Source: Escherichia phage APC_JM3.2
DNA length: 39,761 nt
Strand: one strand, 5' to 3'
Sequence record: MG197996.1
In this document: in pieces, positions 1 through 39,761 of the stretch
How the letters are laid out: every line of letters starts with the position of its first letter
How positions within the stretch are numbered: position 1 is the stretch's first letter
Made by a program: the position numbers and the translations under genes
The notes under the pieces: model-generated
The model's input: the letters and a program-made list of their open reading frames with translations, nothing else
Database searches by the model: none
Told to the model about the DNA's origin: nothing

Positions 1-441
1 GGTGGGGCAGGAGCTGCCCCCAGAACCTATCACTCTTTTGAACCAGTCAATGAACCTAAAAACATTATGTTCGAACATGTCCGAACAGAGTGTGAAAAAA
101 CTCCTGACCGTCACGAAGAAACCGACAAGGCATTCGAGGAAATATTCTGGTGTGCAGGCATGCGGAAGGCCGGGAAGAAAAACGCAGCTTCAGCATTCAG
201 AACACAGTTCAGGGAATGGCGTAAAACTACCAGGGGGACGGCAAGCGAGTTTGCCACGATGCTGGCAGAAGACATTGCGTGCAGGCTCGGTAAGCAGTTC
301 GGGTTCGACAGGTTGTTACCATCGAGCTACCTGAACGGTCAACGCTGGAACGACGAGAAGCCAGAAACTATTCAACCACAATCCAAACCATCATCCGCAA
401 TCACCGTATCGAAAACTGGCTACGTGTTTTTCGACAGGTGA
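1..441 (+). CDS. Replication protein, C-terminal region (partial in window; reading frame continues across the circular junction)
   Basis: Frame 1 is open from window position 1 to the stop at 439-441; in the circularised sequence it is open from 39707 with an ATG at 39716; internal ATG at 67; sits between the HTH initiator ORF and the primase-helicase; no domain recognised by eye. Confidence 0.45.
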   Translation, partial: GGAGAAPRTYHSFEPVNEPKNIMFEHVRTECEKTPDRHEETDKAFEEIFWCAGMRKAGKKNAASAFRTQFREWRKTTRGTASEFATMLAEDIACRLGKQFGFDRLLPSSYLNGQRWNDEKPETIQPQSKPSSAITVSKTGYVFFDR

Positions 442-551
442 ACCATGAAATCCAGAATCAAATCGTTACTTATCGCTGGCTATAACCATGGCTGGCTTAG
501 TTCTGCATTCGTTGAGTTCTGGTTTAACCGTCTCGATCTGAGGTCAGCGTA

Positions 552-2432
552 ATGACTCCAAGTGAACTGAGCGACCTGCTTTGGGCGCAGGTTGACAGGG
601 TGGCTCCGCACCTGTTGCCAAACGGCAAGAAAGAGGGGCATGAGTGGGTTGCCGGTAACGTCAACGGTGACAAGGGAAACAGCCTTAAGGTCAACCTTAG
701 CGGCAAGAAAAAATGGGCTGATTTCGCTGAGGGAGACGGCGGTGACATGCTTGATTTGTGGATGGCATGTCGTGGAATTAACCTGCATCAGGCTATGCAG
801 GAAGCGAAAGCATTTCTCGGTATCAAGGATGACGATCACCATTTCGATGCCAAACGTGAGAAAAAATTCTCCAGACCTGATCGCAAGAAAATCGCCCGCT
901 ACGTTACCAGAACAGAATCCCATCTTGAGTACCTGCAATCGCGTGGTATATCGCCAGAAGTCGTAAAGCGCTACGAGGTTGTCAGCGGCAAGGTGTGGAA
1001 TGGAGAGCGAGAACTGGATGCTCTGGTGCTTCCGTACAAACGCGATGGTGAGTTGTTGCAGGTCAAGCGAATCAGCACTGATCGCCCGGACGGGAAGAAA
1101 GTAATTATGGCAGAAGGTGATTGCGAACCTTGTCTGTTCGGATGGCAGGCTCTGGACGCTGGCGTGAGGGCGGTTGTACTTTGCGAAGGCGAAATTGATT
1201 GTATGAGCTATGCGCAATACGGCATCTCGGCGTTATCCGTGCCGTTTGGTGGCGGGAAAGGCGCTAAGCAACAGTGGATTGAGTTTGAGTATCACAACCT
1301 CGACAGGTTTGAGGAAATATTCATCTCGATGGACGTTGATGATGTTGGTCGTGAAGCCGCAAGGGAAATCGCAAGCCGACTCGGTGAACATCGTTGCCGT
1401 CTTGTTACGCTACCGTACAAAGACATCAACGAATGCCTGATGAACGGTGTTACCGAGGATGAAATCTGGCAGTACATCGGCACGGCATCCTACTTCGACC
1501 CCGAAGAACTCTACAGCGCGCGAGAGTTTTACCAGGACACTATCAACGCTTTCTACGGCAAGCAGCAGTATCTGTTTAATCCACCGTGGAAATCTCTGGC
1601 AGATAAATTCCAGTTCCGTGAGGCAGAGTTGACGCTGGTCAATGGTGTGAACGGTCACGGAAAAACTGAGGTTGTCGGGCATATGGCACTTGAGGCAATG
1701 CGTCAGGGTGTGAAGACGTGCATCGCGTCACTTGAGCTGAAGCCAGGCATTCTCCTTAAGCGACTTACCCGTCAGGCGACGTGCTGCAAGATGCCGCCAG
1801 TGCTGGAAATTGACTCTGCATTTAAATTTTATGACGAAAGACTTTGGGTGTTTGGCCTGACCGGAACGGCGAAAGCCGACAGGCTGATCGAAATATTCGA
1901 CTACGCTCGCCGCCGGTACGGCATCCAGTTATTCATCATCGACAGCCTGATGAAATGCGGCATAGGTGACGATGACTATAACGGGCAGAAGGCGTTTGTT
2001 GACTCGATTTGCGATTTCAAAAACAAAACAAACTCCCACGTCATTCTCGTTGCTCACTCGCGAAAAGGAGACAGCGAAGAAAAACCAACCGGGAAAATGG
2101 ACGTAAAAGGCTCTGGAGCGATAACAGACCTGACAGACAACCTTTTCATCATCTGGCGTAACAAGGCTCGCGAGAGAGCGTTACAGAGAGTTCAGAGTGG
2201 TGAAAAGATGTCAGAGAAGGACGAACAGTTACTGGCATCTCCGGCATCTGTTTTGATGCTTGAAAAACAACGTAACGGCGAAGGTTGGGAAGGTGGTGTC
2301 CCGTTGTTCCTTGACGAGCAATCGCACCAGTTCCTGCAACTTGAATCAGGATCGCCATATAGCTACATCGCCAATATGCCGAAATCGGAATATGACGAGG
2401 CGTGGCGACAGGAAAACGTGACGGAGTATTAA
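552..2432 (+). CDS. Bifunctional DNA primase / DnaB-family replicative helicase
   Basis: 626-aa ORF, GAGG RBS before ATG 552; N-terminal primase-like region, C-terminal RecA-fold helicase region with Walker-A-like NGVNGHGKT and Walker-B-like LFIIDSL. Confidence 0.8.
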   Translation: MTPSELSDLLWAQVDRVAPHLLPNGKKEGHEWVAGNVNGDKGNSLKVNLSGKKKWADFAEGDGGDMLDLWMACRGINLHQAMQEAKAFLGIKDDDHHFDAKREKKFSRPDRKKIARYVTRTESHLEYLQSRGISPEVVKRYEVVSGKVWNGERELDALVLPYKRDGELLQVKRISTDRPDGKKVIMAEGDCEPCLFGWQALDAGVRAVVLCEGEIDCMSYAQYGISALSVPFGGGKGAKQQWIEFEYHNLDRFEEIFISMDVDDVGREAAREIASRLGEHRCRLVTLPYKDINECLMNGVTEDEIWQYIGTASYFDPEELYSAREFYQDTINAFYGKQQYLFNPPWKSLADKFQFREAELTLVNGVNGHGKTEVVGHMALEAMRQGVKTCIASLELKPGILLKRLTRQATCCKMPPVLEIDSAFKFYDERLWVFGLTGTAKADRLIEIFDYARRRYGIQLFIIDSLMKCGIGDDDYNGQKAFVDSICDFKNKTNSHVILVAHSRKGDSEEKPTGKMDVKGSGAITDLTDNLFIIWRNKARERALQRVQSGEKMSEKDEQLLASPASVLMLEKQRNGEGWEGGVPLFLDEQSHQFLQLESGSPYSYIANMPKSEYDEAWRQENVTEY

Positions 2433-2509
2433 ATGACCATCTACATCACTGAGCTTGTAACAGGCCTGCTGGTAATCGCAGGCCTTTTTATTTGGGGGAG
2501 AGGGAAGTC

Positions 2510-2926
2510 ATGAAAAAACTAACCTTTGAAATTCGATCTCCAGCACATCAGCAGAACGCTATTCACGCAGTACAGCAAATCCTTCCAGACCCAATCAAAC
2601 CAATCGTAGTAACCATTCAGGAACGCAACCGCAGCATTCGGCAAAATGCACGCCTTCACGCGATGCTATCTGAAATAAGTAAGAAGGCTACATATCATGG
2701 AAAAGCAAGAAATATTGAGTTTTGGAAGGGGTTATTCGTTTCTGGTTGGCAGATTGCAACCAACCAGCACCCTGAGATTATATCAGGGTTAGAAGGTGAG
2801 CTAATAAACATCAGAGAGAGTACGGCGACTCTATCTGTAAAAAAAATATCCGAAATAATGGACTACATAGAAGCATATTGTGCCATGAACTCAATTCATC
2901 TTAGCGAATGGAGGAATTATGATTGA
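2510..2926 (+). CDS. ninB: NinB recombination protein (C-terminus replaced relative to lambda NinB)
   Basis: MKKLTFEIRSPAHQQNAIHAVQQILPD... matches lambda NinB N-terminus as recalled; GGGAGAGGGAAG RBS before ATG 2510. Confidence 0.85.
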   Translation: MKKLTFEIRSPAHQQNAIHAVQQILPDPIKPIVVTIQERNRSIRQNARLHAMLSEISKKATYHGKARNIEFWKGLFVSGWQIATNQHPEIISGLEGELINIRESTATLSVKKISEIMDYIEAYCAMNSIHLSEWRNYD

Positions 2927-3521
2927 GGTTTGGGTAGATATCGAAGGGATTCCATTTTATCAGGTTAGCAATAAAGGAAATTTCAGGTCTATTACGAGGG
3001 AAGTTACAGTAACATCAACCAGACAGAGGCCATATAAGAAAATAATTAATGGCACTAGCGTAAAACCATTCAAGTGCAAGTCGACAGGATATCTTCAAAT
3101 AAAGGTATACGGTAAGAAATACAGCGCCCACAGGATAGTTGCGAAAGCATTCTGTACAGGGTTCTGTGATGGCTTGGTAGTTAATCACAAAAATGGGCAA
3201 AGAGATGACAATAGGGCTGAAAACCTTGAATGGGTATCACATTCTGAAAACTCAAAGCACGGATATAAACAAAATGGAAGAATACCTATATCGCTAGGTA
3301 AATTTAGTGGTGATCATCCTGCCAGTAAAGCTGTTATTTCTACTGACATGAAAACTGGTGAGGAGGTTTATTATGAAGCAGCTATGGATGCTGTCAGAGA
3401 AGGATTTGATAGTTCGTCAATTAGTCGTTGCTGTAATGGCGAAAGCTCATATCACAAAGGAAGATTCTGGCGATTTGCAAATGAAACAATGAAAGCGAGA
3501 TGGGGAGATCGGGCTGCATGA
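2919..3521 (+). CDS. HNH homing endonuclease (NUMOD4-like N-terminus plus HNH motif)
   Basis: 200-aa ORF with strong GGAGG RBS; motif VNHKNGQRDDNRAENLEWVSHSEN; ORF terminates in KARWGDRAA, the recalled lambda NinB C-terminus. Confidence 0.8.
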   Translation: MIEVWVDIEGIPFYQVSNKGNFRSITREVTVTSTRQRPYKKIINGTSVKPFKCKSTGYLQIKVYGKKYSAHRIVAKAFCTGFCDGLVVNHKNGQRDDNRAENLEWVSHSENSKHGYKQNGRIPISLGKFSGDHPASKAVISTDMKTGEEVYYEAAMDAVREGFDSSSISRCCNGESSYHKGRFWRFANETMKARWGDRAA

Positions 3522-4390
3522 TAAATGTCGTTAGTTTCTCCGGTGGCAGGACGTCAGCATATTTGCTCTGGCTAATGGAGCAAAAGCGACGGGCAGGTAA
3601 AGACGTGCATTACGTTTTCATGGATACAGGTTGTGAACATCCAATGACATATCGGTTTGTCAGGGAAGTTGTGAAGTTCTGGGATATACCGCTCACCGTA
3701 TTGCAGGTTGATATCAACCCGGAGCTTGGACAGCCAAATGGTTATACGGTATGGGAACCAAAGGATATTCAGACGCGAATGCCTGTTCTGAAGCCATTTA
3801 TCGATATGGTAAAGAAATATGGCACTCCATACGTCGGCGGCGCGTTCTGCACTGACAGATTAAAACTCGTTCCCTTCACCAAATACTGTAATGACCATTT
3901 CGGGCGAGGGAATTACACCACGTGGATTGGCATCAGAGCTGATGAACCGAAGCGGCTAAAGCCAAAGCCTGGAATCAGATATCTTGCTGAACTGTCAGAC
4001 TTTGAGAAGGAGGATATCCTCGCATGGTGGAAGCAACAACCATTCGATTTGCAAATACCGGAACATCTCGGTAACTGCATATTCTGCATTAAAAAATCAA
4101 CGCAAAAAATCGGACTTGCCTGCAAAGATGAGGAGGGATTGCAGCGTGTTTTTAATGAGGTCATCACGGGATCCCATGTGCGTGACGGACATCGGGAAAC
4201 GCCAAAGGAGATTATGTACCGAGGAAGAATGTCGCTGGACGGTATCGCGAAAATGTATTCAGAAAATGATTATCAATCCCTGTATCAGGACATGGTACGA
4301 GCTAAAAGATTCGATACCGGCTCTTGTTCTGAGTCATGCGAAATATTTGGAGGGCAGCTTGATTTCGACTTCGGGAGGGAAGCTGCATGA
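3518..4390 (+). CDS. ninC: NinC (PAPS-reductase-like protein, lambda ORF290 type)
   Basis: [42 protein letters not shown]... near-identical to lambda NinC as recalled; ATGA overlap with upstream stop. Confidence 0.9.
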
Positions 4391-4560
4391 TGCAATGTTA
4401 TCGGTGCGGTGAATGCAAAGAAGATAACCGCTTCCGACCAAATCAACCTTACTGGAATCGATGGTGTCTCCGGTGTGAAAGAACACCAACAGGGGTGTTA
4501 CCACTACCGCAGGAAAAGGAGGACGTGTGGCGAGACAGCGACGAAGTATCACCGACATAA
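4387..4560 (+). CDS. ninD: NinD (small zinc-ribbon protein)
   Basis: 57-aa [37 protein letters not shown]..., two CxxC pairs; below the ORF-track size cutoff, translated by hand; overlaps ninC stop. Confidence 0.75.
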
Positions 4561-4703
4561 TCTGCGAAAACTGCAAATACCTTCCAACGAAACGCTCCAG
4601 AAATAAACGCAAGCCAATCCCAAAAGAATCTGACGTAAAAACCTTCAATTACACAGCTCACCTGTGGGATATCCGGTGGCTAAGACATCGTGCGAGGAAA
4701 TGA
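4527..4703 (+). CDS. ninE: NinE
   Basis: GTG start 5 nt after AAGGAGG; translation [58 protein letters not shown] resembles lambda NinE as recalled. Confidence 0.7.
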
Positions 4704-5089
4704 CAATGGATTATTCACAGTTAAGTGATTTTGAAATTAACGTGGCGGTATTCGAAGCCATTCATAACGGATCACCGGATTACAAAGAAGGTGAGAATGG
4801 CGCGATGGTGTTTATCTCATTTGAGGGAGACATTGTAAACGGAGACGCAGTTGAAGTAGAGGTTGAGCGCGGATCCTTTAACCCATGCGCAAACCCAGCA
4901 GACGCATGGCCGATTATCACTGAAAACAACATCAGCATAATTTTAGACAATCCCTCAATGCCGTGCGCTACAGACAACGCAAGGGACTTGTTTGATGATG
5001 CCGGACCGAATGTTGGTGTCGCATATGACAATCCACTCCGTGCCGCCATGATTGTCTTTCTCATGATGCAGGACGCCAATAATGCTTAG
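4700..5089 (+). CDS. NinX-like protein
   Basis: ATG overlapping ninE stop; [17 protein letters not shown]... resembles P22-type NinX N-terminus as recalled; position between ninE and ninF. Confidence 0.55.
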
Positions 5090-5258
5090 CCCATCCCAAT
5101 CCCTTCAATACCAGAAAGAAAGCGTCGAGCGGGCTTTAACGTGCGCTAACTGCGGTCAGAAGCTGCATGTGCTGGAAGTTCATGTGTGTGAGCACTGCTG
5201 CGCAGAACTGATGAGCGATCCGAATAGCTCAATGTACGAGGAAGAATACGATGGCTAA
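5082..5258 (+). CDS. ninF: NinF
   Basis: 58-aa [49 protein letters not shown]... matches lambda NinF as recalled; below ORF-track cutoff, translated by hand. Confidence 0.75.
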
Positions 5259-5862
5259 ACCAGCGCGAAGACGATGTAAAAACGAAGAATGTCGGGAATG
5301 GTTTCACCCTGCATTCGCTAATCAGTGGTGGTGCTCTCCAGAGTGTGGAACAAAGATAGCACTCGAACGACGAAGCAAAGAACGCGAAAAAGCGGAAAAA
5401 GCAGCAGAGAAGAAACGGCGACGAGAGGAGCAGAAACAGAAAGATAAACTTAAGATTCGAAAACTCGCCTTAAAGCCCCGCAGTTACTGGATTAAACAAG
5501 CCCAACAAGCCGTAAACGCCTTCATCAGAGAAAGAGACCGCGACTTACCATGTATCTCGTGCGGAACGCTCACGTCTGCTCAGTGGGATGCCGGGCATTA
5601 CCGGACAACTGCTGCGGCACCTCAACTCCGATTTGATGAACGCAATATTCACAAGCAATGCGTGGTGTGCAACCAGCACAAAAGCGGAAATCTCGTTCCG
5701 TATCGCGTCGAACTGATTAACCGCATCGGGCAGGAAGCAGTAGACGAAATCGAATCAAACCATAGCCGCCATCGCTGGACTATCGAAGAGTGCAAGGCGA
5801 TCAAGGCAGAGTACCAACAGAAACTCAAAGACCTGCGAAATAGCAGAAGTGAGGCCGCATGA
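5251..5862 (+). CDS. ninG: NinG / Rap, recombination-associated junction endonuclease
   Basis: 203-aa ORF with lambda NinG-like sequence (cysteine cluster, basic coiled region); overlaps ninF stop. Confidence 0.9.
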
Positions 5863-6065
5863 CGTTCTCAGTAAAAACCATTCCAGACATGCTCGTTGAA
5901 GCATACGGAAACCAGACAGAAGTAGCACGCAGACTGAAATGTAGTCGCGGCACGGTAAGAAAATACGTTGATGATAAAGACGGGAAAATGCACGCCATCG
6001 TCAACGACGTTCTTATGGTTCATCGCGGATGGAGTGAAAGAGATGCGCTATTACGAAAGAATTGA
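5859..6065 (+). CDS. ninH: NinH
   Basis: 68-aa [40 protein letters not shown]... lambda NinH-like with HTH. Confidence 0.85.
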
Positions 6066-6708
6066 TGGCAGCAAATACCGAAATATTTGGGTAGTTGGCG
6101 ATCTGCACGGATGCTACACGAACCTGATGAAAAAACTGGAGACGATAGGATTCGACACCAAAAAAGACCTGCTTATCTCGGTTGGCGATTTGGTCGATCG
6201 CGGTACAGAGAACGTCGAATGTCTGGAATTAATCACATTCCCCTGGATCCGAGCTGTACGTGGAAACCATGAGCAAATGATGATTGATGGCTTATCAGAG
6301 CGTGGAAACGTCAATCACTGGCTGTTTAATGGCGGTGGCTGGTTCTTTAATCTCGATTACGACAAAGAAATTCTGGCTAAAGCTCTTGCCCATAAAGCAG
6401 ATGAACTTCCGTTAATCATTGAACTGGTGAGCAAAGGTAAAAAATATGTCATCTGCCACGCCGATTATCCTTGTGACGAATACGAGTTTGGAAAGCCAGT
6501 TGATCATCAGCAGGTAATCTGGAACCGCGAACGAATCAGCAACTCACAAGACGGGATCGTAAAAGAAATCAAAGGAGCGGACACGTTCATCTTTGGTCAT
6601 ACGCCAGCAGTGAAACCACTCAAGTTTGCCAACCAGATGTATATAGATACCGGCGCAGTGTTCTGCGGAAACCTCACATTGATTCAGGTACAGGGAGAAG
6701 GCGCATGA
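6043..6708 (+). CDS. ninI: NinI, Ser/Thr protein phosphatase (lambda PPase type)
   Basis: [28 protein letters not shown]... GDLVDRG... GNHE metallophosphatase motifs; start set at ATG 6043 by comparison with lambda. Confidence 0.9.
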
Positions 6709-7328
6709 GACTCGAAAGCGTAGCTAAATTTCATTCGCCAAAAAGCCCGATGATGAGCGACTCACCACGGGCCACGGCTTCTGACTCTCTTTCCGGTACT
6801 GATGTGATGGCTGCTATGGGGATGGCGCAATCACAAGCCGGATTCGGAATGGCTGCATTCTGCGGTAAGCATGAACTCAGCCAGAACGACAAACAAAAGG
6901 CTATCAACTATCTGATGCAATTTGCACACAAGGTATCGGGGAAATACCGTGGTGTGGCAAAGCTTGAAGGAAATACTAAGGCAAAGGTACTGCAAGTGCT
7001 CGCAACATTCGCTTATGCGGATTATTGCCGTAGTGCCGCGACGCCGGGCGCAAGATGCAGAGATTGTCACGGTACAGGCCGTGCGGTTGATATAGCAAAA
7101 ACAGAGCAGTGGGGGAGAGTTGTCGAGAAAGAGTGCGGAAGATGCAAAGGCGTCGGCTATTCAAGGATGCCAGCAAGCGCAGCATATCGCGCTGTGACGA
7201 TGCTAATCCCAAACCTTACCCAACCCACCTGGTCACGCACTGTTAAGCCGCTGTATGACGCTCTGGTGGTGCAATGCCACAAGGAAGAGTCAATCGCAGA
7301 CAATATTTTGAATGCGGTCACACGTTAG
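6705..7328 (+). CDS. Q: Late-gene antiterminator Q
   Basis: 207-aa ORF essentially identical to lambda Q as recalled, including zinc-ribbon CRDCHGTGR...CGRCKG. Confidence 0.95.
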
Positions 7329-7370
7329 CAGCATGATTGCCACGGATGGCAACATATTAACGGCATGATA

Positions 7371-7399
7371 TTGACTTTTTGAATAAAGTTGGGTAAATT
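7371..7399 (+). promoter_or_regulatory. Late promoter pR' (with overlapping qut region)
   Basis: -35 TTGACT 7371-7376, 17-nt spacer, -10 TAAATT 7394-7399, directly downstream of Q as in lambda. Confidence 0.6.
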
Positions 7400-7435
7400 T
7401 GACATCAACGATGGATAAATGCACTCGTTAAATAA

Positions 7436-7466
7436 AGCCCTGAGTTAATAGCTCGGGGCTTTTTGC
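7436..7466 (+). terminator. Intrinsic terminator (tR'-like) about 60 nt downstream of the pR' start
   Basis: 9-bp stem AGCCCTGAG / CTCGGGGCT with 7-nt loop followed by TTTTGCGTTTT. Confidence 0.6.
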
Positions 7467-7614
7467 GTTTTAAGCACGGCCTTTCTGAAAGCACATCAAA
7501 CCAAATACCAGACAGACAAAAATAATCACCTTATCCGCTGTGGCTACGGTGCGGTGTACTTTGCTTTGCATAAAAGAAAACTAGCTCAATGTCTGGCTTC
7601 GTGAAAGCTGGTGA

Positions 7615-7646
7615 CAGGAGGTTGCGCTAACAACCTCCTGCCGTTT
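7615..7646 (+). terminator. Terminator-like stem-loop upstream of the holin gene
   Basis: Perfect 10-bp stem CAGGAGGTTG / CAACCTCCTG, loop CGCTAA, followed by CCGTTTTGCC. Confidence 0.45.
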
Positions 7647-7767
7647 TGCCCGTGCATATCGGTCACGAACAAATCTGATTACTAAACACAGTAGCCTGGA
7701 TTTGTTCTATCAGTAATCGACCTTATTCCTAATTAAATAGAGCAAATCCCCTTATTGGGGGTAAGAC

Positions 7768-8091
7768 ATGAAGATGCCAGAAAAACATGACCTGTTAGCC
7801 GCCATTCTCGCGGCAAAGGAACAAGGCATCGGGGCAATCCTTGCGTTTGCAATGGCGTACCTTCGCGGCAGATATAATGGCGGTGCGTTTACAAAAACAG
7901 TAATCGACGCAACGATGTGCGCCATTATCGCCTGGTTCATTCGTGACCTTCTCGACTTCGCCGGACTAAGTAGCAATCTCGCTTATATAACGAGCGTGTT
8001 CATCGGCTACATCGGTACTGACTCGATTGGTTCGCTTATCAAACGCTTCGCTGCTAAAAAAGCCGGAGTAGAAGATGGTGGAAATCAATAA
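7768..8091 (+). CDS. S: Holin / antiholin S (dual-start motif MKM)
   Basis: 107-aa [39 protein letters not shown]... lambda S-like; Met1-Lys2-Met3 dual start. Confidence 0.95.
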
Positions 8092-8551
8092 TCAACGTAA
8101 GGCGTTCCTCGATATGCTGGCGTGGTCAGAGGGAACTGATAACGGACGTCAGAAAACCAGAAATCATGGTTATGACGTCATTGTTGGCGGAGAGCTATTC
8201 ACTGATTACTCCGATCACCCTCGCAAGCTTGTCACGCTAAACCCCAAACTCAAATCAACAGCAGCCGGACGTTACCAGCTTCTTTCCCGTTGGTGGGATG
8301 CCTACCGTAAGCAGCTTGGCCTGAAAGACTTCTCTCCGAAAAGCCAGGACGCTGTGGCACTGCAACAGATTAAAGAGCGTGGTGCTTTACCCATGATCGA
8401 TCGCGGTGATATTCGTCAGGCAATTGACCGTTGCAGCAATATCTGGGCTTCACTGCCTGGCGCTGGTTATGGTCAGTTCGAGCATAAGGCTGACAGCCTG
8501 ATTGCAAAATTCAAAGAAGCAGGCGGAACGGTCAGAGAGATTGAGGTATGA
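8075..8551 (+). CDS. R: Endolysin R (lambda-type lytic transglycosylase)
   Basis: 158-aa [29 protein letters not shown]... near-identical to lambda R as recalled. Confidence 0.95.
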
Positions 8552-9015
8552 GCAGAGTCACCGCGATTATCTCCGCTCTGATTATCTGCATCGTCGTCTG
8601 TCTGTCATGGGCGGTCAATCATTACCGTGATAACGCAATCGCCTACAAAGAGCAGCGCGATAACAAGGCCAGTGAACTGGAGAAGGCGAACGCCACCATT
8701 ACTGACATGCAGCAGCGCCAGCGTGATGCTGATGCACTCGATGCTAAATACACGAAGGAGTTAGCTGATGCGAAAGCTGAAAATGATGCTCTTCGGCGCA
8801 AACTTGATAATGGTGGCAGGGTGCTCGTCAAAGGAAAATGCCCTGTGCCATCCTCAGCCGAAACCTCCAGCGCCTCCGGCATGGGCAATGATGCCACCGT
8901 CGAACTCTCTCCAGTTGCTGGACGAAACGTTCTCGGTATCAGATCTGGAATCATCAGCGACCAAACAGCACTGAGAACGCTTCAGGAATACATCAGGACG
9001 CAATGCCTTCGATGA
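8548..9015 (+). CDS. Rz: Rz inner-membrane spanin
   Basis: 155-aa ORF with N-terminal transmembrane segment and coiled-coil; lambda Rz-like; overlaps R stop. Confidence 0.9.
8768..8974 (+). CDS. Rz1: Rz1 outer-membrane lipoprotein spanin, embedded in Rz in the +1 frame
   Basis: [21 protein letters not shown]... lipobox ending in Cys, proline-rich body, entirely inside Rz. Confidence 0.8.
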
Positions 9016-9188
9016 TAGCGATAATTTTACTCATCATCCTTCACATCTGGCTCTGTAGACAGGGTGATGATCACTTCTGGAGTGAATCCAGATTAAACAT
9101 CTCATTGCTGATGCTTGATATTGAGCATCTGGCGCGCGGTAAGGGGCTGCGTTGAGATAAGAGCCAGTCATCACAAACACCAGGATTT

Positions 9189-9213
9189 AGCCTCGCATTC
9201 GCGGGGCTTTTTA
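9189..9213 (+). terminator. Intrinsic terminator downstream of the lysis cassette
   Basis: 8-bp stem AGCCTCGC / GCGGGGCT (one G-U pair), loop ATTC, followed by TTTTTAT. Confidence 0.6.
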
Positions 9214-9356
9214 TATCTGAATTTCACAGCGCATCTCACGCGCATATTAACGAGAGCCTTTCAGTAAGCGAGCCTGAGAAATGCCGTTATAGGTGGCGAC
9301 CTCTCTCGGGCGGCTTTTCTGTGAGACAGGCTCACTTTCTAAAAGGTAAAGACGCT

Positions 9357-9875
9357 ATGAATCATCAATTGGCTAATCTCGATTTCCGGGACATGGTGGT
9401 TGTTTCTGGTGATCGCGTGATCACAACCTCCCGCAAGGTAGCAGCTTACTTCGACAAGCAGCATCACCACATCATTCAGAAAATCGAAAAGCTAGACTGT
9501 TCGGATGAATTTCTAACCAGCAACTTTTCGCGGGTTACCTATGAACACAAGGGTAATCAGTATGTTGAATATGAAATTTCCAAAGACGGTGCGATGTACA
9601 TCATCATGTCGTTTACCGGCAAAAAAGCTGCCGCCATCAAAGAGGCGTTTATCAAAGCATTTAATTGGATGCGTGACAGGCTGATGGAGATGGCTCACTC
9701 ATACCAAAGAGAGCACAACGAGTTAATGCTGGAGTTCATGAAGGAAAAGGATGTTGCCAGTATGTCAGGACGCTTGCTGAACCGCTGGGGCAGGATCAAA
9801 AAACCGCAACTCATAGCAAGAATCGAAAGGCTTGAGCAGCAGGCGCAAATATCGATCCCCGGACTGCCAAAGTGA
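9357..9875 (+). CDS. rha: Rha-family phage regulatory protein
   Basis: MNHQLANLDFRDMVVVSGDRVITTSRKVAAYFDKQHHHIIQKIE... resembles Rha/ORF6N-type N-terminal domain; alternative GTG start at 9321. Confidence 0.7.
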   Translation: MNHQLANLDFRDMVVVSGDRVITTSRKVAAYFDKQHHHIIQKIEKLDCSDEFLTSNFSRVTYEHKGNQYVEYEISKDGAMYIIMSFTGKKAAAIKEAFIKAFNWMRDRLMEMAHSYQREHNELMLEFMKEKDVASMSGRLLNRWGRIKKPQLIARIERLEQQAQISIPGLPK

Positions 9876-10227
9876 CCATTCCAAAGCCCATCTACGGGTG
9901 GGCTTGATAATGAAACCGTGATTTACATCCCCACAATCCGGGTATGTAAAAGATAGTTCAGGCGAGAACAGATTTAACTAAGTCTGTGCACCACCAGTTA
10001 CAGCAGTACAGCGAAACAACCCAAGCCAGTAAGTGGGGAAATAACACTGGCAGCCACTGAAAGATGAACCTCCTGCCTTATGGCAAAAAAGATTCTTTGT
10101 GGTGGCGGACTGATGGAAAGACATCGGTTATTGCAGAGACCATTCAATGAGTGGTCTCGACAATGGCTTATACCCTACACGGGATAACTTAACTGATATC
10201 CCTTTTAACGGATAAACGGAGCCAACA

Positions 10228-10470
10228 ATGGCAGAGATTATTCCCATGACTGAAGAACAGAAATTCCAGTTAGAGATTTACAAACTGGTCATGAACCAGA
10301 ACGCAGCCGCAGAAGAAGCATTTCAGTTCATTGGCACTGACGAACTGAAGCTTGAGCTATTCAAAATTCACTTCCAGTCAGGCGGCGCTAATTCAGATAT
10401 CACGATCCGCACATTTGAAGCGGTGCGTAAATCGAAGGAAGCGTTAGACCTGTTCACTACAGGAGCATAA
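10228..10470 (+). CDS. Hypothetical protein (80 aa)
   Basis: ORF with GGAG RBS 7-8 nt upstream; no recognisable domain. Confidence 0.5.
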   Translation: MAEIIPMTEEQKFQLEIYKLVMNQNAAAEEAFQFIGTDELKLELFKIHFQSGGANSDITIRTFEAVRKSKEALDLFTTGA

Positions 10471-10549
10471 ACATGGCAACTCAAGGTTTCGACAACCCAT
10501 CCAAATTCCGCGATGAATGGGATAAGCAAGCAGAAGGGAAATAATCAAT

Positions 10550-11038
10550 ATGGCAGCACCAAAGGGCAACCGATTTTGGGAGGCCCGCAGTAGTCATGGG
10601 CGAAATCCTAAATTCGAATCGCCTGAGGCGCTGTGGGCTGCTTGTTGTGAATACTTCGAGTGGGTGGAAGCTAACCCGCTATGGGAGATGAAGGCGTTCT
10701 CGTATCAGGGTGAAGTGATACAAGAGCCTATCGCCAAGATGCGAGCGATGACTATTACAGGCCTCACTCTGTTCATTGATGTGACGCTTGAAACATGGCG
10801 CACATATCGCCTGCGAGAAGATTTATCTGAAGTCGTTACGCGAGCAGAGCAGGTCATCTACGACCAGAAATTCTCTGGCGCAGCCGCTGACCTTCTCAAC
10901 GCTAACATCATCGCCCGTGATTTGGGTCTCAAAGAGCAGTCGCAAGTTGAAGACGTGACACCTGATAAGGGAGATCGCGATAAGCGACGCTCTCGTATCA
11001 AGGAGCTATTCAACCGTGGAACTGGACGCGATTCTTGA
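10550..11038 (+). CDS. 3: Terminase small subunit (P22 gp3 type)
   Basis: 162-aa [51 protein letters not shown]... matches P22 gp3 as recalled; contains pac-like sequence. Confidence 0.9.
10817..10844 (+). other. pac: pac site (headful packaging initiation sequence) inside the terminase small subunit gene
   Basis: GAAGATTTATCTGAAGTCGTTACGCGAG matches the P22 pac sequence as recalled from the literature. Confidence 0.6.
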
Positions 11039-12515
11039 TAACCTGAGCGACGAAGAGCAAATCGAGTTGCTCGAGCTACTCGAAGAAGAAGAGAACTACC
11101 GGAACACACACCTGCTATATGAATTTACGCCATACAGCAAACAGCGTGAGTTCATCGACGCCGGACATGACTACCCAGAGCGATGCTTTATGGCTGGTAA
11201 CCAGCTTGGTAAGTCATTTACTGGTGCTGCTGAAGTCGCGTTTCACCTTACAGGGCGTTATCCGGGCACAAAAGGCTATCCTGCTGATGGTAAATATGGC
11301 GGTGAGTGGAAAGGTAAGCGTTTCTATGAGCCTGTTGTCTTCTGGATTGGTGGCGAGACAAACGAGACTGTAACCAAAACGACTCAACGCATCCTGTGCG
11401 GTCGTATCGAAGAGAATGATGAGCCTGGCTACGGTTCCATACCGAAAGAAGACATCATTAGCTGGAAGAAGTCTCCTTTCTTTCCGAACCTTGTTGATCA
11501 TCTTCTGGTTAAGCATCACACGGCTGATGGCGTTGAAGATGGCATTTCAATCTGCTACTTCAAGCCATACTCGCAAGGCCGTGCTCGCTGGCAGGGTGAC
11601 ACAATCCACGGCGTGTGGTTTGACGAAGAGCCACCATACAGCATTTATGGCGAAGGTCTTACCCGTACCAACAAATACGGGCAATTCTCAATTCTGACGT
11701 TTACCCCGCTGATGGGGATGTCTGACGTTGTTACCAAGTTCCTGAAGAATCCCAGCAAGTCGCAGAAAGTGGTCAACATGACCATCTATGACGCAGAGCA
11801 CTACACCGACGAGCAGAAAGAGCAAATCATCGCATCCTATCCCGAGCATGAGAGAGAGGCGCGTGCTCGCGGCATTCCTACTATGGGTAGTGGTCGAATC
11901 TTCCAGATACCGGAAGAGACGATTAAGTGTCAGCCGTTCGAGTGTCCTGATCACTTCTACGTAATTGGCGGGATGGATTTCGGATGGGATCACCCGCAGG
12001 CGCAGGTTCAACTTTGGTGGGATAAGGACGCAGACACAATCTACGTTTCACGCGTGTGGAAGGCGAAAGAAAAAACAGCCGTTCAGGCATGGGGAGCCGT
12101 TAAATCATGGGCGCATAAAGTGCCAACCGCATGGCCTCATGACGGAAACCAGCATGAGAAGGGCGGCGGTGAGCAGCTCAAAGGGCAGTATGCCGACGCT
12201 GGTTTTATGATGTTGCAGGAGCATGCGACATGGCCTGATGGCGGTAACGCTGTGGAGCCTGGCATCACTGAATTGCGCGACATGATGCTCGATGGTCGCT
12301 TCAAAGTATTCAACACCTGTGAGCCATTCTTTGAGGAGTTCCGCCTCTATCACCGTGATGAAAACGGGAAAATCGTCAAGCTTAACGACGACGTTCTCTC
12401 AGCCGTTCGCTATGCATACATGATGCGCCGCTTCGCCAAAATGATGCGCGACATCAAAAAACCAAAAGAGAAAAAGATACCAGCCCCAATCAGGCCCATC
12501 GCACGGAGAACTTAA
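11016..12515 (+). CDS. 2: Terminase large subunit (P22 gp2 type)
   Basis: 499-aa ORF, GTG start overlapping gp3 end; [25 protein letters not shown]... ATPase and nuclease regions. Confidence 0.95.
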
Positions 12516-14681
12516 ATGGCCGACGAAAACAGACTCAATTCCATTCTGTGTAAGTTTGACGCAGACTGGATGGCGAGCGATGAAGCCAGAACCGAGGCGA
12601 CAAATGACCTGTATTTTAGCCGAGTGTCGCAATGGGATGACTGGCTATCAAACTACACGACCCTGCAATATCGCGGACAATTCGATGTTGTTCGCCCGGT
12701 GGTCAGGAAACTGGTCGCAGAGATGCGCCGTAACCCTATCGACGTTCTCTTCAGACCAAAAGACGGCGCTAATCCTGATGCTGCCGATGTGTTGATGGGG
12801 ATGTATCGTACTGATATGCGCCATAACACGGCAAAGATTGCTGTTAACGTTGGCGTTCGTGAGCAGATAGAGTCCGGCGTTGGTGCATGGCGTCTGGTCA
12901 CGCAGTACGAAGACAACGACCCAACAAGCAACAATCAGGTAATCCGACGCCTTCCAATCCATGAAGCCTGCTCACACGTCATATGGGACGCCAACAGCAA
13001 GCAGATGGATAAGAGCGACGCTAAGCACTGCACGGTGATTAACGCTTTGTCACGCAATGGCTGGAAAGAGTTCGCAGAGGATTACGGTATTGATCCTGAC
13101 ACCCTGCCATCTTTCCAGAATCCGAACGACACATGGCTGTTTCCGTGGGTATCGAATGATGTCGTCTACGTCGCCGAGTATTACGAGGTAGAAGAGAAGA
13201 AGGAGAAAGTCTTCATCTACCGCGACCCGCTGACAGGTGAGCCGGTCAGCTATTACCAGCAGGATATCAAAGACGTCATCGACGACCTGGCTAATCGTGG
13301 ATTCATTAAGGTAGCAGAGCGTAAGGTCAAGCGTCGGCGTGTGTATAAGTCGATCATCACCTGCACGCAGATACTGAAAGACCGCGAGAAGATAGCTGGA
13401 GAGCATATCCCAATCGTTCCAGTGTATGGCGAATGGTCATTCGCTGGTGACAAGGAGTGCTACGAAGGTGTAGTAAGGCTGACGAAAGACGGTCAACGCC
13501 TTCGTAACATGATCATGTCATTCAACGCCGATATTGTTGCTCGTTCACCGAAGAAGAAACCGACCTTCTTCCCTGAGCAAATCGAAGGCTACGAATACAT
13601 GTACGGTGGAAATGATGACTATCCGTACTATTTGCAGAACAAGACCGATGAAAACGGTAATGACCTGCCGATTGGTCCAATCTCCTACATGGAAAACCCT
13701 GAAGTGCCGCAAGCCAACGCTTACATGCTTGAGGCAGCCACCAACGCAGTGAAAGAGGTGGCTAGTCTTGGCGTGGATGCGCAGGCGGCAAACTCTCAGG
13801 TCGCTTTCGATACCGTCAATCAACTGAACATGCGGGCAGACCTTGAGACATACGTGTTTCAGGATAACCTGGCTACCGCAATGCGACGTGATGGCGAGAT
13901 TTATGCCTCAATGGTCAACGATATTTATGACGTTCCTCGCCATGTAACGCTGACTCTTGAAGACGGAAGCGAGAAAGACGTTCAACTCTACGCGCAAGTT
14001 GTAGATTACCAGTCCGGCAATGTGGTCACACTCAACGACATTCGCGGTCGCTATGAGTGCTATACAGACGTTGGACCATCCTTCCAGAGTATGAAGGAAC
14101 AGAACCGCGCAGAGATTCAGGAGTTACTCACCAAGGTTCCACAAGGTACTCCAGAGTTCCAGATGCTGATGCTGCAATACTTCACGCTGCTTGACGGTAA
14201 AGGCGTCGAGATGATGCGAGAGTACGCGAACAAGCAACTGGTGATGATGGGGCTGAAGAAACCAGAAACACCTGAAGAGATGGAGATGGTACAGCAGGCT
14301 CAACAGCAGCCGCAGCAGCCATCAGCAGAGCAAATTCAGGCGCAGGGTATCCTTCTGCAAGGTCAGGCTGAATTGCTCAAGGCAGAGAACCAACAGGCGC
14401 AGATTCAGGTTGAAGCCGCCAAGGTTGAAGCCCAAAACCAACTCAACGCCGCGAAGATTGCAGAAATCTTCAACAATATGGACCTCGACAAGCAGGCAGA
14501 ACTGCGTGAGTACCTCAAGCTCGTAGGTCAATTCCAGCAACAGCGCAGCAAAGATGCTCGTGCTAACGCTGAGCTGCTTCTTAAAGATGCAGACCAGACT
14601 CATTCACAACGCATGGATTTCGCGAATCTTATGCGTCAAGTTCAAATCCCCTCCGGCGGAGTAGCCGAGACACCTCAATAA
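12516..14681 (+). CDS. 1: Portal protein (P22 gp1 type)
   Basis: 721-aa ORF directly after the terminase; C-terminal Q-rich coiled barrel region typical of P22 portal. Confidence 0.95.
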
Positions 14682-14694
14682 GAGAGAGTTAATC

Positions 14695-15606
14695 ATGGAC
14701 CAAACCACCGACATTCAGGCTTCTGAAGAATTAACCCTGCCCGGCAATCATGCAGCGGCATCTGCTGATGGCTTAGTTGTCGATAATGCCAACGACAACG
14801 CAGGTCAGGAAGAAGGCTTCGAGATTGTCCTGAAAGACGATGAGAAACCAAAACAAGACCCGGCAACTAATGCTGAATTTGCCCGTCGCCGCATCGAACG
14901 CAAACGCCAGCGTGAGCTTGAGCAGCAGATGGAAGCGGTTAAGCGTGGAGAGTTGCCGGAGCACCTGCGGGTGAACCCTGAGTTACCAAAACAACCAGAC
15001 CCTAACGATTATCTTTCCGAAGATGCACTGGCTAAGTACGACTATGACCAGAGCCGCGCACTGGCTGCCTTCCAGCAGGCAAACAGTGAATGGCAGATCA
15101 AGGCTATGGACGCACGAAGCCAGGCTGTCGCCGAGCAGGGCCGCAAAACTCAGGAGTTCACCCAGCAATCAGCGCAATACGTCGAGGCCGCCCGTAAGCA
15201 CTACGATGCAGCGGAAAAGCTCAATATCCCTGACTATCAGGAGAAAGAGGATGCATTCATGCAACTGGTGCCGCCAGCAGTCGGTGCCGACATCATGCGC
15301 CTCTTCCCGGAGAAATCCGCCGCTCTCATGTATCACCTTGGTGCTAATCCTGAGAAAACACGCCAGTTGCTGGCGATGGACGGGCAATCCGCGCTGATTG
15401 AACTCACTCGACTGTCAGAACGTTTAACTCTCAAGCCTCGAGCAAAGCCTGTTTCAGAAGCCCCGTTACCTGATGAACCCATTCAGGGACACGCTGTTGC
15501 TGCAAATATCTCTGCGATTGAAAAGCAGATGGAAGCGGCAGCAAACAAAGGGGATGTAGAGACGTACCGCAAGCTCAAGGCGCAACTGAATAAAGGAATT
15601 CGATAA
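14695..15606 (+). CDS. 8: Scaffolding protein (P22 gp8 type)
   Basis: 303-aa ORF similar to P22 gp8 as recalled (..[27 protein letters not shown]..). Confidence 0.9.
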
Positions 15607-16901
15607 TGGCATTAAATGAAGGTCAACTGGTCACGTATGCTCTGGATGAAATCATCGAAACCGTCCAGAACCTGACGCCAATGGCGTCCAAAGTGACAAA
15701 ATACACCCCTCCGGCAGAATCCATGCAACGTTCAAGCAACACCGTGTGGATGCCTGTTGAGCAGGAAGCGCCAACTCAGACTGGCTGGGATTTAACTGGC
15801 AACGCTACCGGTATTCTGGAACTTTCCGTGAAATGCAACATGGGCGATCCGGATAACGATTTCTTCGAGCTTCGTGCAGATGACCTGCGTGATGAGCGTT
15901 CTTACCGTCGCCGCATCCAGGCATCCGCCAAAAAACTGGCGAATAACATTGAGTCAGCGATTGCCAAACAGGCAACTGAAATGGGCTCGCTTGTTGTTCA
16001 CGATACCCACGCAATTGGTCCATCTACTGGCCTGTCTGGCTGGGATTTTGTGTCTGATGCAGAGCGCCTGATGTTCTCCCGTGAGCTAAACCGCGATATG
16101 GGCATCAGTTACTTCCTGAACCCTGACGATTACCGCAAAGCAGGCCGCAACCTGGTAGATGGTGACATCTTCGGTCGCGTTCCTGAAGAAACGTATCGCA
16201 ACGGTACTATTCAGCGTCAGATTGCTGGGTTTGATGAAATTCTTCGCTCACCGAAACTTCCGGCAGTTACCAAGTCAACCGCTACTGGTGTAACTGTTTC
16301 TGGTGCGCAGAAGTTTAAGCCGCAGGCATACACCCTTGATACCGATGGTAACAAAGAGAACGTCGACAACCGTGTTGCAACGGTAACCGTATCCTCCACC
16401 ACCGGATTTAAGCGCGGCGACAAAATCAGCTTCACTGGTGTGAAATTCCTGTCTCAGATGGCGAAGAACGTGCTGACTGATGATGCTACTTTCTCAATCA
16501 CCCGTGTGATCGATGGTACTCACCTCGAAATCACGCCGAAACCGATTGCACTGGATGACGCGTCACTGACAAAAGAAGAGAAGGCTTACGCTAACGTAAA
16601 CACCTCTCTTGCTGATACCACTCCGGTAAATGTTCTGAACGTGGCAACAACCACCGCTAACGTGTTCTGGGCTGATGACTCAATCCGCCTGCTGTCTCAG
16701 CCGATCCCGGTAACCCATGAACTGTTTGCTGGCATGAAAACGTCTTCCTTCAGCATTCCTGGTATTGGTGTTAACGGCATCTTCGCAACGCAGGGCGATA
16801 TCAACACTCTGTCTGGTAAGTGCCGTATTGCTGTGTGGTATTCAGCATGTGCTGTACGACCAGAGGCAATTGGTGTTGGTCTGCCTAACCAGACCGCGTG
16901 A
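15606..16901 (+). CDS. 5: Major capsid (coat) protein (P22 gp5 type)
   Basis: 431-aa [23 protein letters not shown]... clear but diverged similarity to P22 coat as recalled. Confidence 0.95.
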
Positions 16902-16908
16902 TAACCAG

Positions 16909-16932
16909 AGGGAGCTTCGGCTCCCTTTTTTA
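16909..16932 (+). terminator. Intrinsic terminator after the coat gene
   Basis: Stem GGGAGC / GCTCCC with TTCG tetraloop followed by TTTTTTAT. Confidence 0.8.
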
Positions 16933-16945
16933 TCTGGAGACAAGC

Positions 16946-17189
<244 letters not shown>

Positions 17190-17212
<23 letters not shown>

Positions 17213-17690
17213 TTTAGTTCTTGCGGCATTACGTAAGCTCGGTGTGGCATCAAATGCCACGTTAACCGATGTCGAACCGCAGTCTATGGAAGACGGCGTC
17301 AACGACCTTGAAATGATGATGGCTGAATGGCTTGGCGGTGATGCGTCACCTGGTATCAACGTTGGCTACATTTTTGCTGATGCAGATGTTGCTCCGGATC
17401 CGGGCGATGAGCACGGTTTATCAAATAACGCTATCAATGCCGTCATTTTCAACCTTGCCTGCCGAATTGCTCCAGATTATGCGCTGGAAGCGTCTGCAAA
17501 ACTTATAACCACTGCCAGATACGGGAAAGAGCGACTCGTCAAACAGTCTGCAATGGACAGGGCAAAAGCAGCTAAATGTAAGTCCGGTTATCCAAACCGT
17601 ATGCCTGTTGGTAGTGGTAACCAGTTGGCGAAGTGGAATGGTTGGAATTACTTCCACCGAAAGGAACCTTGCGATAACGGGAGCGAATAA
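17190..17690 (+). CDS. 4: Head-completion / tail accessory protein (P22 gp4 type)
   Basis: 166-aa [36 protein letters not shown]... similar to P22 gp4 as recalled. Confidence 0.9.
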
Positions 17691-19108
17691 TGCCGATTCA
17701 GCAACTTCCGCTTATGAAAGGTGTCGGCAAAGACTTTCGAAACGCCGACTATATCGACTATCTGCCAGTGAATATGCTGGCTACACCCAAAGAAATCCTG
17801 AACAGCAGCGGATATCTTCGCTCATTCCCTGGCATTGCCAAACGCTCTGATGTGAACGGTGTATCTCGCGGCGTCGAGTACAACATGGCGCAGAATGCTG
17901 TTTATCGCGTGTGTGGTGGCAAACTGTATAAGGGCGAAAGTGAGGTCGGTGATGTTGCCGGAAGTGGTCGCGTATCAATGGCGCATGGTCGAACATCACA
18001 GGCGGTAGGCGTTAATGGTCAACTGGTCGAGTATCGCTATGATGGTACGGTTAAAACCGTCTCAAACTGGCCTACAGACAGCGGATTCACACAGTACGAG
18101 TTAGGTTCAGTTCGTGACATTACGCGCTTACGTGGGCGTTATGCGTGGTCAAAAGACGGAACTGATTCATGGTTTATCACTGACCTTGAAGACGAATCAC
18201 ATCCTGACCGTTACAGCGCACAATATCGTGCTGAGTCTCAGCCTGACGGCATCATCGGCATAGGTACATGGCGAGACTTTATCGTCTGCTTTGGTTCATC
18301 GACGATTGAATATTTCTCCCTGACTGGTGCAACCACCGTTGGTGCTGCTTTGTATGTCGCACAGCCATCACTGATGGTGCAAAAAGGCATCGCCGGGACT
18401 TACTGCAAAACGCCATTCGCTGATTCGTATGCGTTTATCAGCAATCCGGCAACAGGTGCGCCCTCTGTATACATCATCGGCTCCGGTCAGGTGTCACCAA
18501 TCGCCAGCGCGAGCATTGAGAAAATCCTCCGCTCCTACACTGCTGATGAACTGGCTGATGGCGTGATGGAATCGTTGCGGTTTGATGCTCATGAGTTGCT
18601 GATTATTCACCTGCCGCGCCATGTTCTTGTTTACGACGCATCTTCAAGCGCTAATGGTCCGCAATGGTGTGTGCTGAAAACAGGACTGTATGACGATGTG
18701 TACCGCGCTATCGACTTCATTTACGAAGGCAATCAGATAACGTGCGGCGATAAGCTGGAATCCGTGACCGGGAAATTGCAGTTCGATATCAGCAGCCAGT
18801 ACGACAAGCAACAGGAACACCTACTGTTTACTCCGTTGTTCAAAGCGGATAACGCCAGATGCTTCGATCTGGAGGTTGAATCTTCAACTGGCGTTGCTCA
18901 GTACGCTGACCGCCTTTTTCTCTCTGCAACCACTGACGGCATCAATTACGGTCGTGAACAGATGATTGAGCAGAATGAACCGTTCGTTTACGACAAACGC
19001 GTTTTGTGGAAGCGAGTAGGGCGCATCAGGAAAAATGTCGGCTTCAAATTGCGCGTTATCACGAAGTCACCTGTCACTCTGTCTGGTTGCCAGATAAGGA
19101 TTGAGTAA
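17690..19108 (+). CDS. 10: Tail accessory protein (P22 gp10 type)
   Basis: 472-aa [40 protein letters not shown]... P22 gp10-like. Confidence 0.9.
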
Positions 19109-19809
19109 TGGCTGATTCGAATCTCAATGAGCCGGTAACAATTCAGGCTACACGACTCGATACATCAATCCTTCCACGCAATATATTCAGCCAGTCTTAC
19201 CTGCTGTATGTCATTAATCAGGGGGCTGATGTCGGCGCAATTGCCGGGAAGGCAAATCAGGCTGGTCAGGGCGCTTACGATGCTCAGGTAAAAAACGATG
19301 AACAGGATGTCGAACTGGCTGATCACGACGCAAGAATCACCGCAAACACAAAAGCGATAAATCTACTTGAGGTCAGGTTAACAACTGCCGAAGGGAAGAT
19401 AGTCGTACTGCGTAGCGATGTTGATTACTTGCTGGATGAGGTTATCGATATTCAGGCGCATCTGGTCACTGTTGACCAAAGACTGGATGACGTAGAAAAC
19501 GATGTCTCTGGCATTAAGAGTGATTACGTATCGAAAACCGTAACCGAATTGCAGTCTCTTGAGTCACCGCTGGATGTAAAAACATCATATTCAGTTGATG
19601 GAATTCAGGTTGTTGGAGCAAGAAATACCGGATGGACTGCAGCCACAGGTACGCCACTTCTTGGCTCATTCAACGCTAACCAGTCATACACGGTCGGCAC
19701 TACGTACACACAATCCGAAGTCGCAGCTCTCGCTACAGGTTTGCAGCAGGCGCGGCAGCGTATTCTGGCGCTTGAAACAGCACTTAGATTACATGGGCTG
19801 ATTGACTGA
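19108..19809 (+). CDS. 26: Tail needle / plug protein (P22 gp26 type)
   Basis: 233-aa [39 protein letters not shown]... with heptad coiled-coil and conserved C-terminal [11 protein letters not shown] motif. Confidence 0.85.
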
Positions 19810-20264
19810 TGATTACATTCAAACCAACGCGAAACATCGACCTGATCGAAGCAGTCGGAAATCACCCTGACATTATCGCTGGTAGCAACAACGGTGATGG
19901 ATACGACTACAAACCTGAATGCCGTTACTTTGAGGTGAACGTGCACGGGCAGTTCGGCGGCATTGTTTACTATCAGGAGATTCAGCCGCTGACATTCGAT
20001 TGCCACGCCATGTACCTGCCAGAGATTCGCGGCTTCAGCAAGGAAATCGGGCTGGCGTTCTGGCGATACATTCTGACTAACACCACCGTTCAGTGCGTCA
20101 CATCGTTCGCTGCACGCAAATTCCGCCACGGTCAGATGTACTGCGCAATGATTGGCCTTAAGCGTGTAGGAACCATCAAGAAATACTTTAAAGGTGTGGA
20201 TGACGTGACTTTTTACAGCGCCACACGCGAAGAACTAATCGACTTCCTGAATCACGGGAGATAG
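19809..20264 (+). CDS. 14: gp14-like protein of the ejection/assembly cluster
   Basis: 151-aa ORF in the conserved position between tail needle and gp7-like gene. Confidence 0.7.
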   Translation: MITFKPTRNIDLIEAVGNHPDIIAGSNNGDGYDYKPECRYFEVNVHGQFGGIVYYQEIQPLTFDCHAMYLPEIRGFSKEIGLAFWRYILTNTTVQCVTSFAARKFRHGQMYCAMIGLKRVGTIKKYFKGVDDVTFYSATREELIDFLNHGR

Positions 20265-20266
20265 CC

Positions 20267-20962
20267 ATGTTATATGCATTTAAGCTGGGCAGAAAACTGC
20301 GCGGCGAGGAACCTTATTGCCCTGAAAAGGGTGGGAAAGGTGGCAGTTCTGATAAAAGCGCAAAGTATGCCGCAGAAGCTCAGAAGTATGAAGCAGACCT
20401 GCAAAATCAGCAGTGGCAGACGATCATGAAAAACCTTGCTCCGTTCACGCCTCTTGCAGAGCAGTATGTTAACCAGTTGCAGAATCTTTCCAGTTTAGAA
20501 GGTCAGGGGCAGGCACTTAATCAGTATTACAACTCTCAGCAGTATAAAGACCTTGCAGGTCAGGCGCGTTACCAGAGTCTTGCTGCTGCGGAGGCGACGG
20601 GTGGACTTGGTTCGACAGCCACAAGCAATCAACTGGCTACGATCGCGCCTACACTCGGTCAGTCTTGGTTATCAAACCAGATGAGCAATTACAACAATCT
20701 GGCAAACGTTGGGCTTGGTGCTCTGCAAGGTCAGGCAAACGCCGGGCAGACGTACGCCAACAACATGAGCAGCATTGCACAGCAAAGCGCAGCTCTTGCC
20801 GCTGCTAATGCCAATAAACCATCAGGCCTTCAGACAGCAATTAGCGGCGGAGCTTCAGGGGCTATGACTGGCGCTGCTCTTGGCTCTATTGTTCCCGGAC
20901 TTGGCACTGGATTAGGTGCGGCAATTGGCGGCGGACTTGGCCTGCTTGGATCGTTGTTTTAA
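20267..20962 (+). CDS. 7: Ejection (internal virion) protein, gp7 type
   Basis: 231-aa ORF with Q/N/A/G-rich low-complexity body and glycine-rich hydrophobic C-terminus. Confidence 0.8.
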   Translation: MLYAFKLGRKLRGEEPYCPEKGGKGGSSDKSAKYAAEAQKYEADLQNQQWQTIMKNLAPFTPLAEQYVNQLQNLSSLEGQGQALNQYYNSQQYKDLAGQARYQSLAAAEATGGLGSTATSNQLATIAPTLGQSWLSNQMSNYNNLANVGLGALQGQANAGQTYANNMSSIAQQSAALAAANANKPSGLQTAISGGASGAMTGAALGSIVPGLGTGLGAAIGGGLGLLGSLF

Positions 20963-20971
20963 GGGGTAATC

Positions 20972-22303
20972 ATGGCTACTTGGCAAGGAACAAATGGCGG
21001 ATTGTTGGCTGGTATCGGTGGTGTCAACTCAAACGCTCCGAGCGTAAATGACATCGGCAACACGCTTCAGCTTATCAGGCAGAACAATGATATTGAGCGT
21101 TCAGGCGCTAACAATGTTGGGCTGACAGCTTTGCAAGGTCTTTCTGGTATTGCGGGGGTGTTTCAGCAGGAAAAGCAGGCTCAGCGGCAGAAAGAATTTC
21201 AGCAGGCATACGCTAATGCTTATGCGTCTGGTGATCGCGGTGCTTTGCGTCAGTTGGCTACTCAATATCCAGAACAGATTGAATCCGTTCGTAAAGGCAT
21301 GGGATTCATTGATGAAGAGCAGCGTAATTCTATCGGCACCTTAGCGGCTGGCGCACGCCTTGCGTCATCGTCTCCAGAAGCAATGCAATCATGGCTGCAA
21401 AACAACGCCGGTGAGTTAGCTCGTGTTGGCGTTAATCCTCATGACGTCGCTCAGATGTACCAACAGAACCCGCGGCAGTTCGGCGAATTTGTCGATCACC
21501 TGGGGATGAACAGTCTCGGGCCCGAAAAATACTTTGACCTACAGGATAAAATGCAGGGTCGCCAGGTTACCATGCGCGGTCAGGATCTGGATTCGCAAAC
21601 CGCCGCTCGGAATCAGGCAATCACAATGCGCGGACAAGATATCCAGGCGAATTTAGGTCAGCAGCGCATTAATCTGGACGCAGAAACAAACCGCATTAAC
21701 AACGAAAATAAGCGCCTTGACCGGATGCTATCAGCAGAAACTAACGACCTGAAGCGCCAGGAAATACAGAGCCGCATAGCAGCCAACAACCAGCAGTTGC
21801 AGCAGAAGCAGCAAGCGCTAAATGATGGCTACAAAGACGGCATCAACACCCTCACAACCAGCATGTTCACTCTGAACGATATCGTTAGTTCTCCTTCACT
21901 TAAGAGCATTACAGGCTTACGTGGAGTAATCCCCAACGTTCCAGGCTCACAGGCTGCAGACACTCAGGCACGACTTGATACCTTTAAATCACAAGCATAC
22001 CTAACAGCGGTTCAGGCCATGCGAGGCATGGGCGCACTTTCTGATGCCGAGGGCAAAAAGCTCGACCAGGCTGTTGGTTCGCTGCAGAACTCGCAGAGCG
22101 AGGAGTCCTTTCGTCGCAACGCTGGCGTCATCCTGAACACGCTCAACCAGAAGCGTAATGAGGCGGTTGGTAAGTACGTTCAGCAAAACGGGATCAAGCG
22201 AGTGGAAGCGCCTCAGGCTTCTATAGATTACCTGAAGCAGCACCCCGAGCTGTCAATCGACTTCATTAATCGCTACGGATATCTTCCATCTTTGGGGCAG
22301 TAA
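20972..22303 (+). CDS. 20: Ejection protein, gp20 type
   Basis: 443-aa ORF in conserved position; Q/R-rich coiled regions. Confidence 0.7.
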   Translation: MATWQGTNGGLLAGIGGVNSNAPSVNDIGNTLQLIRQNNDIERSGANNVGLTALQGLSGIAGVFQQEKQAQRQKEFQQAYANAYASGDRGALRQLATQYPEQIESVRKGMGFIDEEQRNSIGTLAAGARLASSSPEAMQSWLQNNAGELARVGVNPHDVAQMYQQNPRQFGEFVDHLGMNSLGPEKYFDLQDKMQGRQVTMRGQDLDSQTAARNQAITMRGQDIQANLGQQRINLDAETNRINNENKRLDRMLSAETNDLKRQEIQSRIAANNQQLQQKQQALNDGYKDGINTLTTSMFTLNDIVSSPSLKSITGLRGVIPNVPGSQAADTQARLDTFKSQAYLTAVQAMRGMGALSDAEGKKLDQAVGSLQNSQSEESFRRNAGVILNTLNQKRNEAVGKYVQQNGIKRVEAPQASIDYLKQHPELSIDFINRYGYLPSLGQ

Positions 22304-25039
22304 ATGGCTAATTACCGTGATTTGTTAGAGCAGGCTGGCGCACGTTACGGTGTGCCAGAAGGGTTGATGACTGCACTGGGTGCCAAGGAGTCTTCTTACA
22401 ACCCTGCCGCAGTAAGCTCCGCAGGGGCTGTAGGATTGACTCAGGTCATGCCTGGGACATGGCGTGATATGGGTTATACCGATGAGCAAATGCAAAACCC
22501 CGAATATCAGGCTGACGCTGGCGCGCGCTATCTGGCAAAGATGTACCAGCAGTTTGGTAACTGGCGTGATGCTCTTCAGGCTTATCACGACGGTCCCGGC
22601 AACGTTATGAAGGCAAAGCGTGGTGAATATACGCCAGGACCTGAAGGCCGCGGTTACGTTGATGATCGCTTTGCTCAATGGGCGGGTGACCCGGTGACAG
22701 ACTCAACAGTCGAACAGCGCGCCACCTCTGCAAAGGTACATCCTCAGCAAGACCCTAACAACCCGTTTGCACAACTGGAAGCACAGTCATCCGAACAAGT
22801 ATCGGCATCAGGCGTGCAGTCAGACCCAAATAATCCATTTGCTCAGATTGAGCAGCAGGCAGCCAGTCAGCAGCCACCTCAACCAGTAAGTTCTGTCGCA
22901 CCGAAACCTGTTCAGCAACAAACAGTTAATCAGGCCAATAATGAACCAGCACGTGAAGAACCATCATTGATGCAACAAGCTGGCGATTGGCTCACAGGTG
23001 GTCAAAGTGCAGGGCAAATTGCAGAGCAGGTTGGTCGTGGTCTGGTAAACATACCATTTGACGTATTGCAGGGTGGCGCAAGTCTGATTAATGCAATCAG
23101 CCAGGGGCTTGGTGGCCCCAAGGTTTTGGACGATGTCTATCGTCCAGTAGAACGACCGACAGATCCTTATGCGCAAGCTGGAGAGTCAATAGGCGGTTAT
23201 CTTGTTCCTGGGGCAGGAGTAGCTGGAAACATGGTCATTGGTTCTCTCGCTGACGCGGCGAATCAACGGGGTGATTTTGCCGAAAATGCTGCTATTAATG
23301 CCGGACTTAACATTGCTACGCATGGCCTGATAAATGGCGTTACCCTTGGTGTTCGTGGTGCATCAAATATAATTAGTGGCAATAAAACATCTGCACAGAG
23401 AGCGACCACTGCGGCAACAGAAACATCACCATTCTCCGGTGATACCGCTGCAGCAACAAATCCTGCGGTTCATGCCGCAGAGGCAAGAGTAGCACAAGGT
23501 GTACCAATGACGCCTGCGACGAGGAACCCAGAGGAAGTCGTTCGCACAGTAGCAGCACAAAAAAGGCCAAATCTCGCTTCATCGCTTGATGAACTAGATA
23601 TCAATCCTCAGGCTGAAGTTCTGGAGTCTGCTGAAAGGCTTAATGTTGATTCATTACTCCCTTCACACTTTTCCGGGAACGAGCAATACAAGGCAGTTGA
23701 GCAAGCAATCAAGTCCCGTGCGGGTTCTGCTCTACAGGTGCAGGAAAATGAAGCAATCAGGCAGCTAGCACAGGGCGCGGGGGAGATAATTGATCGCGTT
23801 TCCGGTGCAAAAGATGCTCTTGGTATGAGCGACAAGTTTATTGATACGGTCAATGGAAGAATGTCTGCGCTGATGAAACGAAGCGACCAGCTTTATCGCA
23901 ATGTTGAAAAGGCGATGCCTGCAGGTGCAAAAATTGATGCGCCATCAACAAGGTCAATGCTCAAACAGGTGGCAGAAGATCTTGGCGGGATGAAAAACCT
24001 TGACCCTATTGAAAAGAGAGTCTTTCGGGCAGTTAATCCAGGTAAGAACGGCGCATTAACTTATGCAAATCTCAATAAGCAACGACGACTTGTTGGTGAT
24101 GCACTTCATAAGAATTCTGGACCATATAAAGATGCTGATCGCGCTGCTTTATCGAGGCTTTACGGTTCGCTCGCCGATGATCAAAAGGCGGCGCTGTCAG
24201 AGACAAATGCATTACGTGATTTTGAAGTTGCTCAGAGGCTTGTTCAGATGCGAAAAAGCATGGAAGAGCAAATGATTAATCTAACTGGCAGAACGCTGAA
24301 CGGTGATGTTTCTCGCAAAGCAACTACAGCACTACAGGCAATGTCGAAAGGCGATGCCAAAGGATTTCGTGAATTGATGCAAAACACGCCGTCCAGGAAG
24401 CTAAGAACCGAGCTACTGGGAACAGGTCTTCGGGATATGCTTTCGAACGGAAAACGTGGCGCTGATTTTAATCCTGCAGGGTTTGCTGATTGGTATCAAA
24501 ACATGTTAGCAAACGGGCAGATGCGCAACCTTGCCCGACATTTACCAAAAGAGACTATGTCAGGTCTGAACGATGTATATAAGGTCGCAAAGGCTATCAA
24601 AGACGCAAAATCTTACGAGATAACTACAGGAAGACTAAACGAGTTCGTCAAACGGTTTAATCGCGTCACTGCGGCAAATGAATTTGTTGCTAACCATGCC
24701 CAACGCATTGGCACTGCGGTTGGTTCAACTGTGTCAGGACCGTTCAGTGCAGTAGGTGCTGTTGCTGGGTCAGAAATTGGGGCAAAAGTCGCCAGCAAAA
24801 TCAGGGCGATGGGCGGCGCTGCATCAATGGAATCTGCAGAAAAGCTAATTAGCTCACCAGAATTCCAGAAAGCAGCAAGGCTGGCAGTAAAACAAGCACC
24901 AGAAAGCATCGTTGATACAACTGTAAGACGCTCTTCTGCTTGGCGCTCGTTTTACAACTCACTTCCAGAATCAGATAAGAAAACCATATCAAGGCTAGGC
25001 ATCATGTACTGGATGAACAGTGATAATAACCAGAAGTAA
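22304..25039 (+). CDS. Ejection protein (gp16 position) with N-terminal soluble lytic transglycosylase domain
   Basis: 911-aa ORF; N-terminus [38 protein letters not shown]... is an SLT-type motif (E-S-S-Y, GLTQ); internal DPNNPFAQ duplication. Confidence 0.8.
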
Positions 25040-25317
25040 CGGAAAGCCACGGATGGTTAGTTGCAGTCTTTTTTATATAAATCTCTGTCCATAAATCCTC
25101 CTGTTTACCAAAACTATATCAAACTTTAACGCAATGCTGCGCAACTTAAGTGACTGTCAGGTTGATAACAGACACTCTTTTTTGCATGATTCCTTTAGAC
25201 CATCACAATTGATGAAGAATCATGAAAAGAAGAACTCTTCTAAAGTCTTTGCTCGGCCTGACGTCACTCTTACCAGTTAAGTTTGCAGCATCTCAAAACC
25301 TGCAAGGTAAAAGTATA

Positions 25318-27216
25318 ATGTCAGACATTACACCCAATGTTGTAGTGAGTATGCCTTCGCAACTCTTCACTATGGCTCGTTCTTTTAAAGCCGTAGCTAA
25401 TGGAAAGATTTATATCGGGAAAATTGACGCTGACCCGGTAAACACTGAAAACCAGATTCAGGTTTATGTAGAGAACGAAGATGGTTCTCACGTTCCTGTT
25501 TCGCAACCAATCATCATTAACGCTGCTGGATATCCGGTATATAACGGACAGATTGCTAAATTCGTTACCGTGCAAGGCCATTCTATGGCTGTTTATGATG
25601 CCTATGGTGCTCAGCAATTCTATTTCCCAAACGTGCTGAAGTATGACCCGGACCAGGCATTGCCAGCATTTAAGGCTGATTTGACTGGTCCTGATGGTGC
25701 TGCCCTTGTTGGTTATGGAGATTCCACTGTCGAGGCAGAGTTAGACATCCTGACTGCATCTAATGGGTGGTACGTAACTCCTGATCAGTTCGGCGCGAAG
25801 GGTGATGGCACTACCGATGACACAGCGGCGATTAGTGCGGCAATTGCTGAGTGTGCTTCTACAGGGAAAACATTGCTCCTGCTTAATAAACGCTATGTGT
25901 GGAATGGGCCAACCACATCCACCGATAAAATATCCGTTATGGGAGTCCGTCGCCCAAGTCCTGACGCGACGCTATCCAAGCTGGAAAACGGCAGCATCAT
26001 TGTCGGTACCATGATATTTTCCGGAACTCGTGTTCAGGTGCAAAACTTTGGTGTAGACCACGGTTCAGCCACATTCACTTCTGGTGGTGATGCGCTAGTG
26101 CTTTCCGCAACTGGAAAGAATGGGCTGTTTGGTATCATCCGAAACTGTGTAGGTCTTGGAAGAAACTCATCTGACGCTTACCATGCAATTCTCTGTGAGG
26201 GTTACAAATACTCAACGGTGAGAGATATCATTGGCTGCCAGAACTTATATGGCTATGCACAGAAATGTAATTATTCCGTATCAAGCGGTATTGTAGTAAA
26301 AAACAACCAAAACGGAATAATCATCAAATCAGACAGTGTATTTGGCGATGGAAGCCAATCAATTCTTAGTGATGCTGTTATTGATGGTAATGGATTAACA
26401 TCTATTGGCGTTTGGGTTTTCTCGATGGATGCACAACTTCAAAAAGTAAACATAAGTAACGTGACCTCGTCTGGTTGCTCTTATGATATCGTGGTGCAGG
26501 CTGCTGAGAGCGTCATTAATGAAATTAATATTAATAACGTAGCTACGAGTTTATCACGCATTGCATCAATCTGCCTGGCTGGAACTGCAGTTGATAAAAT
26601 TTACACAGCCAATATCAGCAATGTTGCTATAGGTGAAGCAGCGGGACTGCTAATAGATGCCCAGACATGTAACTTCCTTAACCTGACAAACGTAACTGGA
26701 CGAATAACAAACGAATCAACGCATGCTAACGACTCAATAAACATTGGAGCATTAGTAGGAAGCTCTAACATTAGCAACGTGTTCCCTACCATCAACTACA
26801 GTCAGGATGTACTTGCTGGCATTACCTATCTTAATAACTATAAAAACAACACGCTTACCAATTATAAGGCGAACGTGTTTGGTGTTGGGGCTCCGAAACC
26901 AGGTTACGACACGCAAAACATTGATACCAATGTCGGAAGCATGTACCTGAGGAGCAGTGCAACTAACTCTTCATTCCTGAGGTTAACGCCACTTAGTAAC
27001 TCATCCATTACGACGCTTAACATCACCACTCAAGCAGGTGGAGTGATAAGCCCGGGTTACACATGGTGGTTACAAAACGCATCACCATCATTCACGCTGT
27101 CTATAGTTCCATCATCAGGAGGTCACATCGTCACTTCAGGCAACTCTACCAAGGTGCTTAGCGGTGGAGACAAGATAGGATTCATGTTCGACGGAGAGAC
27201 ATGGATTCAGATTTGA
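25318..27216 (+). CDS. Tailspike protein: conserved P22-family head-binding domain plus divergent right-handed beta-helix receptor domain
   Basis: N-terminus [34 protein letters not shown]... (P22-family tailspike head-binding domain); downstream [15 protein letters not shown] motif typical of pectate-lyase-fold depolymerases. Confidence 0.85.
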
Positions 27217-27484
27217 TGATGCAGCCATGGATGGCTACATGAATGGGTGGTGCTTGTTTACGAAGTAAACCAGAAGCACAAACGCGACGATGTTAATTGC
27301 AACTACAATTTTGCTATTCATCAGTGACCCCTATAGGTAGGTAAAGTTAGAGTCTCATTGATTTCCATGTACATTCAAGTCTCCATGGTCTTGCGTGTCT
27401 ATCATTCAGTCTTACACTCGTACTTCTACCACTCAAAAAATTCCCTATACGCATTCGCCTGCTTAGCAAAAGCATACTCCATTC

Positions 27485-27532
27485 TTGTTGAACTCCGCCA
27501 CCTACAAATAATTACTGTATGTGCATGCAGCG
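27485..27532 (+). promoter_or_regulatory. Candidate sigma70 promoter with overlapping LexA-like (SOS) box upstream of the UmuD'-like gene
   Basis: -35 TTGTTG 27485-27490, 17-nt spacer, -10 ATAATT 27508-27513; TACTGTATGTGCATGCAG 27513-27530 has CTG-N10-CAG and a perfect TACTGTAT left half. Confidence 0.4.
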
Positions 27533-27549
27533 ATTATCGGAGGTGCATC

Positions 27550-27846
27550 ATGGGATTCCCCAGTCCTGCACAAGACTGCATAGAGGAGCACATATCGATC
27601 GACAAGCGCATCATATCGAGGCCAGTGGCTACCTACTTCATGAAAACGGGGGCAACACACTACCGGGAAGGCATCCTAAGTGGCGCTCTCTTTGCCGTTG
27701 ATGCATCTTTGAACCCATGTGATGGCTCATTGCTGGTTTGTGCAACTGATGGTGAGTTCAGAATTAAGCGTTACCTGACATACCCGCAACCGCATCTGGA
27801 AAATCTGGATAACGGAAAGAGGGAGAGGATTCCTGACAAGAATTAG
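27550..27846 (+). CDS. UmuD'-like (peptidase S24 fold) protein lacking the catalytic serine, C-terminally shortened
   Basis: 98-aa ORF, GGAGGT RBS 7 nt upstream; MGFPSPAQDCIEE..PVATYF..DGEFRIKRY aligns by eye to E. coli UmuD from Gly25 (the UmuD' N-terminus); GDSM serine site replaced by ATHY. Confidence 0.65.
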   Translation: MGFPSPAQDCIEEHISIDKRIISRPVATYFMKTGATHYREGILSGALFAVDASLNPCDGSLLVCATDGEFRIKRYLTYPQPHLENLDNGKRERIPDKN

Positions 27847-27951
27847 GCCTCTGAGACTTCTCGACCTGTATTTGTGGTGATCACCTACATCATCAACGAT
27901 GCGCGTGCAGGTTAGTTTGATGACTACCCGCTGAAGTGAAAATTGTGTTGT

Positions 27952-28245
27952 GTACCAAATTGCGTACCAAACTAAAATCACAAATCATGAAACCCTTGTT
28001 CATGGCGGTTCTCAGGGGTGTTGCGCGTAATCGTGAAAGAGGAAGGTAGGTTGTTTATCTGTGTCTGTCATTGTCTAGCATTGTCCACTGTAGTTAATTA
28101 ACTGTATGTTATAACTCGAAAAACAACCCTTTTTTAACCTGAGTATGTCTACGAACGTCAAATATAGTTGTTTACTGTGCGCTGTTGTCCATGTGATATT
28201 GTGTACCAGATGTGTACCAAACTATTATTTCTGAGCGTACCAAAT
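27952..28245. repeat. attP: attP-like region with five direct arm-type repeats GTACCA(A/G)A(T/C) upstream of int
   Basis: GTACCAAAT 27952-27960, GTACCAAAC 27964-27972, GTACCAGAT 28203-28211, GTACCAAAC 28214-28222, GTACCAAAT 28237-28245. Confidence 0.45.
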
Positions 28246-28252
28246 ATTATTT

Positions 28253-29431
28253 ATGGCTATAAGCGACACAAAACTGCGTACTATTTATGGTAAACCATAT
28301 TCGGGCCCACAAGAAGTGGCTGATGCCGATGGCCTCAGCGTACGAATTTCACCGAAGGGGGTCATCCAGTTCCAGTACCGCTATCGCTGGCATGGCAAGC
28401 CTAATCGACTTGGGCTTGGTCGATACCCATCCCTGTCTTTGAAGGATGCCAGACAGATCACTGCTGACTTGCGAAAGCTCTATTTCTCAGGAACGGATCC
28501 ACGCACTTATTTTGAAGAGAAGGTGGAGAACTCCATGACGGTCGCCCAGTGTCTTGACTACTGGTTCGACAACTACGTCTCTACAACTCTCAGAGAAAAG
28601 ACCCAGGCACTTTACCGATCAACGGTTATGAAGCGCATGCATGACGCCTTTCCTAATCGTCCGGCATCTTCTATCACGGTTAAGCAATGGGTTGACCTGC
28701 TTACCGAAGAAGAAAGAGATAATCCACGCCGAGCAAGGCAGGTGCTAAGCCAACTAAGATCAGCAATAAGTTGGTGCATGCGGCGTCAGTTGATAGATAG
28801 TTGCGCAATTATGAGCATCCAACCAAGGGACTTCGGCTCCCGCGCTGAGGTAGGGGATCGGGTACTGTCGTATCACGAACTGGCTAAGATTTGGCTTGCT
28901 ATTGAAAGAAGCCGTGCGTCTACCTCAAATAAGCTACTTCATCAGATGCTTATGCTGTGGGGGGCGAGGCTCTCAGAGCTTAGGCTGGCAAAAAAGACAG
29001 AATTTGACCTACTGGAAAACGTATGGACCGTACCGAAAGAGCATAGCAAGATGGGTAATGTTATCCGCCGTCCAATCTTCGAACAAATTAAGCCTTTCCT
29101 CGAAAAGGCCATGACAACGTACAATGATGTTCTTTTCTCTGGAGAAGACATAAACAAACCGATCAGCATCGCTGCAGCCAACCGATTCGTAAATAGAATA
29201 AGGGGAGGGATGGATCTCGGTTACTGGCGAACACACGATTTCAGAAGAACGCTTGTTACACGTCTGTCCGAGATGAATGTCGAGCCTCATGTTACTGAGC
29301 GAATGCTCGGTCATGAACTTGGCGGGATAATGTCCGTATACAATAAACACGACTGGATAGAGGCTCAGCGCAAAGCGTATGAGCTTCACGCTGATAAATT
29401 GTTCTGGCACATCAGGAGCATTTCTGATTAA
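28253..29431 (+). CDS. int: Tyrosine integrase (arm-binding N-terminal domain, P4/CP4-57-like)
   Basis: 392-aa ORF; N-terminal DGLSVRISPKGVIQFQYRYRW... arm-binding type; C-terminal catalytic region with HDFRRT and VYNKH (catalytic Tyr). Confidence 0.9.
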   Translation: MAISDTKLRTIYGKPYSGPQEVADADGLSVRISPKGVIQFQYRYRWHGKPNRLGLGRYPSLSLKDARQITADLRKLYFSGTDPRTYFEEKVENSMTVAQCLDYWFDNYVSTTLREKTQALYRSTVMKRMHDAFPNRPASSITVKQWVDLLTEEERDNPRRARQVLSQLRSAISWCMRRQLIDSCAIMSIQPRDFGSRAEVGDRVLSYHELAKIWLAIERSRASTSNKLLHQMLMLWGARLSELRLAKKTEFDLLENVWTVPKEHSKMGNVIRRPIFEQIKPFLEKAMTTYNDVLFSGEDINKPISIAAANRFVNRIRGGMDLGYWRTHDFRRTLVTRLSEMNVEPHVTERMLGHELGGIMSVYNKHDWIEAQRKAYELHADKLFWHIRSISD

Positions 29432-29603
29432 CGCCACCGTTAAGAATCCACCCCTCAACAGCTTCACGAAGGTATGATTTGGGGTGGGTTCTGACTGGCT
29501 TCGGAAATCCGTGCCGTTTGGTATAGTTCCAGATTGTCTGACGTGATGAAACACCGAGCTTGTTCATCACTTCTTTCTCAGGAATCAGGCTGGTATCGGT
29601 CAT
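29412..29603 (-). CDS. xis: Excisionase / AlpA-family DNA-binding protein
   Basis: 63-aa ORF KEVMNKLGVSSRQTIWNYTKRHGFPKPV... (AlpA-type HTH); converges on and overlaps int 3' end by 20 nt; GGAG RBS. Confidence 0.75.
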   Translation of the reverse strand: MTDTSLIPEKEVMNKLGVSSRQTIWNYTKRHGFPKPVRTHPKSYLREAVEGWILNGGVNQKCS

Positions 29604-29614
29604 CTTAATTCTCC

Positions 29615-29642
29615 AGGCAAAAAGAAACCGCCATCAGGCGGC
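29615..29642 (-). terminator. Intrinsic terminator on minus strand immediately upstream of xis
   Basis: Minus-strand RNA GCCGCC-UGAU-GGCGGU followed by UUUCUUUUUG. Confidence 0.5.
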
Positions 29643-29801
29643 TTGGTGTTCTTTCAGTTCTTCAATTCGAATATTGGTTACTTCTGCATGTGCTATCTGC
29701 GCCCATATCATCCAGTGGTCATAGCAGTCGTTGATGTTCTCGGCTTCGATAACCCTGTCGAATGGCTCTCCATTCCATTCACCTGTGACTCGGAAGTGCA
29801 T
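29634..29801 (-). CDS. Small hypothetical protein (55 aa), stop codon inside terminator loop
   Basis: Hand-translated MHFRVTGEWNGEPFDRVIEAENINDCYDHWMIWAQIAHAEVTNIRIEELKEHQAA; below ORF-track cutoff; GGAG about 8 nt upstream. Confidence 0.3.
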   Translation of the reverse strand: MHFRVTGEWNGEPFDRVIEAENINDCYDHWMIWAQIAHAEVTNIRIEELKEHQAA

Positions 29802-29873
29802 TTATCATCTCCATAAAACAAAACTCGCCGTAGCGAGTTCAGATAAAAGAAATCCCCGCGAGTTCGAGGATTG

Positions 29874-30158
29874 TTATTCATTGCCGATATTCACCTTTAT
29901 CGCGAACACCTTTACCGGTTTATCGCCGAAGTGCGGATGTGTGATTGTCTTGATTTCATATCCGTCATACGGAACATCAATTCTACGGCTGGAATCGTCG
30001 CGCTTCGGATATCCCTTTGTGATAATCAGGCGGTCATATTCCCGGAACATAATTCGCTTATTCCAGTAGTCATTACACAGGCGATACTCTTCCGTTTTCT
30101 CTCCTCGAATCATGGCATCGAAGTATTCACCTTTGACGGCAAGTTGAAGGTTAGCCAC
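29874..30158 (-). CDS. Hypothetical protein (94 aa)
   Basis: GTG start 6 nt after AGGAGG; stop/start overlap with upstream gene. Confidence 0.5.
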   Translation of the reverse strand: MANLQLAVKGEYFDAMIRGEKTEEYRLCNDYWNKRIMFREYDRLIITKGYPKRDDSSRRIDVPYDGYEIKTITHPHFGDKPVKVFAIKVNIGNE

Positions 30159-30846
30159 GGTTAACCTCCTGCGGCGGTTCTGGTAGCGGCATCCAGTGTG
30201 ATGGTATCCACGACGCACCAGGAATTATCCACCCATCATTAGCGTCAGGATGCCCAGGGATGTAAGTCGCCCATTTCATTCGCCAGCCACCTTTCCTGTC
30301 AAACTCCCTGGCAACAAGAACGGCTGTTTTGCTATCCGGCATTCGCTCACTACAGCTTATCCAACCATCCGGAGTTACCGGAGAGTTGCCAGCCAGTCTA
30401 CGCAAAACAGCCTTAACAGCCTCAATACGCTCATCATCGCAACTTTCTGCAGTATCTATGCGGTCGAGCATGATGATGGCGTTATCAATATCAGGATTGC
30501 CAGTCCACTCATTACCGCGATTGGATTCGGCAGCCTGGTTGCGCATAATCTCAGGCGTAAGCTCTTTGTAAGCATAAGCAAGAGGCTCTGATGCATTATC
30601 CGGCACAACCGACGCAGGCGCGGCAGCATAAACAGGAATAACGTCCGCTTGCTCTTTATTGCTTTCATCCGTTAAAGCCCAGAATAATTTCCCGGCCGGA
30701 TGTTTGAAAATATAAGCAACTGGATCTGCTTCCAGCGATGCCAGTGCAATTTCATAAGCCCGGCGTTCAATATTGTCTCGAACGTCCAGGCTGCTGATAC
30801 GCTCTTTGATTTCTTTAATCAGTTCTTTGTCGGTGAAAGTGGTCAT
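30151..30846 (-). CDS. DUF551-type prophage protein
   Basis: 231-aa ORF; C-terminal region ..GWISCSERMPDSKTAVLV...GWIIPGASWIPSHWMPLPEPP resembles the DUF551 signature as recalled. Confidence 0.6.
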   Translation of the reverse strand: MTTFTDKELIKEIKERISSLDVRDNIERRAYEIALASLEADPVAYIFKHPAGKLFWALTDESNKEQADVIPVYAAAPASVVPDNASEPLAYAYKELTPEIMRNQAAESNRGNEWTGNPDIDNAIIMLDRIDTAESCDDERIEAVKAVLRRLAGNSPVTPDGWISCSERMPDSKTAVLVAREFDRKGGWRMKWATYIPGHPDANDGWIIPGASWIPSHWMPLPEPPQEVNRG

Positions 30847-30856
30847 AAATTATGTC

Positions 30857-31093
30857 TCAGTTGTATCCGATTGGATTAACCGCAACAATAACGCCATCCG
30901 CGAACAAATCTTTAATGAGGTGTTCGCTCGGCTCGCCTTTTTCGTACTCTTCAATAAGGTAAGTGTCTCCATCCTCATTGATATAAACTGGAAGAATGGA
31001 ACCGTTGATGAAGTAGGTTCCGTTGTTATCGAGGATTTTTGCCTCGGCGATTTGTTTTTTGGTAAAACGATCTTCTTTTTTCAAAGTTGCCAT
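30857..31093 (-). CDS. Hypothetical protein (78 aa)
   Basis: ORF from internal ATG (MATLKKEDRF...), 1 nt after upstream gene stop. Confidence 0.45.
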   Translation of the reverse strand: MATLKKEDRFTKKQIAEAKILDNNGTYFINGSILPVYINEDGDTYLIEEYEKGEPSEHLIKDLFADGVIVAVNPIGYN

Positions 31094-31094
31094 A

Positions 31095-31658
31095 TCACTC
31101 TCCTTTGATGCGAATGCCAGCGACGCGTGGCACATTAACTTCCACAATGCGCACAGTTGGTTTGTACATCTCAATCGCAGTCAGCCAGTCAGCGCCAGTC
31201 ATGCGCTTTCCTGCATCGCCATTAGTCCACTTAACCGGTACACCAATAGCCTTCATCGCGATTTCTATTTCCCCGGCAATGGCGCTTTTTCCGCAACCAG
31301 TAAAACCAGATACAACGACCAGAACTTCACCTTTGGCTGGTTTTATTTCCCGCGCTTCCAGTTCTGCTATGCGCTTACTTCCATCCGAGATAACACCTTC
31401 GTAATACTCACGCTGCTCGTTGAGTTTTGATTTTGCTTCCTCAAGCTCAACTCTCAGCTTCCCTACCGTTAGCGCAATATCCTCGTTCTCCTGGTCACGG
31501 CGTTTTATGTATTGCTGGTTTCTTTCCTGTTCATCCAGCAGTTCCAGCACAATCGATGGTGTTACCAACTCATGGAAAAGGTCCGCGTCAAATCCCCAGT
31601 CGTCATGCATTGCCTGCTCTGCCGCCTCACGCAGTGCCTGATAGTCAATCTTGTTCAT
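31095..31658 (-). CDS. Ead/Ea22-like early protein
   Basis: 187-aa ORF MNKIDYQALREAAEQAMHDDWGF... with central coiled-coil; N-terminal motif recalled from Ead/Ea22-like prophage proteins. Confidence 0.55.
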   Translation of the reverse strand: MNKIDYQALREAAEQAMHDDWGFDADLFHELVTPSIVLELLDEQERNQQYIKRRDQENEDIALTVGKLRVELEEAKSKLNEQREYYEGVISDGSKRIAELEAREIKPAKGEVLVVVSGFTGCGKSAIAGEIEIAMKAIGVPVKWTNGDAGKRMTGADWLTAIEMYKPTVRIVEVNVPRVAGIRIKGE

Positions 31659-31659
31659 A

Positions 31660-31959
31660 TCACATCACCCTGAAGCCGTTGCATTTACGTAAAAAATCGC
31701 AGATATAGCCCTTCATTTTTTCGTGCCAATCTCGATCATTCCCATTGCACCAACCATCAGGTGGAGTCCAGTTTTCTATCAGAGCAGCCATTTTCTTTGC
31801 TTTCGCCGGAGTAGCTGTTGCGGTATCGCAGTAATGACGAGTGTCAACCAACGCATCCATACCATCGATATCAAGTACGCAAAACCATGTGTGATTCGGA
31901 ATTCCTACAGGTGGTATTTGTTGCCCACGTCGACGTTTATCAATAAGATATACACTCAC
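31660..31959 (-). CDS. Hypothetical protein (99 aa)
   Basis: GTG start 6 nt after AAGGAGG; several Cys/His residues. Confidence 0.55.
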
Positions 31960-32156
31960 TGCTTGCCTCCTTTACGCCACATCGCATTCAGATATTTGTT
32001 TTGATTCACTGAAGGAAAAGAATTTCTCTTAAGCAATTCCTCTCTCGATGGCATTGGCTTTACGCGTTGGCGAATAATCATTTCTGCCGGAAGAATGCCG
32101 GGATTGTATGCAAGTCCTCTCATGGTAAATTCCTCAGTCATTACTGATAGCGCCAT
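31956..32156 (-). CDS. Hypothetical protein (about 66 aa)
   Basis: In-frame [13 protein letters not shown]... overlapping stop of upstream gene; start uncertain. Confidence 0.4.
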
Positions 32157-32430
32157 AGCGTGAGCGGTAATTACGCAGGCGCGGGTCGATATATTCAGGG
32201 AAGTGGGTATATGTGGCTTTGCGGAATGGTCGGATTGATGTCTGGTAAATTCGCTCGCGTTCTTCTTTCTCTGCAAGCCATATACAATGGCGAAATTCCT
32301 TTTCCTCTTTCGTTTCCTGCGGTAGCGACATTATCCGATCGTAGTTTTTTCTGAATTTATCCAGCACCTCCGATACGGAATTGCCGGAACAGCGGCGCGG
32401 GTCATCCGCACCATACTGAGGCGCTGGCAT
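32134..32430 (-). CDS. Hypothetical protein (98 aa)
   Basis: ORF in operon context; basic, no recognised domain. Confidence 0.5.
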
Positions 32431-32453
32431 AATGGGAGCCTTATTTTCAGTAA

Positions 32454-33041
32454 TCAGAAAGGAGGGTAATCGTTCTGGCTGTAACCATAATCATCTACAT
32501 GATTCTGGCTTACGTTTTTAGAGCGATTGTCTTTATCTTTGAGATTGGCAACCATGTTGGCGATAGTTTCTGGTTGCTTGCCTTCTGCCTTTTCTTTAAG
32601 GGTTTGACCTGTTTGTGCAATAAACGGGATGCGTATTTCCATCTGGTAGCTGTCTGCGCCAGTCTTTTTGTTTGTGGTTAATACTTTCTGGAGCACTAAC
32701 CCGATTTTCTTTCCATGAAACTCAGGAGCAACAAATTTACTGATGGAAACCATATGTTGCGTTAATTGTCCAATCCCGGCACACCCCATCATGGCGTGAA
32801 CGACATTTGCGCCAAATTTGTTTTCCGTTCCGTCATTTTTCTGAACACAGACGCTAAGATATTGGATTTTACGTCCGTCGTCGGATTCGCCAGAAAACTC
32901 AATAAATTTGGCTCCTTTTTCTGATTGCTTTAGTTCTGCTTCAGTAATGGTAATGATATGAGCGCCAGTTTCGTTAATAAAACCACCTTGCCCTGCGGTC
33001 AGTGCTGCTTCTTCGTTATAAGTAAAAATCACGTTGCTCAT
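32454..33041 (-). CDS. Putative single-strand DNA-binding partner of Sak4 (DUF669-like)
   Basis: 195-aa ORF translationally coupled (ATGA) to Sak4; gene-neighbourhood logic. Confidence 0.5.
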   Translation of the reverse strand: MSNVIFTYNEEAALTAGQGGFINETGAHIITITEAELKQSEKGAKFIEFSGESDDGRKIQYLSVCVQKNDGTENKFGANVVHAMMGCAGIGQLTQHMVSISKFVAPEFHGKKIGLVLQKVLTTNKKTGADSYQMEIRIPFIAQTGQTLKEKAEGKQPETIANMVANLKDKDNRSKNVSQNHVDDYGYSQNDYPPF

Positions 33042-33718
33042 GCGGCGTTTTCCTTAATTTGATGAACATTATTGATGCCGTAGTAATCACAAACAGTGGC
33101 ATCGACAAAAGAGAGATCGTTATCAATCTCATTGGAATCAAACATTCCCATTGGGGATTTAACAGTGTCTGCACCGTTGTTTTTCGTGGTGAAAAAGAAC
33201 TGGTCATCACGGGTAAGGGTGCGAAGAACTATAGTAAACATGCCTTCAACAGTGATTTTCTCGTCCAGCATTTTGCCGATAGTCTTCATTTTCACACGCC
33301 CCATAGGGGTTTCTTCGGTATGGGCAAGAAAATAGACTCTCAGGTCATCAGGCGCATCCTGTGCAGCCTTAATGACCTCCCATGCGTGACGGCCTATCTC
33401 AGTGAATTTATCAAACGATTTTTCTTCTGAGCGGCGCATAAACTCATTGCTCATCACATACTGGAAGTCATCAACAATAACGATTCTTTTCCCGTATTCG
33501 TGAGCACGCTTAATTACGGCAACTATTACGTCCCATTTGTCAGTGGTAACTACGGTTCCTTTTTTTGCTCTGGCATCCCATGCAAGCCAGTCTTTTGATT
33601 TAAATGGTAGCGGCTTGCCTATTGGTTTTATAAGTATTGCTTCCTCTGGATTGATATTTCTCATGCTGGTTGATTTTCCGGTGCCAGACTCACCGAGTAT
33701 TAATGTCGCAGTTCCCAT
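33038..33718 (-). CDS. sak4: Sak4-type RecA-like recombinase (AAA_24 ATPase)
   Basis: 226-aa ORF; Walker A GESGTGKST near N-terminus, Walker B RIVIVDD; size and layout typical of Sak4. Confidence 0.8.
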   Translation of the reverse strand: MGTATLILGESGTGKSTSMRNINPEEAILIKPIGKPLPFKSKDWLAWDARAKKGTVVTTDKWDVIVAVIKRAHEYGKRIVIVDDFQYVMSNEFMRRSEEKSFDKFTEIGRHAWEVIKAAQDAPDDLRVYFLAHTEETPMGRVKMKTIGKMLDEKITVEGMFTIVLRTLTRDDQFFFTTKNNGADTVKSPMGMFDSNEIDNDLSFVDATVCDYYGINNVHQIKENAA

Positions 33719-33726
33719 AATTTGCC

Positions 33727-33915
33727 TCAGAATGGTAATTCGGATGGGACGGAAAGAAATTCGCGCTCATTCATGCGCTCTCTTTGTGCTTGCCATAAAC
33801 AAAGTTGTTTCTTTGATTTATCTCCCGCTTTACGCCAGTAACGAGCCTCAGCAATGTGATATTCTCTTTTTAATCGACTTAACTCTGGAGTTTTAGCCAG
33901 CTCTACCGGAATCAT
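33727..33915 (-). CDS. Hypothetical protein (about 62 aa)
   Basis: Start chosen at internal ATG (MIPVELAKT..) 5 nt after GGAGG; ATGA overlap with upstream stop. Confidence 0.45.
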   Translation of the reverse strand: MIPVELAKTPELSRLKREYHIAEARYWRKAGDKSKKQLCLWQAQRERMNEREFLSVPSELPF

Positions 33916-34115
33916 TTTGACCTCCATTTTCTGTAGGCTTCGACGGCCTCACGAAACATCTTTTCATCGCCAATAAAAGTGGCGATAGTGAATTTAGTCT
34001 GAATAGCCATAAGTGTTTTATCCATTTTTGGGAACTCCTGGCTGATTAAGTACGTCGATGAGTCGTTTCCATCCGTCACGTAATTTACGGGTGATTCGTT
34101 CAAGTAAAGATTCAT
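33912..34115 (-). CDS. Hypothetical protein (67 aa; possible shorter form from internal ATG with AGGAG RBS)
   Basis: ORF in operon; start ambiguous. Confidence 0.35.
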   Translation of the reverse strand: MNLYLNESPVNYVTDGNDSSTYLISQEFPKMDKTLMAIQTKFTIATFIGDEKMFREAVEAYRKWRSK

Positions 34116-34188
34116 TTAGTTGGAAGGCACCCATGCGAGCGCCTCCCGCGATTGCGTAAATCATGGGTGGTTCCTTATGTTGGTTTTA

Positions 34189-35157
34189 TTAGTAGGTTAT
34201 TTTTGTTGCGAATACTTCGCCTTTTACGATGGCTGTTATGATATTTTTAGCAACATCTTCTGATGCACCAACCTTGATAAGGTCAGCAAGTATTTTGTTA
34301 TTTACTTCTTTCCGGTGAGCTTTATCCTTTGCTCTACGCTCTTCTTCGTCCTTGATTCTTTTTTCTTCTGCGATTCTGGCTTGCTCTTTTGCTTCAGCCT
34401 CGCGCCGGATTCGTTCAGCCTCCTCCTGTGCTTTTCGGCGTTCTGCTTCAATTGCCGCCTGCTTTTCTCTTTCAGCTCGTTCTGCTGCCTCTTTTGCTTC
34501 GCGCTGTGCTCGTTGCTCGGCCTCAATGCGTTCACGCTCTGCACGTTCCGCTGCGGCCTTAGCTTCTGCTTCTCGCCTTGCTGCTGCTTCAATTTCGGCT
34601 TTTGCCTTTGCTTCGGCTTCTGCTCTGGCTTTCTCTTCAGCTTCTCTTTTTAATCGTTCTTCATGCTCTCGCTTTTCCTGCTCCGCTTTGAGTCTTGCCT
34701 CTTCTCTTTGGCGGTCAAATTCGCGATCCATCAAAATCGCTATTTCATGGTCAGACTCAATTTGCTTTGCGAGAGCTTCAGCTGCTGCCTTAGCTTCTTC
34801 TTCGGCTTTAATCCGCGCCTGTTCTTCCTCATAATCAGTAAGAGGCTGGCGCGCCTTGGCTTTCAGTTCATCAAGGCGATCGCGCACTGTCTTGCGGTTG
34901 GCATCAATTAGCTTTGGAATTTCCTTCAGTTCAGCAACAAGGTCTTTGCCAAGACCATCGAGATATGTTTTCGTCTGCGCAACTTTATACGCCAGAGAAG
35001 CGATCTCCTTTCTGCCCTTTGCCGTTGTGATATCAGGCACAAAGGACATAACTTCACGTTCAACCTTTTGAAGGATTTCTTCAATCTGGTCGGCAGACTG
35101 AAATACAGTCATTGCATTTGCTTTTTCAATAACAACTAAATCTGTTACTTCACTCAT
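34189..35157 (-). CDS. ER/K-rich coiled-coil protein (322 aa) with long charged low-complexity helix
   Basis: AAGGAGGA RBS 4-5 nt upstream; central 130 aa almost entirely E/A/K/R (..REAEEKARAEAEAKAKAEIEAAARREAEAKAAAERAERERIEAEQRAQREAKE..). Confidence 0.7.
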   Translation of the reverse strand: MSEVTDLVVIEKANAMTVFQSADQIEEILQKVEREVMSFVPDITTAKGRKEIASLAYKVAQTKTYLDGLGKDLVAELKEIPKLIDANRKTVRDRLDELKAKARQPLTDYEEEQARIKAEEEAKAAAEALAKQIESDHEIAILMDREFDRQREEARLKAEQEKREHEERLKREAEEKARAEAEAKAKAEIEAAARREAEAKAAAERAERERIEAEQRAQREAKEAAERAEREKQAAIEAERRKAQEEAERIRREAEAKEQARIAEEKRIKDEEERRAKDKAHRKEVNNKILADLIKVGASEDVAKNIITAIVKGEVFATKITY

Positions 35158-35191
35158 ATATCCTCCTTCGTTGTATTCTTTAAAAACGCTC

Positions 35192-35560
35192 TCAGGCGGC
35201 TTTGATAGTCATATCATCTGAATCAAATATTCCAGATGTGTCGATATCGGTAATTCTTATTCCTTCGCTACCATCCATTGGAGGCCATCCTTCCTGACCA
35301 TTTCCATCATTCCAGTCGAACTCACACACAACACCATATGCATTTAAGTCGCTTGAAATTGCTATAAGCAGAGCATGTTGCGCCAGCATGATTAATACAG
35401 CATTTAATACAGAGCCGTGTTTATTGAGTCGGTATTCAGAGTCTGACCAGAAATTATTAATCTGGTGAAGTTTTTCCTCTGTCATTACGTCATGGTCGAT
35501 TTCAATTTCTATTGATGCTTTCCAGTCGTAATCAATGATGTATTTTTTGATGTTTGACAT
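35192..35560 (-). CDS. Strongly acidic hypothetical protein (122 aa)
   Basis: GAGGAT RBS; estimated net charge about -17 (D+E about 25, K+R about 8); first gene after a terminator. Confidence 0.6.
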   Translation of the reverse strand: MSNIKKYIIDYDWKASIEIEIDHDVMTEEKLHQINNFWSDSEYRLNKHGSVLNAVLIMLAQHALLIAISSDLNAYGVVCEFDWNDGNGQEGWPPMDGSEGIRITDIDTSGIFDSDDMTIKAA

Positions 35561-35580
35561 CTGTTCATATCCTCACAGAT

Positions 35581-35606
35581 AAAAAATCGCCCTCACATTG
35601 GAGGGC
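35581..35606 (-). terminator. Intrinsic terminator on minus strand upstream of the acidic 122-aa gene
   Basis: Minus-strand RNA GCCCUC-CAAUGU-GAGGGCG followed by AUUUUUUAU. Confidence 0.55.
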
Positions 35607-35699
35607 AAAGAAGATTTCCAATAATCAGAACAAGTCGGCTCCTGTTTAGTTACGAGCGACATTGCTCACATAGCAGACTCGTAAATCTGCTATAGGCGC

Positions 35700-35858
35700 T
35701 TATTCGCATCGCATGACAACATCAAATTTTTCGAGATTACTTTGTCGCAACAATCCTTCTTCTACGCGGTCAGCTTTTCTATAATTATCAAATTCGAAAT
35801 GTTTAATTACTTCTTTCGTTTCTCGCTCTATAACTTCAACGATGTATTTCTTATTCAT
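35700..35858 (-). CDS. Small hypothetical protein (52 aa)
   Basis: Hand-translated MNKKYIVEVIERETKEVIKHFEFDNYRKADRVEEGLLRQSNLEKFDVVMRCE; start overlaps upstream stop. Confidence 0.4.
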   Translation of the reverse strand: MNKKYIVEVIERETKEVIKHFEFDNYRKADRVEEGLLRQSNLEKFDVVMRCE

Positions 35859-36154
35859 TACTCATCACCTATGGCTTTTCTGATTGCTGCGAGACCTTTA
35901 TTAACAGCTCCATACCATTCTGGATATGTTGTCGTTGTTCTATTTTTGGATTGCTTAAGTAATAACTGAAGTGCTTCGAGAAGGTCAGGTGCTGCCGCTA
36001 TTAGATTGGCATCTTCAATGCATTGAACTTCCTCACAGATTGCAATATACGAACGCCAGCCTGTGCCATTTTCAAGAGAGTCTGCCTGGATGATTTTAAT
36101 CTCATCGCCATCCATCATTATTTCCCACTTACCTTCAGTACCTTTAAATTCCAT
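35858..36154 (-). CDS. Acidic hypothetical protein (98 aa)
   Basis: AGAGG RBS; contains ..ANLIAAAPDLLEALQLL.. motif. Confidence 0.6.
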   Translation of the reverse strand: MEFKGTEGKWEIMMDGDEIKIIQADSLENGTGWRSYIAICEEVQCIEDANLIAAAPDLLEALQLLLKQSKNRTTTTYPEWYGAVNKGLAAIRKAIGDE

Positions 36155-36174
36155 GTTAGCCTCTGTTGTTTATG

Positions 36175-36202
36175 CCAAAAATAAAGGCCGACTATGCGGC
36201 CT
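36175..36202 (-). terminator. Intrinsic terminator on minus strand after the 212-aa gene (stop codon in loop)
   Basis: Minus-strand RNA AGGCCG-CAUAGU-CGGCCU followed by UUAUUUUUGG; TAG stop lies in the loop. Confidence 0.55.
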
Positions 36203-36815
36203 CGGAAGGAAGTCCAATCATCTTATTCAAATCTTCTACCCGTAAAGCAGGAAGTGCTGTACTTGCTTTATCTGCTTCTTTTGGTAGCAACTCTTTGCTT
36301 TCAGGCCAAACCTCAATAAGTCGCTTAACTGTTGTGACTGAGTTTAAAGCAGCCCATACATTTGATTCGATATCCTTTTTCTTAGCTTCAAGTTTTTGTT
36401 GTAATGAGCAGATTTCATCAAACCTTTTTGTTATTTCGTGCTCTGCGTCAAACATGCATTTATCTTTTATCGGAGTAGGGAGAAATATATCTTCGCCGTT
36501 GCCGTCTTTCCCATATGAATGCCATCCAACCCTTCTGTCAGATACAGTCAGATAAATTGAAGTAGAACGAAAATCGTATGAGTAAAATGAACATCCCATC
36601 TTTCCAAGTTCTTCACTTATAGCTACCAACTTGGATGATAACTGATCCACTTCCTCAGTTTTCTTTTTACCGCCAAACGCAATAACTCTGGCGTCAAGTG
36701 CAAGCTGGTTCTTTAACTTTGTTACTTCTTCAAGCTCAGTGAAAACCCCAGACTTAATTAAAGCGTTACGAGCGATTTCCTCTTTCATTCTCGTAGTTAA
36801 GCGGATTGATGACAT
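36192..36815 (-). CDS. Hypothetical protein (207 aa), flanked on both sides by intrinsic terminators
   Basis: Start set at ATG 36815 (MSSIRLTTRMKEEI..) with GAGAGGAA RBS; K/E-rich; no domain recognised. Confidence 0.6.
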   Translation of the reverse strand: MSSIRLTTRMKEEIARNALIKSGVFTELEEVTKLKNQLALDARVIAFGGKKKTEEVDQLSSKLVAISEELGKMGCSFYSYDFRSTSIYLTVSDRRVGWHSYGKDGNGEDIFLPTPIKDKCMFDAEHEITKRFDEICSLQQKLEAKKKDIESNVWAALNSVTTVKRLIEVWPESKELLPKEADKASTALPALRVEDLNKMIGLPSEAA

Positions 36816-36829
36816 ATTAATTCCTCTCA

Positions 36830-36861
36830 AATAAGAAAATAAAGGCCACCATCAGGCAGCC
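36830..36861 (-). terminator. Intrinsic terminator on minus strand after the 83-aa gene (stop codon in loop)
   Basis: Minus-strand RNA GGCUGCC-UGAU-GGUGGCC (two G-U pairs, so strand-specific) followed by UUUAUUUUCUUAUUU. Confidence 0.5.
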
Positions 36862-37103
36862 TTGTTGTAAATGTTGCAGGTATCAAGTAAGTAATTAGAT
36901 GGAGCGCCATAAATTATGAATTCATCGTTTGTCGGGTCCATCTCCATCTCTTGGCCTATTGCCATTCTTGCGTCAGTGTCGTCAGCGGCGAAGCATAAAA
37001 CAGCCCACGCACCCATTGTTTTAAAAAGAACTGCAATTGGCTGTGGTTTTACTGAATTTGCGTTAGCGCGAAAATCACAAATCGCACTTTCATGAAATTC
37101 CAT
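36852..37103 (-). CDS. Acidic hypothetical protein (83 aa)
   Basis: AGGTGAT RBS; second gene of the leftward early operon. Confidence 0.6.
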   Translation of the reverse strand: MEFHESAICDFRANANSVKPQPIAVLFKTMGAWAVLCFAADDTDARMAIGQEMEMDPTNDEFIIYGAPSNYLLDTCNIYNKAA

Positions 37104-37165
37104 ATATCACCTAAAATAAGTGGTTTGCTGCCAAAACAATGAACCATCCGGAAATTCCAGATAGT

Positions 37166-37393
37166 TCATAATTCACTCTTCAATACTTCCAGCTTACTAA
37201 TCGCCGAAAGATATCCGCGCTGATAAGGCATCAGCATTCCGTTGAGCTTTTCACTCCTTAACTCCTCTCTAAGCAGGTTAATGGCCTTATCGATAACTTC
37301 TGCCTTAGCGTCCTTTATGGCTTGCTTTCGGGGCTTTGCTTTCTGCTTTGGCAGATTTCTCAAGCATGATGGAATGTATGTCTGATTCATCAC
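37166..37393 (-). CDS. First gene of the leftward early operon (N-equivalent position); basic N-terminus, function unassigned
   Basis: 75-aa ORF, GAGGT RBS; K/R-rich N-terminal segment LRNLPKQKAKPRKQAIKDAK; no similarity to lambda N apparent. Confidence 0.5.
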   Translation of the reverse strand: MMNQTYIPSCLRNLPKQKAKPRKQAIKDAKAEVIDKAINLLREELRSEKLNGMLMPYQRGYLSAISKLEVLKSEL

Positions 37394-37643
37394 TTACCTC
37401 GCTGTAACCTGCTTACTTGTACGATGACCAGCTGCGAAAAGCGCAACTTCTGGCAGGCAGACAGTACCACTCTTCAAATCAGCCTCCTTTTTCTTTTTCT
37501 ATATCAAAAAGCTGCTTTGCTTTTGTGACTAAAAGCAAAAAAGCCTTCTCGCTAATGAGCAGCATTGCCGTTCATCCTGAACCCGCCGCGCTCCCGACGC
37601 ATGGTTTAAAGACGCGCCGTTCGTCTATGGCTTAACTATATCC

Positions 37644-37670
37644 AAAGCTATTATTGCTGTAAATAGCTAT
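37644..37670. promoter_or_regulatory. Candidate left operator site (inverted repeat AAAGCTATT-N9-AATAGCTAT)
   Basis: Near-palindrome counted directly; same architecture as the right-operator candidate. Confidence 0.4.
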
Positions 37671-37761
37671 AGTTATAAAATAACTCCTTTGGTTATTTAG
37701 TCATTGATATCTAATGTAATTTATTTTTCTTGTATGTGAGATTTGGTGTTTTTTGGGCAAT

Positions 37762-37790
37762 AAAAAACCCGCAAAAAGCGGGTTTGTTGT
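37762..37790 (-). terminator. Intrinsic terminator downstream of cI
   Basis: Stem AAACCCGC / GCGGGTTT with AAAAA loop; on the minus strand it is followed by UUUUUUAUUG, 12 nt after the cI stop. Confidence 0.65.
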
Positions 37791-37802
37791 GGTGTGATGA
37801 GG

Positions 37803-38534
37803 TTAGTAGTCAACTACAGACCACCAGAAGATTCTTCCGATGATCTCGATATCGCTTAGATTCTTTTCTTCTTGTGGGTATTCCAGTGAGTTAAAGCTTC
37901 TAATGCTTACCTTGTCAGGCCCTGATCGAAAGAGAATCTTAATGCGTTTCCAACCGTTCTCGTTAATGGCGTAAATCTTTCCGTCAACTATTTTCTTATC
38001 GTTGGTGTTAACAGCAACTGTTGTTCCATCAGGAATGTTTGGCTCCATGCTGTTGCCACGAGCCGGAAAACAAACAACCCCGCTTCCATCACTGTTCGCG
38101 CCAACTCTGCGAAGGGTTGATTTGGAGAAGCGCAACATAAAGCCGTTGTGATCTTCATCAATCACCCGACCATCCCCGCATGCAAACTCAATATCTTTAA
38201 GGTAAGGAACTTCAACTTCATCACCTCTTAAAGGCGTTCCTCCATCCCATGGGTCCAAATATCCCCACGTGCTTTCATGAGGAATAGAAGATTTTGGATT
38301 ATAAGGTTCAACTCCCTCATCACGCATTGGCCCAGTCCCATCGGAAAGCCATTCCGTACGAACTCCAAGCACTTTTGATATTTCAAAAAGTTTGCGCGTA
38401 TTGCGTGTTTTTCCAGACGTAAGTTTCCAGACGCTTGGCTGAGACATGCCAACAGCATTGCCAAGTGAAGCCTGAGTAAACCCAGCCTGATCCATCGCGT
38501 ATGTAAGCCTTTGAGAAAAAGTATCTAGTTTCAT
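37803..38534 (-). CDS. cI: CI-type prophage repressor (HTH plus S24 autopeptidase domain)
   Basis: 243-aa ORF; N-terminal HTH ..QASLGNAVGMSQPSVWKL..; C-terminal GNSMEP (Ser nucleophile) and ..GWKRIK (Lys) S24 motifs. Confidence 0.9.
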   Translation of the reverse strand: MKLDTFSQRLTYAMDQAGFTQASLGNAVGMSQPSVWKLTSGKTRNTRKLFEISKVLGVRTEWLSDGTGPMRDEGVEPYNPKSSIPHESTWGYLDPWDGGTPLRGDEVEVPYLKDIEFACGDGRVIDEDHNGFMLRFSKSTLRRVGANSDGSGVVCFPARGNSMEPNIPDGTTVAVNTNDKKIVDGKIYAINENGWKRIKILFRSGPDKVSIRSFNSLEYPQEEKNLSDIEIIGRIFWWSVVDY

Positions 38535-38575
38535 TCGGACAACCTATAGCTACAGCTATTATTAGTCAAATACCT

Positions 38576-38602
38576 AAAGCTATTTACTTTCTGAATAGCT
38601 TT
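38576..38602. promoter_or_regulatory. Candidate right operator site overlapping putative pR (-35 TTTACT 38583-38588, -10 TATTAT 38606-38611)
   Basis: Perfect 9-bp inverted repeat AAAGCTATT-N9-AATAGCTTT between cI and cro. Confidence 0.45.
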
Positions 38603-38642
38603 GGCTATTATTCTGATTGTGAATTCAGCAGGAGTTATTTTT

Positions 38643-38873
38643 ATGGTCAACAAGGCTATTAAAGCGGCTATTGACTCAGTAGGAAGTCAGCAAAAGTTAG
38701 CTGATGCCTGCGGTGTTAAGCAGCCGTCTGTATGGGCTTGGTTGCATGGGAAGAAAAGGGTATCCGCTGAAAATGCCAAGCGCATTGAAATGGCTACCAA
38801 TGGAAGCGTCCCTGCATACCTGATTCGCCCTGATTTATCCGCTTTGTTCCCCAATCCGAACAAAGCAGCTTAA
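38643..38873 (+). CDS. cro: Cro-like repressor (HTH)
   Basis: 76-aa ORF from ATG 38643 with AGGAG RBS; ..QQKLADACGVKQPSVWAWLHGKK.. HTH; divergent from cI. Confidence 0.8.
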   Translation: MVNKAIKAAIDSVGSQQKLADACGVKQPSVWAWLHGKKRVSAENAKRIEMATNGSVPAYLIRPDLSALFPNPNKAA

Positions 38874-38992
38874 TAAAGCAAATTTTTATACCGAACGGCC
38901 CGGTATACGGTCGGGTGCCCGGCGTGGTCAAGGATGACTGTCAATGGTGCACGATAAAAACCCAAATTATTTACCTATGGAGATAGTAAGAA

Positions 38993-39289
38993 ATGACACA
39001 AGCAAGCTACAGCAAGCCAACACAGCGAGAAATTGATCGCGCTGAAACTGATTTACTCATCAACCTGTCAACGCTTACCCAGCGCGGTCTGGCAAAGATG
39101 ATTGGCTGTCATGAATCGAAGATAAGCAGAACGGACTGGAGGTTTATTGCTTCGGTCTTGTGTGCTTTTGGAATGGCATCAGACATCAGTCCGATTAGCA
39201 GGGCTTTTAAGTATGCGCTTGATGGACTCACCAATAAAAAACGCCCGGCGGCAACCGAGCGTTCTGAACAAATCCAGATGGAATTTTAA
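38993..39289 (+). CDS. cII: CII transcriptional activator
   Basis: 98-aa ORF; C-terminal ..LTNKKRPAATERSEQIQMEF identical to lambda CII C-terminus as recalled; HTH in the middle. Confidence 0.9.
   Translation: MTQASYSKPTQREIDRAETDLLINLSTLTQRGLAKMIGCHESKISRTDWRFIASVLCAFGMASDISPISRAFKYALDGLTNKKRPAATERSEQIQMEF
39236..39262 (-). terminator. oop-like antisense terminator within the cII 3' end
   Basis: Minus-strand GGUUGCCGCCGGGCGUUUUUUAUUGG, matching the lambda t_oop region as recalled. Confidence 0.45.
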
Positions 39290-39311
39290 CAACATTCAAC
39301 GAGGTAATTAT

Positions 39312-39455
39312 ATGCGAAAAACGCAGGAAAATAAACGCGTTAATCACCGAAAAGATGTGCTACGTGACCAGTTTTATCAGTGGGTTAATCCAGCAATAGC
39401 TGTGCCACTGAGAGAAATACTTAACAGGTACAAAACTTCGGAGAAGTCAAAATGA
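39312..39455 (+). CDS. Small basic hypothetical protein (47 aa) translationally coupled to the replication initiator
   Basis: GAGGT RBS 7 nt before ATG; stop TGA overlaps the ATG of the downstream gene. Confidence 0.4.
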   Translation: MRKTQENKRVNHRKDVLRDQFYQWVNPAIAVPLREILNRYKTSEKSK

Positions 39456-39761
39456 GCATGAATCTTATGGCTAAGGCCATGAATATAAAGGTTGGCAACC
39501 CATTGAGAAAACTGGTTCTGATTAAACTTGCCGATAACGCCAATGATAATGGCGAATGCTGGCCTTCATATCAACATGTCGCTGACCAATGTGAGGTGAG
39601 CAGATCGACAGTAAAAAGTCACATTAGGGCACTGGAAGAGATGGGGCTTTTGAAAAGGGAATTCAGAAGAAAAGGAGAGCTTAACCAGTCAAACGTTTTT
39701 TATCTGACTCTGGATAATGCACAACAAATCCAACCAGAATCAGGTGGGGCAGGAGCTGCCC
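39451..39761 (+). CDS. Replication initiator, N-terminal winged-HTH domain (ORF runs off window end and stops at position 41 after circularisation)
   Basis: MSMNLMAKAMNIKVGNPLRKLVLIKLADNANDNGECWPSYQHVADQCEVSRSTVKSHIRALEEMGLLKR.. typical phage replication-initiator HTH; GGAGAAG RBS. Confidence 0.8.

Follow-up and report, generated by a model that had tools for sequence, protein, structure and literature searches.

A 19-nt terminal repeat in a P22-like phage genome matches one unit of a copy-variable tandem array within an O-like initiator gene

In lambdoid phages, the replication origin lies in the middle of gene O and consists of iterons (four in lambda and six in 933W and P27) and an AT-rich tract; the minimal unwinding unit comprises two iterons and the AT tract, and a lambda-type origin usually needs at least two iterons (PMC7466680). 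In the Stx phages, replication has been linked to toxin production (PMC7466680). A related arrangement occurs in the P22-like phage epsilon34, in which a lambda-type O, with the origin annotated inside its gene, accompanies the same kind of toprim helicase as the one described here. P22 itself uses gene 18/12 for replication, in place of which the window (that is, the whole 39,761-nt stretch of DNA that was analysed) encodes an HTH_36 initiator and a toprim-helicase.

A further point of reference is the use of assembly-derived direct terminal repeats as a signal of completeness, in which an exact repeat at both ends denotes a circular path. The window likewise begins and ends with one exact repeat, with the difference that the length of the overlap is here set by a biological repeat unit (U) and not by the k of the assembler. 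We consider it highly probable that the window is a complete circular or circularly permuted P22-like genome whose opening point falls on one unit of a biological tandem repeat, and that its ends are non-physical.

Circular closure, gene content and packaging

The terminal repeat is the 19-mer GGTGGGGCAGGAGCTGCCC (unit U), present exactly at both window ends on the plus strand (Table 1). Searches of both strands found no further match in the window at up to two mismatches, and U was absent from all dinucleotide-preserving shuffles of the window (0/100); as none is expected by chance, a chance origin is rejected. The longest exact overlap between the ends is 19 nt and is not extendable, as the left U is followed by C and the right U is preceded by A. 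Apart from the U pair, the only repeat of at least 17 nt in the window is the hexamer run described below. Together with the base that follows it, U gives a 7+3+7 dyad (GGGGCAG-GAG-CTGCCCC).

Table 1 Coordinates of the features discussed in the 39,761-nt window
Feature	Position	Strand	Details
Left terminal U	1-19	+	followed by the right-flank context CCAGAACC, as in the last array unit of relatives
3' part of the split 'O-like' initiator gene	1-441 (beyond U: 20-441)	+	frame 1, stop 439-441
AT-rich tract	21-100	.	60-70% AT against ~50% locally, over ~80 nt just downstream of U; candidate DNA-unwinding element
Toprim/DnaB-like primase-helicase, partner of the initiator	552-2432	+	626 aa; Toprim_2, AAA_25, DnaB_C; in relatives toprim domain-containing protein, DNA primase/helicase or 'P'
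Small terminase, P22 gene 3 type	10550-11038	+	PF16677 GP3_package, E=3.5e-33
P22 pac site GAAGATTTATCTGAAGTCGTTA	10817-10838	+	exact 22-mer, 0 mismatches, 0 expected; nt 268-289 of gene 3
Large terminase, P22 gene 2 type	11016-12515	+	Terminase_6N E=1e-47, Terminase_6C E=3e-28
(CAGAGC) x 8.7 perfect hexamer run	17091-17142	+	52 nt; internal control, assembled straight through; repeats k-mers up to k=46
Tailspike with P22 head-binding domain	25222-27216		Head_binding E=9e-66
attP region and tyrosine integrase	28026-29431 (integrase 28253-29431)	+	sbcB junction in lysogens; Arm-DNA-bind_3, Phage_integrase
CI-like S24 repressor	37803-38534	minus	
cII	38993-39289		
5' part of the split 'O-like' initiator gene	39452-39761	+	HTH_36 winged-helix N-terminal domain and start of the Gly/Ala linker
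Right terminal U	39743-39761	+	preceded by the left-flank context CAGAATCA, as in the first array unit of relatives

When one U is dropped and the window ends are joined, the two partial genes at the ends become a single uninterrupted ORF of 243 aa that starts at 39452 and terminates with the stop codon at 439-441. Its product matches Pfam HTH_36 (PF13730, E=4.6e-14, residues 17-67) and also HTH_24 and HTH_20, and no match to Phage_rep_O (PF04492) was found in it; in relatives, the corresponding gene is annotated as a helix-turn-helix domain-containing protein or as 'O' and is followed by a toprim protein. The 1219-nt sequence spanning the junction is 98.7-99.2% identical to, and collinear with, 24B, Min27, Stx2a_F403/F451 and many E. 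coli prophages, and the exact one-copy junction is contiguous in five IMG/VR contigs, one metagenome contig and one closed E. coli chromosome (CP053079). The joined ORF and the collinearity with relatives together point to circular closure. The sequence-only reading of this DNA, which had reported an exact 19-nt terminal repeat and taken it as the mark of a circular or permuted genome, is therefore borne out on both counts. It had further proposed that linearisation artificially splits the genes at both ends, which holds for the splitting itself but not for the plural, as just one gene is cut, and had named headful packaging as a possible background, for which the P22-type gp3, TerL, portal and coat together with the exact P22 pac 22-mer in gene 3 provide support.

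Scans against Pfam and PHROG recovered one complete P22-like lambdoid gene set and no host genes in the window, and the phage is a temperate P22-like (Lederbergvirus-like) E. coli podophage. An early/nin region (primase-helicase, NinB, HNH endonuclease, PAPS-reductase-like moron, NinG, NinI-like phosphatase and Q antiterminator) and lysis genes (holin and endolysin) are present, together with genes for the head (P22_portal, E=4e-164; P22_CoatProtein, E=1e-164), for the tail and DNA ejection (gp4, gp10, gp26, ejection proteins and tailspike) and for lysogeny and recombination (UmuD-like moron, tyrosine integrase, Sak4-like recombination genes, CI-like repressor and cII). TerS (gp3), TerL, portal, scaffold, coat, gp4/10/26, the ejection proteins and the head-binding domain of the tailspike are common to the window and to P22 and the P22-like E. 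coli and Shigella phages of the Lederbergvirus group (IME10, HZ41, Dewey and SPN9CC), which are likewise temperate and possess a lambdoid early region. The structural half is 96-97% identical to that of the E. coli phage IME10 and ~83% identical to that of P22, and the genome is ~2 kb shorter than that of P22. Among phage records and closed E. coli genomes, none covers at least 80% of the first 25 kb, and the window therefore represents a new mosaic of known modules; the relatives found by an exact look-up of the CI repressor are all mosaic, with several kinds of replication module. An exact look-up of the primase-helicase protein gave no match, a 40-mer from the tailspike is absent from IMG/VR, and in the metagenome collection the left flank followed by U matched six contigs, all unrelated to the window.

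Several accessory genes were also observed. Directly after ninB, the nin region carries a PAPS-reductase-like gene (3500-4390; PHROG 33262, E=3e-94) and an HNH homing-endonuclease-like gene (2919-3521). The product of the last ejection-protein gene (22304-25039) has 911 aa and, in its N-terminal part, an SLT lytic transglycosylase domain (Pfam E=3e-25), and its counterpart in related prophages is annotated as 'transglycosylase SLT domain-containing protein'; gp16 of P22 is much shorter and is not known to have an SLT domain. Between the tailspike gene and attP, at a position typical of morons, lies a UmuD-like or S24 peptidase-like ORF (27358-27846; PHROG 811, E=1e-36), whose nominal TTG start gives 162 aa, of which only residues 60-160 match the family.

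The terminase genes are 87-96% identical at the nucleotide level to those of the P22 group. The pac 22-mer occurs exactly once, and both its sequence and its position match the pac site annotated in P22virB-3 and g341c. By analogy of sequence, a headful packaging series would start at this gene 3 site, ~10.8 kb into the window, and pac-initiated headful cutting would produce virion DNA with circular permutation and terminal redundancy, so that the window ends would be non-physical. The head of P22 holds ~43.4 kb; a head of the same capacity would give this phage a terminal redundancy of ~3.7 kb. Were the 19-mers physical termini instead (that is, a short direct terminal repeat or filled-in 19-nt cohesive ends, as in cos phages of the P2/186 type), their length would fit the cohesive ends of P2-type phages, which are also 19 nt, and terminal repeats of linear virion DNA can indeed surface as direct terminal repeats in assemblies. 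However, terminase, portal and coat are of the P22 type, the exact P22 pac site lies 10.8 kb away, the repeat lies far from the terminase genes, midway along an ORF that prophages carry intact, and U is an internal tandem repeat of one to nine copies in integrated prophages. We reject physical termini, whether cos ends or terminal repeats, as having next to no probability in a phage with a pac-type terminase and with U inside an ORF that prophages keep whole.

The attachment site is also remote from the window ends. In lysogens, homology to the window starts at 28026, where the phage borders the 5' end of the host gene sbcB a short way upstream of the integrase gene, which places attP 11.7 kb away from the window ends. 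P22 integrates elsewhere, at thrW. The phage is temperate and encodes an integrase and a CI-like repressor, and short direct repeats are typical of prophage ends, so that the repeat might be thought a duplicated att core (attL/attR) and the window a prophage cut from a chromosome; yet this phage–host junction lies at 28026, the window ends fall within a replication gene that is contiguous in prophages, and the window contains no host genes. Duplication of an att core is rejected on these grounds and is, in our judgement, as good as impossible. From the positions of pac and att, both away from the ends, it follows that the window ends correspond neither to packaging ends nor to att sites. At the integration site itself, the 5' end of sbcB (exodeoxyribonuclease I), phage sequence substitutes the first ~46 nt of the host gene (L060 1501-1546), and in another set of prophages homology to the window begins already at 27871. 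Several copies of the motif GCGTACCAAA / TGTGTACCA(A/G)A surround attP (27948-27971 and 28200-28245) just upstream of the integrase gene and could be arm-type integrase binding sites.

A tandem array of variable copy number

In relatives, U occurs in a tandem array at exactly this spot of the initiator gene, with periods of 21 and 24 nt that are both in frame, and the array encodes GGAGAA(R/LG) repeats in the linker of the initiator. Where the joined window has one U, its closest relatives, 24B and E. coli 90-3040, read U-GG-U-TAGGG-U; these 45 extra in-frame nucleotides (that is, two more copies of U) are the sole structural difference at the junction. Copy number ranges from one to six among IMG/VR and metagenome contigs, counted within the context CAGAATCA...CCAGAACC, and reaches nine and eight in two closed chromosomes (L048 and L052, respectively); in closed E. 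coli genomes, the spans of the matches imply copy numbers of 1, 3, 4, 5, 6, 7 and 9. Among 14 intact arrays that were sampled through sequence 2.4 kb distant from the array, 12 hold two to four copies and the other two hold one. Judged by these sequences, the U array, with its periods of 21 and 24 nt, is a tandem repeat of variable copy number.

This variability bears on genome length. A unique length of 39,742 bp had been read from the terminal repeat alone; the figure stands for a one-copy allele but does not hold generally, given that the number of U copies varies from one to nine in relatives. We therefore regard length as dependent on the allele, with 39,742, 39,763, 39,766, 39,787 bp and so on as candidates, of which 39,742 bp is the shortest allele.

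The unit itself is 96-100% identical where its flanks are only 61-73% identical, a figure that reflects ascertainment in part, as the loci were found by searching for U, and that we do not count as independent proof of constraint at the DNA level; slippage and concerted evolution of a coding repeat could alternatively account for the high conservation. Longer and degenerate arrays were seen in distant initiator alleles with flanks of 61-73% identity (L020, L023, L031, L032, L034, L036, L038 and L040), in which perfect U alternates with shorter elements resembling half-units (GGTCAGGAGCTGCCC) at spacings of 38-63 nt. These arrays may represent an older, more complex origin layout.

The same module is found in the Stx phages 24B, Min27 and Stx2a_F403/F451, where the stretch from cII through the initiator into the beginning of the helicase gene is 98.7-98.9% identical to the window across the junction, with U in the same frame and context and in three tandem copies, against one in the joined window. 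Their virion modules (Sepvirinae) are unrelated to those of the window, and their helicase is longer, with 968 aa and an inserted LAGLIDADG-type segment compared with 626 aa here. A 968-aa partner helicase with a weak LAGLIDADG_3 match was likewise observed in two Stx-phage relatives (L048 1161-4067 and L052 1182-4088, compared with 552-2432 of the window), which suggests, as far as sequence can tell, that the toprim-helicase of 24B-type phages has acquired an intein or homing-endonuclease insertion.

Why the contig ends at the array

The window ends coincide with the exact borders of the maximal repeat between the first and the last U in relatives, which an arbitrary opening point would hit with a chance of ~1 in 39,742. 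Other assemblies break at the same place: about ten IMG/VR contigs end inside the array, one (L119) starts at the same base as the window and another (3300045988_051161, 35.8 kb) has a 49-nt terminal overlap made of this array.

A simple artefact would be a pure one-copy circle opened at an arbitrary point, with the 19 nt being the k-mer (or k-1) overlap of the assembler. Overlaps of length k on circular contigs are common among assemblers, and one-copy alleles occur in nature. The overlap nevertheless coincides at its start and its end, base for base, with the maximal U repeat of relatives, and a graph with nodes of 19-20 nt would have broken at the perfect hexamer run, where no break is seen. 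As the window crosses this 52-nt run, which a graph with nodes of up to 46 nt is unable to cross, the 19 nt are not the k of the assembler. We reject a k=19 overlap and hold an artefact of this kind to be very improbable.

The hexamer run encodes (EP)9 near the C terminus of a small ORF (16898-17212) between the coat and gp4 adaptor genes, and in another frame it overlaps the nominal start of the ORF at 17085-17690, in which the match to the PHROG Ad3 adaptor begins only at residue 36. This run, too, is probably a variable tandem repeat prone to slippage.

To follow how different arrays would assemble, error-free de Bruijn unitigs were built from circular genomes in a toy model, which is simpler than real assemblers with their bubble popping and read threading. 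All scenarios break at 17.1 kb when k is 47 or less, and at k of 48 or more (48, 55, 77 and 127) pure genomes with one to four copies of U close into a cycle. A pure nine-copy genome gives terminal overlaps of 31-105 nt, and mixtures of alleles that all have at least two copies either overlap by 21 or 40 nt or end elsewhere. A unitig identical in every base to the 39,761-nt window arises solely from a mixture of the one-copy allele with any longer allele. On the strength of this model, we would give about an even chance to U copy number having been mixed in the sequenced sample, and longer alleles (+21, +24, +45 nt and so on) were probably present there too.

A pure phage with at least two copies of U could also lie behind the window, if the assembler or a curator stopped at the outermost units, unable to place the spacers (GG and TAGGG) or the middle copies. 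Such alleles form the large majority in relatives, contigs often end inside the array, a lambda-type origin usually needs at least two iterons (PMC7466680) and an overlap-layout or manual assembly could yield the same ends. The unitig model, however, closes cleanly for such phages once k is large enough for the hexamer run, whereas a small k breaks elsewhere too, and long pure arrays give other terminal overlaps (31-105 nt), so that this account requires a non-de-Bruijn or manual step in the assembly. We consider a pure phage of this type unlikely. Equally unlikely is its corollary, that both terminal units are real and none should be trimmed, in which case the true length would be 39,763, 39,766, 39,787 bp or more.

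In our preferred reading, the window is with high probability a complete circular P22-like genome linearised inside its HTH_36 'O-like' initiator gene, and the terminal 19-mer is one dyad-symmetric unit of an array with 21/24-nt periods that has one to nine copies in relatives. The assembly graph branched at this array and left a contig running from 'U + right flank' to 'left flank + U'. The most economical cause of such a branch may be that a one-copy allele (39,742 bp) coexisted with one or more longer alleles and so created an indel bubble that the assembly did not resolve.

For annotation, the window is best treated as a complete P22-like temperate genome and rotated (for example, to start at gene 3) such that the initiator gene is unsplit. 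For assembly, the direct terminal repeat mirrors a biological tandem repeat and not the assembler's k; trimming one U fixes a copy number and an initiator length that the data perhaps do not support and yields just one allele out of several that are possible. Many public contigs are cut short at this array.

A candidate origin compared with known systems

Circular closure of a P22-like headful phage is textbook knowledge. What the present analysis adds is that U is an iteron-like variable tandem repeat within an initiator gene, and that it marks a candidate origin for the module of HTH_36 initiator and toprim-helicase that the window has in common with the Stx phages 24B and Min27. We lean slightly, in view of the layout, towards the U array consisting of initiator-binding iterons of a lambda-type origin in the initiator gene, which would at the same time encode the GGAGAA(x) linker of that protein. 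An AT profile and a palindrome scan placed a perfect 12-bp palindrome (ATGTTCGAACAT, 67-78) within the AT-rich tract downstream of the left U; this tract may, by analogy, serve as the unwinding element, its AT enrichment (21-100) being modest in a region that is also coding. Just one U stands at each end of the window, compared with two to nine tandem copies in relatives.

Support for a pairing of initiator and iterons, which are expected to co-vary, comes from a single comparison. Another allele of the same HTH_36 initiator (L050) is identical in its N-terminal 40 and C-terminal 19 residues and has diverged in the recognition helix and wing; it partners the same 626-aa helicase and carries, at the same place, a different dyad tandem repeat (GCACACCCCCTGTGC, 4.5 copies with a period of 21-24 nt). 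In this one pair of alleles, therefore, the sequence of the repeat co-varies with the DNA-binding domain of the initiator. Literature searches on iterons, P22-like phages, Min27 and 24B returned only the paper on the lambda-O-type Stx origin (PMC7466680), and found none that contains the U sequence or describes the array or experiments on its binding or replication.

More tentatively, and with somewhat less than an even chance in our estimate, the array may be the origin of a widespread lambdoid module (that is, HTH_36 initiator and toprim/DnaB-like primase-helicase) in which the number of iterons is hypervariable (1-9) and maybe heterogeneous within one phage population, such that slippage would tune initiator binding, replication rate or copy control as well as the length of the initiator linker. 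The candidate origin, highly variable in copy number, lies in a replication module that P22-like phages have in common with Stx phages of clinical importance (24B and Min27).

Set against ori-lambda and the lambda O-type Stx origins, the candidate occupies the same position, in the middle of the initiator gene and downstream of the DNA-binding domain. In the arrays of relatives, as in ori-lambda, there are direct repeats of ~19 bp with dyad symmetry and a spacing of ~21-24 bp; the modestly AT-rich tract that follows, with its palindrome, may correspond to the AT-rich tract of ori-lambda. Iteron number differs between phages in the lambda-type origins as well, but the U array is far more variable (1-9). 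The sequence of U is unrelated to the lambda iterons, and the ori-lambda initiator belongs to Phage_rep_O whereas the initiator here belongs to HTH_36. The candidate origin would thus be analogous to ori-lambda in its layout, while being served by a protein outside the lambda O family.

What the first reader, a model, noticed from the sequence alone, without database searches (positions are those of the whole stretch)
2919..3521. HNH homing endonuclease inserted at the 3' end of ninB, capturing the NinB C-terminus
NinB here ends with a non-lambda tail (..HLSEWRNYD), while the overlapping HNH endonuclease ORF terminates in KARWGDRAA, which I recall as the lambda NinB C-terminus, and uses the ATGA junction into ninC. 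This is the footprint of a mobile HNH gene inserted a few codons before the ninB stop.
Basis: partly seen in the sequence, partly recalled or inferred. Interest (0 to 1): 0.5.

Follow-up and report, generated by a model that had tools for sequence, protein, structure and literature searches.

The report
Mobile HNH nuclease gene at ninB
A homing-endonuclease-like HNH gene, travelling with a foreign version of the phage recombination gene ninB, has replaced most of the lambda-type ninB in this P22-like prophage and reads in frame into the old gene's last nine codons; the module is already annotated in many Shiga-toxin phages, so it is a tidy but fairly ordinary case of phage mosaicism.

Summary
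ninB (2510-2926) ends ...HLSEWRNYD. The overlapping 200-aa ORF (2919-3521) has I-HmuI-like architecture (NUMOD4 + HNH_3 + NUMOD-like). It ends in KARWGDRAA, the last nine residues of lambda NinB, and stops in the ATGA that starts ninC.

This is not a 579-bp insertion into an intact ninB. An 855-bp low-GC block (2636-3490) replaces 284 bp of lambda-type ninB (codons 43-137). The block holds the 3' two-thirds of a different ninB lineage ("ninB*") plus the HNH gene. Only 30 nt of the old gene survive.

RNYD is the natural end of ninB*. Similar endings occur in relatives that carry no HNH or an unrelated HNH.

The module is 99% identical in 62 phage records, almost all Stx phages, and occurs in 77 of 5,426 E. 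coli genomes. Its downstream neighbour varies: ninC, dam, ninD or ninE.

Homologues of this HNH, and an unrelated HNH-AP2 gene at the same site, repeatedly end in frame in NinB C-terminal remnants of different types.

Best reading: a free-standing homing-endonuclease gene linked to its own ninB allele. Cleavage and homing are inferred, not shown. It is an uncharacterised member of a known kind, of moderate interest.

The parts
2510..2635 (+). 5' third of ninB (codons 1-42), lambda-type. The left crossover lies in the conserved block 2596-2635 (..PIVVTIQERNRS), which is identical in lambda, SEN22, P27 and the window.
   Evidence: 97.5% identical to lambda over 2433-2635; four-way alignment.
2636..2926 (+). 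3' two-thirds of ninB from a different lineage (ninB*, codons 43-138 plus stop). The Pfam NinB domain is complete, with a short native C-terminus ...SEWRNYD*. It lacks the equivalent of lambda residues about 135-146. It carries the Shine-Dalgarno sequence GGAGG (2910-2914) for the HNH gene.
   Evidence: Pfam NinB model positions 4-129 of 131; about 38% aa identity to lambda-type NinB over this part; GC 0.40; same type of ending in HNH-less L171.
2636..3490 (+). Low-GC replacement block (ninB* 3' part plus HNH-specific sequence). It substitutes for 284 bp of lambda-type ninB.
   Evidence: Breakpoints versus lambda and IME10; GC 0.385-0.40 against 0.46-0.51 in the flanks; 99.1% identical in 62 phage records.
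2919..3521 (+). HNH endonuclease ORF, 200 aa. Its ATG overlaps the ninB* end by 8 nt (ATGATTGA). Domains: NUMOD4 at 2925-3107, HNH_3 at 3123-3254, I-HmuI NUMOD-like at 3351-3461.
   Evidence: Pfam; PDB 1U3E I-HmuI E 4.3e-14 over residues 55-186; AlphaFold model pLDDT 85.9 with Foldseek top hit 1U3E at E 5e-13; PADLOC 'HEase' profile covering residues 5-190; all 32 invariant family columns present.
3491..3521 (+). Remnant of the displaced lambda-type ninB: its last 9 codons (KARWGDRAA, 3492-3518) plus stop, read in frame as the C-terminal tail of the HNH protein.
   Evidence: 31/31 nt identical to IME10 ninB; contiguous 99.3% homology to lambda. The tail lies beyond the I-HmuI alignment and the HEase profile and has low pLDDT.
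3518..4390 (+). ninC (PAPS-reductase-like, 290 aa). Its start overlaps the HNH/ninB stop (ATGA).
   Evidence: Pfam PAPS_reduct; lambda annotation.

Best explanation
The region is a two-gene mosaic module. It holds the 3' two-thirds of a heterologous ninB allele (ninB*) followed by a translationally coupled, free-standing I-HmuI-like HNH homing-endonuclease gene. The module replaced codons 43-137 of a resident lambda-type ninB.

Shown: the left join lies in the most conserved ninB block. The right join lies 30 nt before the old ninB stop, with at most 1-2 nt of shared sequence at the join. The HNH ORF therefore runs in frame through the last nine ninB codons to the ATGA that starts the next nin gene.

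Shown: the module moves between phages as a unit, with variable neighbours on both sides. The HNH protein is under purifying selection. Relatives of this HNH, and an unrelated HNH at the same site, carry in-frame NinB C-terminal remnants of other types.

Inferred: the enzyme nicks or cuts HNH-less ninB alleles or DNA close by. Repair copies the HNH gene together with the linked, presumably resistant ninB* allele (intronless homing with co-conversion). In-frame tails persist because ending at the native ATGA keeps translational coupling to the downstream nin genes.
For: Breakpoints against HNH-less lambda and IME10: 2635/2636 and 3490/3491.

Shared low GC of ninB* and HNH.

The module is 99% identical in 62 phage records and occurs in 77 of 5,426 E. 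coli genomes. Among the loci examined it always ends at 3521. It is followed by ninC, dam methylase, ninD or ninE, and preceded by different replication genes.

The 30-nt tail is more polymorphic (87-97% identity) than the module (99-100%) and matches variants seen in HNH-less alleles.

I-HmuI-like sequence, fold and HEase profile. No intron RNA was found.

Purifying selection: window versus SEN22 shows 79% aa identity, while 51% of the conserved residues use a different codon; dN is 0.14 and dS is saturated.

Identities are incongruent. Window versus L085 is NinB 34% and HNH 63%. Window versus L167 is NinB 75% and HNH 26%.

The same HNH follows DUF1367 instead of ninB in L004, L009 and L011. 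L011 keeps a 16-codon ninB* remnant.

15 of 77 homologue tails match NinB C-termini at p<=0.01 against shuffles. In 20 loci, remnants were found in frame and essentially never out of frame.

Decayed copies exist: frameshifted P0124-6, split L088.
Against: No cleavage, target site or biased inheritance has been shown for this enzyme or any close relative that I could find.

The module is in only 1.4% of complete E. coli genomes, so it is not sweeping.

ninB* and the HNH co-diverge from 100% down to about 57% NinB identity. That fits a functional partnership as well as linkage to a resistant allele.

The left join sits in the most conserved ninB block, where ordinary homologous recombination would place it anyway.

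The residue before the catalytic His is Asn (VVNHKNG), where I-HmuI has Asp (VVDHKDG). From memory, that Asp helps bind the metal. Most family members have Asn and some have Asp.

The number of truly independent in-frame captures may be as low as four. Out-of-frame remnants would also decay faster, which biases the count.
Confidence: 0.6

Rival explanations
1. Simple insertion. A 579-bp HNH cassette (2912-3490, 193 codons) dropped in frame into an intact ninB between a Trp and a Lys codon, nine codons before the stop. This gave NinB a new RNYD end.
For: The HNH-specific stretch is an exact multiple of three. The upstream gene ends ..SEW|RNYD and lambda reads ..LEW|KARWGDRAA.
Against: The 276 bp upstream of the supposed insertion point are also non-lambda (about 38% aa identity) and share the HNH gene's low GC. 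The ..WRxY(N)D/E* ending occurs in L171 without an HNH and in L167/L168 with a different HNH. Pfam aligns window S132 with lambda S128, so SEW is not LEW137. No ...[12 protein letters not shown] protein is among the listed database hits. In SEN22 and an Enterobacter phage the same HNH ends ...ERMAA* without KARWGDR.
Confidence: 0.08
2. Ordinary lambdoid mosaicism with a domesticated nuclease. ninB* and the HNH protein form a cooperating recombination pair that spreads by normal phage recombination at conserved gene boundaries, without endonuclease-driven homing. The tail is a neutral scar.
For: Tight co-inheritance and co-divergence of ninB* and HNH. Strong purifying selection. Low frequency in E. 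coli. NinB-HNH domain fusions are reported in Gram-positive phages (PMC2034487; PMC4118853). The right-hand homology ends exactly at a gene boundary.
Against: The same HNH sits next to DUF1367 and next to NinB clades only 28-49% identical, while staying 51-63% identical itself. An unrelated HNH-AP2 gene occupies the same slot. Frameshifted and split copies exist. The only solved relative is a homing nickase. The HNH domain fused to NinB homologues in Gram-positive phages belongs to a different family (DUF968).
Confidence: 0.27
3. Coincidence or ORF-calling artefact. The resemblance of the HNH C-terminus to NinB is chance.
For: A nine-residue match taken alone could be weak evidence.
Against: 31/31 nt identity to IME10 ninB, continuing as 99.3% identity over 410 bp into ninC. 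The tail score exceeded all 200 shuffles.
Confidence: 0.01

Closest known systems
I-HmuI (PDB 1U3E), the intron-encoded HNH homing nickase of Bacillus phage SPO1
   Same: Same three-part architecture: N-terminal NUMOD4-type DNA-binding sheet, HNH_3 catalytic core, and C-terminal helical NUMOD-like module. It is the only significant sequence hit (E 4e-14) and the only significant fold hit (E 5e-13, 194 columns, 29% identity) in the PDB.
   Different: I-HmuI lies inside a group I intron in a DNA polymerase gene. Here no intron RNA is detectable. The gene is a separate ORF overlapping ninB* and carries nine extra C-terminal residues derived from ninB. Asn replaces the Asp that precedes the catalytic His.
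Free-standing homing endonucleases of T-even phages (seg and mob genes; 'intronless homing' with co-conversion of flanking markers; review PMC2988022; mobE, PMC2790892)
   Same: A stand-alone nuclease gene sits between or within phage genes. It is variably present among relatives and is inherited together with a stretch of flanking sequence that differs from the nuclease-less allele. Unrelated nuclease genes can occupy the same slot, as in the title of Sandegren et al. listed in PMC2988022 (SegH and Hef replacing mobC and mobE).
   Different: Those enzymes have demonstrated cleavage sites and biased inheritance; none is shown here. The host is a temperate lambdoid phage rather than T4-like. 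The nuclease ORF is fused in frame to a remnant of the displaced host gene.
mobE insertion that splits nrdA in Aeromonas phage Aeh1 (the 'genes-in-pieces' RNR; Friedrich et al. 2007, known to me only from its title as listed in PMC2988022; abstract of PMC3045599)
   Same: A free-standing HNH gene lies inside a host coding region, so host-gene sequence is found on both sides of it.
   Different: There the host gene is truly split and both halves are needed. Here the upstream ninB* has a complete NinB domain of its own, and the downstream piece is a 9-codon remnant of a different allele.
Nuclease genes at boundaries of genetic exchange, and 'HEG islands' (Barth, Dunham and Seed 2023, PMC10448857)
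   Same: The HNH gene sits exactly at a mosaic boundary. In E. coli contigs L178-L180, ninB is bracketed by two HNH genes.
   Different: That work covers lytic phages such as ICP1 and T4 (abstract only read). I did not check whether it mentions the ninB site or in-frame capture of host-gene ends.

Membership tests
HNH (beta-beta-alpha-metal) nucleases, Pfam HNH_3 | Match to the HNH_3 profile above the gathering score, with the conserved His/Asn positions present | tested here: met
   45.0 bits against a cut-off of 24.8, residues 69-112. H71, H90, N98, N102 and N111 are invariant across 30 homologues.
I-HmuI-like homing endonucleases | N-terminal NUMOD4 DNA-binding module | tested here: met
   NUMOD4 at 51.2 bits against a cut-off of 23.4, residues 3-63.
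I-HmuI-like homing endonucleases | C-terminal NUMOD-like helical DNA-binding module and overall fold like 1U3E | tested here: met
   The Pfam PF22083 hit is below cut-off (19.3 against 27). But phmmer aligns residues 55-186 to I-HmuI residues 36-170, and Foldseek aligns 194 columns at E 5e-13. The modest TM score (0.46-0.53) is expected for an extended DNA-wrapping protein modelled without DNA.
I-HmuI-like homing endonucleases | Encoded within a self-splicing group I intron | tested here: not met
   No Rfam match at E<=1 in 2300-3800. The ORF overlaps the ninB* stop by 8 nt and ends in the ninC start. It is therefore free-standing.
Homing endonuclease genes (functional definition) | Site-specific cleavage of the nuclease-less allele and super-Mendelian inheritance | not testable with these tools
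   Needs enzyme assays and phage crosses. No published test was found.
Homing endonuclease genes (functional definition) | Presence/absence polymorphism among close relatives, different genomic partners, and decaying copies | tested here: met
   HNH-less lambda and IME10 share the same breakpoints. DUF1367 and distant-NinB contexts occur. Frameshifted and split copies exist.
Free-standing HEG with co-conversion ('intronless homing') | A flanking tract of donor-type sequence inherited with the nuclease gene | tested here: inconclusive
   The 276-bp ninB* tract is always linked to the HNH. But the left boundary lies in a universally conserved block, so ordinary recombination explains it equally well.
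NinB/Orf recombination mediators (upstream gene) | Complete Pfam NinB core domain | tested here: met
   135 bits, model positions 4-129 of 131.
NinB/Orf recombination mediators (upstream gene) | Lambda-type C-terminal helix (contains W137; implicated in DNA binding, PMC4118853) | tested here: not met
   The window NinB* has 6 residues after the domain, where lambda has 18. This is native to the lineage, not caused by truncation.
Inteins | In-frame insertion without stop codons, carrying Hint splicing motifs | tested here: not met
   A stop codon (2924-2926) separates ninB* from the rest of the HNH ORF. Pfam found only NUMOD4, HNH_3 and NUMOD-like domains.

The most novel reading that the evidence does not exclude
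The 3' end of ninB may be a dedicated homing site used by at least two unrelated HNH families (NUMOD4-HNH and HNH-AP2) across Proteobacterial lambdoid phages. Under this reading each element carries its own cleavage-resistant substitute for the ninB 3' portion, a natural counterpart of a 'cleave and rescue' design. The displaced native 3' end is left fused in frame behind the nuclease. The start of that remnant (lambda NinB residues about 118-121, about 128, or 138) would mark the break point, and its frame would be kept by selection for translational coupling.
Probability: 0.3. Interest if true: 0.55.

Novelty: new member of a known kind. Interest (0 to 1): 0.38.

Why it matters
If the enzyme does target HNH-less ninB alleles, it would be a tractable example of intronless homing in temperate lambdoid phages, including Shiga-toxin phages. 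It would also give a concrete mechanism for one of the sharp mosaic boundaries in the nin region. The recurrent in-frame capture of the host gene's end suggests how a nuclease gene can settle inside an operon of overlapping genes without breaking translational coupling. On a practical level, annotation pipelines should not read the short NinB here as truncated, nor the last nine residues as part of the nuclease. As it stands this is an uncharacterised but already annotated gene of a familiar class.

Tried and rejected
1. Simple 579-bp insertion model: rejected (see rivals).

2. Search for an empty-site ninB* allele. tblastn of the ninB* 3' part against 50,697 phage records found that the 64 records at 85% identity or more, as far as listed and from the DNA search, carry the HNH. 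The next hit is at 43.5% identity. The large protein search gave no ...[12 protein letters not shown] form. Context look-ups of relatives at 57-78% identity all showed an HNH downstream, except L171.

3. Microhomology at the right join: at most 1-2 nt (G or TG), so a clean microhomology-mediated crossover is not supported.

4. dN/dS: NG86 dS was undefined because synonymous sites are saturated. I report dN and the fraction of conserved residues with changed codons instead.

5. Group I intron and other RNA families: none found.

6. An HNH-specific promoter or terminator: nothing above shuffle expectation inside the module. Only the terminator-like hairpin upstream of ninB was found.

7. Literature: three searches found no paper on this ninB-HNH junction. 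Curtis et al. 2014 only mark 'HNH' boxes on ninR maps.

8. Defence-system membership: PADLOC returned only a generic homing-endonuclease profile.

Full report
WHAT IS THERE. The window is a P22-like (Lederbergvirus-type) E. coli phage or prophage. Its best phage matches are IME10 and HZ41. Of 5,426 complete E. coli genomes, only one (NZ_OW968111.1) carries the ninB*-HNH-ninC arrangement, at 99.2% identity; there the upstream gene is a DnaB-like helicase, not the window's primase-helicase.

After a primase-helicase gene (552-2432) and a terminator-like hairpin (2462-2485) come three genes. The first is ninB (2510-2926, 138 aa). The second is a 200-aa ORF (2919-3521) whose ATG overlaps the ninB end by 8 nt and is preceded by GGAGG. 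The third is ninC (3518-4390), which starts in the ATGA that ends the 200-aa ORF.

Pfam calls the first gene NinB. For the second it gives NUMOD4 + HNH_3, plus a weak I-HmuI NUMOD-like domain.

THE OBSERVATION. Lambda NinB ends ...[14 protein letters not shown]. The window's HNH ORF ends ...[12 protein letters not shown], and its NinB ends ...HLSEWRNYD. At the DNA level, window 3491-3900 is 99.3% identical to lambda, starting 30 nt before the lambda ninB stop. Window 3491-3521 is 31/31 identical to IME10 ninB. So the tail really is a piece of a lambda-type ninB.

THE EVENT WAS A REPLACEMENT, NOT A SMALL INSERTION. Homology to lambda and IME10 on the left stops at 2635 (ninB codon 42) and resumes at 3491. 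The 855 bp in between replace 284 bp of lambda-type ninB. They hold the 3' two-thirds of a different ninB lineage, here called ninB* (about 38% aa identity to lambda over that part), plus the HNH-specific sequence.

Both parts share a low GC content: 0.40 and 0.385, against 0.46-0.51 in the flanks. The left join lies in a 40-nt block (..PIVVTIQERNRS) that is identical in lambda, SEN22, P27 and the window. The right join shows at most 1-2 nt of shared sequence.

THE RNYD ENDING IS NATIVE. By the Pfam alignments, window S132 corresponds to lambda S128. NinB* therefore has only six residues after the core domain, where lambda has eighteen.

Endings of the same type occur in three other settings. 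The first is L171 (58% identical NinB...STWRTYND*), which is followed by a 60-aa non-HNH ORF with the same ATGATTGA overlap. The second is L167/L168, which carry an unrelated HNH. The third is SEN22 and Yersinia. No ...[12 protein letters not shown] form appeared among the listed hits of the 5.8-billion-protein search.

DISTRIBUTION. The 855-bp block is 99.1% identical in 62 phage records, nearly all Stx phages (P27, phage 86 and others). It is 75.6% identical in Salmonella phage SEN22. The HNH-specific 579 bp occur in 77 of 5,426 complete E. coli genomes, always beside ninB.

Homology to the window always ends at 3521. Beyond that lie ninC, dam methylase, ninD or ninE. Upstream lie different replication genes or ren.

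All E. coli copies share the same ...ATG|AAAGCG join, so one ancestral event made it. But the 30-nt tail is more polymorphic (87-97% identity) than the module (99-100%), and its variants match those of HNH-less alleles. The window tail equals IME10's, and the L177 tail equals lambda's. The tail therefore behaves as flank DNA, not as cargo.

In SEN22 and an Enterobacter phage, the HNH-specific sequence ends at the same ATG. It is followed only by GCNGCATGA, which is the generic nin-gene boundary.

WHAT THE HNH PROTEIN IS. Its only significant PDB relative is I-HmuI (1U3E), both by sequence (E 4e-14, residues 55-186) and by fold (AlphaFold model with pLDDT 85.9; Foldseek E 5e-13 over 194 columns). 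A PADLOC 'homing endonuclease' profile covers residues 5-190.

The nine-residue tail lies outside all of these matches and is modelled with low confidence. No group I intron or other Rfam family is present, so the gene is free-standing.

The protein is under purifying selection. Between the window and SEN22, aa identity is 79% while 51% of the conserved residues use different codons. dN is 0.14 and dS is saturated.

One caveat: Asn precedes the catalytic His where I-HmuI has Asp. From memory, that Asp is a metal ligand.

SIGNS OF MOBILITY.
- HNH-less alleles exist with identical breakpoints.
- The same HNH family follows a DUF1367 gene in L004, L009 and L011. L011 retains a 16-codon ninB* remnant.
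- Identities are incongruent. Window versus Serratia L085 gives NinB 34% and HNH 63%. Window versus L167 gives NinB 75% and HNH 26%.
- L167 and L168 carry a different nuclease (HNH_3 + weak AP2) in the same slot.
- Frameshifted, truncated and split copies exist.
- In E. coli contigs L178-L180, ninB is bracketed by an HNH-AP2 gene upstream and the NUMOD4-HNH gene downstream. L175 has a second NUMOD4-HNH gene after ninF.

Against simple selfish spread, ninB* and this HNH co-diverge from 100% down to about 57% NinB identity. The module is also rare in E. coli (1.4%).

A RECURRENT PATTERN BEYOND THE WINDOW. Among 120 HNH homologues, 77 have 8 or more residues after the conserved core. Of these, 15 match NinB C-termini at p<=0.01 against 200 shuffles, where about 0.8 would be expected by chance. 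Examples:
- P0135: ...SRLEIEWATRWGKS
- P0191: ...AFGTQRGVEWSPTSLGRAA
- P0222: ...GTEHGVKWADEAKAA
- L014: ...ERGVVWSDRARQEIVDDWESA

In L163, L166 and L087 the upstream NinB has its own complete C-terminus, and the HNH tail is a second, diverged copy. The unrelated HNH-AP2 genes of L167 and L168 also end in NinB-like tails...DAKNQAIEWASRFGDKQRAAA (p=0.002 and p=0.034).

I scanned all three frames downstream of the HNH core in 20 loci. Clear remnants were found only in frame. The junctions fall at lambda NinB positions about 118-121, about 128, and 138.

The number of independent events is uncertain and may be as low as four. Out-of-frame remnants would also decay faster. The in-frame bias is therefore suggestive rather than proven.

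MECHANISM. The mosaic anatomy, family membership, selection and recurrence are shown. The rest is inferred by analogy with free-standing T-even endonucleases (PMC2988022, PMC2790892).

On that analogy, the enzyme nicks or cuts HNH-less ninB or nearby DNA. Repair from an HNH+ genome copies the nuclease gene together with the linked ninB* allele. Where the downstream genes differ, the right end is joined illegitimately inside the resident ninB 3' end. Products that keep the ninB frame survive, because ending at the native ATGA preserves coupling to the next nin gene.

The main rival is that ninB* and the HNH protein are a cooperating pair moved by ordinary mosaic recombination (confidence about 0.27).

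KNOWN OR NEW. The gene is already annotated as 'HNH endonuclease' or 'NUMOD4 domain-containing protein' in dozens of GenBank and RefSeq records. HNH boxes appear on published ninR maps (PMC4118853). In three searches I found no paper describing the ninB remnant, its recurrence, or any assay of this enzyme.

I file it as an uncharacterised member of a known kind: a free-standing I-HmuI-like HNH homing endonuclease. It has one modest twist, the in-frame capture of the host gene's end. Interest is 0.38.

Noticed in passing
window 2462-2492: GC-rich hairpin followed by a T-run (AGGCCTGCTGGTAATCGCAGGCCT TTTTATTTGG) just upstream of ninB, inside the stretch that is 97.5% identical to lambda. From memory this corresponds to lambda's tR2 terminator.
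   Followed up: partly
L178, L179, L180 (E. coli contigs), about 1412-3000: ninB (P0006, with a completely different N-terminal 35 residues) is bracketed by two nuclease genes. An HNH_3-AP2 gene ends 1 nt before the ninB start, and the NUMOD4-HNH gene overlaps its end. This resembles a small 'HEG island'.
   Followed up: no
L167 2910-3461; L168 2910-3458: An unrelated HNH_3 + weak AP2 endonuclease (about 25% identical to the window's HNH) occupies the same slot after ninB*. It also ends in a NinB-like tail (...DAKNQAIEWASRFGDKQRAAA).
   Followed up: partly
L175 2628-3137 (E. coli 2017.06.05CC): A second, shorter gene annotated 'NUMOD4 motif-containing HNH endonuclease' lies after ninF in the same nin region. 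L005 also shows a second HNH hit at 4839-5381.
   Followed up: no
L011 2342-3585; also L004, L009, L012: The HNH gene follows a DUF1367 gene instead of ninB. In L011, 16 codons of a ninB* 5' end (MKQTYLLRNEAIRNNA) survive just upstream, which suggests DUF1367 displaced ninB*.
   Followed up: partly
L014 3001-3630: The HNH ORF ends in a 21-residue NinB-like tail (ERGVVWSDRARQEIVDDWESA), but no NinB domain is detectable anywhere upstream in the locus.
   Followed up: partly
P0124-P0126, P0175; L088 3001-3369 and 4090-4392; L008 2575-2940: Decayed copies. P0124-6 are frameshifted E. coli HNH variants whose tail equals the window's alternative-frame ORF at 3358-3492. P0175 is a truncated variant whose C-terminus diverges after about residue 93. 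In Mixta (L088) the HNH is split by about 700 bp. L008 carries a frameshifted ninB* next to an intact HNH.
   Followed up: partly
L171 2913-3095: A 60-aa ORF of unknown family (MIDWRYYMAK...) sits where the HNH would be, after a 58%-identical NinB*. It uses the same ATGATTGA overlap.
   Followed up: partly
L163 5541-6567: The DnaB-like helicase on the same metagenomic contig has a weak Hom_end_hint (intein) hit. It may be another mobile element in the same phage.
   Followed up: no
window 3491-3521 compared with L175, L176, L177, L008: Synonymous variants in the 30-nt ninB remnant (GATCGG, GACAGG, GACCGG; L008 has GATAAA, giving Lys for Arg) mirror variants seen in HNH-less ninB alleles of lambda and IME10. 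This implies crossovers within or just upstream of this very short stretch.
   Followed up: partly

Follow-up and report, generated by a model that had tools for sequence, protein, structure and literature searches.

A predicted Q antitermination switch of the P22/HK97 form, with a short late leader RNA, in Escherichia phage APC_JM3.2

The question raised by a short late leader

How is a lambda-type late promoter to be understood when the terminator behind it lies only about 60 nt away, at a place where lambda makes a 194-nt 6S RNA? Escherichia phage APC_JM3.2 raises this question between its Q gene and its lysis genes (sequence record MG197996.1; the whole stretch analysed, 39,761 nt, is called the window below, and all coordinates without a phage name are positions in it). 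Is the short leader a peculiarity of this phage? Does a second hairpin ahead of the holin gene act as a second terminator? Could the leader itself do something as an RNA? The observations outlined below lead us to propose that segment 7371-7471 is very probably the Q-dependent late-gene switch of a P22-like coliphage. The feature is of the textbook kind: a Q antitermination switch in its P22/HK97 form, already known and annotated in reference genomes. The features on which the argument turns are the following.

6705-7328, plus strand: gene for the late-gene antiterminator Q, 207 aa (list of open reading frames and protein comparison)
7371-7399, plus strand: late promoter pR' (promoter scan; identity to P22 P-late and lambda pR')
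7390-7420, plus strand: qut region, counterpart of the stretch so annotated in P22 (alignment, with the P22 qut and +1 annotation)
7407-7465, plus strand: predicted short pR' leader RNA, about 58-61 nt (fold; ends placed by homology)
7434-7471, plus strand: intrinsic terminator tR' of the P22 type, hairpin and tail (terminator scan, folding, P22 and Emek annotation)
7472-7596, plus strand: non-coding spacer (alignment; common to HK97, HK022 and the mEp phages)
7607-7653, plus strand: hairpin 2, an extended bulged hairpin (fold and alignment; corresponds to lambda 45031-45066)
7746-7762, plus strand: stem-loop AUCCCC/GGGGGU, immediately ahead of the S start codons (fold; identical to lambda)
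7768-8091, plus strand: holin/antiholin gene S, 107 aa, with a dual start at Met1 and Met3 (list of open reading frames)

The late promoter and its antiterminator

The order in the window is the Q gene, then pR', then the lysis genes, of which S starts at 7768. The Q protein is identical to lambda Q at 206 of 207 residues and to P22 gp23 at 202 of 207, and the S protein is identical to lambda S at 106 of 107. From the end of the Q stop codon (7328) to the first base of the -35 hexamer (7371) is 43 bp, as it is in lambda. The promoter consists of the -35 hexamer TTGACT (7371-7376), a 17-bp spacer, and the -10 hexamer TAAATT (7394-7399), and both hexamers are those of lambda pR'. Taken whole, the 29-bp promoter matches P22 P-late at 29 of 29 positions and lambda pR' at 27 of 29; the spacer, which contains the predicted Q-binding element, matches P22 at 17 of 17 positions and lambda at 15 of 17. 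Based on its location, with Q upstream and lysis genes downstream, and on its hexamers and spacer, the element would be classed as a lambda-type late promoter.

Generic scans of the sequence did not rise above chance, either for consensus promoters (2 promoter-like sites against 3.3 expected) or for terminators (7 terminator-like sites against 3.3 expected). It is sequence identity to characterised phage elements, together with conservation in hundreds of phages, that argues for the promoter and terminator features being real. The promoter 29-mer itself occurs a single time in the window, and 0 matches are expected in shuffled sequence.

The qut region, the pause element, and an inserted base

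Downstream of the promoter the window reads TGACATC and then AACGAT, such that the qut region holds a -35-like TTGACA (7399-7404) and a -10-like AACGAT (7407-7412). In lambda this hexamer, at +1 to +6, causes the sigma-70-dependent pause, and once Q is bound, region 4 of sigma is reported to contact the -35-like element upstream of it. By extension from the lambda literature, AACGAT in the window would induce the pause, and TTGACA would be functional. Based on homology with lambda and on the P22 RefSeq record, in which +1 is placed at 37887, where AACGAT begins, transcription would likely start at about A7407.

The alignment reveals one base in this region, A7404, that the window has between the -10 hexamer and AACGAT and that lambda and P22 do not have. 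The extra base turns the -35-like element from TTGACT into the consensus TTGACA, and the spacing becomes TTGACA-2 bp-AACGAT, against TTGACT-1 bp-AACGAT in lambda. Such a change in spacing could in principle alter the engagement of Q. The insertion is common to HK97 and 22 viral contigs, and because HK97 is a viable phage and the contigs carry the same arrangement, the arrangement is presumably functional. Growing phages carry A7404 as a standing variant, and it does not mark this copy as defective.

The first terminator and the leader RNA

The tR' stem spans 7434-7462, with 13 pairs, 6 of them G-C, and a computed folding energy of -19.1 kcal/mol; it is followed by the tail UUUUUGCGUUUU, in which the U-run extends to 7464. 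The hairpin is the strongest terminator-like site within the 3-kb region scanned. Its arms (GCCCUGAG/CUCGGGGC) and its tail are identical to those of P22 in the alignment, and the stem, at +28 to +56 from the predicted start, is homologous to P22 37917-37945. The inner stem sequences vary among phages and still pair (GAG/CUC; GCA/UGC in loci L159 and L211; CGCGG/CCGUG), and this variation with pairing kept fits selection for a hairpin. Termination here would give the leader a 3' end at about +58 to +61, and the predicted RNA folds into a 5' stem-loop, an AAAUAAA stretch, and the terminator hairpin with its U tail.

A preliminary description, made from the letters of the window, had stated that the promoter hexamers match lambda pR', that a strong terminator sits about 60 nt downstream (7436-7466), and that the leader is much shorter than lambda 6S. 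The present analysis agrees on each point: the hexamers are the same, the stem and the predicted RNA end fall where a terminator had been seen, and the predicted leader of some 58-61 nt compares with 194 nt for lambda 6S RNA. In the alignment, neither the 6S body nor the lambda tR' has a counterpart in the window. What has to be given up is the implication that a short leader is peculiar to this phage, given that P22 and Emek annotate the same terminator and that this is the commonest form behind a lambda-type Q.

Comparison with P22, lambda, and the HK97 group

The closest characterised system is that of P22. The P22 RefSeq record (NC_002371) labels “P late or PR'”, “similar to phage lambda qut”, and a +1 on the homologous stretch, and it annotates 37917-37945 as [quoted passage not shown] A qut site and a rho-independent terminator are annotated at the equivalent place in the Emek record, and a promoter and a Qut site are annotated in the HK140 and mEp213 records. 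In addition, Sy et al. 2020 (PMC7547250) list short, antitermination-regulated late-promoter RNAs as known for lambda (6S), 21, phi80, 82, and P22, with Roberts et al. 1976 as their reference for P22. Given the P22 labels and this statement, the short leader was already known in both annotation and experiment.

Compared with P22 (NC_002371, 37186-37945), the window has the same 29-bp promoter, the same AACGAT, the same terminator position, stem arms, and tail, a leader of about 60 nt, and an antiterminator protein that is 98% identical to gp23. From promoter through qut to terminator, the alignment with P22 37852-37945 contains two single-base indels only, namely, A7404 in the window and an extra loop base in P22; the tR' hairpin loop is not the same in window and P22 (UUAAUAG against UUUAACCG). 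The two phages differ further on. The spacer after tR' is the E. coli (HK97/HK022) version in the window and has diverged from that of P22, and where P22 has lysis genes 13 and 19, the window has the lambda-type S and R. Within these bounds, the P22 features (P-late, qut, and tR') can be transferred directly to the annotation of this phage.

The likeness to lambda has two parts, one on either side of a replaced segment. Upstream, the window and lambda share the hexamers and the pause element base for base, 15 of the 17 positions of the promoter spacer, and 99% of the residues of Q; downstream, from 7597 (lambda 45015) onward, they have the S leader, hairpin 2 included, and the S gene in common. 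In between, lambda has about 430 bp (44610-45014: the 6S body, the lambda tR', and orf-64); in their place the window has about 175 bp, the P22-type module, whose terminator is another one and lies close to the promoter. The lambda leader, starting from a +1 at 44587, is 194 nt long and ends in another and longer hairpin (44724-44779; -27.7 kcal/mol), and the distance from +1 to S is 599 nt in lambda versus 361 nt in the window. The absence of the 6S body, the lambda tR' hairpin, and the orf-64 region is shared by the window, P22, Emek, HK140, and mEp213 in a six-way alignment. The spacer at 7472-7596 has no lambda counterpart and contains no conserved open reading frame.

Within the HK97 group (HK97, HK022, mEp213, mEp043, HK140, and HZ41), identity is 95-99% over 7330-7770, and the differences are point differences only; most members of the group have a mismatch at the third pair of hairpin 2. 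The stem-loop at 7746-7762 is one further point of identity with lambda: we take it to be the lambda structure that sets the choice between the S107 and S105 starts.

How common is the short leader?

A megablast search with 7330-7770 matched 178 phage records; in 49 of these the match covers 80% or more of the query, and the matches include HZ41 (99.3%), mEp213 and mEp043 (98.9%), HK544, HK022, HK97, Sf101, Emek, and P22-like Salmonella phages. Among 5,426 complete E. coli genomes, 728 have a match, and 265 match at least 80% of a 280-bp query.

To what extent do such loci share the short form? The sample consists of 147 loci with the lambda-type -10/pause motif: the window, 141 viral-contig loci among the matches listed by two scans for the motif, and five loci from phage records. 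Among these listed lambda-type pR' loci, 98 of the 147 have the strict P22-type terminator pattern, 22 have the lambda 6S form, and 27 fall under neither heading; in nearly all of the latter the P22-type hairpin is present and carries a point change, either in the stem or in the U-run. In three listed loci the position is taken by a short hairpin of another kind, which in two (L117 and L138) is AAGCCCCGCGG...CCGUGGGGCUUUU and in one is a further variant. The short form accounts for about four in five of the 147 sampled loci, and the lambda 6S form is a minority. Among lambda-type Q phages, as judged by the loci listed, the short leader is the common arrangement, and the 194-nt 6S RNA is the exception.

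The sequences around these terminators show several joints. Mosaic joints lie at the tR' U-run (window 7460-7475) in several viral loci; nine contigs join the P22-type hairpin to lambda post-tR' sequence (GCACAACAGG...), and in L159 and L211 a different promoter and a variant hairpin (GCCCUGCAAUGAUGCGGGGC) are joined to the P22-type downstream spacer. In L117 and L138 the lambda-type pR' is followed by AACGAUGGGUUAAUGCCUUCGUUUC and then by the hairpin AAGCCCCGCGG-AUAACA-CCGUGGGGCUUUU, with unrelated sequence downstream.

A proposed mechanism

In total, these comparisons are consistent with a mechanism in which pR', by homology with lambda and P22, would fire constitutively. Polymerase would start at about A7407 and soon pause as sigma-70 rebinds the -10-like AACGAT. 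In the absence of Q, we predict that transcription would terminate at the tR' hairpin (7434-7462) and its U-run, releasing a leader RNA of about 60 nt. As Q accumulates, it would bind the element between the promoter hexamers and load onto the paused polymerase, and the polymerase so modified would resist termination. In this model, transcription would then continue past tR' and across the untranslated spacer and the S-leader hairpin, to cover S, R, Rz, and the virion genes of the P22 type. Homology with lambda and P22 is what leads us to infer each of these steps: where transcription starts and pauses, the loading of Q, the point of termination, and the readthrough.

A hairpin that belongs to the S leader

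Is the hairpin between the spacer and S a second terminator of the same switch? Its inner stem consists of CAGGAGGTTG (7615-7624), a CGCTAA loop, and CAACCTCCTG (7631-7640), followed by CCGTTTTG, such that the RNA arms CAGGAGGUUG/CAACCUCCUG (7615-7640) form a perfect 10-bp stem. The stem is G+C-rich, with a computed energy of -18.5 kcal/mol, and no other perfect inverted repeat of 10 bp or more with a loop of 3-8 nt occurs in the window. The fold extends the structure by an outer helix (7607-7612 with 7648-7653), which pairs across GUUUU and makes of it a bulge.

Like the identities and folds reported above, the conservation and covariation of this hairpin are direct observations. Across 33 distinct variants, 91.5% of cells pair, versus 30-49% after the partners are shifted by one, two, or three columns, and three pairs show compensatory changes (C-G to U-A in the outer helix; in the inner helix, U-A to C-G). 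The outer helix, with one compensatory pair, has 98% of its cells paired. The perfect inner stem is a different matter, since at its third position (G7617-C7638) no more than 46 of 207 relatives have a standard pair, and 78% have a mismatch (A.C in 78, U.C in 34, G.A in 32, and A.A in 17). The perfect stem is a minority state, common to the window and lambda. In only 8 of the 207 loci, all oriented by their flanks, the loop stands in the opposite orientation. The arms contain AGGAGGU and ACCUCCU, which look like a Shine-Dalgarno sequence and its anti-sequence.

The location of the hairpin relative to other elements is informative. In the window and in lambda it lies 120 bp upstream of S. We scanned for its 3' arm plus downstream flank and found 164 contigs with enough upstream sequence; in 55 of them, no lambda-type pR' lies within 1.5 kb upstream, and the hairpin follows other terminators, sometimes with tRNA genes in between (loci L151-L237). 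Given that it also stands behind unrelated late promoters and at a constant distance from S, hairpin 2 belongs to the leader of the lambda-type S cassette. It recombines with the lysis cassette, independently of the promoter-terminator module. In five contigs, a recombination joint lies inside the hairpin and leads to other downstream sequence with its own Shine-Dalgarno motif and ATG.

An alternative reading, which we consider rather unlikely, is that tR' and hairpin 2 are tandem intrinsic terminators, each overridden by Q-modified polymerase. The stem of hairpin 2 is stable, its GUUUUG tail is kept in 189 of 207 oriented relatives, and tandem termination sites downstream of lambda tR' were reportedly described by Luk and Szybalski in 1983. 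Yet the U-run consists of only four U, begins three bases past the perfect stem, and is predicted to form a bulge inside the longer helix, and the terminator scan did not flag the hairpin. In addition, 13 of the 207 relatives, which are of the P22 type, have UGAUUUG or UGAUCUG as the tail while keeping the hairpin and the outer helix across the tail, and the hairpin travels with S and not with pR'. These points speak against tandem terminators, and a dedicated second terminator is improbable. In our reading, hairpin 2 most likely forms an RNA structure within the leader of S that serves processing or stability; as a signal to polymerase it would be a weak pause or a backup stop at most. Daniels et al. 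1988, cited in PMC7547250, by its title concerns sites in the late transcript of lambda that RNase III processes, and these may bear on hairpin 2.

The preliminary description had placed a second perfect 10-bp hairpin ahead of the holin gene and had held that polymerase modified by Q must read through both it and the first terminator. The perfect stem is indeed there, ahead of the holin gene; a terminator role for it is doubtful, given a weak U-run that is not conserved. The first terminator would have to be passed by Q-modified polymerase in order to reach S. The second hairpin is also no part of the short-leader variant, given that lambda, with its long leader, has it too and at the same distance from S.

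Could the leader act as a small RNA?

If the leader is made whenever pR' fires, might it be more than a by-product of the switch? We have considered whether the leader of about 60 nt acts in lysogens as a trans-acting small RNA in the manner of StxS, and we regard this as unlikely. In lambdoid prophages pR' is constitutive, and the predicted RNA, with its 5' stem-loop, its A/U-rich single-stranded stretch, and its terminator hairpin and U tail, has features that would suit such a role. There is also a weak likeness, below threshold, to the Hfq-binding RNA IsrJ (28 bits; E value of 0.014). Against this reading, conservation of the 5' half is already accounted for by the needs of pausing and Q loading, and the isrJ match aligns the -10 hexamer of the window with transcribed IsrJ, in a register that is not homologous.

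StxS, the short pR'-tR' RNA of Shiga-toxin phages described in PMC7547250, is made similarly from a late promoter, binds Hfq, and regulates rpoS. What it has in common with the predicted leader is that it is a constitutive late-promoter transcript that ends at tR' in lysogeny and is read through when Q acts. It differs in that it belongs to another Q/pR' family, is 258 nt long, and is cut by RNase E to a 74-nt RNA, and in that its regulatory function has been demonstrated.

IsrJ, encoded by the Gifsy-1 prophage of Salmonella, follows a general plan like that of the leader: it is about 74 nt long, has a sigma-70 promoter to itself, ends at an intrinsic terminator, and lies downstream of a Q-type antiterminator gene and upstream of lysis genes. 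The Gifsy-1 Q, however, is of the phage 82 type, and the gene order is the 82-type Q gene, an antirepressor gene, IsrJ, a tRNA-Arg gene, and the lysis genes. The IsrJ promoter is TTGCAA-17-TATATT, with a -10-like TAAATC near the IsrJ 5' end. Membership of the window in the Rfam family isrJ (RF01393) was considered and rejected, with a score of 28 bits (E value of 0.014) against a gathering score of 37 and an alignment out of register with the transcription start; a genuine IsrJ from Gifsy-1 scores 100 bits against the same model. The isrJ match, below threshold, is the only one that Rfam gives for the window, and no match at the gathering level was obtained in the window, in P22, or in the third leader variant (the one of L117 and L138). 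IsrJ looks like an analogue, a late-promoter leader RNA, and not a homologue in register.

The Gifsy-1 loci examined (L150, NC_010392) were 33406-33511 on the minus strand and 34131-34329. The Rfam families C4 and c4-a1b1 have matches that overlap the isrK locus of Gifsy-1, which recalls the c4/ant immunity arrangement of the P1 type.

We speculate, with low expectation, that the leader acts in trans on host or competing-phage transcripts and, separately, that the bulged hairpin in the S leader is a processing site setting the stability and timing of the lysis mRNA. On the former view, the leader would be made constitutively in lysogens of P22/HK97-type prophages, which are present in hundreds of E. 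coli and Salmonella genomes.

Other readings of the interval and the mosaic around it

It is scarcely credible that hairpin 1 (tR') is mainly a bidirectional terminator ending a small leftward gene, a 33-aa hydrophobic minus-strand open reading frame (7571-7470), for while the frame ends 8 bp from the hairpin and the A-run to the left of the hairpin becomes UUUAUUU after it on the minus strand, the frame is intact in only 6 of 98 related loci, a 5-nt indel breaks it in close relatives, the promoter scan gave no promoter-like site near it on the minus strand, and no Shine-Dalgarno sequence lies upstream of it. As it is intact in so few loci and has no Shine-Dalgarno sequence, the frame is probably spurious. 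Its translation (MQSKVHRTVATADKVIIFVCLVFGLMCFQKGRA; 7470-7571, minus strand) resembles a small membrane peptide.

Two further candidates in the interval between tR' and S were set aside. The plus-strand “hypothetical protein” annotated there in HK140 is not conserved, and the window has no plus-strand open reading frame of at least 30 aa at 7330-7767. A Rho-utilisation site was considered for the C-rich spacer after tR', where the C/G ratio is 2.3 over 7459-7536 and falls between the 95th and 99th percentiles of the window; the signal is too weak.

Beyond the switch, positions 1-25000 of the window are a mosaic: the nin genes, Q, S, and R are of the lambda type, and the portal, terminase, and coat genes are of the P22 type. 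No single record covers more than 68% of these first 25 kb, and the best overall matches of the window are the coliphages IME10 and HZ41, over the portal, terminase, and coat genes. The remainder of the window is that of a P22-like podophage, and the whole is a typical lambdoid mosaic.

Follow-up and report, generated by a model that had tools for sequence, protein, structure and literature searches.

Which surface polysaccharide does the tailspike of this P22-like phage recognize, and what became of the immI region (sieA, mnt, arc and ant) that would be looked for next to its gene? A sequence-only reading of the locus had proposed a P22-family head-binding domain joined to a swapped receptor domain, with no immI region upstream. 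We examined the gene and its surroundings within the 39,761-nucleotide stretch of DNA that carries it, referred to below as the window.

Position of the tailspike gene

The tailspike gene was found in the position of P22 gene 9. The genes before it keep the P22 order: gp7-like (20267-20962, with 80% identity to P22 gp7), gp20-like (20972-22303, matching Inj_translocase) and gp16-like (22304-25039, plus strand). A tyrosine integrase gene (28253-29431) comes after it. The gp16-like gene encodes an ejection ('DNA transfer') protein of 911 aa, as assigned by Pfam, by comparison with P22 and by PHROG 770. The description of this neighbor as gp16-like in the sequence-only reading was correct in part, but a lytic transglycosylase SLT domain (aa 7-110, Pfam E=3e-25) is fused at the N-terminus, so the protein is not a plain gp16. 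Residues 34-177 of P22 gp16 were 75% identical to the translation of positions 22889-23338 (approximately residues 196-345 of the 911-aa protein), with the remainder divergent, and the PHROG 770 profile 'DNA transfer protein' spanned aa 108-864. The homologous protein of an E. coli prophage, L005 (98.4% identical), carries precomputed matches to PF01464 and to PF26808 (Phage_P22_gp16).

The longest tailspike open reading frame occupies 25222-27216 on the plus strand and would encode 664 aa, and an internal ATG at 25318 gives a form of 632 aa. We consider 25318 the likely start of the gene because position 1 of PF09008 and residue 1 of both P22 gp9 and Sf6 gp14 align there, and because the RefSeq name 'phage tailspike protein' goes with the 632-aa form. 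A purine-rich AAGG lies approximately 10 bases 5' of this ATG. GenBank records of the four closest relatives (phages Bas106, Huey, Dewey and Louie, described below) use the 664-aa form. The 32 additional residues that begin at the ATG at 25222 are probably a chance extension, and this codon is improbable as a real start. The gene ends in a double stop, TGA TGA, the first of which is at 27214-27216.

The 632-aa protein was divided into four regions, all on the plus strand. A head-binding (tail-attachment) domain of the P22 type comprises aa 1-113 (25318-25656) and is followed by a linker or neck (aa 114-149, 25657-25764), which was delimited by low pLDDT and by the start of receptor-module homology at aa 117. 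The right-handed parallel beta-helix, the receptor-binding and predicted catalytic part, extends approximately from aa 150 to 525 (25765-26892) and includes a cap motif at aa 158-172 (25789-25833). A small beta domain forms the C-terminus (aa 526-632, 26893-27216).

A P22-type anchor joined to an unrelated receptor sequence

The head-binding domain claimed for the first approximately 110 residues was confirmed. Residues 1-113 matched the full 113-position profile PF09008 (E=8e-66, 219.8 bits against a cut-off of 24) and were 73% identical to residues 1-113 of P22 gp9. Identity was 83-95% to the corresponding domains of Sf6, HK620 and other E. coli and Shigella Lederbergvirus spikes, and matches in the PDB included Sf6 gp14 (7sg7) and P22 gp9 (8tvr, 2xc1 and 1lkt).

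DNA homology (85-93%) to HK620, Sf6, CUS-3 and other Lederbergviruses ended at nucleotides 339-349 of the gene, which correspond to aa 113-116. The part of P22 gp9 beyond aa 113 had no detectable similarity to the window tailspike, and the C-terminal part of the window protein is not the P22 endorhamnosidase receptor domain by sequence. The change at this point had been interpreted as a switch to a pectate-lyase-type beta-helix unlike that of P22. The break in sequence similarity upholds the switch itself, but the P22 receptor domain is a right-handed beta-helix as well. The swap therefore joins unrelated sequence families of one fold class and not different folds. Sf6 gp14 (7sg7), HK620 gp9 (2vji) and P22 gp9 (8tvr/2xc1) share with the window spike the head-binding domain, the gene position and the fold class of the beta-helix, and the Sf6 spike has a degenerate form of the window's cap motif (DFGVIDDGVTDNYQAI).

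The 'bsq1 boundary sequence' of CUS-3 was also considered as a domain-swap junction and was dropped, as it sits upstream of the CUS-3 tailspike, between ant and the spike gene.

The receptor domain groups with O16-dependent spikes

A search for relatives found near-identical spikes of known receptor. Across its full length, the gene was 98.9-99.2% identical in DNA and 97.8-97.9% identical in protein to the tailspike genes of phages CurroJimenez (Bas106, PQ850599), Huey (PQ850609), Dewey (PQ850600) and Louie (PQ850616), which likewise encode 632 aa beginning with MSDIT and have the same two-part build. O16 is the native O-antigen of E. coli K-12. The four phages are Lederbergviruses that were isolated on K-12 in which O16 had been restored, and they form plaques on K-12 only when O16 is restored (PMC11990801, PMC12243541). 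Bas106 'totally depends' on O16 expression (PMC11990801). The O16-targeting Lederbergvirus tailspikes were described by Humolli et al. 2025 (PMC11990801) and Maffei et al. 2025 (PMC12243541).

The sequence-only reading had predicted a distinct polysaccharide specificity for the receptor domain. A specificity differing from that of P22 is indeed expected. The implied novelty failed, as the identity to spikes of O16-dependent phages is so high that the C-terminal domain is in substance that of tailspikes already characterized.

The receptor module (aa 117-632) was also found in Bas82 and the Kayfunavirus Bas105 (53% identity) and, more divergent, in Bas70-73 and Bas77-80 (34% identity). In these phages of the BASEL collection the homologous module rides on differing N-terminal anchors, and the virion types differ as well; anchors in close relatives were PF18668 or PF25692 and not the PF09008 domain of the window spike. 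According to the 2025 BASEL paper, the O16-targeting tailspikes of small siphoviruses, Bas105, Bas96 and Bas106 are homologous, with a pectin-lyase-like domain and variable anchors. By homology of its receptor domain to the spikes of O16-dependent phages, the window tailspike belongs to this O16-specific group.

The gene thus very probably encodes an O16-specific spike of the gene 9 type, from a temperate E. coli phage of the P22-like group (Lederbergvirus). For this exact allele, O16 specificity is proposed by analogy with the published spikes. In this way the E. coli O16 O-antigen can be named, from sequence alone, as the probable receptor of the phage. The tailspike itself has already been described: it is a genetically characterized O16-type Lederbergvirus module on a new mosaic genome. 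The gene is no discovery and its importance beyond annotation is small; a small residual interest lies in the enzymology of the spike family and in the deletion scar described below.

Closely related spikes were also encoded in E. coli assemblies. The window spike belongs to a cluster of 184 members at 90% (P0001) that were derived from E. coli assemblies and that include RefSeq 'phage tailspike protein' entries. In prophage members of this cluster (e.g., WP_244565951.1 and QLR86846.1), the receptor domain was 96-97% identical to that of the window. Searches of 5,426 complete RefSeq E. coli genomes by megablast and blastn gave no match to the receptor domain. Over whole genomes, the nearest relative in the phage collection was IME10, which covered only 68% of the first 25 kb of the window.

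Fold and predicted chemistry of the receptor domain

An AlphaFold2 monomer model built from a 68-sequence homologue alignment reached a pLDDT of 92 and a pTM of 0.86. It replaced an earlier, poor model from a 9-sequence alignment (pLDDT 70), which had given weak Foldseek matches. The model has a disordered neck at aa 115-149 and a long beta-helix that ends near aa 525, beyond which lies a small beta domain; pLDDT was below 50 for model residues 1-31, and there is one short helix at model residues 25-32. The C-terminal part of the tailspike has a right-handed parallel beta-helix receptor domain, as in the P22-type tailspike family.

PF12708 (Pect-lyase_RHGA_epim / pectate lyase 3) aligned with aa 157-410 at 23.4 bits (E=5.9e-5), below the curated cut-off of 27, and homologues that are 53-55% identical (P0002-P0004) carry a precomputed match to PF12708. 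A profile of the receptor family matched rhamnogalacturonase A (1rmg) with E=4e-8, the 1rmg and GH87 matches being marginal and local. The family was moderately large: 438 representatives reached E≤0.001, and 47 reached E≤1e-30. A PDB search found no solved structure related to the receptor domain by sequence. The best structural neighbor in Foldseek, AlgE4 mannuronan C5-epimerase (17% identity), is not a hydrolase, and many other top matches were glycoside hydrolases of families GH87, GH110 and GH28. The AlgE4 A-module (2pyg), a GH87 alpha-1,3-glucanase (7c7d), the Det7 tailspike (6f7k) and phi29 gp12 (3gq7) were 13-17% identical and act on other substrates, and no catalytic motif shared with these four was established.

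Across the 68 aligned members, the invariant or near-invariant polar residues were D247, H289, E294, K316, K337, S338 and D339. These appear to sit on successive rungs of the beta-helix, and none was hit by the 13-18 substitutions that separate the window spike from its relatives. Conservation suggests D247, E294 and D339 as candidate catalytic residues, with two or three carboxylates putatively involved in catalysis.

The O16 repeat is made up of Galf, Glc, Rha and GlcNAc; it is O-acetylated and bears a branch of Glc. It has no uronic acid, which excludes lyase or epimerase chemistry. We therefore infer that the tailspike is a hydrolytic endoglycosidase that acts on the O16 polysaccharide. 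Depolymerase activity of the O16 tailspike group is likewise only predicted in the published work (PMC11990801, PMC12243541).

An improbable alternative is that the spike recognizes O16 without cutting its backbone, either by binding only or as an esterase- or epimerase-like modifier. The O-acetylation of O16 and the C5-epimerase found as the best structural match would be in keeping with such a role, but epimerase or lyase chemistry needs a carboxylate-bearing sugar, which O16 lacks. Domain searches detected no SGNH or other esterase domain in the window spike, and to our knowledge deacetylating spikes use an SGNH domain. The hydrolases among the structural matches argue against a modifier too, as do the Lederbergvirus spikes cited here: those of P22 and HK620 are endoglycosidases, and those of Sf6 and CUS-3 are annotated as such.

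Differences from the published O16 spikes

Compared with the published spikes, that of the window has 13-14 differing residues, all within the receptor part (aa 129-627), and the DNA of the head-binding domain was 100% identical in Bas106, Huey, Dewey and Louie. Eight differences were private to the window: T200, I325, M370, S398, T410, L412, L444 and E627. The spike of prophage L005 differed at 18 residues including one deletion, and was compared as a protein alignment only, owing to this one-codon deletion. Non-synonymous differences from the published spikes outnumbered synonymous ones by 13:2 to 13:6, an unusually high ratio for such near relatives when set against 12:28 and 3:22 in the neighboring gene (Fisher p=0.01 and 4e-6), although the counts are small.

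O17 is structurally related to O16, and the 13-14 substitutions, with the eight private ones, might have retargeted the allele to a related glycan such as O17 or a side-chain variant of O16. We regard this as distinctly improbable. The restriction of all differences to the receptor part next to an identical head-binding domain, and the excess of amino acid changes over those in the neighboring gene, speak for retargeting. There is also a precedent in Sf6, whose host range shifts by tailspike point mutations according to the title of a reference in PMC12243541. Against this, identity remains at 98%, the candidate active-site residues are untouched, and the counts of differences are small. The 53% and 34% identical relatives, which are far more divergent, come from a collection whose homologous spikes are described as targeting O16, which suggests that the specificity tolerates sequence change.

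Activity on colanic acid is very improbable indeed: PHROG 8280 ('tail spike protein with colonic acid degradation activity') matches the full length of the protein (E=1.4e-208), the GenBank records of Bas106, Huey, Dewey and Louie carry a colanic acid note, and phi92 colanidase gp150 was the top Foldseek match of the first, poor model, but the label by which automatic annotation makes the closest relatives colanic-acid depolymerases is transferred text, and the O16-dependence of the phages contradicts it. The present analysis corrects the 'colanic acid degradation' text, which was transferred, and, in several database records, a start codon placed too far upstream.

With O16 retained as the predicted target, the receptor domain may represent a glycoside hydrolase family that is biochemically and structurally uncharacterized, perhaps cutting O16 at an unusual linkage such as that of galactofuranose. 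The idea comes from the lack of a sequence relative in the PDB and from a best fold match that is an epimerase of low identity. Taken jointly with the proposal that the excess of amino acid changes reflects ongoing selection on fine specificity, it is tenable but rather doubtful. The allele and its natural variants could serve biochemical or structural work on the O16 spike group.

Proposed working of the spike

The spikes of P22 and Sf6 are homotrimers, and the window spike would be expected to form trimers as well. As in P22 and Sf6, aa 1-113 would dock the spike onto the tail hub. Past a short flexible neck, the beta-helix (approximately aa 150-525) and the C-terminal beta domain are predicted to bind the O16 polysaccharide, which the helix would cleave by hydrolysis, opening a path for the virion to the outer membrane. 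There, the needle and the ejection proteins (gp7-like, gp20-like and the SLT-gp16 fusion) would take over.

Absence of immI and a deletion scar

Between the 911-aa gene and the tailspike lie 278 bp (25040-25317), in agreement with the approximately 280 bp estimated previously, and the sieA/mnt/arc/ant block is absent as had been stated, with only seven mnt-like codons remaining. When P22 SieA, Orf59a, Mnt, Arc, Ant and GtrA/B/C were used as tblastn queries, nothing credible was found anywhere in the 39.8-kb window. Both immI and the O-antigen conversion module are absent from the window. In Bas106, Huey, Dewey and Louie, the spike gene likewise directly follows a gp16-type gene without immI. 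Sf6 also lacks immI, as the window does, and has a 164-bp gap between gene 13 (gp16-type) and the spike gene; HK620 is annotated with remnants only of mnt and ant, and CUS-3, unlike the window, has retained both genes. Loss of immI is ordinary in the genus.

Comparison with phage Sf101 and with prophage L005 identified the beginning of the gap as a deletion scar (25040-25087, minus strand) in which an mnt-like repressor gene survives as its 3' end. Its last seven codons (25060-25080) read LYKKDCN and are followed by the stop, whose complement lies at 25057-25059; the deletion junction is next to these codons. The 40 bp past the stop of the 911-aa gene (25040-25079) aligned at 95% identity with the 3' end of the Sf101 mnt-type gene. 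A stretch of 74 bp with the mnt remnant is present in the window and missing from Bas106, Huey, Dewey and Louie.

Prophage L005 was 98.4% identical to the window in the 911-aa gene and 98.7% identical in the spike block, which the two share through the humD-like gene described below. Between the gp16 gene and the spike it carries 713 bp of extra DNA, where a minus-strand gene of the Arc/Mnt family is preserved intact (86 aa). The extra DNA also retains 70 codons of an older head-binding domain, which is distinct from that of the window and only 60% identical to it. Insertion followed by deletion is the simplest history of the locus. In a first step, the whole tailspike cassette would have dropped into an older tailspike gene, giving the state seen in L005, and a later deletion would have taken mnt and the old head-binding fragment, giving the state seen in the window. 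The L005 comparison illustrates stepwise module replacement in P22-like phages, and the clean scar documents the loss of immI.

The tailspike cassette and its surroundings

The shared cassette (25114-27253) is common to the window and the four published phages at 99% identity, and reaches 27929 in Huey and L005. It begins with a 204-bp leader (25114-25317, plus strand) that was 100% identical in Bas106, Huey, Dewey and Louie and absent from all other phage records. The leader includes the in-frame ATG at 25222 and a weak promoter-like site at 25162-25190, the single site returned by the promoter scan, which found fewer sites than in shuffled sequence.

Outside the cassette, the window and the four phages are different mosaics. 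The gp16-like gene matched Huey and Dewey only at 22304-23202, and Bas106 and Louie only at 22955-23202, in its 5' part, and the integrase modules differ. Near-identical copies of the cassette were present in many E. coli prophages and in five or more phage genomes that are otherwise mosaic. The tailspike moves as a cassette of the 204-bp leader and the whole gene, sometimes together with a decayed humD-like gene.

No terminator was found in the 278-bp gap or in the region 3' of the tailspike stop, where hairpins were unremarkable (z=-1.5). The gap and the window gave no credible Rfam match (sar included) and no tRNA.

The decayed gene lies downstream on the plus strand (27550-27846) and is a HumD/UmuD'-like gene broken by an in-frame stop. 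It matched positions 1-97 of the 129-position NCBIfam profile NF051876 (HumD) with 142.6 bits against a cut-off of 120, and the UmuD-like C-terminus resumes in the same frame past the stop. The gene is a passenger in the block common to Huey and L005 and is separate from the tailspike.

Replacement of the tailspike gene in a related prophage

The closest prophage relative is L005, an E. coli prophage (GCA_037012965.1) that adjoins the bio operon and uvrB. Directly upstream of its O16-type tailspike gene, L005 carries an intact mnt-like gene and a remnant, 70 codons long, of an older head-binding domain (L005 positions 9114-9708). This arrangement is a fossil of the replacement of a whole tailspike gene, and not of an exchange at the domain boundary.

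Variation and distribution of the receptor domain

The tailspike gene of the window (25318-27216) was compared with its 99%-identical alleles in four published phages, Bas106, Huey, Dewey and Louie. There were 13 non-synonymous differences and 2-6 synonymous ones, all located in the receptor part of the gene, and the DNA of the head-binding domain was identical. The gene adjoining the tailspike showed the usual synonymous excess, with non-synonymous to synonymous ratios of 12:28 and 3:22. A non-synonymous excess limited to the receptor part, alongside a usual ratio in the adjoining gene, suggests that the receptor domain is under diversifying selection or relaxed constraint.

No match to the receptor-domain DNA (25660-27216) was found in 5,426 complete RefSeq E. 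coli genomes, even by sensitive blastn. Nonetheless, the tailspike protein belongs to a 184-member cluster (90%) drawn from E. coli assemblies, one of which is a 4.8-Mb contig.

The tailspike reading frame can be extended upstream, on the plus strand, by 32 in-frame codons (25222-25317) that have the appearance of a signal peptide. The GenBank tailspike coding sequences of Bas106, Huey, Dewey and Louie all begin with this extension, as do several E. coli entries of 663-664 aa named 'hypothetical protein'. The start at 25222 is probably mis-called.

A lytic transglycosylase domain fused to a gp16-like protein

The 'gp16' gene (22304-25039, plus strand) encodes a fusion protein of 911 aa. Its N-terminus carries an SLT lytic transglycosylase domain (aa 7-110), after which comes a stretch with 75% identity to aa 34-177 of P22 gp16. 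Alignment with the 609-aa P22 protein is confined to this stretch, and the C-terminal two-thirds of the fusion are divergent. The internal ejection protein gp16 of phage T7 also bears a transglycosylase domain, and the arrangement seen here is reminiscent of it. SLT-gp16 fusions of the same type are common in E. coli prophages.

Genes downstream of the tailspike and an antirepressor-type gene

A HumD/UmuD'-like gene lies downstream of the tailspike on the plus strand (27550-27915, including its continuation past a stop). Its first residues (MGFPSPA...) coincide exactly with the UmuD' processing point, and GATHY occupies the place of the catalytic serine motif GDSM of UmuD. An in-frame stop (27844-27846) ends the gene at profile position 97 of 129, and past it the same frame still encodes a UmuD-like C-terminus (PVFVVITYIINDA). 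Judging from the annotated gene end, the same stop is apparently present in Huey; in Bas106, Dewey and Louie, the gene is reduced to a 3' remnant (27715-27929). It is probably a moron in decay.

In the region downstream of the tailspike (27217-29603), the stretch before the integrase lacks an O-antigen conversion module (gtrABC or oac), in which the window differs from P22 and Sf6. The integrase gene (28253-29431, plus strand) faces a small minus-strand ORF (29412-29603) whose AlpA/excisionase-like character was judged by eye only, an orientation unlike that of int and xis in P22.

The sole P22 antirepressor-type gene found in the window is a homologue of P22's Rha anti-repressor-like protein (9327-9866, plus strand; 44% identity over 188 aa), which sits in the late-region leader.

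What the first reader, a model, noticed from the sequence alone, without database searches (positions are those of the whole stretch)
27485..27846. SOS-box-fronted UmuD'-like moron lacking the catalytic serine
A 98-aa ORF between tailspike and attP/int begins MGFPSPAQD..., aligning by eye to E. coli UmuD exactly from Gly25, the N-terminus of the RecA-activated cleavage product UmuD'. The serine of the GDSM site is replaced (ATHY), the lysine is kept (RIKRY) and about 20 C-terminal residues are absent. Its own promoter-like sequence overlaps a LexA-type box (CTG-N10-CAG with a perfect TACTGTAT half). This looks like a pre-activated, non-cleavable UmuD' mimic under SOS control, which could modulate host Pol V or RecA-dependent processes during induction. 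Phage P1 HumD is a known UmuD' homologue, but this truncated, serine-less form in a P22-like phage would be distinct.
Basis: partly seen in the sequence, partly recalled or inferred. Interest (0 to 1): 0.65.

Follow-up and report, generated by a model that had tools for sequence, protein, structure and literature searches.

The report
Nonsense-truncated phage HumD (UmuD') gene
The 98-codon ORF is a copy of the known phage gene humD (a ready-made UmuD' subunit for the host's error-prone polymerase, repressed by LexA) that two stop-codon mutations have cut short, so it is most likely a decaying gene, not a new kind of regulator.

Summary
An ORF at 27550-27846 (+) starts MGFPSP, aligned to Gly25 of E. 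coli UmuD. It has Thr where UmuD has the catalytic Ser and keeps the Lys. A CTGT-N9-CAG LexA-type box (27513-27532) ends 17 nt before the ATG.

The ORF passes NCBI's curated HumD model (142.6 bits, cutoff 120). The "missing" C-terminus is still encoded in frame behind the stop codon. Reading through TAG 27844-46 and TAG 27913-15 to TGA 27937-39 restores a 129-codon HumD frame (175.4 bits). Both TAGs replace GAG (Glu) of intact relatives.

Thr at the nucleophile position is ordinary for the family: 96 of 109 close relatives, and 27 of 76 assignable IMG/VR loci. A LexA box in front of the gene is also a family trait (75 of 80 loci; annotated in P1 and phiKO2). The window's box carries a private A->G change that weakens it.

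The window is phage APC_JM3.2, where the ORF is already annotated "DNA polymerase V subunit". The same double-amber allele occurs in phage Huey and in about 30 prophage contigs. Other P22-like prophages carry independently broken copies.

Best reading: a recently inactivated humD moron. Interest is low.

The parts
27485..27512 (+). Weak sigma-70-like promoter: -35 TTGTTG (27485-90), 16-nt spacer, -10 AATAAT (27507-12)
   Evidence: Read from the sequence. It falls below the threshold of the consensus scan. Inference only.
27513..27532 (+). LexA-type operator TACTGTATGTGCATGCAGCG. It carries G at box position 15 (27527), where all 8 other alleles of this locus have A.
   Evidence: PWM 14.6 bits, the top site in the window. 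The Huey-type allele scores 20.5 bits, and boxes of intact relatives score 21-26 bits at the same distance from the ATG. The HI-like score is 9.2 against 5.8 for the Huey type. Homologous sites are annotated as LexA binding sites in P1 and phiKO2.
27539..27545 (+). Shine-Dalgarno GGAGGTG, 4 nt before the ATG
   Evidence: Sequence. The same GGAGGTGCATCATG junction occurs in related prophage alleles.
27550..27846 (+). 98-codon ORF, the N-terminal three quarters of a HumD-family gene. Thr36 (27655-57) sits at the Ser60-equivalent position and Lys73 (27766-68) at the Lys97-equivalent position. It ends at TAG 27844-46, which replaces the GAG (Glu99) of relatives.
   Evidence: NF051876 HumD 142.6 bits (cutoff 120), Pfam PF00717 27 bits, PHROG 811. 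Codon comparison. An identical protein is annotated in phage APC_JM3.2.
27847..27939 (+). In-frame continuation of the humD frame: codons 100-121 (ASETSRPVFVVITYIINDARAG), second TAG at 27913-15 (GAG in relatives), codons 123-129 (FDDYPLK), and the ancestral stop TGA at 27937-39
   Evidence: Read-through translation raises the HumD model score to 175.4 bits and covers profile positions 1-121 of 129. Alignment to HK140, P1 and P0003. There is no frameshift.
27924..27939 (.). Mosaic junction. From about 27924 the sequence differs between alleles attached to different integration modules.
   Evidence: Alignment of 9 distinct alleles. Flanking genes differ: dacD-sbmC side, ybhB-bioA side, and a third integrase.
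28026..28038 (.). Approximate attP crossover region of the 2851-type integration module
   Evidence: Identity between prophage attR copies and the phage ends at 28038. Stx-phage prophage records begin at window 28026. The humD frame ends about 90 nt upstream, so integration does not cut it.

Best explanation
This is the humD gene of the P22-like temperate phage APC_JM3.2.

What intact copies do. HumD is a stand-alone, pre-processed UmuD' homologue. It sits as the last gene before attP and is repressed by host LexA through an operator just upstream of its ribosome-binding site. In intact relatives (129 aa; P1 HumD is the tested case) the protein is made when DNA damage inactivates LexA. It substitutes for UmuD' with the host's UmuC, so error-prone translesion synthesis needs no RecA-mediated cleavage step.

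What happened here. Two GAG->TAG nonsense mutations, at codons 99 and 122, interrupt the frame. The translated product is a 98-aa fragment. It lacks the last beta-strand and the family's most conserved block (FGVITYIINDARxGEFDDCP). This copy has also changed residues that are conserved in other members, and its LexA operator carries a weakening point mutation. The most likely state is a recently inactivated gene. It may still be transcribed and damage-inducible, but it probably no longer supplies UmuD' function.

Shown versus inferred. Shown: family membership, the nonsense codons, the conserved downstream frame, the homologous operator, and recurrent decay elsewhere. Inferred: loss of function, LexA binding, and partnership with host UmuC.
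For: 1. HumD equivalog model: 142.6 bits for the 98 aa. The score rises to 175.4 bits, covering profile 1-121 of 129, when the frame is read through the TAG.
2. Both TAGs correspond to GAG (Glu) in HK140, PI6 and P0003. There is no frameshift up to the family's normal stop.
3. Of the 120 best homologues, 107 are 120-135 aa, mostly 128-129 aa.
4. The part lost behind the first TAG includes about 18 of the family's invariant or nearly invariant positions: F108 G109 V110 I111 T112 Y113 I115 N116 D117 A118 R119 E122 F123 D124 D125 P127.
5. The window and Huey alleles deviate at 7-8 of 57 columns that are at least 95% conserved. The median for 109 relatives is 1 and the maximum is 5. One deviation is G109V in the invariant FGV motif, downstream of the stop.
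6. A LexA box upstream is a family trait: 75 of 80 IMG/VR loci have a site of at least 15 bits, median 23.5 bits, and 40 of them lie 14-19 nt from the ATG. Such sites are annotated in P1 and phiKO2. The window alone has G at 27527, which lowers the score from 20.5 to 14.6 bits.
7. Independent disruptions of the same gene occur in other P22-like prophages. BTP1 has TAG at codon 29 plus a frameshift. The P0057 type has a stop at codon 96. L034/L035 have a frameshift near codon 89. P0045 has a stop at codon 122. More than 500 E. coli genomes keep only a 3' remnant next to the 2851-type att site.
8. The window has no suppressor tRNA and no UmuC homologue.
9. P1 HumD is described as an already-activated short UmuD (PMC7092418, citing McLenigan et al. 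1999; P1 record annotation).
Against: Pairwise dN/dS against intact relatives is still low (0.06-0.17 before the stop and 0.09-0.35 after it). The decay signal is therefore recent and statistically thin.

The double-amber allele is not a one-off. It occurs unchanged in two haplotypes, on at least 32 contigs, joined to at least 2-3 different integration modules. It has persisted through some recombination. That fits neutrality but does not exclude a useful truncated product.

The operator, Shine-Dalgarno sequence and start codon remain intact, so a 98-aa protein is probably made.

No expression or activity data exist. The structure predictions were too poor to judge whether the fragment folds (pLDDT 49 and 57).
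Confidence: 0.75

Rival explanations
1. The 98-aa fragment is itself functional. It would be a truncated UmuD'-like protein that still binds UmuC, UmuD/UmuD' or RecA filaments but cannot form the normal dimer. It would then act as a damage-induced modulator (for example a dominant-negative) of host Pol V. This is essentially the first reader's idea.
For: The promoter-like sequence, LexA box, Shine-Dalgarno sequence and ATG are retained. The allele persists on at least 32 contigs and across several integration modules. Other prophages also keep N-terminal ORFs of 89-95 aa behind good LexA boxes. dN/dS of the 98 codons against relatives is low.
Against: The truncations in different lineages arise by different lesions at different codons (29, ~89, 96, 99, 122), and some add frameshifts. 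That is the pattern of decay, not of a conserved short isoform. The apparent clustering near codons 89-99 is largely ascertainment, because the search query was the 98-aa N-terminus. The window lineage has substitutions at otherwise conserved residues inside the retained part: R14H, L17I, A33T, L48F, R76L. The low dN/dS mostly reflects the long pre-mutation history, since dS is saturated.
Confidence: 0.15
2. The amber codons are read through, by low-level natural UAG read-through or in hosts with an amber suppressor. Small, tunable amounts of full-length HumD would then be made.
For: Both interruptions are TAG, both lie in frame with no frameshift, and the downstream frame still looks like HumD, adding 33 bits to the model score. 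A 121-aa allele that ends at the second TAG exists on its own (P0045).
Against: The phage has no tRNA gene. GAG->TAG is a single G->T change, and a third G->T (GGG->GTG, G109V) hits an invariant glycine downstream, which suggests the downstream part is no longer under selection. Two consecutive UAGs would reduce the yield multiplicatively. No read-through signal is known here. Other lineages break the gene by frameshift.
Confidence: 0.05
3. The real gene is the longer ORF that begins upstream: TTG 27358 (162 aa), or the ATG annotated in phage Huey (159 aa). This would give a UmuD-like protein with an N-terminal arm.
For: The frame is open upstream to 27358. The Huey record and some E. coli records annotate a 159-aa 'UmuD-like'/'DNA repair' protein.
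Against: The extension would run through the LexA box and the Shine-Dalgarno sequence. It has no similarity to any family: the HumD model match starts at residue 1 of the 98-aa ORF. Of 80 family loci, 78 start at MGFPSP. P1 has an in-frame stop a few codons upstream (sequence).
Confidence: 0.03

Closest known systems
Bacteriophage P1 HumD (NCBIfam NF051876 'HumD family'; McLenigan et al. 1999, J Bacteriol 181:7005, cited in PMC7092418 and PMC4713147)
   Same: It starts MGFPSPA at the UmuD Gly25 equivalent and has no cleavable arm. It is an orphan with no umuC partner in the phage. A LexA operator ends 17-19 nt before the ATG. Identity is 58% over the conceptual 121 residues.
   Different: P1 HumD is 129 aa and intact, and has Ser at the nucleophile position (ADSH). 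The window copy has Thr (GATH), nonsense codons at positions 99 and 122, several changes at conserved residues, and a weakened operator.
UmuD-like genes of lambdoid and N15-like phages: HK140 gp28, HK639 gp28, N15 gp26, phiKO2 gp23
   Same: Same family, and the same position after the tail fibre or tailspike genes next to attP/int or the partition genes. All are LexA-box controlled. HK140 gp28 is 74% identical and also has Thr (GATH). It sits next to the same 2851-type attP/int module.
   Different: Those genes are intact at 128-129 aa. In HK140 and phiKO2 the box is shared with a divergent dinI gene, which is absent here.
humD remnants in other P22-like prophages: Salmonella BTP1, E. coli P0057-type prophages, Dewey/Louie, mEp234, Sf101
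   Same: Same locus between tailspike or O-antigen conversion genes and attP. The LexA box is retained and the coding frame is broken.
   Different: Different lesions: a stop at codon 29 or 96, frameshifts, or 5' deletions. These are independent events.
E. coli UmuD/UmuD' (S24 peptidase family, PF00717; PDB 1UMU, 1I4V, 8GMT)
   Same: Same fold family. The alignment covers the whole UmuD' chain from its first residue (E 1.6e-14), and the Lys97 equivalent is kept.
   Different: There is no N-terminal arm or Cys24-Gly25 cleavage site and no adjacent umuC. Ser60 is Thr. The score against the UmuD subfamily model is 65 bits, below its cutoff of 110.

Membership tests
HumD family (NCBIfam NF051876) | Sequence scores above the curated cutoff of the equivalog model | tested here: met
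   142.6 bits for the 98-aa ORF and 175.4 bits for the read-through frame, against a cutoff of 120.
HumD family (NCBIfam NF051876) | Translation starts at the residue equivalent to UmuD Gly25 (M-GFPSP), so the protein has no arm to cleave | tested here: met
   Alignment to 1umu_A starts at chain residue 1. 78 of 80 family loci start MGFPSP. A strong Shine-Dalgarno sequence lies 4 nt upstream.
HumD family (NCBIfam NF051876) | Full length of about 128-129 aa, including the conserved C-terminal block FGVITYIINDARxGEFDDCP | tested here: not met
   The ORF stops at codon 99. The block is encoded downstream in frame, but behind TAG 27844-46, with a second TAG at 27913-15 and a G109V change. This is a disrupted member, not an intact one.
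HumD family (NCBIfam NF051876) | LexA operator immediately upstream (SOS control) | tested here: inconclusive
   A box is present at the family-typical position. It scores 14.6 bits (HI-like 9.2), inside but near the weak end of the range of E. coli operators recalled from memory. Relatives score 20-26 bits. LexA binding was not measured.
HumD family (NCBIfam NF051876) | Functionally replaces UmuD' with host UmuC in SOS mutagenesis | not testable with these tools
   Needs a genetic complementation assay. It is known only for P1 HumD (literature cited in PMC7092418).
S24 self-cleaving peptidases (LexA/UmuD, PF00717) | Ser-Lys catalytic dyad | tested here: not met
   The Ser60 equivalent is Thr36 and Lys73 is kept. 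Thr is also the majority state in intact HumD relatives (96 of 109).
S24 self-cleaving peptidases (LexA/UmuD, PF00717) | Cleavage-site region (Cys/Ala-Gly) N-terminal to the catalytic core | tested here: not met
   The protein begins at the Gly that follows the UmuD cleavage site. The upstream open frame has no family similarity.
S24 self-cleaving peptidases (LexA/UmuD, PF00717) | Pfam domain match above the gathering score | tested here: met
   PF00717 scores 27.0 bits against a cutoff of 23.3, over residues 1-76.

The most novel reading that the evidence does not exclude
The amber-truncated 98-aa HumD fragment is not junk. It would be a LexA-controlled, monomeric UmuD' decoy that binds UmuC, UmuD' or RecA* and dampens or retimes host Pol V mutagenesis while the prophage is being induced. 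The recurrent independent loss of the HumD C-terminus in P22-like prophages would then reflect selection for such decoys, or selection against a costly constitutively 'activated' UmuD'.
Probability: 0.08. Interest if true: 0.5.

Novelty: new member of a known kind. Interest (0 to 1): 0.15.

Why it matters
It matters little as a discovery, but the correction is useful.

The gene belongs to the known HumD family. In this family, phages carry a pre-activated UmuD' under LexA control, so host error-prone polymerase V can be armed without the RecA cleavage checkpoint. The traits that looked special are not. 'No serine' is the family norm, and 'short' is the result of a nonsense mutation.

Two points are of modest wider interest. 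First, this moron is repeatedly broken in P22-like and lambdoid E. coli and Salmonella prophages while its LexA operator survives. That hints that a pre-activated UmuD' is dispensable or costly. Second, current annotations of the locus are inconsistent. They include 'DNA polymerase V subunit', a 159-aa 'UmuD-like protein', and, in BTP1, an opposite-strand hypothetical gene laid over the remnant.

Tried and rejected
- AlphaFold2 models of the intact relative P0003 (pLDDT 49.4) and of the 98-aa ORF (pLDDT 57.2), each with 42-43-sequence alignments, were too poor to judge folding of the fragment. I did not run fold searches on them.
- Pairwise Nei-Gojobori dN/dS before and after the stop was uninformative. 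dS against the nearest intact relatives is saturated (0.9-3). The two double-amber haplotypes differ at only 5 sites in the ORF, 3 nonsynonymous and 2 synonymous.
- The bare CTGT-N9-CAG pattern is not enriched in the window, with 4 found against 5.0 expected. The full 20-mer consensus with up to 3 mismatches finds nothing. The case for the box therefore rests on PWM rank plus positional homology.
- An Rfam scan of 27150-28300 found nothing.
- The primary HumD paper (PMC94175) is not in the held library. A whole-word 'HumD' literature search returned mostly unrelated papers.
- I considered and rejected that integration at attP cuts the gene. The crossover lies about 90 nt downstream of the frame's TGA.
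- I considered and rejected the 162/159-aa upstream-extended ORF (see rival explanations).
- The apparent clustering of truncation points at codons 86-99 among database proteins is largely ascertainment from using the 98-aa query.

Full report
**What is in the sequence.** The window is the complete 39,761-bp genome of Escherichia phage APC_JM3.2, a P22-like podovirus from a chicken caecum. The length matches the genome announcement (PMC5754480). The exact 98-aa protein is in public databases as 'DNA polymerase V subunit [Escherichia phage APC_JM3.2]'. The ORF runs from ATG 27550 to TAG 27844-27846 on the + strand, and GGAGGTG lies 4 nt upstream. It sits between the tailspike gene (ends 27216) and the attP/integrase module (int 28253-29431).

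phmmer against PDB sequences aligns residue 2 of the ORF with the first residue of the UmuD' chain 1umu_A, which is Gly25 of UmuD, at E 1.6e-14. Ser60 of UmuD pairs with Thr36 and Lys97 pairs with Lys73.

**Family.** Pfam gives a modest S24 hit: PF00717, 27 bits against a cutoff of 23.3. NCBIfam is decisive. The curated equivalog model NF051876, 'HumD family', scores 142.6 bits against a cutoff of 120. The UmuD subfamily model scores only 65 bits against a cutoff of 110. PHROGs gives phrog_811, 'UmuD-like protein'. So the ORF belongs to the family founded by phage P1 HumD. The literature describes HumD as an already-activated, shorter UmuD (PMC7092418, citing McLenigan et al. 1999). The P1 record annotates it as complementing UmuD' and as preceded by a LexA site.

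**The 'missing' C-terminus is not missing from the DNA.** Translation in the same frame past the TAG gives ASETSRPVFVVITYIINDARAG, a second TAG (27913-15), FDDYPLK, then TGA (27937-39). This lines up residue for residue with the C-termini of intact 129-aa relatives:

| Relative | C-terminal sequence |
|---|---|
| HK140 gp28 | ...EVSDTSRPVFGVITYIINDARSGEFDDYPLK |
| P0003 | ...EASDTSRPVFGVITYIINDARSGEFDDCPVM |

Reading through the first stop raises the HumD model score to 175.4 bits and extends coverage to profile positions 1-121 of 129. At both TAG positions the relatives have GAG (Glu), so each stop is a single G->T change, and there is no frameshift. Of the 120 best database homologues, 107 are 120-135 aa, mostly 128-129 aa. 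The segment cut off contains the family's most conserved block, F108-R119 and E122-P127.

**The 'serine-less' trait is the family norm.** In 109 full-length relatives the Ser60-equivalent residue is Thr in 96, Ser in 11, Ile in 1 and Ala in 1. Lys is kept in 104. In 80 IMG/VR loci the residue is Ser in 49 and Thr in 27. P1 HumD has Ser (ADSH). Intact HK140 gp28 has the same GATH as the window.

**LexA box.** TACTGTATGTGCATGCAGCG (27513-27532) is the best site in the window for a PWM I built from 27 E. coli operators. I recalled those operators from the published compilations, so the matrix rests on my memory and is not a curated file. The site scores 14.6 bits. That score alone is not significant genome-wide, because 23 of 200 shuffles reach it. 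Position is what settles it. The box ends 17 nt before the ATG. Boxes of 20-26 bits lie at 14-19 nt in Huey, P1, N15, HK639 and BTP1 and in 40 of 75 box-bearing IMG/VR loci. In all, 75 of 80 IMG/VR loci have a site of at least 15 bits within 300 nt, with a median of 23.5 bits. P1 and phiKO2 annotate these sites as LexA binding sites.

The window's copy is the weak one. Eight other alleles of this same locus read ...CATACAG..., which differs from the recA operator at only three positions and scores 20.5 bits. The window alone has G at 27527. That base occurs in 1 of 75 family boxes and in none of the 27 operators. An HI-like index is 9.2 for the window against 5.8 for the Huey type. This is still inside the range of the reference operators, whose maximum is 10.1, so some LexA control probably remains.

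**Is the truncation real, and how old is it?** The same two TAGs occur in phage Huey (98.7% identical over this stretch). They also occur on at least 32 contigs from isolates and metagenomes, so they are not sequencing errors. These contigs fall into two haplotypes that differ at 5 positions in the ORF (3 nonsynonymous, 2 synonymous) and at none between the two TAGs. The tailspike-humD cassette is joined, from about 27924 onward, to at least two or three different integration modules: the dacD-sbmC side, the ybhB-bioA side, and a third integrase.

Pairwise dN/dS against intact relatives is low both before and after the first stop, and dS is saturated. So the gene was under purifying selection for most of its history, and the lesions are recent.

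Signs of relaxed constraint are nevertheless visible. The window and Huey alleles deviate at 7-8 of 57 columns that are at least 95% conserved, against a family median of 1 and a maximum of 5. One of these is G109V in the invariant FGV motif beyond the stop.

**Context in other phages.** HumD-family genes are common at this map position in lambdoid, N15-like and P22-like phages. So are broken copies:

| Source | Lesion |
|---|---|
| Salmonella BTP1 | TAG at codon 29 plus a frameshift, behind a perfect LexA box; the remnant is unannotated |
| Abundant E. coli P22-like prophage type (P0057) | Stop at codon 96; one copy adds a frameshift |
| L034/L035 | Frameshift near codon 89 |
| P0045 | Stops at the same second TAG only |
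| More than 500 of 5,426 complete E. coli genomes | Only the last ~130 nt remain next to the 2851-type att site |

The lesions differ in kind and position, which is the signature of repeated decay. The apparent concentration of truncation points near codons 86-99 among database proteins is largely an artefact of searching with the 98-aa N-terminus.

**Mechanism.** Intact family members are inferred to act as P1 HumD does. LexA represses the gene. After DNA damage it is expressed, and its product substitutes for UmuD' with host UmuC, bypassing RecA-mediated cleavage. The phage has no UmuC homologue. In APC_JM3.2 the product is a 98-aa fragment lacking the terminal strand and the conserved C-terminal block. 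It is most probably non-functional (confidence 0.75).

I cannot exclude a residual or dominant-negative activity of the fragment (about 0.15). Amber read-through is also not excluded (about 0.05): the phage has no tRNA, and the downstream G109V change argues against it. Structure prediction did not help, with pLDDT of 49 and 57.

**Verdict.** It is a disrupted member of a known, curated family and is already annotated in the source record. Interest is low.

Noticed in passing
window 27235-27321 (- strand): A 28-codon ORF encodes a very hydrophobic peptide (MNSKIVVAINIVAFVLLVYFVNKHHPFM). It lies between the tailspike stop and humD and is transcribed divergently from humD. It is 100% conserved and unannotated in phage Huey. 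It has no PHROG or Rfam match. Its size and composition recall small membrane or type I toxin peptides, some of which (TisB, DinQ) are LexA-regulated.
   Followed up: partly
window ~27924 onward; loci L001, L008-L025: The same tailspike-humD(amber) cassette is joined to different integration modules: the 2851-type int next to dacD-sbmC, a module next to ybhB-bioA, and a third integrase in L010. The recombination junction falls inside the last ~5 codons of the humD frame.
   Followed up: partly
window 28026-28038: The attP crossover of the 2851-type module lies here. Prophage attR copies are identical to the phage up to 28038, and Stx-phage prophage records start at 28026. The HK140 record's 'putative attP', which overlaps the umuD-like gene, is broader than the crossover found here.
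   Followed up: partly
locus L007 (Salmonella phage BTP1, NC_042346) 2464-2900: An unannotated humD pseudogene (TAG at codon 29 plus a frameshift near codon 100) sits behind a perfect LexA box, TACTGTATTAATATACAGTA. The record instead annotates an opposite-strand 'hypothetical protein' (gp17) across it.
   Followed up: partly
HumD family alignments: HumD proteins never need self-cleavage. Even so, the Ser60-equivalent position is Ser or Thr in 107 of 109 relatives and in 76 of 76 assignable IMG/VR loci, and the Lys97 equivalent is kept in 104 of 109. I did not look into why a dyad-like pair is conserved in a pre-cleaved protein.
   Followed up: no
window 27844, 27875, 27913: Three disabling changes in the 3' third of the frame are all G->T transversions: GAG->TAG twice and GGG->GTG at the invariant Gly109. 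The sample is small, but the mutational bias is noticeable.
   Followed up: no
window 25222-25317: The mechanical tailspike ORF (664 aa) begins 32 codons upstream of MSDITPNVV, the P22-type head-binding N-terminus. Gene calls on related contigs give 632 aa, so the true start is probably ATG 25318.
   Followed up: no
loci L002 (HK140) 1910-2262 and L005 (phiKO2) 881-1201: In lambdoid and N15-like relatives the humD LexA box is shared with a divergent dinI gene. HK140 also has an extra small ORF (gp27) between the box and humD, and about 21 of 80 IMG/VR loci show this arrangement, with the box ~255-262 nt upstream. The APC_JM3.2 cassette has neither dinI nor the gp27-like ORF.
   Followed up: partly

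Follow-up and report, generated by a model that had tools for sequence, protein, structure and literature searches.

Three minus-strand genes of Escherichia phage APC_JM3.2 (MG197996.1; the window analysed here is the whole stretch of 39,761 nucleotides) end with two alanine codons that form the 5′ arm of a hairpin, the stop codon being located in the loop and a U-tract following the stem. What could be the reason for this arrangement, and is Ala-Ala its cause or its consequence? An earlier note on this DNA had seen in it a recurrent architecture suggestive of coupled translation/termination control, the C-termini being also reminiscent of ssrA-like degradation tags. The reading that we favor, with a probability of roughly 0.65, is that each of the three sites is a compact Rho-independent terminator closing the 3′ end of an accessory-gene module, in the leftward early (PL) operon of a phage that is a P22-like/lambdoid mosaic. 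The sites and their genes are:

29619–29644, minus strand: site 1, predicted terminator, whose T-run ends at 29619
29634–29801, minus strand: 55-aa gene (phrog_676), homolog of lambda orf55/lambdap35, C-terminus ...KEHQAA
36177–36203, minus strand: site 2, predicted terminator, whose TTTATTTTT tract ends at 36177
36192–36815, minus strand: 207-aa gene (Pfam PF18757, Nmad5), C-terminus ...LPSEAA
36829–36863, minus strand: site 3, predicted terminator, whose T-rich tract ends at 36829
36852–37103, minus strand: 83-aa gene (phrog_2471, VT2-Sap20-like), C-terminus ...IYNKAA

The three ORFs align end to end with full-length PHROG families and are genuine conserved families. All three hairpins are minus-strand elements located past PL, with stems of 7–9 pairs, including five G-C, and loops of 4–6 nt. 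Site 1 reads AAGCCGCC/TGAT/GGCGGTTT (29644–29625) followed by TTTCTTTTT, with the TGA stop (29636–29634) held in the loop; site 2 reads GAGGCCG/CATAGT/CGGCCTT (36203–36184) followed by TTTATTTTT, the TAG stop (36194–36192) being within the loop; site 3 reads AAGGCTGCC/TGAT/GGTGGCCTT (36863–36842) followed by TTTATTTTCTTATTT, and its loop contains the stop TGA (36854–36852). The three stop-in-loop hairpins described earlier are indeed present, with coordinates displaced by 1–3 nt. If an intrinsic terminator is taken to require, on the transcribed strand, a U-rich tract directly 3′ of a G+C-rich hairpin whose stem has 5 bp or more and whose loop has 3–8 nt, both the stem-loop and the U-tract are found at all three sites. 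RNA folding of the transcribed strand yields hairpins of −11 to −14 kcal/mol, the MFE being −13.0 kcal/mol for site 1, −11.0 kcal/mol for site 2 and −13.9 kcal/mol (z = −3.7) for site 3. In the latter a U·G and a G·U pair stand side by side and the fold reaches −13.9 on the minus strand vs −8.5 kcal/mol on the plus strand, which bears out the suggestion that at least one hairpin depends on G-U pairs and is strand-specific. The first start past the hairpin is found at 29603 for site 1 (a xis-like gene, 30 nt past the stop), at 36154 for site 2 and at 36815 for site 3.

A scan of positions 27000–39761 returned 26 terminator-like sites vs 12.3 ± 3.2 in shuffled sequence. The strong ones (at least 7 pairs, five G-C), seven in number, are without exception on the minus strand, and four of these hairpins cover a stop codon, that of the N-position gene included; the chance of four such overlaps in seven is ~3e-4 under random hairpin placement in the operon. 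The fourth overlapping hairpin and a conserved terminator lying between genes are:

37139–37169, minus strand: 14-bp hairpin that begins on the TGA stop (37168–37166) of the 75-aa N-position gene
35587–35608, minus strand: conserved intergenic terminator, homolog of lambda tL2a and of the Sf6 "bsq4 boundary sequence", overlapping no gene

The former has an MFE of −20.3 (z = −5.0) and a weak T tract (TGTTTTGG). Compaction of the terminator against the stop is the norm in early regions: among the early-region families with a terminator at most 30 nt from the stop (n = 49), 9 have it overlapping the stop and in 22 it begins no more than 12 nt past it.

On sequence comparison, the architecture is not new, being already found in lambda, P22 and mEp234. 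In P22 (NC_002371) the annotated terminator 28402–28422 overlaps gene 17 and reads ACAGCCGCC-TGA-GTGCGGCTTTTT; its loop holds the stop, and the protein ends ...TAA. In mEp234 (JQ182732) a direct homolog of site 3 is annotated "rho-independent terminator" (25668–25694) and overlaps the CDS end of the 83-aa homolog. As in our phage, the hairpin takes its 5′ arm from the final codons and encloses the stop in its loop, ahead of a U-tract, and the element belongs to the PL operon; these records, however, annotate the terminator only and are silent on the stop-in-loop geometry and on the Ala-Ala termini. In the record of mEp235, the relative examined, site 2 bears no terminator annotation. The site 1 hairpin is also present in lambda, 3′ of orf55 (lambdap35) and just ahead of xis, and a site-3-type hairpin, in an imperfect copy with a bulged stem, terminates ral. 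No transcript 3′-end data were found for the hairpins that follow orf55 and ral in lambda, and a lambda sRNA study assigned tL2a to the intergenic hairpin and not to that at the ral end. A further gene of the window is of interest in this connection:

35192–35200, minus strand: C-terminus ...KAA of Ea10, encoded by GCCGCC-TGA

This end is a degenerate remnant of a stop-in-loop terminator of the P22 gene 17 type.

The relationship between alanines and stem is best appreciated from diverged homologs. Those with 70–84% identity all keep the stop-in-loop hairpin and the U-tract (−7.6 to −15.6 kcal/mol); in a natural A-to-V variant (GCC to GTC) the pair is retained as U·G, and in an orf55 variant ending QTA a G·U is converted to A-U. 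Paired cells amount to 92% vs 16–64% in slid controls (the shuffle control being uninformative), and the covariation, which is weak and counts against the terminator reading, consists of four pairs changed on one side only, in a wobble-compatible manner, with none changed on both sides. Since the diverged homologs keep the hairpin after losing Ala-Ala, at the three terminator sites the latter would be a by-product of the stem.

The hairpins also mark the places where genomes part company. In the IMG/VR loci (n = 240) identity stops directly past the U-tract, and because of this divergence the sites can be regarded as mosaic boundaries; the site 1 hairpin is kept in 108 loci with at least seven differing downstream contexts. 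Elsewhere, site 3 homologs are followed by exactly the sequence that follows site 2 in the window, in an Enterobacter phage sequence a homolog of the 83-aa gene ends in a site-2-type hairpin, and the site 2 cassette of 3′ arm and U-tract (CGGCCTTTATTTTTGGCA) is found after at least five unrelated genes, whose stop falls within the loop or the 5′ arm or else lies 4 nt ahead. Sites 2 and 3 are variants of one shared cassette; recurrence, as previously proposed, is real, whereas independent invention is not, all three types being inherited. Like the boundary sequence and terminator bsq4 of Sf6, these are short conserved terminators between modules unrelated across phages; unlike there, in APC_JM3.2 the junction crosses the hairpin and each upstream gene brings its own 5′ arm.

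Ala-Ala termini, on the other hand, reach well beyond the three sites. The estimate of about nine proteins proved exact (9 of 58 hand-picked genes), which, against an internal Ala-Ala dipeptide frequency of 0.94%, corresponds to a binomial P of 3.9e-9. Other instances in the window are:

33038–33046, minus strand: Sak4-like C-terminus ...NAA, GCCGCA-TGA, ATGA overlap with the next gene, no hairpin
3513–3521, plus strand: NinB-like C-terminus ...RAA, GCTGCA-TGA, the same GCNGCATGA 9-mer without ATGA overlap
4382–4390, plus strand: NinC-like C-terminus ...EAA, GCTGCA-TGA, ATGA overlap
5854–5862, plus strand: NinG-like C-terminus ...EAA, GAGGCCGCA-TGA, ATGA overlap
38865–38873, plus strand: Cro-like C-terminus ...KAA, GCAGCT-TAA

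The stop/start overlap invoked earlier does account for three genes (GCN-GCA-TGA, ATGA) but not for the bulk of the excess. The dipeptide test that had been suggested for related phages gives Ala-Ala in 30 of 402 early-region families vs 0.9% expected (P = 3e-18), i.e., lambdoid early proteins have such termini at ~10 times the expectation; there is no enrichment among late families (0/141) or in Mu (0/47), P2 (0/37) or E. coli (1/209). Counted by its offset from the stop, GCNGCN has a single peak, at −6 (29 occurrences vs 0–6 at all other offsets); the enrichment is limited to the pair, single Ala showing none, and Gly-Gly and Pro-Pro termini number zero among the early-region families. All four Ala codons are in use, position −3 in the 30 families is chiefly R (6), E (6), K (5), Q (3) or L (3), and in Ala-Ala families without a terminator the penultimate codon displays 12 synonymous vs 4 non-synonymous variants. 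Most Ala-Ala-ending early cases have no terminator, and the genes concerned show no excess of local structure; the genome-wide excess does not come mainly from terminators or ATGA overlaps, and hairpins account for a small part of it. Among the 136 deep cluster representatives of the Nmad5 family, 18 have Ala-Ala at the end of tails that differ in length, and the pair recurs among distant homologs on unrelated contigs; a terminator is absent in all three representatives examined at the DNA level. A ClpX-type degron would be a plausible candidate explanation for the enrichment among lambdoid early genes.

Because the excess extends so far beyond terminators, Ala-Ala could have come first and stems been built later on GCNGCN, the pair being selected as a ClpX C-motif-1 (ssrA-like) degron, or as another protein-level signal, in short-lived early proteins. 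We regard this as unlikely for the three sites, even if an ssrA-like degron is compatible with the data. It would fit the early-specific enrichment, the single peak at −6, the preference for the pair over single Ala, the free codon usage and the Nmad5 distribution, as well as the AF2 model of Nmad5, the one protein of the three that was modelled, in which the C-terminal ~27 residues, at pLDDT 50–60, are predicted to be flexible. Terminal Ala-Ala is the critical ClpXP determinant, the majority of xxxAA pentamers being active in a screen, and a free Ala-Ala-COOH, the critical ClpX contact of the ssrA tag, is present in all three proteins (KAA, EAA, QAA). Unlike that tag, which is added by tmRNA, the phage termini are genomically encoded and have neither Leu at −3 nor upstream SspB/ClpA determinants; position −3 is instead mostly R, E, K or Q (K, E and Q at the three sites) where Leu is favored. 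Moreover, natural variants of the terminator-overlap families drop Ala-Ala and retain the hairpin, and the 12:4 ratio equals the 9:3 seen at the two codons just before, which points to ordinary purifying selection and not to special selection. No report on ClpXP turnover or stability of these proteins was found in the literature.

Less probable still is that GCN-GCA-TGA, or GCNGCN-stop in general, is a conserved inter-module linker spread by hitch-hiking, with Ala-Ala its mere translation and the terminator cassettes one class of linker. A short shared junction would let lambdoid cassettes swap, GCNGCATGA occurs at nearly all nin-region junctions (lambda NinB, NinC and NinG; P22 NinB, NinG, NinY and NinZ), enrichment is restricted to mosaic early regions, the terminator cassettes are demonstrably recombination boundaries, and Sf6 carries a feature annotated as boundary sequence and terminator. 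Yet junctions are variable in 9 of 13 Ala-Ala families vs 36 of 61 others (P = 0.55), half of the Ala-Ala families lack a close downstream start, the sequence in common beyond ATGA contexts is GCNGCN only, and Ala-Ala is seen again in distant Nmad5 homologs on unrelated contigs. It is, finally, very improbable that the hairpins are mRNA 3′-end or processing elements (exonuclease blocks, RNase III/RNase E sites) or translation tuners of neighboring genes: stems would shield the upstream message following processing, a put-modified polymerase would pass the hairpins anyway, and the neighboring tL2a region of lambda gives a processed Hfq-bound sRNA, but the 8–9 nt T-rich tract directly past each stem is specific to intrinsic terminators and kept in diverged homologs, the ribosome-binding site of the next gene is outside the stem, and Ala-Ala-ending genes without terminators show no extra structure.

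To return to the compact terminators, each module would pack a terminator and the ribosome-binding site of the next gene in a 30–37 nt spacer, a compactness obtained by letting the hairpin overlap the end of the coding sequence. GCY-GCM, the in-frame reading of the G+C-rich 5′ arm, would yield Ala-Ala, and the loop would provide the first A/U-rich triplet, which is the stop, making Ala-Ala a consequence of the stem and not its cause; the 3′ arm and U-tract would constitute the shared cassette and lambdoid recombination point, hence also the mosaic boundary. In lambda, the tR2 terminator is almost wholly repressed a few bp from a stop and its efficiency peaks only past ~27–30 nt, reporter work showing that a trailing ribosome represses a terminator lying this near a stop codon (Li et al. 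2016, PMC4824070). At the three sites the stop of a translated ORF is inside the hairpin, a geometry expected of ribosome-sensitive terminators (stop no more than ~15 nt from the hairpin, or inside it). As with tR2 and the ribosome-occluded attenuators (pyrBI), the stop is within the ribosome footprint of the stem, so that a closely coupled ribosome should block folding; the difference is that the phage terminator ends a full-length gene instead of a leader peptide and that the distance is below zero. Since published terminators near stops are ribosome-repressed, translation-dependent termination is physically expected here. A ribosome within ~12–15 nt of the stem would cover the 5′ arm, whence the hairpin would form only on a polymerase having neither a close ribosome nor putL modification.

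Two elements of the window concern put antitermination:

37545–37663, minus strand: PL promoter (TTTACA-17-TATAGT, 37663–37635) and putL-identical leader
38890–38992, plus strand: post-cro region, matching at 100% identity that of HK022, which holds putR (X16093, ~100 nt)

The ~135 nt past PL are identical to HK022 putL (X16093) and, given the sequence identity of both put sites, antitermination would be RNA-based; the put region has no matching family in Rfam. The put RNA suppresses both intrinsic and Rho-dependent terminators, and putL, acting in cis, would take RNA polymerase past the terminators downstream. We infer that during put-driven, translated early expression the sites would be read through and that they would halt transcription that is stray or uncoupled and define 3′ ends; were terminators ignored by the put-modified polymerase, they would do little in normal early expression, a point that counts against the terminator reading. 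As in HK022, putL directly follows PL and putR follows cro; unlike in HK022, the N/Nun position is occupied by an unrelated 75-aa protein. Its only match is phrog_5305 (function unknown), with no Pfam family, and the gene is not N, the protein matching no N or Nun family; the comparison with and without the N-position gene suggested earlier misreads the operon. An N-family protein, which lambda N/nut antitermination would call for, is absent from the first PL gene position. Elsewhere, upstream neighbors of the 83-aa homologs carry Pfam N36 or N_peptide. The remainder of the phage is P22-like, its structural genes being nearest to those of IME10.

Each of the three minus-strand early genes credited by the earlier note with a hairpin having Ala-Ala (AA) codons in its 5′ arm, the stop codon in its loop and a U-tract thereafter (hereafter "stop-in-loop") matches this description in both sequence and folding, and folding brings to light a fourth hairpin over a stop codon, at the gene occupying the N position of the leftward early operon.

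29644-29625, minus strand: site 1, end of the 55-aa gene (lambda orf55 homolog); AAGCCGCC-TGAT-GGCGGTTT, then TTTCTTTTT; TGA 29636-29634 in loop; MFE −13.0 kcal/mol
36203-36184, minus strand: site 2, end of the 207-aa gene; GAGGCCG-CATAGT-CGGCCTT, then TTTATTTTT; TAG 36194-36192 in loop; MFE −11.0 kcal/mol
36863-36842, minus strand: site 3, end of the 83-aa gene; AAGGCTGCC-TGAT-GGTGGCCTT, then TTTATTTTCTTATTT; TGA 36854-36852 in loop; MFE −13.9 kcal/mol
37169-37139, minus strand: fourth case, 14-bp hairpin opened by the TGA of the 75-aa N-position gene

The three open reading frames align with PHROG families over the full length of the profile, the 207-aa protein being Pfam Nmad5, and at each site the terminator and the next ribosome-binding site fit in a spacer of 30–37 nt. 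The strand dependence that G-U pairs had been claimed to confer on at least one hairpin is found at site 3, which contains adjacent U.G and G.U pairs and whose energy weakens from −13.9 to −8.5 kcal/mol when the other strand is folded. A stop codon is covered by four of the seven strong hairpins of the minus strand (P ~3e-4 under random placement) and this figure, together with the AA statistics of the window (P = 4e-9), led to the rejection of a chance origin. At site 3, the loop together with the 3′ arm (36845-36852, minus strand) reads GATGGTGG, with one mismatch with respect to the Chi octamer GCTGGTGG.

Homologs of the 83-aa protein having 70–84% identity (Citrobacter, Enterobacter, Klebsiella and metagenomes) terminate in KAA, KQAA, KQPA or KQAV, and the stop-in-loop hairpin with its U-tract is kept in 7/7 examined loci, with energies from −7.6 to −15.6 kcal/mol; the change from A to V (GCC to GTC) preserves the pairing as U.G. 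Among the members of the orf55 family, QTA is the most frequent variant terminus, resulting from a GCC to ACC change that converts the closing G.U pair into A-U. When ten hairpins are aligned, 92% of the cells pair, compared to 16–64% with the partners slid, and the changes are one-sided and wobble-compatible, double compensation being absent. From the persistence of the hairpin in diverged homologs, the loss of AA and the wobble-compatible nature of the changes we conclude that at the three sites the constrained feature is probably the RNA stem, AA representing its in-frame reading, a by-product.

As judged from sequence comparison, the stop-in-loop design is an inherited one, already present, and in part annotated, in lambda, P22 and mEp234. 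In lambda, the site-1 hairpin follows the 55-aa orf (lambdap35, ...KEHQAA), ~20 nt before xis, and a hairpin of the site-3 type lies at the end of ral (...NNKAA); the GenBank record of mEp234 has a Rho-independent terminator annotated over the last codons of the site-3 homolog, while in the P22 record an annotated terminator overlaps gene 17 and reads ACAGCCGCC-TGA-GTGCGGCTTTTT, its 5′ arm containing the AA codons and its loop the stop. The Ea10 ends of both lambda and the window are degenerate copies of this gene 17 element. Outside the 1980s tL2/tL3 papers, the literature searched gave no name to a terminator upstream of lambda xis or at the ral end. The interpretation of the three sites as terminators is well supported by both anatomy and comparison.

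Across 240 related IMG/VR loci, each gene carries its hairpin along and resemblance to the window ends right after the U-tract, the orf55 hairpin being found in at least seven unrelated downstream contexts. In other phages, what comes after the homologs of the 83-aa gene is identical to the sequence found downstream of site 2 in the window; the Nmad5 module has therefore been inserted between two copies of a single cassette. At least five unrelated genes have the 3′ arm and tail CGGCCTTTATTTTTGGCA after them, and the register differs among them:

stop in loop, EAA terminus
stop in loop, KDE terminus, mismatched stem
TGA in the 5′ arm
stop 4 nt upstream

In light of this shared cassette and of the fact that the hairpin of an Enterobacter homolog of the 83-aa gene is the site-2 version, sites 2 and 3 are to be regarded as one element; the recurrence originally proposed thus survives as two or three cassettes but not as three independent cases. 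Mosaic joints can pass through a hairpin, forcing the same end residues on unrelated genes. A second very common terminator cassette of the related loci (L245-L324, lambdoid prophages) is ACCCGGCCTCAGCGCCGGGTTTTCTTTGCC, which sits 1–10 nt past, or overlaps, the stops of >15 unrelated early genes.

The window belongs to a mosaic lambdoid phage whose structural genes are P22-like, with IME10 as the closest relative, and whose early genes are common, piecemeal, to lambda, HK022, the mEp phages and Stx phages. Its early transcription involves the following features:

37663-37635, minus strand: PL-like promoter, start of the leftward early operon
37545-37635, minus strand: PL leader identical to HK022 putL (~135 nt after PL identical to HK022)
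37166-37393, minus strand: first PL gene (N position), 75 aa, phrog_5305, neither N nor Nun
38890-38992, plus strand: stretch after the cro-like gene identical to the HK022 putR region (~100 nt)

Because the PL leader and the post-cro region correspond to putL and putR, the cis-acting antiterminator RNA sites of HK022, this P22-like phage uses protein-independent RNA antitermination; put RNA makes the polymerase resistant to intrinsic and Rho-dependent terminators and requires no phage protein. The earlier framing of the operon around an N gene is therefore incorrect, the window being that of a put phage; family searches with the 75-aa protein gave no match to any N or Nun family. An Rfam scan of the whole window returned no family at gathering score, and moron-type own promoters for the three genes were rejected, no convincing sigma-70 match being present upstream.

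Segment 35587-35668 (minus strand) has its homolog in the intergenic lambda segment between ral and ea10, the source of the Hfq-bound sRNA LPR1, which ends at tL2a (bioRxiv 10.1101/2024.10.31.621285); the terminator is conserved in the window, as is part of the sRNA body, but ral is missing. Antisense to the cII-like gene (38993-39289), at its 3′ end, there is a strong 12-bp terminator (39238-39265, minus strand), placed like the oop RNA terminator that is annotated in P22 and also known from lambda. The integrase gene (28253-29431, plus strand; Arm-DNA-bind_3 and Phage_integrase domains) converges on an xis-like gene (29412-29603, minus strand) with a 20-nt overlap, whereas in lambda and P22 the two genes are co-directional. 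Between tailspike and int, the C-terminal half of ORF 27358-27846 (plus strand) resembles a truncated UmuD/LexA-type S24 peptidase fragment and may be host or attachment-site debris. The 322-aa product of 34189-35157 (minus strand) has no Pfam match, and its core is a long low-complexity stretch, E/A/K/R-rich and highly charged.

As to what the terminators do, lambda tR2 reporters displayed near-complete repression when the stop was a few bp from the stem and full termination efficiency only beyond ~27–30 nt from the stop, an effect that the authors explained by the leading ribosome covering the stem (PMC4824070). With the stop inside the hairpin, this distance effect suggests that the stem would fold only when the polymerase is far ahead of the lead ribosome and, on the basis of published physics, termination at the three sites is expected to be coupled to translation. 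Considering ribosome coverage and put resistance, the likely role of these terminators would be to halt any polymerase lacking both put modification and a coupled ribosome, to set 3′ ends and to delimit modules. Terminator compaction is general in lambdoid phages: of the 49 early-region families with a terminator ≤30 nt from the stop, nine have it overlapping the stop and 22 have it starting at most 12 nt after the stop. Most lambdoid early-operon terminators lie within the footprint of the terminating ribosome and so should act mainly on untranslated or unmodified transcription, a placement that helps explain why early operons are silent unless antitermination and translation are engaged.

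The estimate of about nine AA-ending proteins proved accurate: nine of the 58 window genes, all of them early or nin genes, have this terminus, compared with 0.94% for the dipeptide at internal positions (P = 4e-9), and comparable figures are found in lambda (8/70) and P22 (7/57). The excess extends to related phages, as the proposed dipeptide test demonstrates. A gene caller relying on a whole-ORF codon score, trained on the window and lambda (precision 97–100%), was run on 320 lambdoid loci plus lambda and the window, yielding 402 C-terminally colinear families; AA terminates 30 of them, the next commonest dipeptide eight (P = 3e-18), and with loose clustering AA remains in 20/299. The controls gave 1/209 (E. 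coli K-12), 0/141 (P22-like late-region families), 0/47 (Mu) and 0/37 (P2), with Fisher P between 1e-7 and 1e-4 relative to the early families. The excess is thus lambdoid-specific and early-gene-specific, and statistically robust; these controls, the whole-ORF scoring and the precision of the caller also led us to reject a gene-calling artefact. Our searches found no literature on AA termini, or their enrichment, in phage proteins.

G+C-rich gene ends in general do not account for the excess, since GG and PP termini are zero, only the AA pair and not single Ala is enriched, and GCNGCN peaks solely at offset −6 from the stop (29 occurrences vs 0–6 at any other offset). The ATGA-type stop/start overlap, at which 10/76 end in AA, was rejected as the cause because the excess persists with an adjacent start (5/80) and with no nearby start (15/246). 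Also rejected were cryptic hairpins at terminator-less AA genes (z = −0.05 vs −0.18, P = 0.67) and a preference of AA genes for mosaic (variable) junctions (9/13 vs 36/61, P = 0.55). A terminator covers the stop in only 4–6 of the 30 AA families; in the terminator-less ones the penultimate Ala codon varies synonymously within families, with 12 synonymous and four non-synonymous single-nucleotide variants, the same ratio as at the two preceding codons. Within the Nmad5 family, 18 of 136 full-length 50%-cluster representatives end in AA, with tails of differing length, and the three checked at the DNA level (3/3) have no terminator; an Nmad5 profile scan of IMG/VR for diverse phages found only close relatives. 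The AA excess is real but largely separate from the terminators.

With a probability of roughly one in four, AA would be a selected protein-level mark on about one-tenth of lambdoid early (PL, PR, nin) proteins, namely a weak ClpX-type degron clearing recombination, regulatory and host-modifying proteins once early transcription ends, the stop-in-loop terminators being a secondary use of the GCNGCN codons. For ClpXP, a terminal AA is the critical determinant, insufficient alone, and Leu is favored at −3, whereas the −3 residue of the phage AA families is mostly R, E, K or Q. In the AF2 model of the window Nmad5 the mean pLDDT is 90 and drops to 50–60 over the last ~27 residues, which suggests that the C-terminal tail is probably accessible; combined with the critical nature of the terminal AA, this makes some ClpXP sensitivity of AA proteins plausible as a consequence of their sequence. 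Alternatively, AA could be explained by a conserved GCNGCA-TGA inter-module linker, since this is the reading of almost every nin junction in lambda and P22. Should AA be a proteolytic tag, a whole class of phage early proteins, including Bet, NinB, NinG, Ral, Cro-type repressors and Nmad5, would be endowed with built-in instability; this would matter for the choice between lysis and lysogeny, for recombineering tools and for the influence of ClpXP on phage development.

Several unrelated Cro-type repressors end in AA, such as P22 Cro (L501 31744-31929, ...RQAA) and that of the window (...NKAA), with RKAA, LLAA, ASAA and NQAA as other termini in related loci; in many of the nut-type phages, the boxA of nutR comes directly after TAA.

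Follow-up and report, generated by a model that had tools for sequence, protein, structure and literature searches.

A mosaic accessory slot with an Nmad5-family gene at the head of the pL operon of Escherichia phage APC_JM3.2

Four small genes at the start of the leftward early operon of Escherichia phage APC_JM3.2 (MG197996.1) raise the question of whether they work together against host defences or competing phages, or merely share a place. A sequence-only reading had proposed the former: a coherent, terminator-insulated cassette or moron with a new anti-defence or superinfection-exclusion function. Here we analysed the locus within the 39,761-nucleotide stretch of phage DNA examined as a whole, hereafter the window. 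The four ORFs, encoding proteins of 83, 207, 98 and 52 amino acids (aa), are co-oriented on the minus strand exactly where that reading had placed them (Table 1), and the compact layout it described is real, with intergenic spacers 37 and 38 bp long and the stop codon of the 98-aa gene overlapping the 52-aa start as TAATG. The acidic label given to the 83-aa and 98-aa proteins agrees with their calculated isoelectric points, and the 207-aa protein contains 33 D+E and 32 K+R residues. Ribosome-binding sites that had been called strong are only moderate (GGTGA, GAGAGG and AGAGG).

The locus is a hypervariable accessory slot with which the leftward early (pL) operon of this temperate, P22-like/lambdoid phage begins. 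Positions 37803-39289 carry the genes cI, cro and cII, P22-like structural genes are found elsewhere in the window and, past the slot, the operon continues with Ea10, a coiled-coil protein, cIII, Kil, Sak4, SSB and Abc2. Its lambda and P22 counterparts contain ral, sieB and gene 17. The four genes lie between the antitermination determinant and tL2a/ea10, and this position is a point in favour of the cassette. The same place in the pL operon is occupied by the lambda N-to-tL2a interval (ral, sieB) and the P22 gene 24-to-c3 interval (ral, gene 17, Y8K6), which likewise hold small, dispensable and swappable early genes with intrinsic terminators between them. Their right-hand boundary is also shared: a tL2a homologue (29/30 nt identical to the annotated tL2a of phage O276) precedes an Ea10 homologue, the equivalents of which bear the name ea10 in the annotations of VT2-Sakai and O276. 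Related prophages carry Ral, an HNH protein and a Y8K6-family gene in this slot. Unlike lambda and P22, APC_JM3.2 has 75-aa, 83-aa, Nmad5, Y8K6-family and 52-aa genes in place of ral and sieB, and no N gene precedes the interval.

Table 1. Features of the pL accessory slot and its surroundings (window coordinates).
Feature	Position	Strand	Remarks
putR antiterminator RNA, cro/cII interval	38896-38952	plus	57/57 nt identical to annotated putR of HK022/O276
putL antiterminator RNA, HK022 type	37557-37619	minus	63/63 nt identical to annotated putL of O276/HK022
N gene 3'-end remnant	37394-37477	minus	about 26-27 codons; TTG start; arginine-rich motif absent
75-aa basic protein gene	37166-37393	minus	pI 9.8; phrog_5305; pN/pS 0.16
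Terminator-like hairpin 3' of 75-aa gene	37139-37169	minus	14-bp stem; -18.6 kcal/mol, z = -5.8
83-aa acidic protein gene	36852-37103	minus	pI 4.2
Intrinsic terminator over 83-aa stop codon	36842-36863	minus	-13.9 kcal/mol, z = -3.7
207-aa Nmad5 gene	36192-36815	minus	ATG start; 212 aa if upstream TTG used
Intrinsic terminator over Nmad5 stop codon	36184-36203	minus	-11.0 kcal/mol, z = -2.0
98-aa acidic protein gene	35858-36154	minus	pI 4.5
52-aa protein gene	35700-35858	minus	phrog_6949
Lambda tL2a homologue just upstream of ea10	35587-35608	minus	-12.9 kcal/mol, z = -3.9
Ea10 homologue (DUF2528)	35192-35560	minus	PF10800, E = 1.8e-47; forms the slot's conserved right-hand edge

Antitermination, terminators and promoters

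What had been called the N-position gene is not N: its 75-aa product matches phrog_5305 and has no N-family match. A complete N gene is absent from the window, which carries instead a 26-codon remnant behind an HK022-type putL. This remnant aligns with the C-terminus (...CSGSICLPNVAIYAAGYRKSKQLTAR) of the full N proteins in loci L081, L025, L061 and L027 and with positions 134-157 of the 176 in the profile of phrog_271, 'anti-termination protein N-like' (E = 1.8e-6). E. coli PD7 and IMG/VR loci have a complete N upstream of the 75-aa gene. A defective prophage had been considered on account of the missing N, and the idea was dropped once putL and putR were found. Both put sequences are 100% identical to those of HK022 and occupy the same positions relative to pL and cro/cII, putL lying just downstream of a pL-like promoter (TTTACA-17-TATAGT at 37663-37635). 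The putL element was recognised solely through its DNA similarity to HK022; an Rfam search of the pL leader found nothing and the leader as a whole folds with z = 0.16. Unlike HK022, where nun follows putL, APC_JM3.2 has the N remnant and the 75-aa gene at this point, and its promoter/operator and cI sequences differ from those of HK022.

Terminator-like sites are frequent in the region (15, versus 6.6 +/- 2.6 in shuffled sequences), and hairpins follow the 83-aa, Nmad5 and 52-aa genes, as the downstream terminator of a moron would. The 207-aa gene is indeed bracketed by two of them (36863-36842 and 36203-36184), which have the 12-nt sequence GGCCTTTATTTT in common; the mEp234 homologue of the first is annotated 'rho-independent terminator'. 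Insulation is another matter, as these are ordinary, conserved tL-type terminators, all downstream of putL, which should suppress them. Since the phage has putL and putR and no N gene, the hairpins are best regarded as tL-type sites at which read-through is expected, and the identity with HK022 leads us to infer that RNA polymerase modified by put RNA would pass them.

Promoter-like sites in the region did not exceed chance (8 versus 12.3 expected, by consensus matching only), and the one coding-strand candidate for an own promoter is weak (36940-36913, 9/12 matches) and lies upstream of a terminator. The four genes thus seem unlike morons that the prophage would express, which argues against superinfection exclusion, a function that needs prophage expression. 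Nor was a SieB-like membrane segment found: the highest 19-residue hydropathy, 1.68, belongs to residues 22-40 of the 83-aa protein, which include an invariant K28 and, in several homologues, D/E at alignment positions 31-32, and the other three proteins do not exceed 1.1. None of the four proteins matched a PADLOC defence-system model at E <= 0.1.

Four independent modules rather than a cassette

The distribution of the genes bears most directly on whether they form a unit. Some part of the region is matched in 2237 of 5426 E. coli genomes, only one of which covers at least 80% of it, and the Nmad5 gene alone is found in 211 E. coli genomes, about 4% of the complete ones. A single recurrence of the whole block, in E. 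coli WWCOL-236 where a lambda-type N precedes it, speaks for the cassette. The block is found in none of the 80 IMG/VR viral contigs that carry a 94-99% identical Nmad5 gene; these contain the 98-aa gene nine times, the 75-aa gene six times, the 52-aa gene four times and the 83-aa gene not at all. The upstream neighbour of Nmad5 is an N, of whichever arginine-motif type, at a 12-bp gap, or Ral at a 37-bp gap, or else the 75-aa gene. The downstream recombinase varies (RecT, Erf, Rad52 or Sak4), and the modules have short shared sequences at their junctions. Because Ral and Nmad5 co-occur, Nmad5 is no substitute for Ral. The ORFs are therefore not conserved as a block (1/5426 genomes, 0/80 contigs), and the four genes are independent mosaic modules, not a cassette. 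We consider a dedicated exclusion or anti-defence cassette unlikely.

Nor are the proteins new to the databases: all four fall into catalogued phage families (E = 1e-31 to 1e-82), the largest being Nmad5, although an NCBIfam search returned no match for any of them and a family search of the antisense ORFs of the region none either. Leftovers of recombination between phages, i.e. some or all of the small ORFs being non-functional, would suit a region that is clearly a recombination hotspot, with its N remnant and shared junctions. Against this stand the family matches, homologues that retain their motifs down to 32-70% identity, and pN/pS values of 0.04-0.25 across the four genes relative to homologous alleles (626 synonymous and 563 non-synonymous differences for Nmad5, and 6-25 differences for each of the other three genes). 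The 83-aa protein, moreover, is 100% identical across many viable, cultured lambdoid and Stx phages, and we regard this explanation as exceedingly improbable.

The 83-aa protein (phrog_2471, E = 1.4e-61) is identical to VT2-Sakai orf20, mEp234_034 and proteins of HK633 and HK106, and has only 19 database homologues, all from Enterobacteriaceae. In both loci inspected (mEp234 and VT2-Sakai) its gene comes directly after the antitermination gene N and has the same terminator behind it as here; the next gene in these two phages, unlike in APC_JM3.2, is not Nmad5. In the window the 83-aa gene takes the junction that ral holds in other phages, with the same 37-bp gap to Nmad5 and the same ...NKAA C-terminus overlapping the terminator, a replacement that also favours a counter-defence cassette. 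The protein itself is not homologous to Ral (PF11058; hhalign probability 0.2%), a Pfam search gave no match, and its AlphaFold2 model, built on an 11-sequence alignment, is unusable (pLDDT 52). The 83-aa gene thus appears to be a positional alternative to ral.

The earlier view that none of the four proteins has a recognisable domain fails for the 207-aa protein, a Pfam Nmad5 member, and for the 98-aa protein, whose homologues at 58-96% identity carry precomputed matches to PF27050 (Phage_P22_Y8K6). Through these matches the 98-aa protein (phrog_1273, E = 5.9e-31) very likely belongs to the same family, members of which share the motifs EFKGTxGxW and EDAxLIAAAPDLLEAL and have a swappable C-terminal third; a profile search of solved structures with the family found nothing. 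The 52-aa protein (phrog_6949, E = 3.2e-40) shows a pN/pS of 0.04, based on few differences, and in the loci fetched its gene lies only downstream of a Y8K6-family gene.

The Nmad5 protein and its relatives

Pfam Nmad5 (PF18757) matches the 207-aa protein along its entire length, at positions 1-206 of the 206 in the profile (235.6 bits where the cut-off is 27; E = 7.8e-70), and phrog_1965 matches it too. The family owes its name to an association in genomes with enzymes of nucleotide or DNA base modification. The name was reportedly coined in a paper by Iyer et al. of 2013. PGAP calls the homologues 'Nmad5 family putative nucleotide modification protein'. The family comprises 2270 representative clusters, and nearly every one of the 150 that score best is a stand-alone protein some 200 aa long, a typical size that the APC_JM3.2 protein shares together with the invariant WPE...LNxxIGLP module. 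Its pN/pS is 0.25.

A confident AlphaFold2 model (pLDDT 85) shows a bundle of three helices, a small beta meander, one long helix and a flexible tail. A fold search with it matched only members of the same family and no known enzyme fold, and a profile search of solved structures found nothing. The residues invariant across the family (A18, L166, W170, L176, P178, L196, N197 and G201) do not look catalytic, and few polar residues are conserved. Conservation is marked in a C-terminal module, TxK[KR]LxExWPE ... LPAxxVxxLNxxIGLP, in which 23 diverse members show little or no variation at W170, P171, E172, L196, N197 and G201. As R43, E172, E175 and N197 are also conserved, alongside a frequent ADH motif, a new catalytic fold may nevertheless be present. 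The C-terminal LNxxIGLP is loosely like beta-clamp-binding motifs (QLxLxL); it was rejected as such a motif, its invariant N and G being off that consensus.

On the reading implied by the name, Nmad5 would belong to a DNA or nucleotide base-modification pathway that shields the phage genome from restriction. Besides the Pfam and PGAP names, this reading can draw on the SN1/M6-like phages, in which Nmad5 lies between aGPT-Pplase1 and a pyrimidine hydroxymethylase in a thymidine-hypermodification cluster (PMC9476957), and on the N4-like phage B2, where it adjoins thymidylate synthase. Its wider surroundings in B2, polymerase, thymidylate synthase, AAA and SSB genes, count for a role in replication. 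Unlike in M6 and SN1, no modification gene lies near Nmad5 in the window and the pL operon encodes no modification enzyme. Among 58 distant loci, 28 of them from one large lineage, 21-24 have the gene order DUF2800/PD-(D/E)XK nuclease, T7-type SSB (DUF2815), Nmad5 and DNA polymerase A. When a single locus was taken from each of 16 lineages, the neighbours were again replication and recombination proteins (PolA, SSB, AAA_24, helicases, RecT, YqaJ, VapE and PriCT_2). A single methylase was among them, and enzymes of hypermodification were absent (no aGPT-Pplase and no 5-hmdU kinase). One distant locus has a GP17-family gene nearby, and a scan of genome contigs with the Nmad5 alignment returned four loci.

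Outside the pL operon, NinC (PAPS_reduct domain) is the sole modification candidate in the window; it was set aside as a partner of Nmad5, being 99% identical to lambda NinC, with lambda not among the Nmad5-matching records. The DefensePredictor paper describes a validated defence system that contains an 'NMAD' domain; it was likewise discarded as evidence on Nmad5, the domain in question being Nmad2. With these neighbours, the absence of a known enzyme fold and the few conserved polar residues, we hold a modification role to be quite improbable. Neighbourhood and fold together make Nmad5 more likely a replication or recombination accessory protein than a modification enzyme, and the family name probably misdescribes its role. 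The same neighbours argue against the cassette.

A link to host defence comes from the Dhillonvirus phage SM_A8, in which the substitution K216E in Nmad5 allows escape from Tmn (PMC11846954), a result that favours an anti-defence reading. The substituted residue aligns with R165 of the APC_JM3.2 protein, a conserved basic residue in a conserved helix. In the same study deletion of nmad5 did not yield escape (PMC11846954), so an inhibitor role of wild-type Nmad5 does not follow, and this counts against the cassette. The comparison is also a distant one, as the Dhillonvirus protein is about 33% identical to that of APC_JM3.2, over the C-terminal half only, and its gene stands alone and oppositely oriented among head genes, unlike the early pL gene in the window. 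Such a placement is not readily explained by either role, replication or modification.

Proposed roles and meaning

Taken as a whole, the account that we favour, with a probability of roughly 0.55, is that of a pL accessory slot filled with mosaic modules, put-dependent read-through, an Nmad5 adaptor and small proteins that bind host factors. On this account, put-RNA-modified RNA polymerase would pass the tL-type terminators, and the four genes would be expressed solely in the delayed-early phase, in lytic growth or on induction, the repressed prophage being silent for them. Nmad5 would most likely serve the replication or recombination of phage DNA as an accessory or adaptor protein without enzymatic activity, and its conserved C-terminal module may bind a partner common to many phages, either a host protein or DNA. 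Host defences might be able to sense this module, as the Tmn-escape position maps there. The 83-aa, 98-aa and 52-aa products, on this account dispensable early proteins that are small and acidic, would most plausibly bind host factors, in takeover or in counter-defence; the small size and acidity of two of the proteins had also been consistent with the cassette. A bolder version, which we think doubtful, has Nmad5 as a mislabelled, widespread and non-enzymatic replisome or recombination adaptor that places its invariant LNxxIGLP, beyond a flexible linker, on a conserved hub of host DNA metabolism watched by defences such as Tmn, with the 83-aa protein as a functional but non-homologous analogue of Ral.

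Had the cassette reading been right, the locus would have been a new counter-defence module. What the region shows instead is lambdoid phages shuffling single early genes at short shared junctions. Nmad5, with more than 2000 sequence clusters and a genetic tie to the Tmn defence, is worth flagging, and the VT2-Sakai orf20 protein, unchanged in many Shiga-toxin phages and lying in the slot of ral, is a cheap and testable counter-defence candidate.

Gene content and mosaic inheritance

The window represents a P22-like/lambdoid temperate phage, and the four genes lie at the start of its leftward early operon. All four ORFs called by the sequence-only reading were recovered where it had placed them, on the minus strand, and each matched a phage protein family with an E-value within 1e-31 to 1e-82; no family match was found for opposite-strand ORFs of the region. 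Against homologous alleles from the fetched loci, pN/pS was 0.13 for the 83-aa gene, 0.25 for Nmad5 (the 207-aa gene product), 0.21 for the 98-aa gene and 0.04 for the 52-aa gene, the Nmad5 value being based on 626 synonymous and 563 non-synonymous differences and the other three on few. That the ORFs are recombination junk is extremely unlikely in view of this conservation and purifying selection.

Coordinates of the features in the window
Feature	Position	Strand	Remarks
HNH endonuclease	2919-3521	+	NUMOD4 motif
Peptidase_S24 protein	27358-27846	+	162 aa, LexA/UmuD-like
Recombination module	32454-33718	-	Sak4-like AAA_24, phage SSB (phrog_743), then Abc2
322-aa gene	34189-35157	-	coiled-coil-like
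Ea10	35192-35560		DUF2528
Hairpin after 52-aa gene	35608-35587		terminator-like
52-aa ORF	35700-35858	-	phrog_6949; start overlaps 98-aa stop (TAATG)
98-aa ORF	35858-36154	-	phrog_1273; pI 4.5
Hairpin after 207-aa gene	36203-36184		terminator-like
207-aa ORF (Nmad5)	36192-36815	-	phrog_1965; from the ATG used by homologues; 33 acidic, 32 basic residues
Hairpin after 83-aa gene	36863-36842		terminator-like
83-aa ORF	36852-37103	-	phrog_2471; pI 4.2
Hairpin after 75-aa gene	37169-37139		terminator-like
75-aa gene	37166-37393	-	phrog_5305, function unknown
N remnant	37394-37477	-	last 26 codons of an N gene
pL-leader hairpin	37505-37545	-	-12.9 kcal/mol
putL	37557-37619	-	63/63 bases identical to HK022
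cI	37803-38534
cro	38601-38873
putR	38896-38952	+	57/57 bases identical to HK022
cII	38993-39289

Downstream of the four genes, the leftward operon continues with Ea10, a 322-aa coiled-coil protein, cIII, Kil, a Sak4-like annealase, SSB and the anti-RecBCD protein Abc2. The 322-aa protein has a long E/A/K/R-rich centre and no Pfam match was found for it; its gene is an independent module that recurs directly downstream of Nmad5 in many loci. Elsewhere the window contains a Pfam-confirmed integrase and ORFs that fit P22-like portal, coat and tailspike genes in size (assigned by length only). The Peptidase_S24 protein is encoded between the integrase gene and the tailspike-sized ORF, which is 664 aa long. 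In the nin region, NinB and NinC flank the HNH endonuclease gene, a probable homing-endonuclease insertion.

The four genes had been proposed to form a terminator-insulated cassette with an undescribed anti-defence or exclusion function, and synteny comparison showed no conservation of the four as a block. At least partial matches to the 1851-bp region were found in 2237 of 5426 complete E. coli genomes; coverage reached 80% or more in a single one, WWCOL-236, where the same four genes lie behind a lambda-type N; the Nmad5 gene alone was found in 211. Among the 80 IMG/VR contigs in which Nmad5 was 94-99% identical, the 83-aa gene was present in none, the 98-aa gene in nine, the 52-aa gene in four and the 75-aa gene in six. 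Directly upstream of Nmad5 lies N, the anti-restriction gene ral or the 75-aa gene. The arginine-rich motif of N may be of any type (that of lambda, P22, phage 21 or others) and the gap is always 12 bp; ral, found there in about a dozen loci, leaves a gap of 37 bp. The downstream side is just as variable, with RecT, Erf, Rad52 or Sak4 as the more distal recombinase. None of the four proteins matched PADLOC defence models or NCBIfam, and promoter-like sites in the region (8) were below the shuffle mean (12.3). We read the region as a mosaic accessory slot, not a cassette (probability about 0.85); synteny and promoter data both speak against a coherent anti-defence or exclusion cassette, which we consider unlikely.

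Terminators and antitermination

The 207-aa gene is indeed bracketed by terminator-like hairpins, and others follow the 75-aa and 52-aa genes. All four fold as predicted (-11 to -18.6 kcal/mol), and the region has more terminator-like sites (15) than shuffled sequences (6.6 +/- 2.6). In phage O276, a feature with 29/30 identity to the 52-aa-gene hairpin is annotated as lambda tL2a and likewise lies just upstream of ea10; the 83-aa-gene hairpin carries a rho-independent terminator annotation in mEp234. Both Nmad5-flanking hairpins share the 12-nt direct repeat GGCCTTTATTTT (36836-36847 and 36178-36189), although an exact repeat of this length within 2 kb has a chance probability of about 0.1 and is only mildly unlikely. 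Each of them also overlaps the stop codon of a protein with an ...AA end, an arrangement seen at the ral/Nmad5 junction too. These repeats and ...AA ends look like short shared junctions where modules are exchanged, and rather than insulating one special gene the hairpins are best read as ordinary terminators at shared module boundaries.

Ends of the ...KAA or ...EAA type occur in the 83-aa protein, Nmad5, Ea10 and Cro (stop codons at 36852, 36192, 35192 and 38871), and in Ral in relatives; the stop codon lies inside a terminator stem in at least the 83-aa and Nmad5 genes. Sub-threshold Rfam matches to Yfr1, Trp_leader and isrK at 37759-37840 (minus strand), all on the strong terminator hairpin after cI, were taken as chance hairpin matches.

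The 75-aa gene directly upstream of the four had been described as the N-position gene; it is not N, and elsewhere it sits 3' of a complete N (E. coli PD7 and several viral contigs). In the window it is preceded by an N remnant, which has a TTG start behind a good Shine-Dalgarno sequence (AAGGAGG) and a stop overlapping the 75-aa gene start, and which matches the C-terminal part of the 'anti-termination protein N-like' profile (E = 1.8e-6). The pL leader upstream of the remnant is 99% identical to that of HK022 and contains putL, an HK022-type antiterminator RNA; its counterpart putR lies between cro and cII. Rfam gave no match at either site. The putL/remnant/75-aa junction recurs with full coverage in at least one further E. 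coli genome, PEC122, and for the most part in S56 and ET729. No N or nun gene is present in the phage. In HK022 the put RNAs work in cis, through RNA polymerase, and suppress downstream terminators without N. Since putL and putR are exact, the phage is probably not N-defective and its antitermination is predicted to be RNA-mediated; put-modified polymerase would read through the hairpins of the region, which would make the four genes delayed-early products of lytic development only.

The put RNAs are common to HK022 and the window phage base for base, whereas cI and the operator region differ; here, these sites sit in a phage with P22-like-looking structural genes. Just downstream of putL, an A/U-rich hairpin followed by a U run, in a stretch common to HK022, might be a terminator on which putL acts.

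Nmad5

The 207-aa protein matches Nmad5 (PF18757) over its full length (235.6 bits), and its AlphaFold2 model is confident (pLDDT 85). In the model, residues 8-72 form a three-helix bundle, followed by a small beta meander, a long helix (127-158) and short helices; residues 183-191 are a disordered linker that leads to a short terminal helix. With 2270 representative clusters at E <= 1e-3 the family is large, and nearly all of the best-scoring 150 clusters are stand-alone proteins of about 200 aa. The residues invariant across diverse members (A18, L166, W170, L176, P178, L196, N197 and G201) build a C-terminal module, TxK[KR]LxExWPE...LPAxxVxxLNxxIGLP, and do not look like a catalytic constellation. 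No solved structure was matched by the profiles of the two families searched, Nmad5 and that of the 98-aa protein.

Of 58 viral loci from distant phages, which fall into 17 lineages at 70% identity, 21-24 had the order of a 300-aa protein, a DUF2800/PD-(D/E)XK nuclease, a DUF2815 single-stranded-DNA-binding protein of T7 gp2.5 type (PMC5686142), Nmad5 and DNA polymerase A. A census of one locus per lineage (16 lineages) found as neighbours DNA_pol_A (3), DUF2800, DUF2815 SSB, AAA_24 and helicases (2 each), and VapE, RecT, YqaJ, DUF3799, DUF669, PriCT_2 and a DNA methylase (1 each), with no thymidine-hypermodification enzyme; the AAA_24 neighbours of two distant lineages recall the Sak4-like module of the window. 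In the N4-like phage B2 the neighbours are a polymerase, thymidylate synthase, an annotated AAA-domain protein and SSB, and in Dhillonvirus Nmad5 stands alone among head genes, in the opposite orientation. The enzyme aGPT-Pplase adjoins Nmad5 only in SN1/M6-like phages (PMC9476957), and the family name probably reflects a minority context. The pL operon of the window contains no modification enzyme; its NinC (PAPS-reductase-like) is 99% identical to that of lambda, a phage absent from the records matching Nmad5. As partner enzymes are missing here and in most lineages and there is no enzyme fold, a base-modification factor is improbable. Nmad5 could instead be, as a tentative assignment, a non-enzymatic protein that serves replication or recombination as an accessory or adaptor, and whose C-terminal module would act on a partner common to many phages, either a host factor or DNA.

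A single substitution in Dhillonvirus nmad5 (K216E in SM_A8) confers escape from the defence system Tmn, deletion of the gene gives no escape, and cloning of the wild-type gene did not succeed, apparently owing to its toxicity (PMC11846954). K216 aligns to R165 of the window protein, which lies in the conserved helix preceding WPE and adjoins the invariant residue L166. This position marks the C-terminal module as a functionally sensitive surface and does not show an anti-defence role of wild-type Nmad5.

The small acidic proteins

The 83-aa protein is 100% identical in HK633, HK106, mEp234, VT2-Sakai (orf20), phage 2851 and other Stx phages, and is narrowly distributed (19 database homologues, all Enterobacteriaceae). 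In mEp234 and VT2-Sakai, the two loci inspected, its gene directly follows N. It sits at the junction where other phages have ral; the protein is unrelated to Ral (hhalign probability 0.2%) and may be a positional alternative to it. Residues 22-40 are borderline hydrophobic, with an invariant lysine and, in several homologues, acidic residues there; this stretch is not read as a membrane helix. The AlphaFold2 model failed (pLDDT 52).

The 98-aa protein very probably belongs to Phage_P22_Y8K6. It has conserved motifs EFKGTxGxW and EDAxLIAAAPDLLEAL, and its C-terminal third is mosaic in its own right. Salmonella P22-like prophages have the order N, sometimes Ral, an HNH protein, Y8K6 and cIII, and among the fetched loci the 52-aa gene occurs only downstream of a Y8K6-family gene. 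The three small acidic proteins may bind host factors.

Public phage genomes and family libraries already contain every part of the region, several of them at 95-100% identity, and the antitermination system is that of HK022; the feature is therefore already known, the functions of its four proteins being putative. The small additions made here are the probable origin of the name Nmad5 in a minority context and the placing of the Tmn-escape residue on the conserved Nmad5 module and of VT2-Sakai orf20 in the ral slot.
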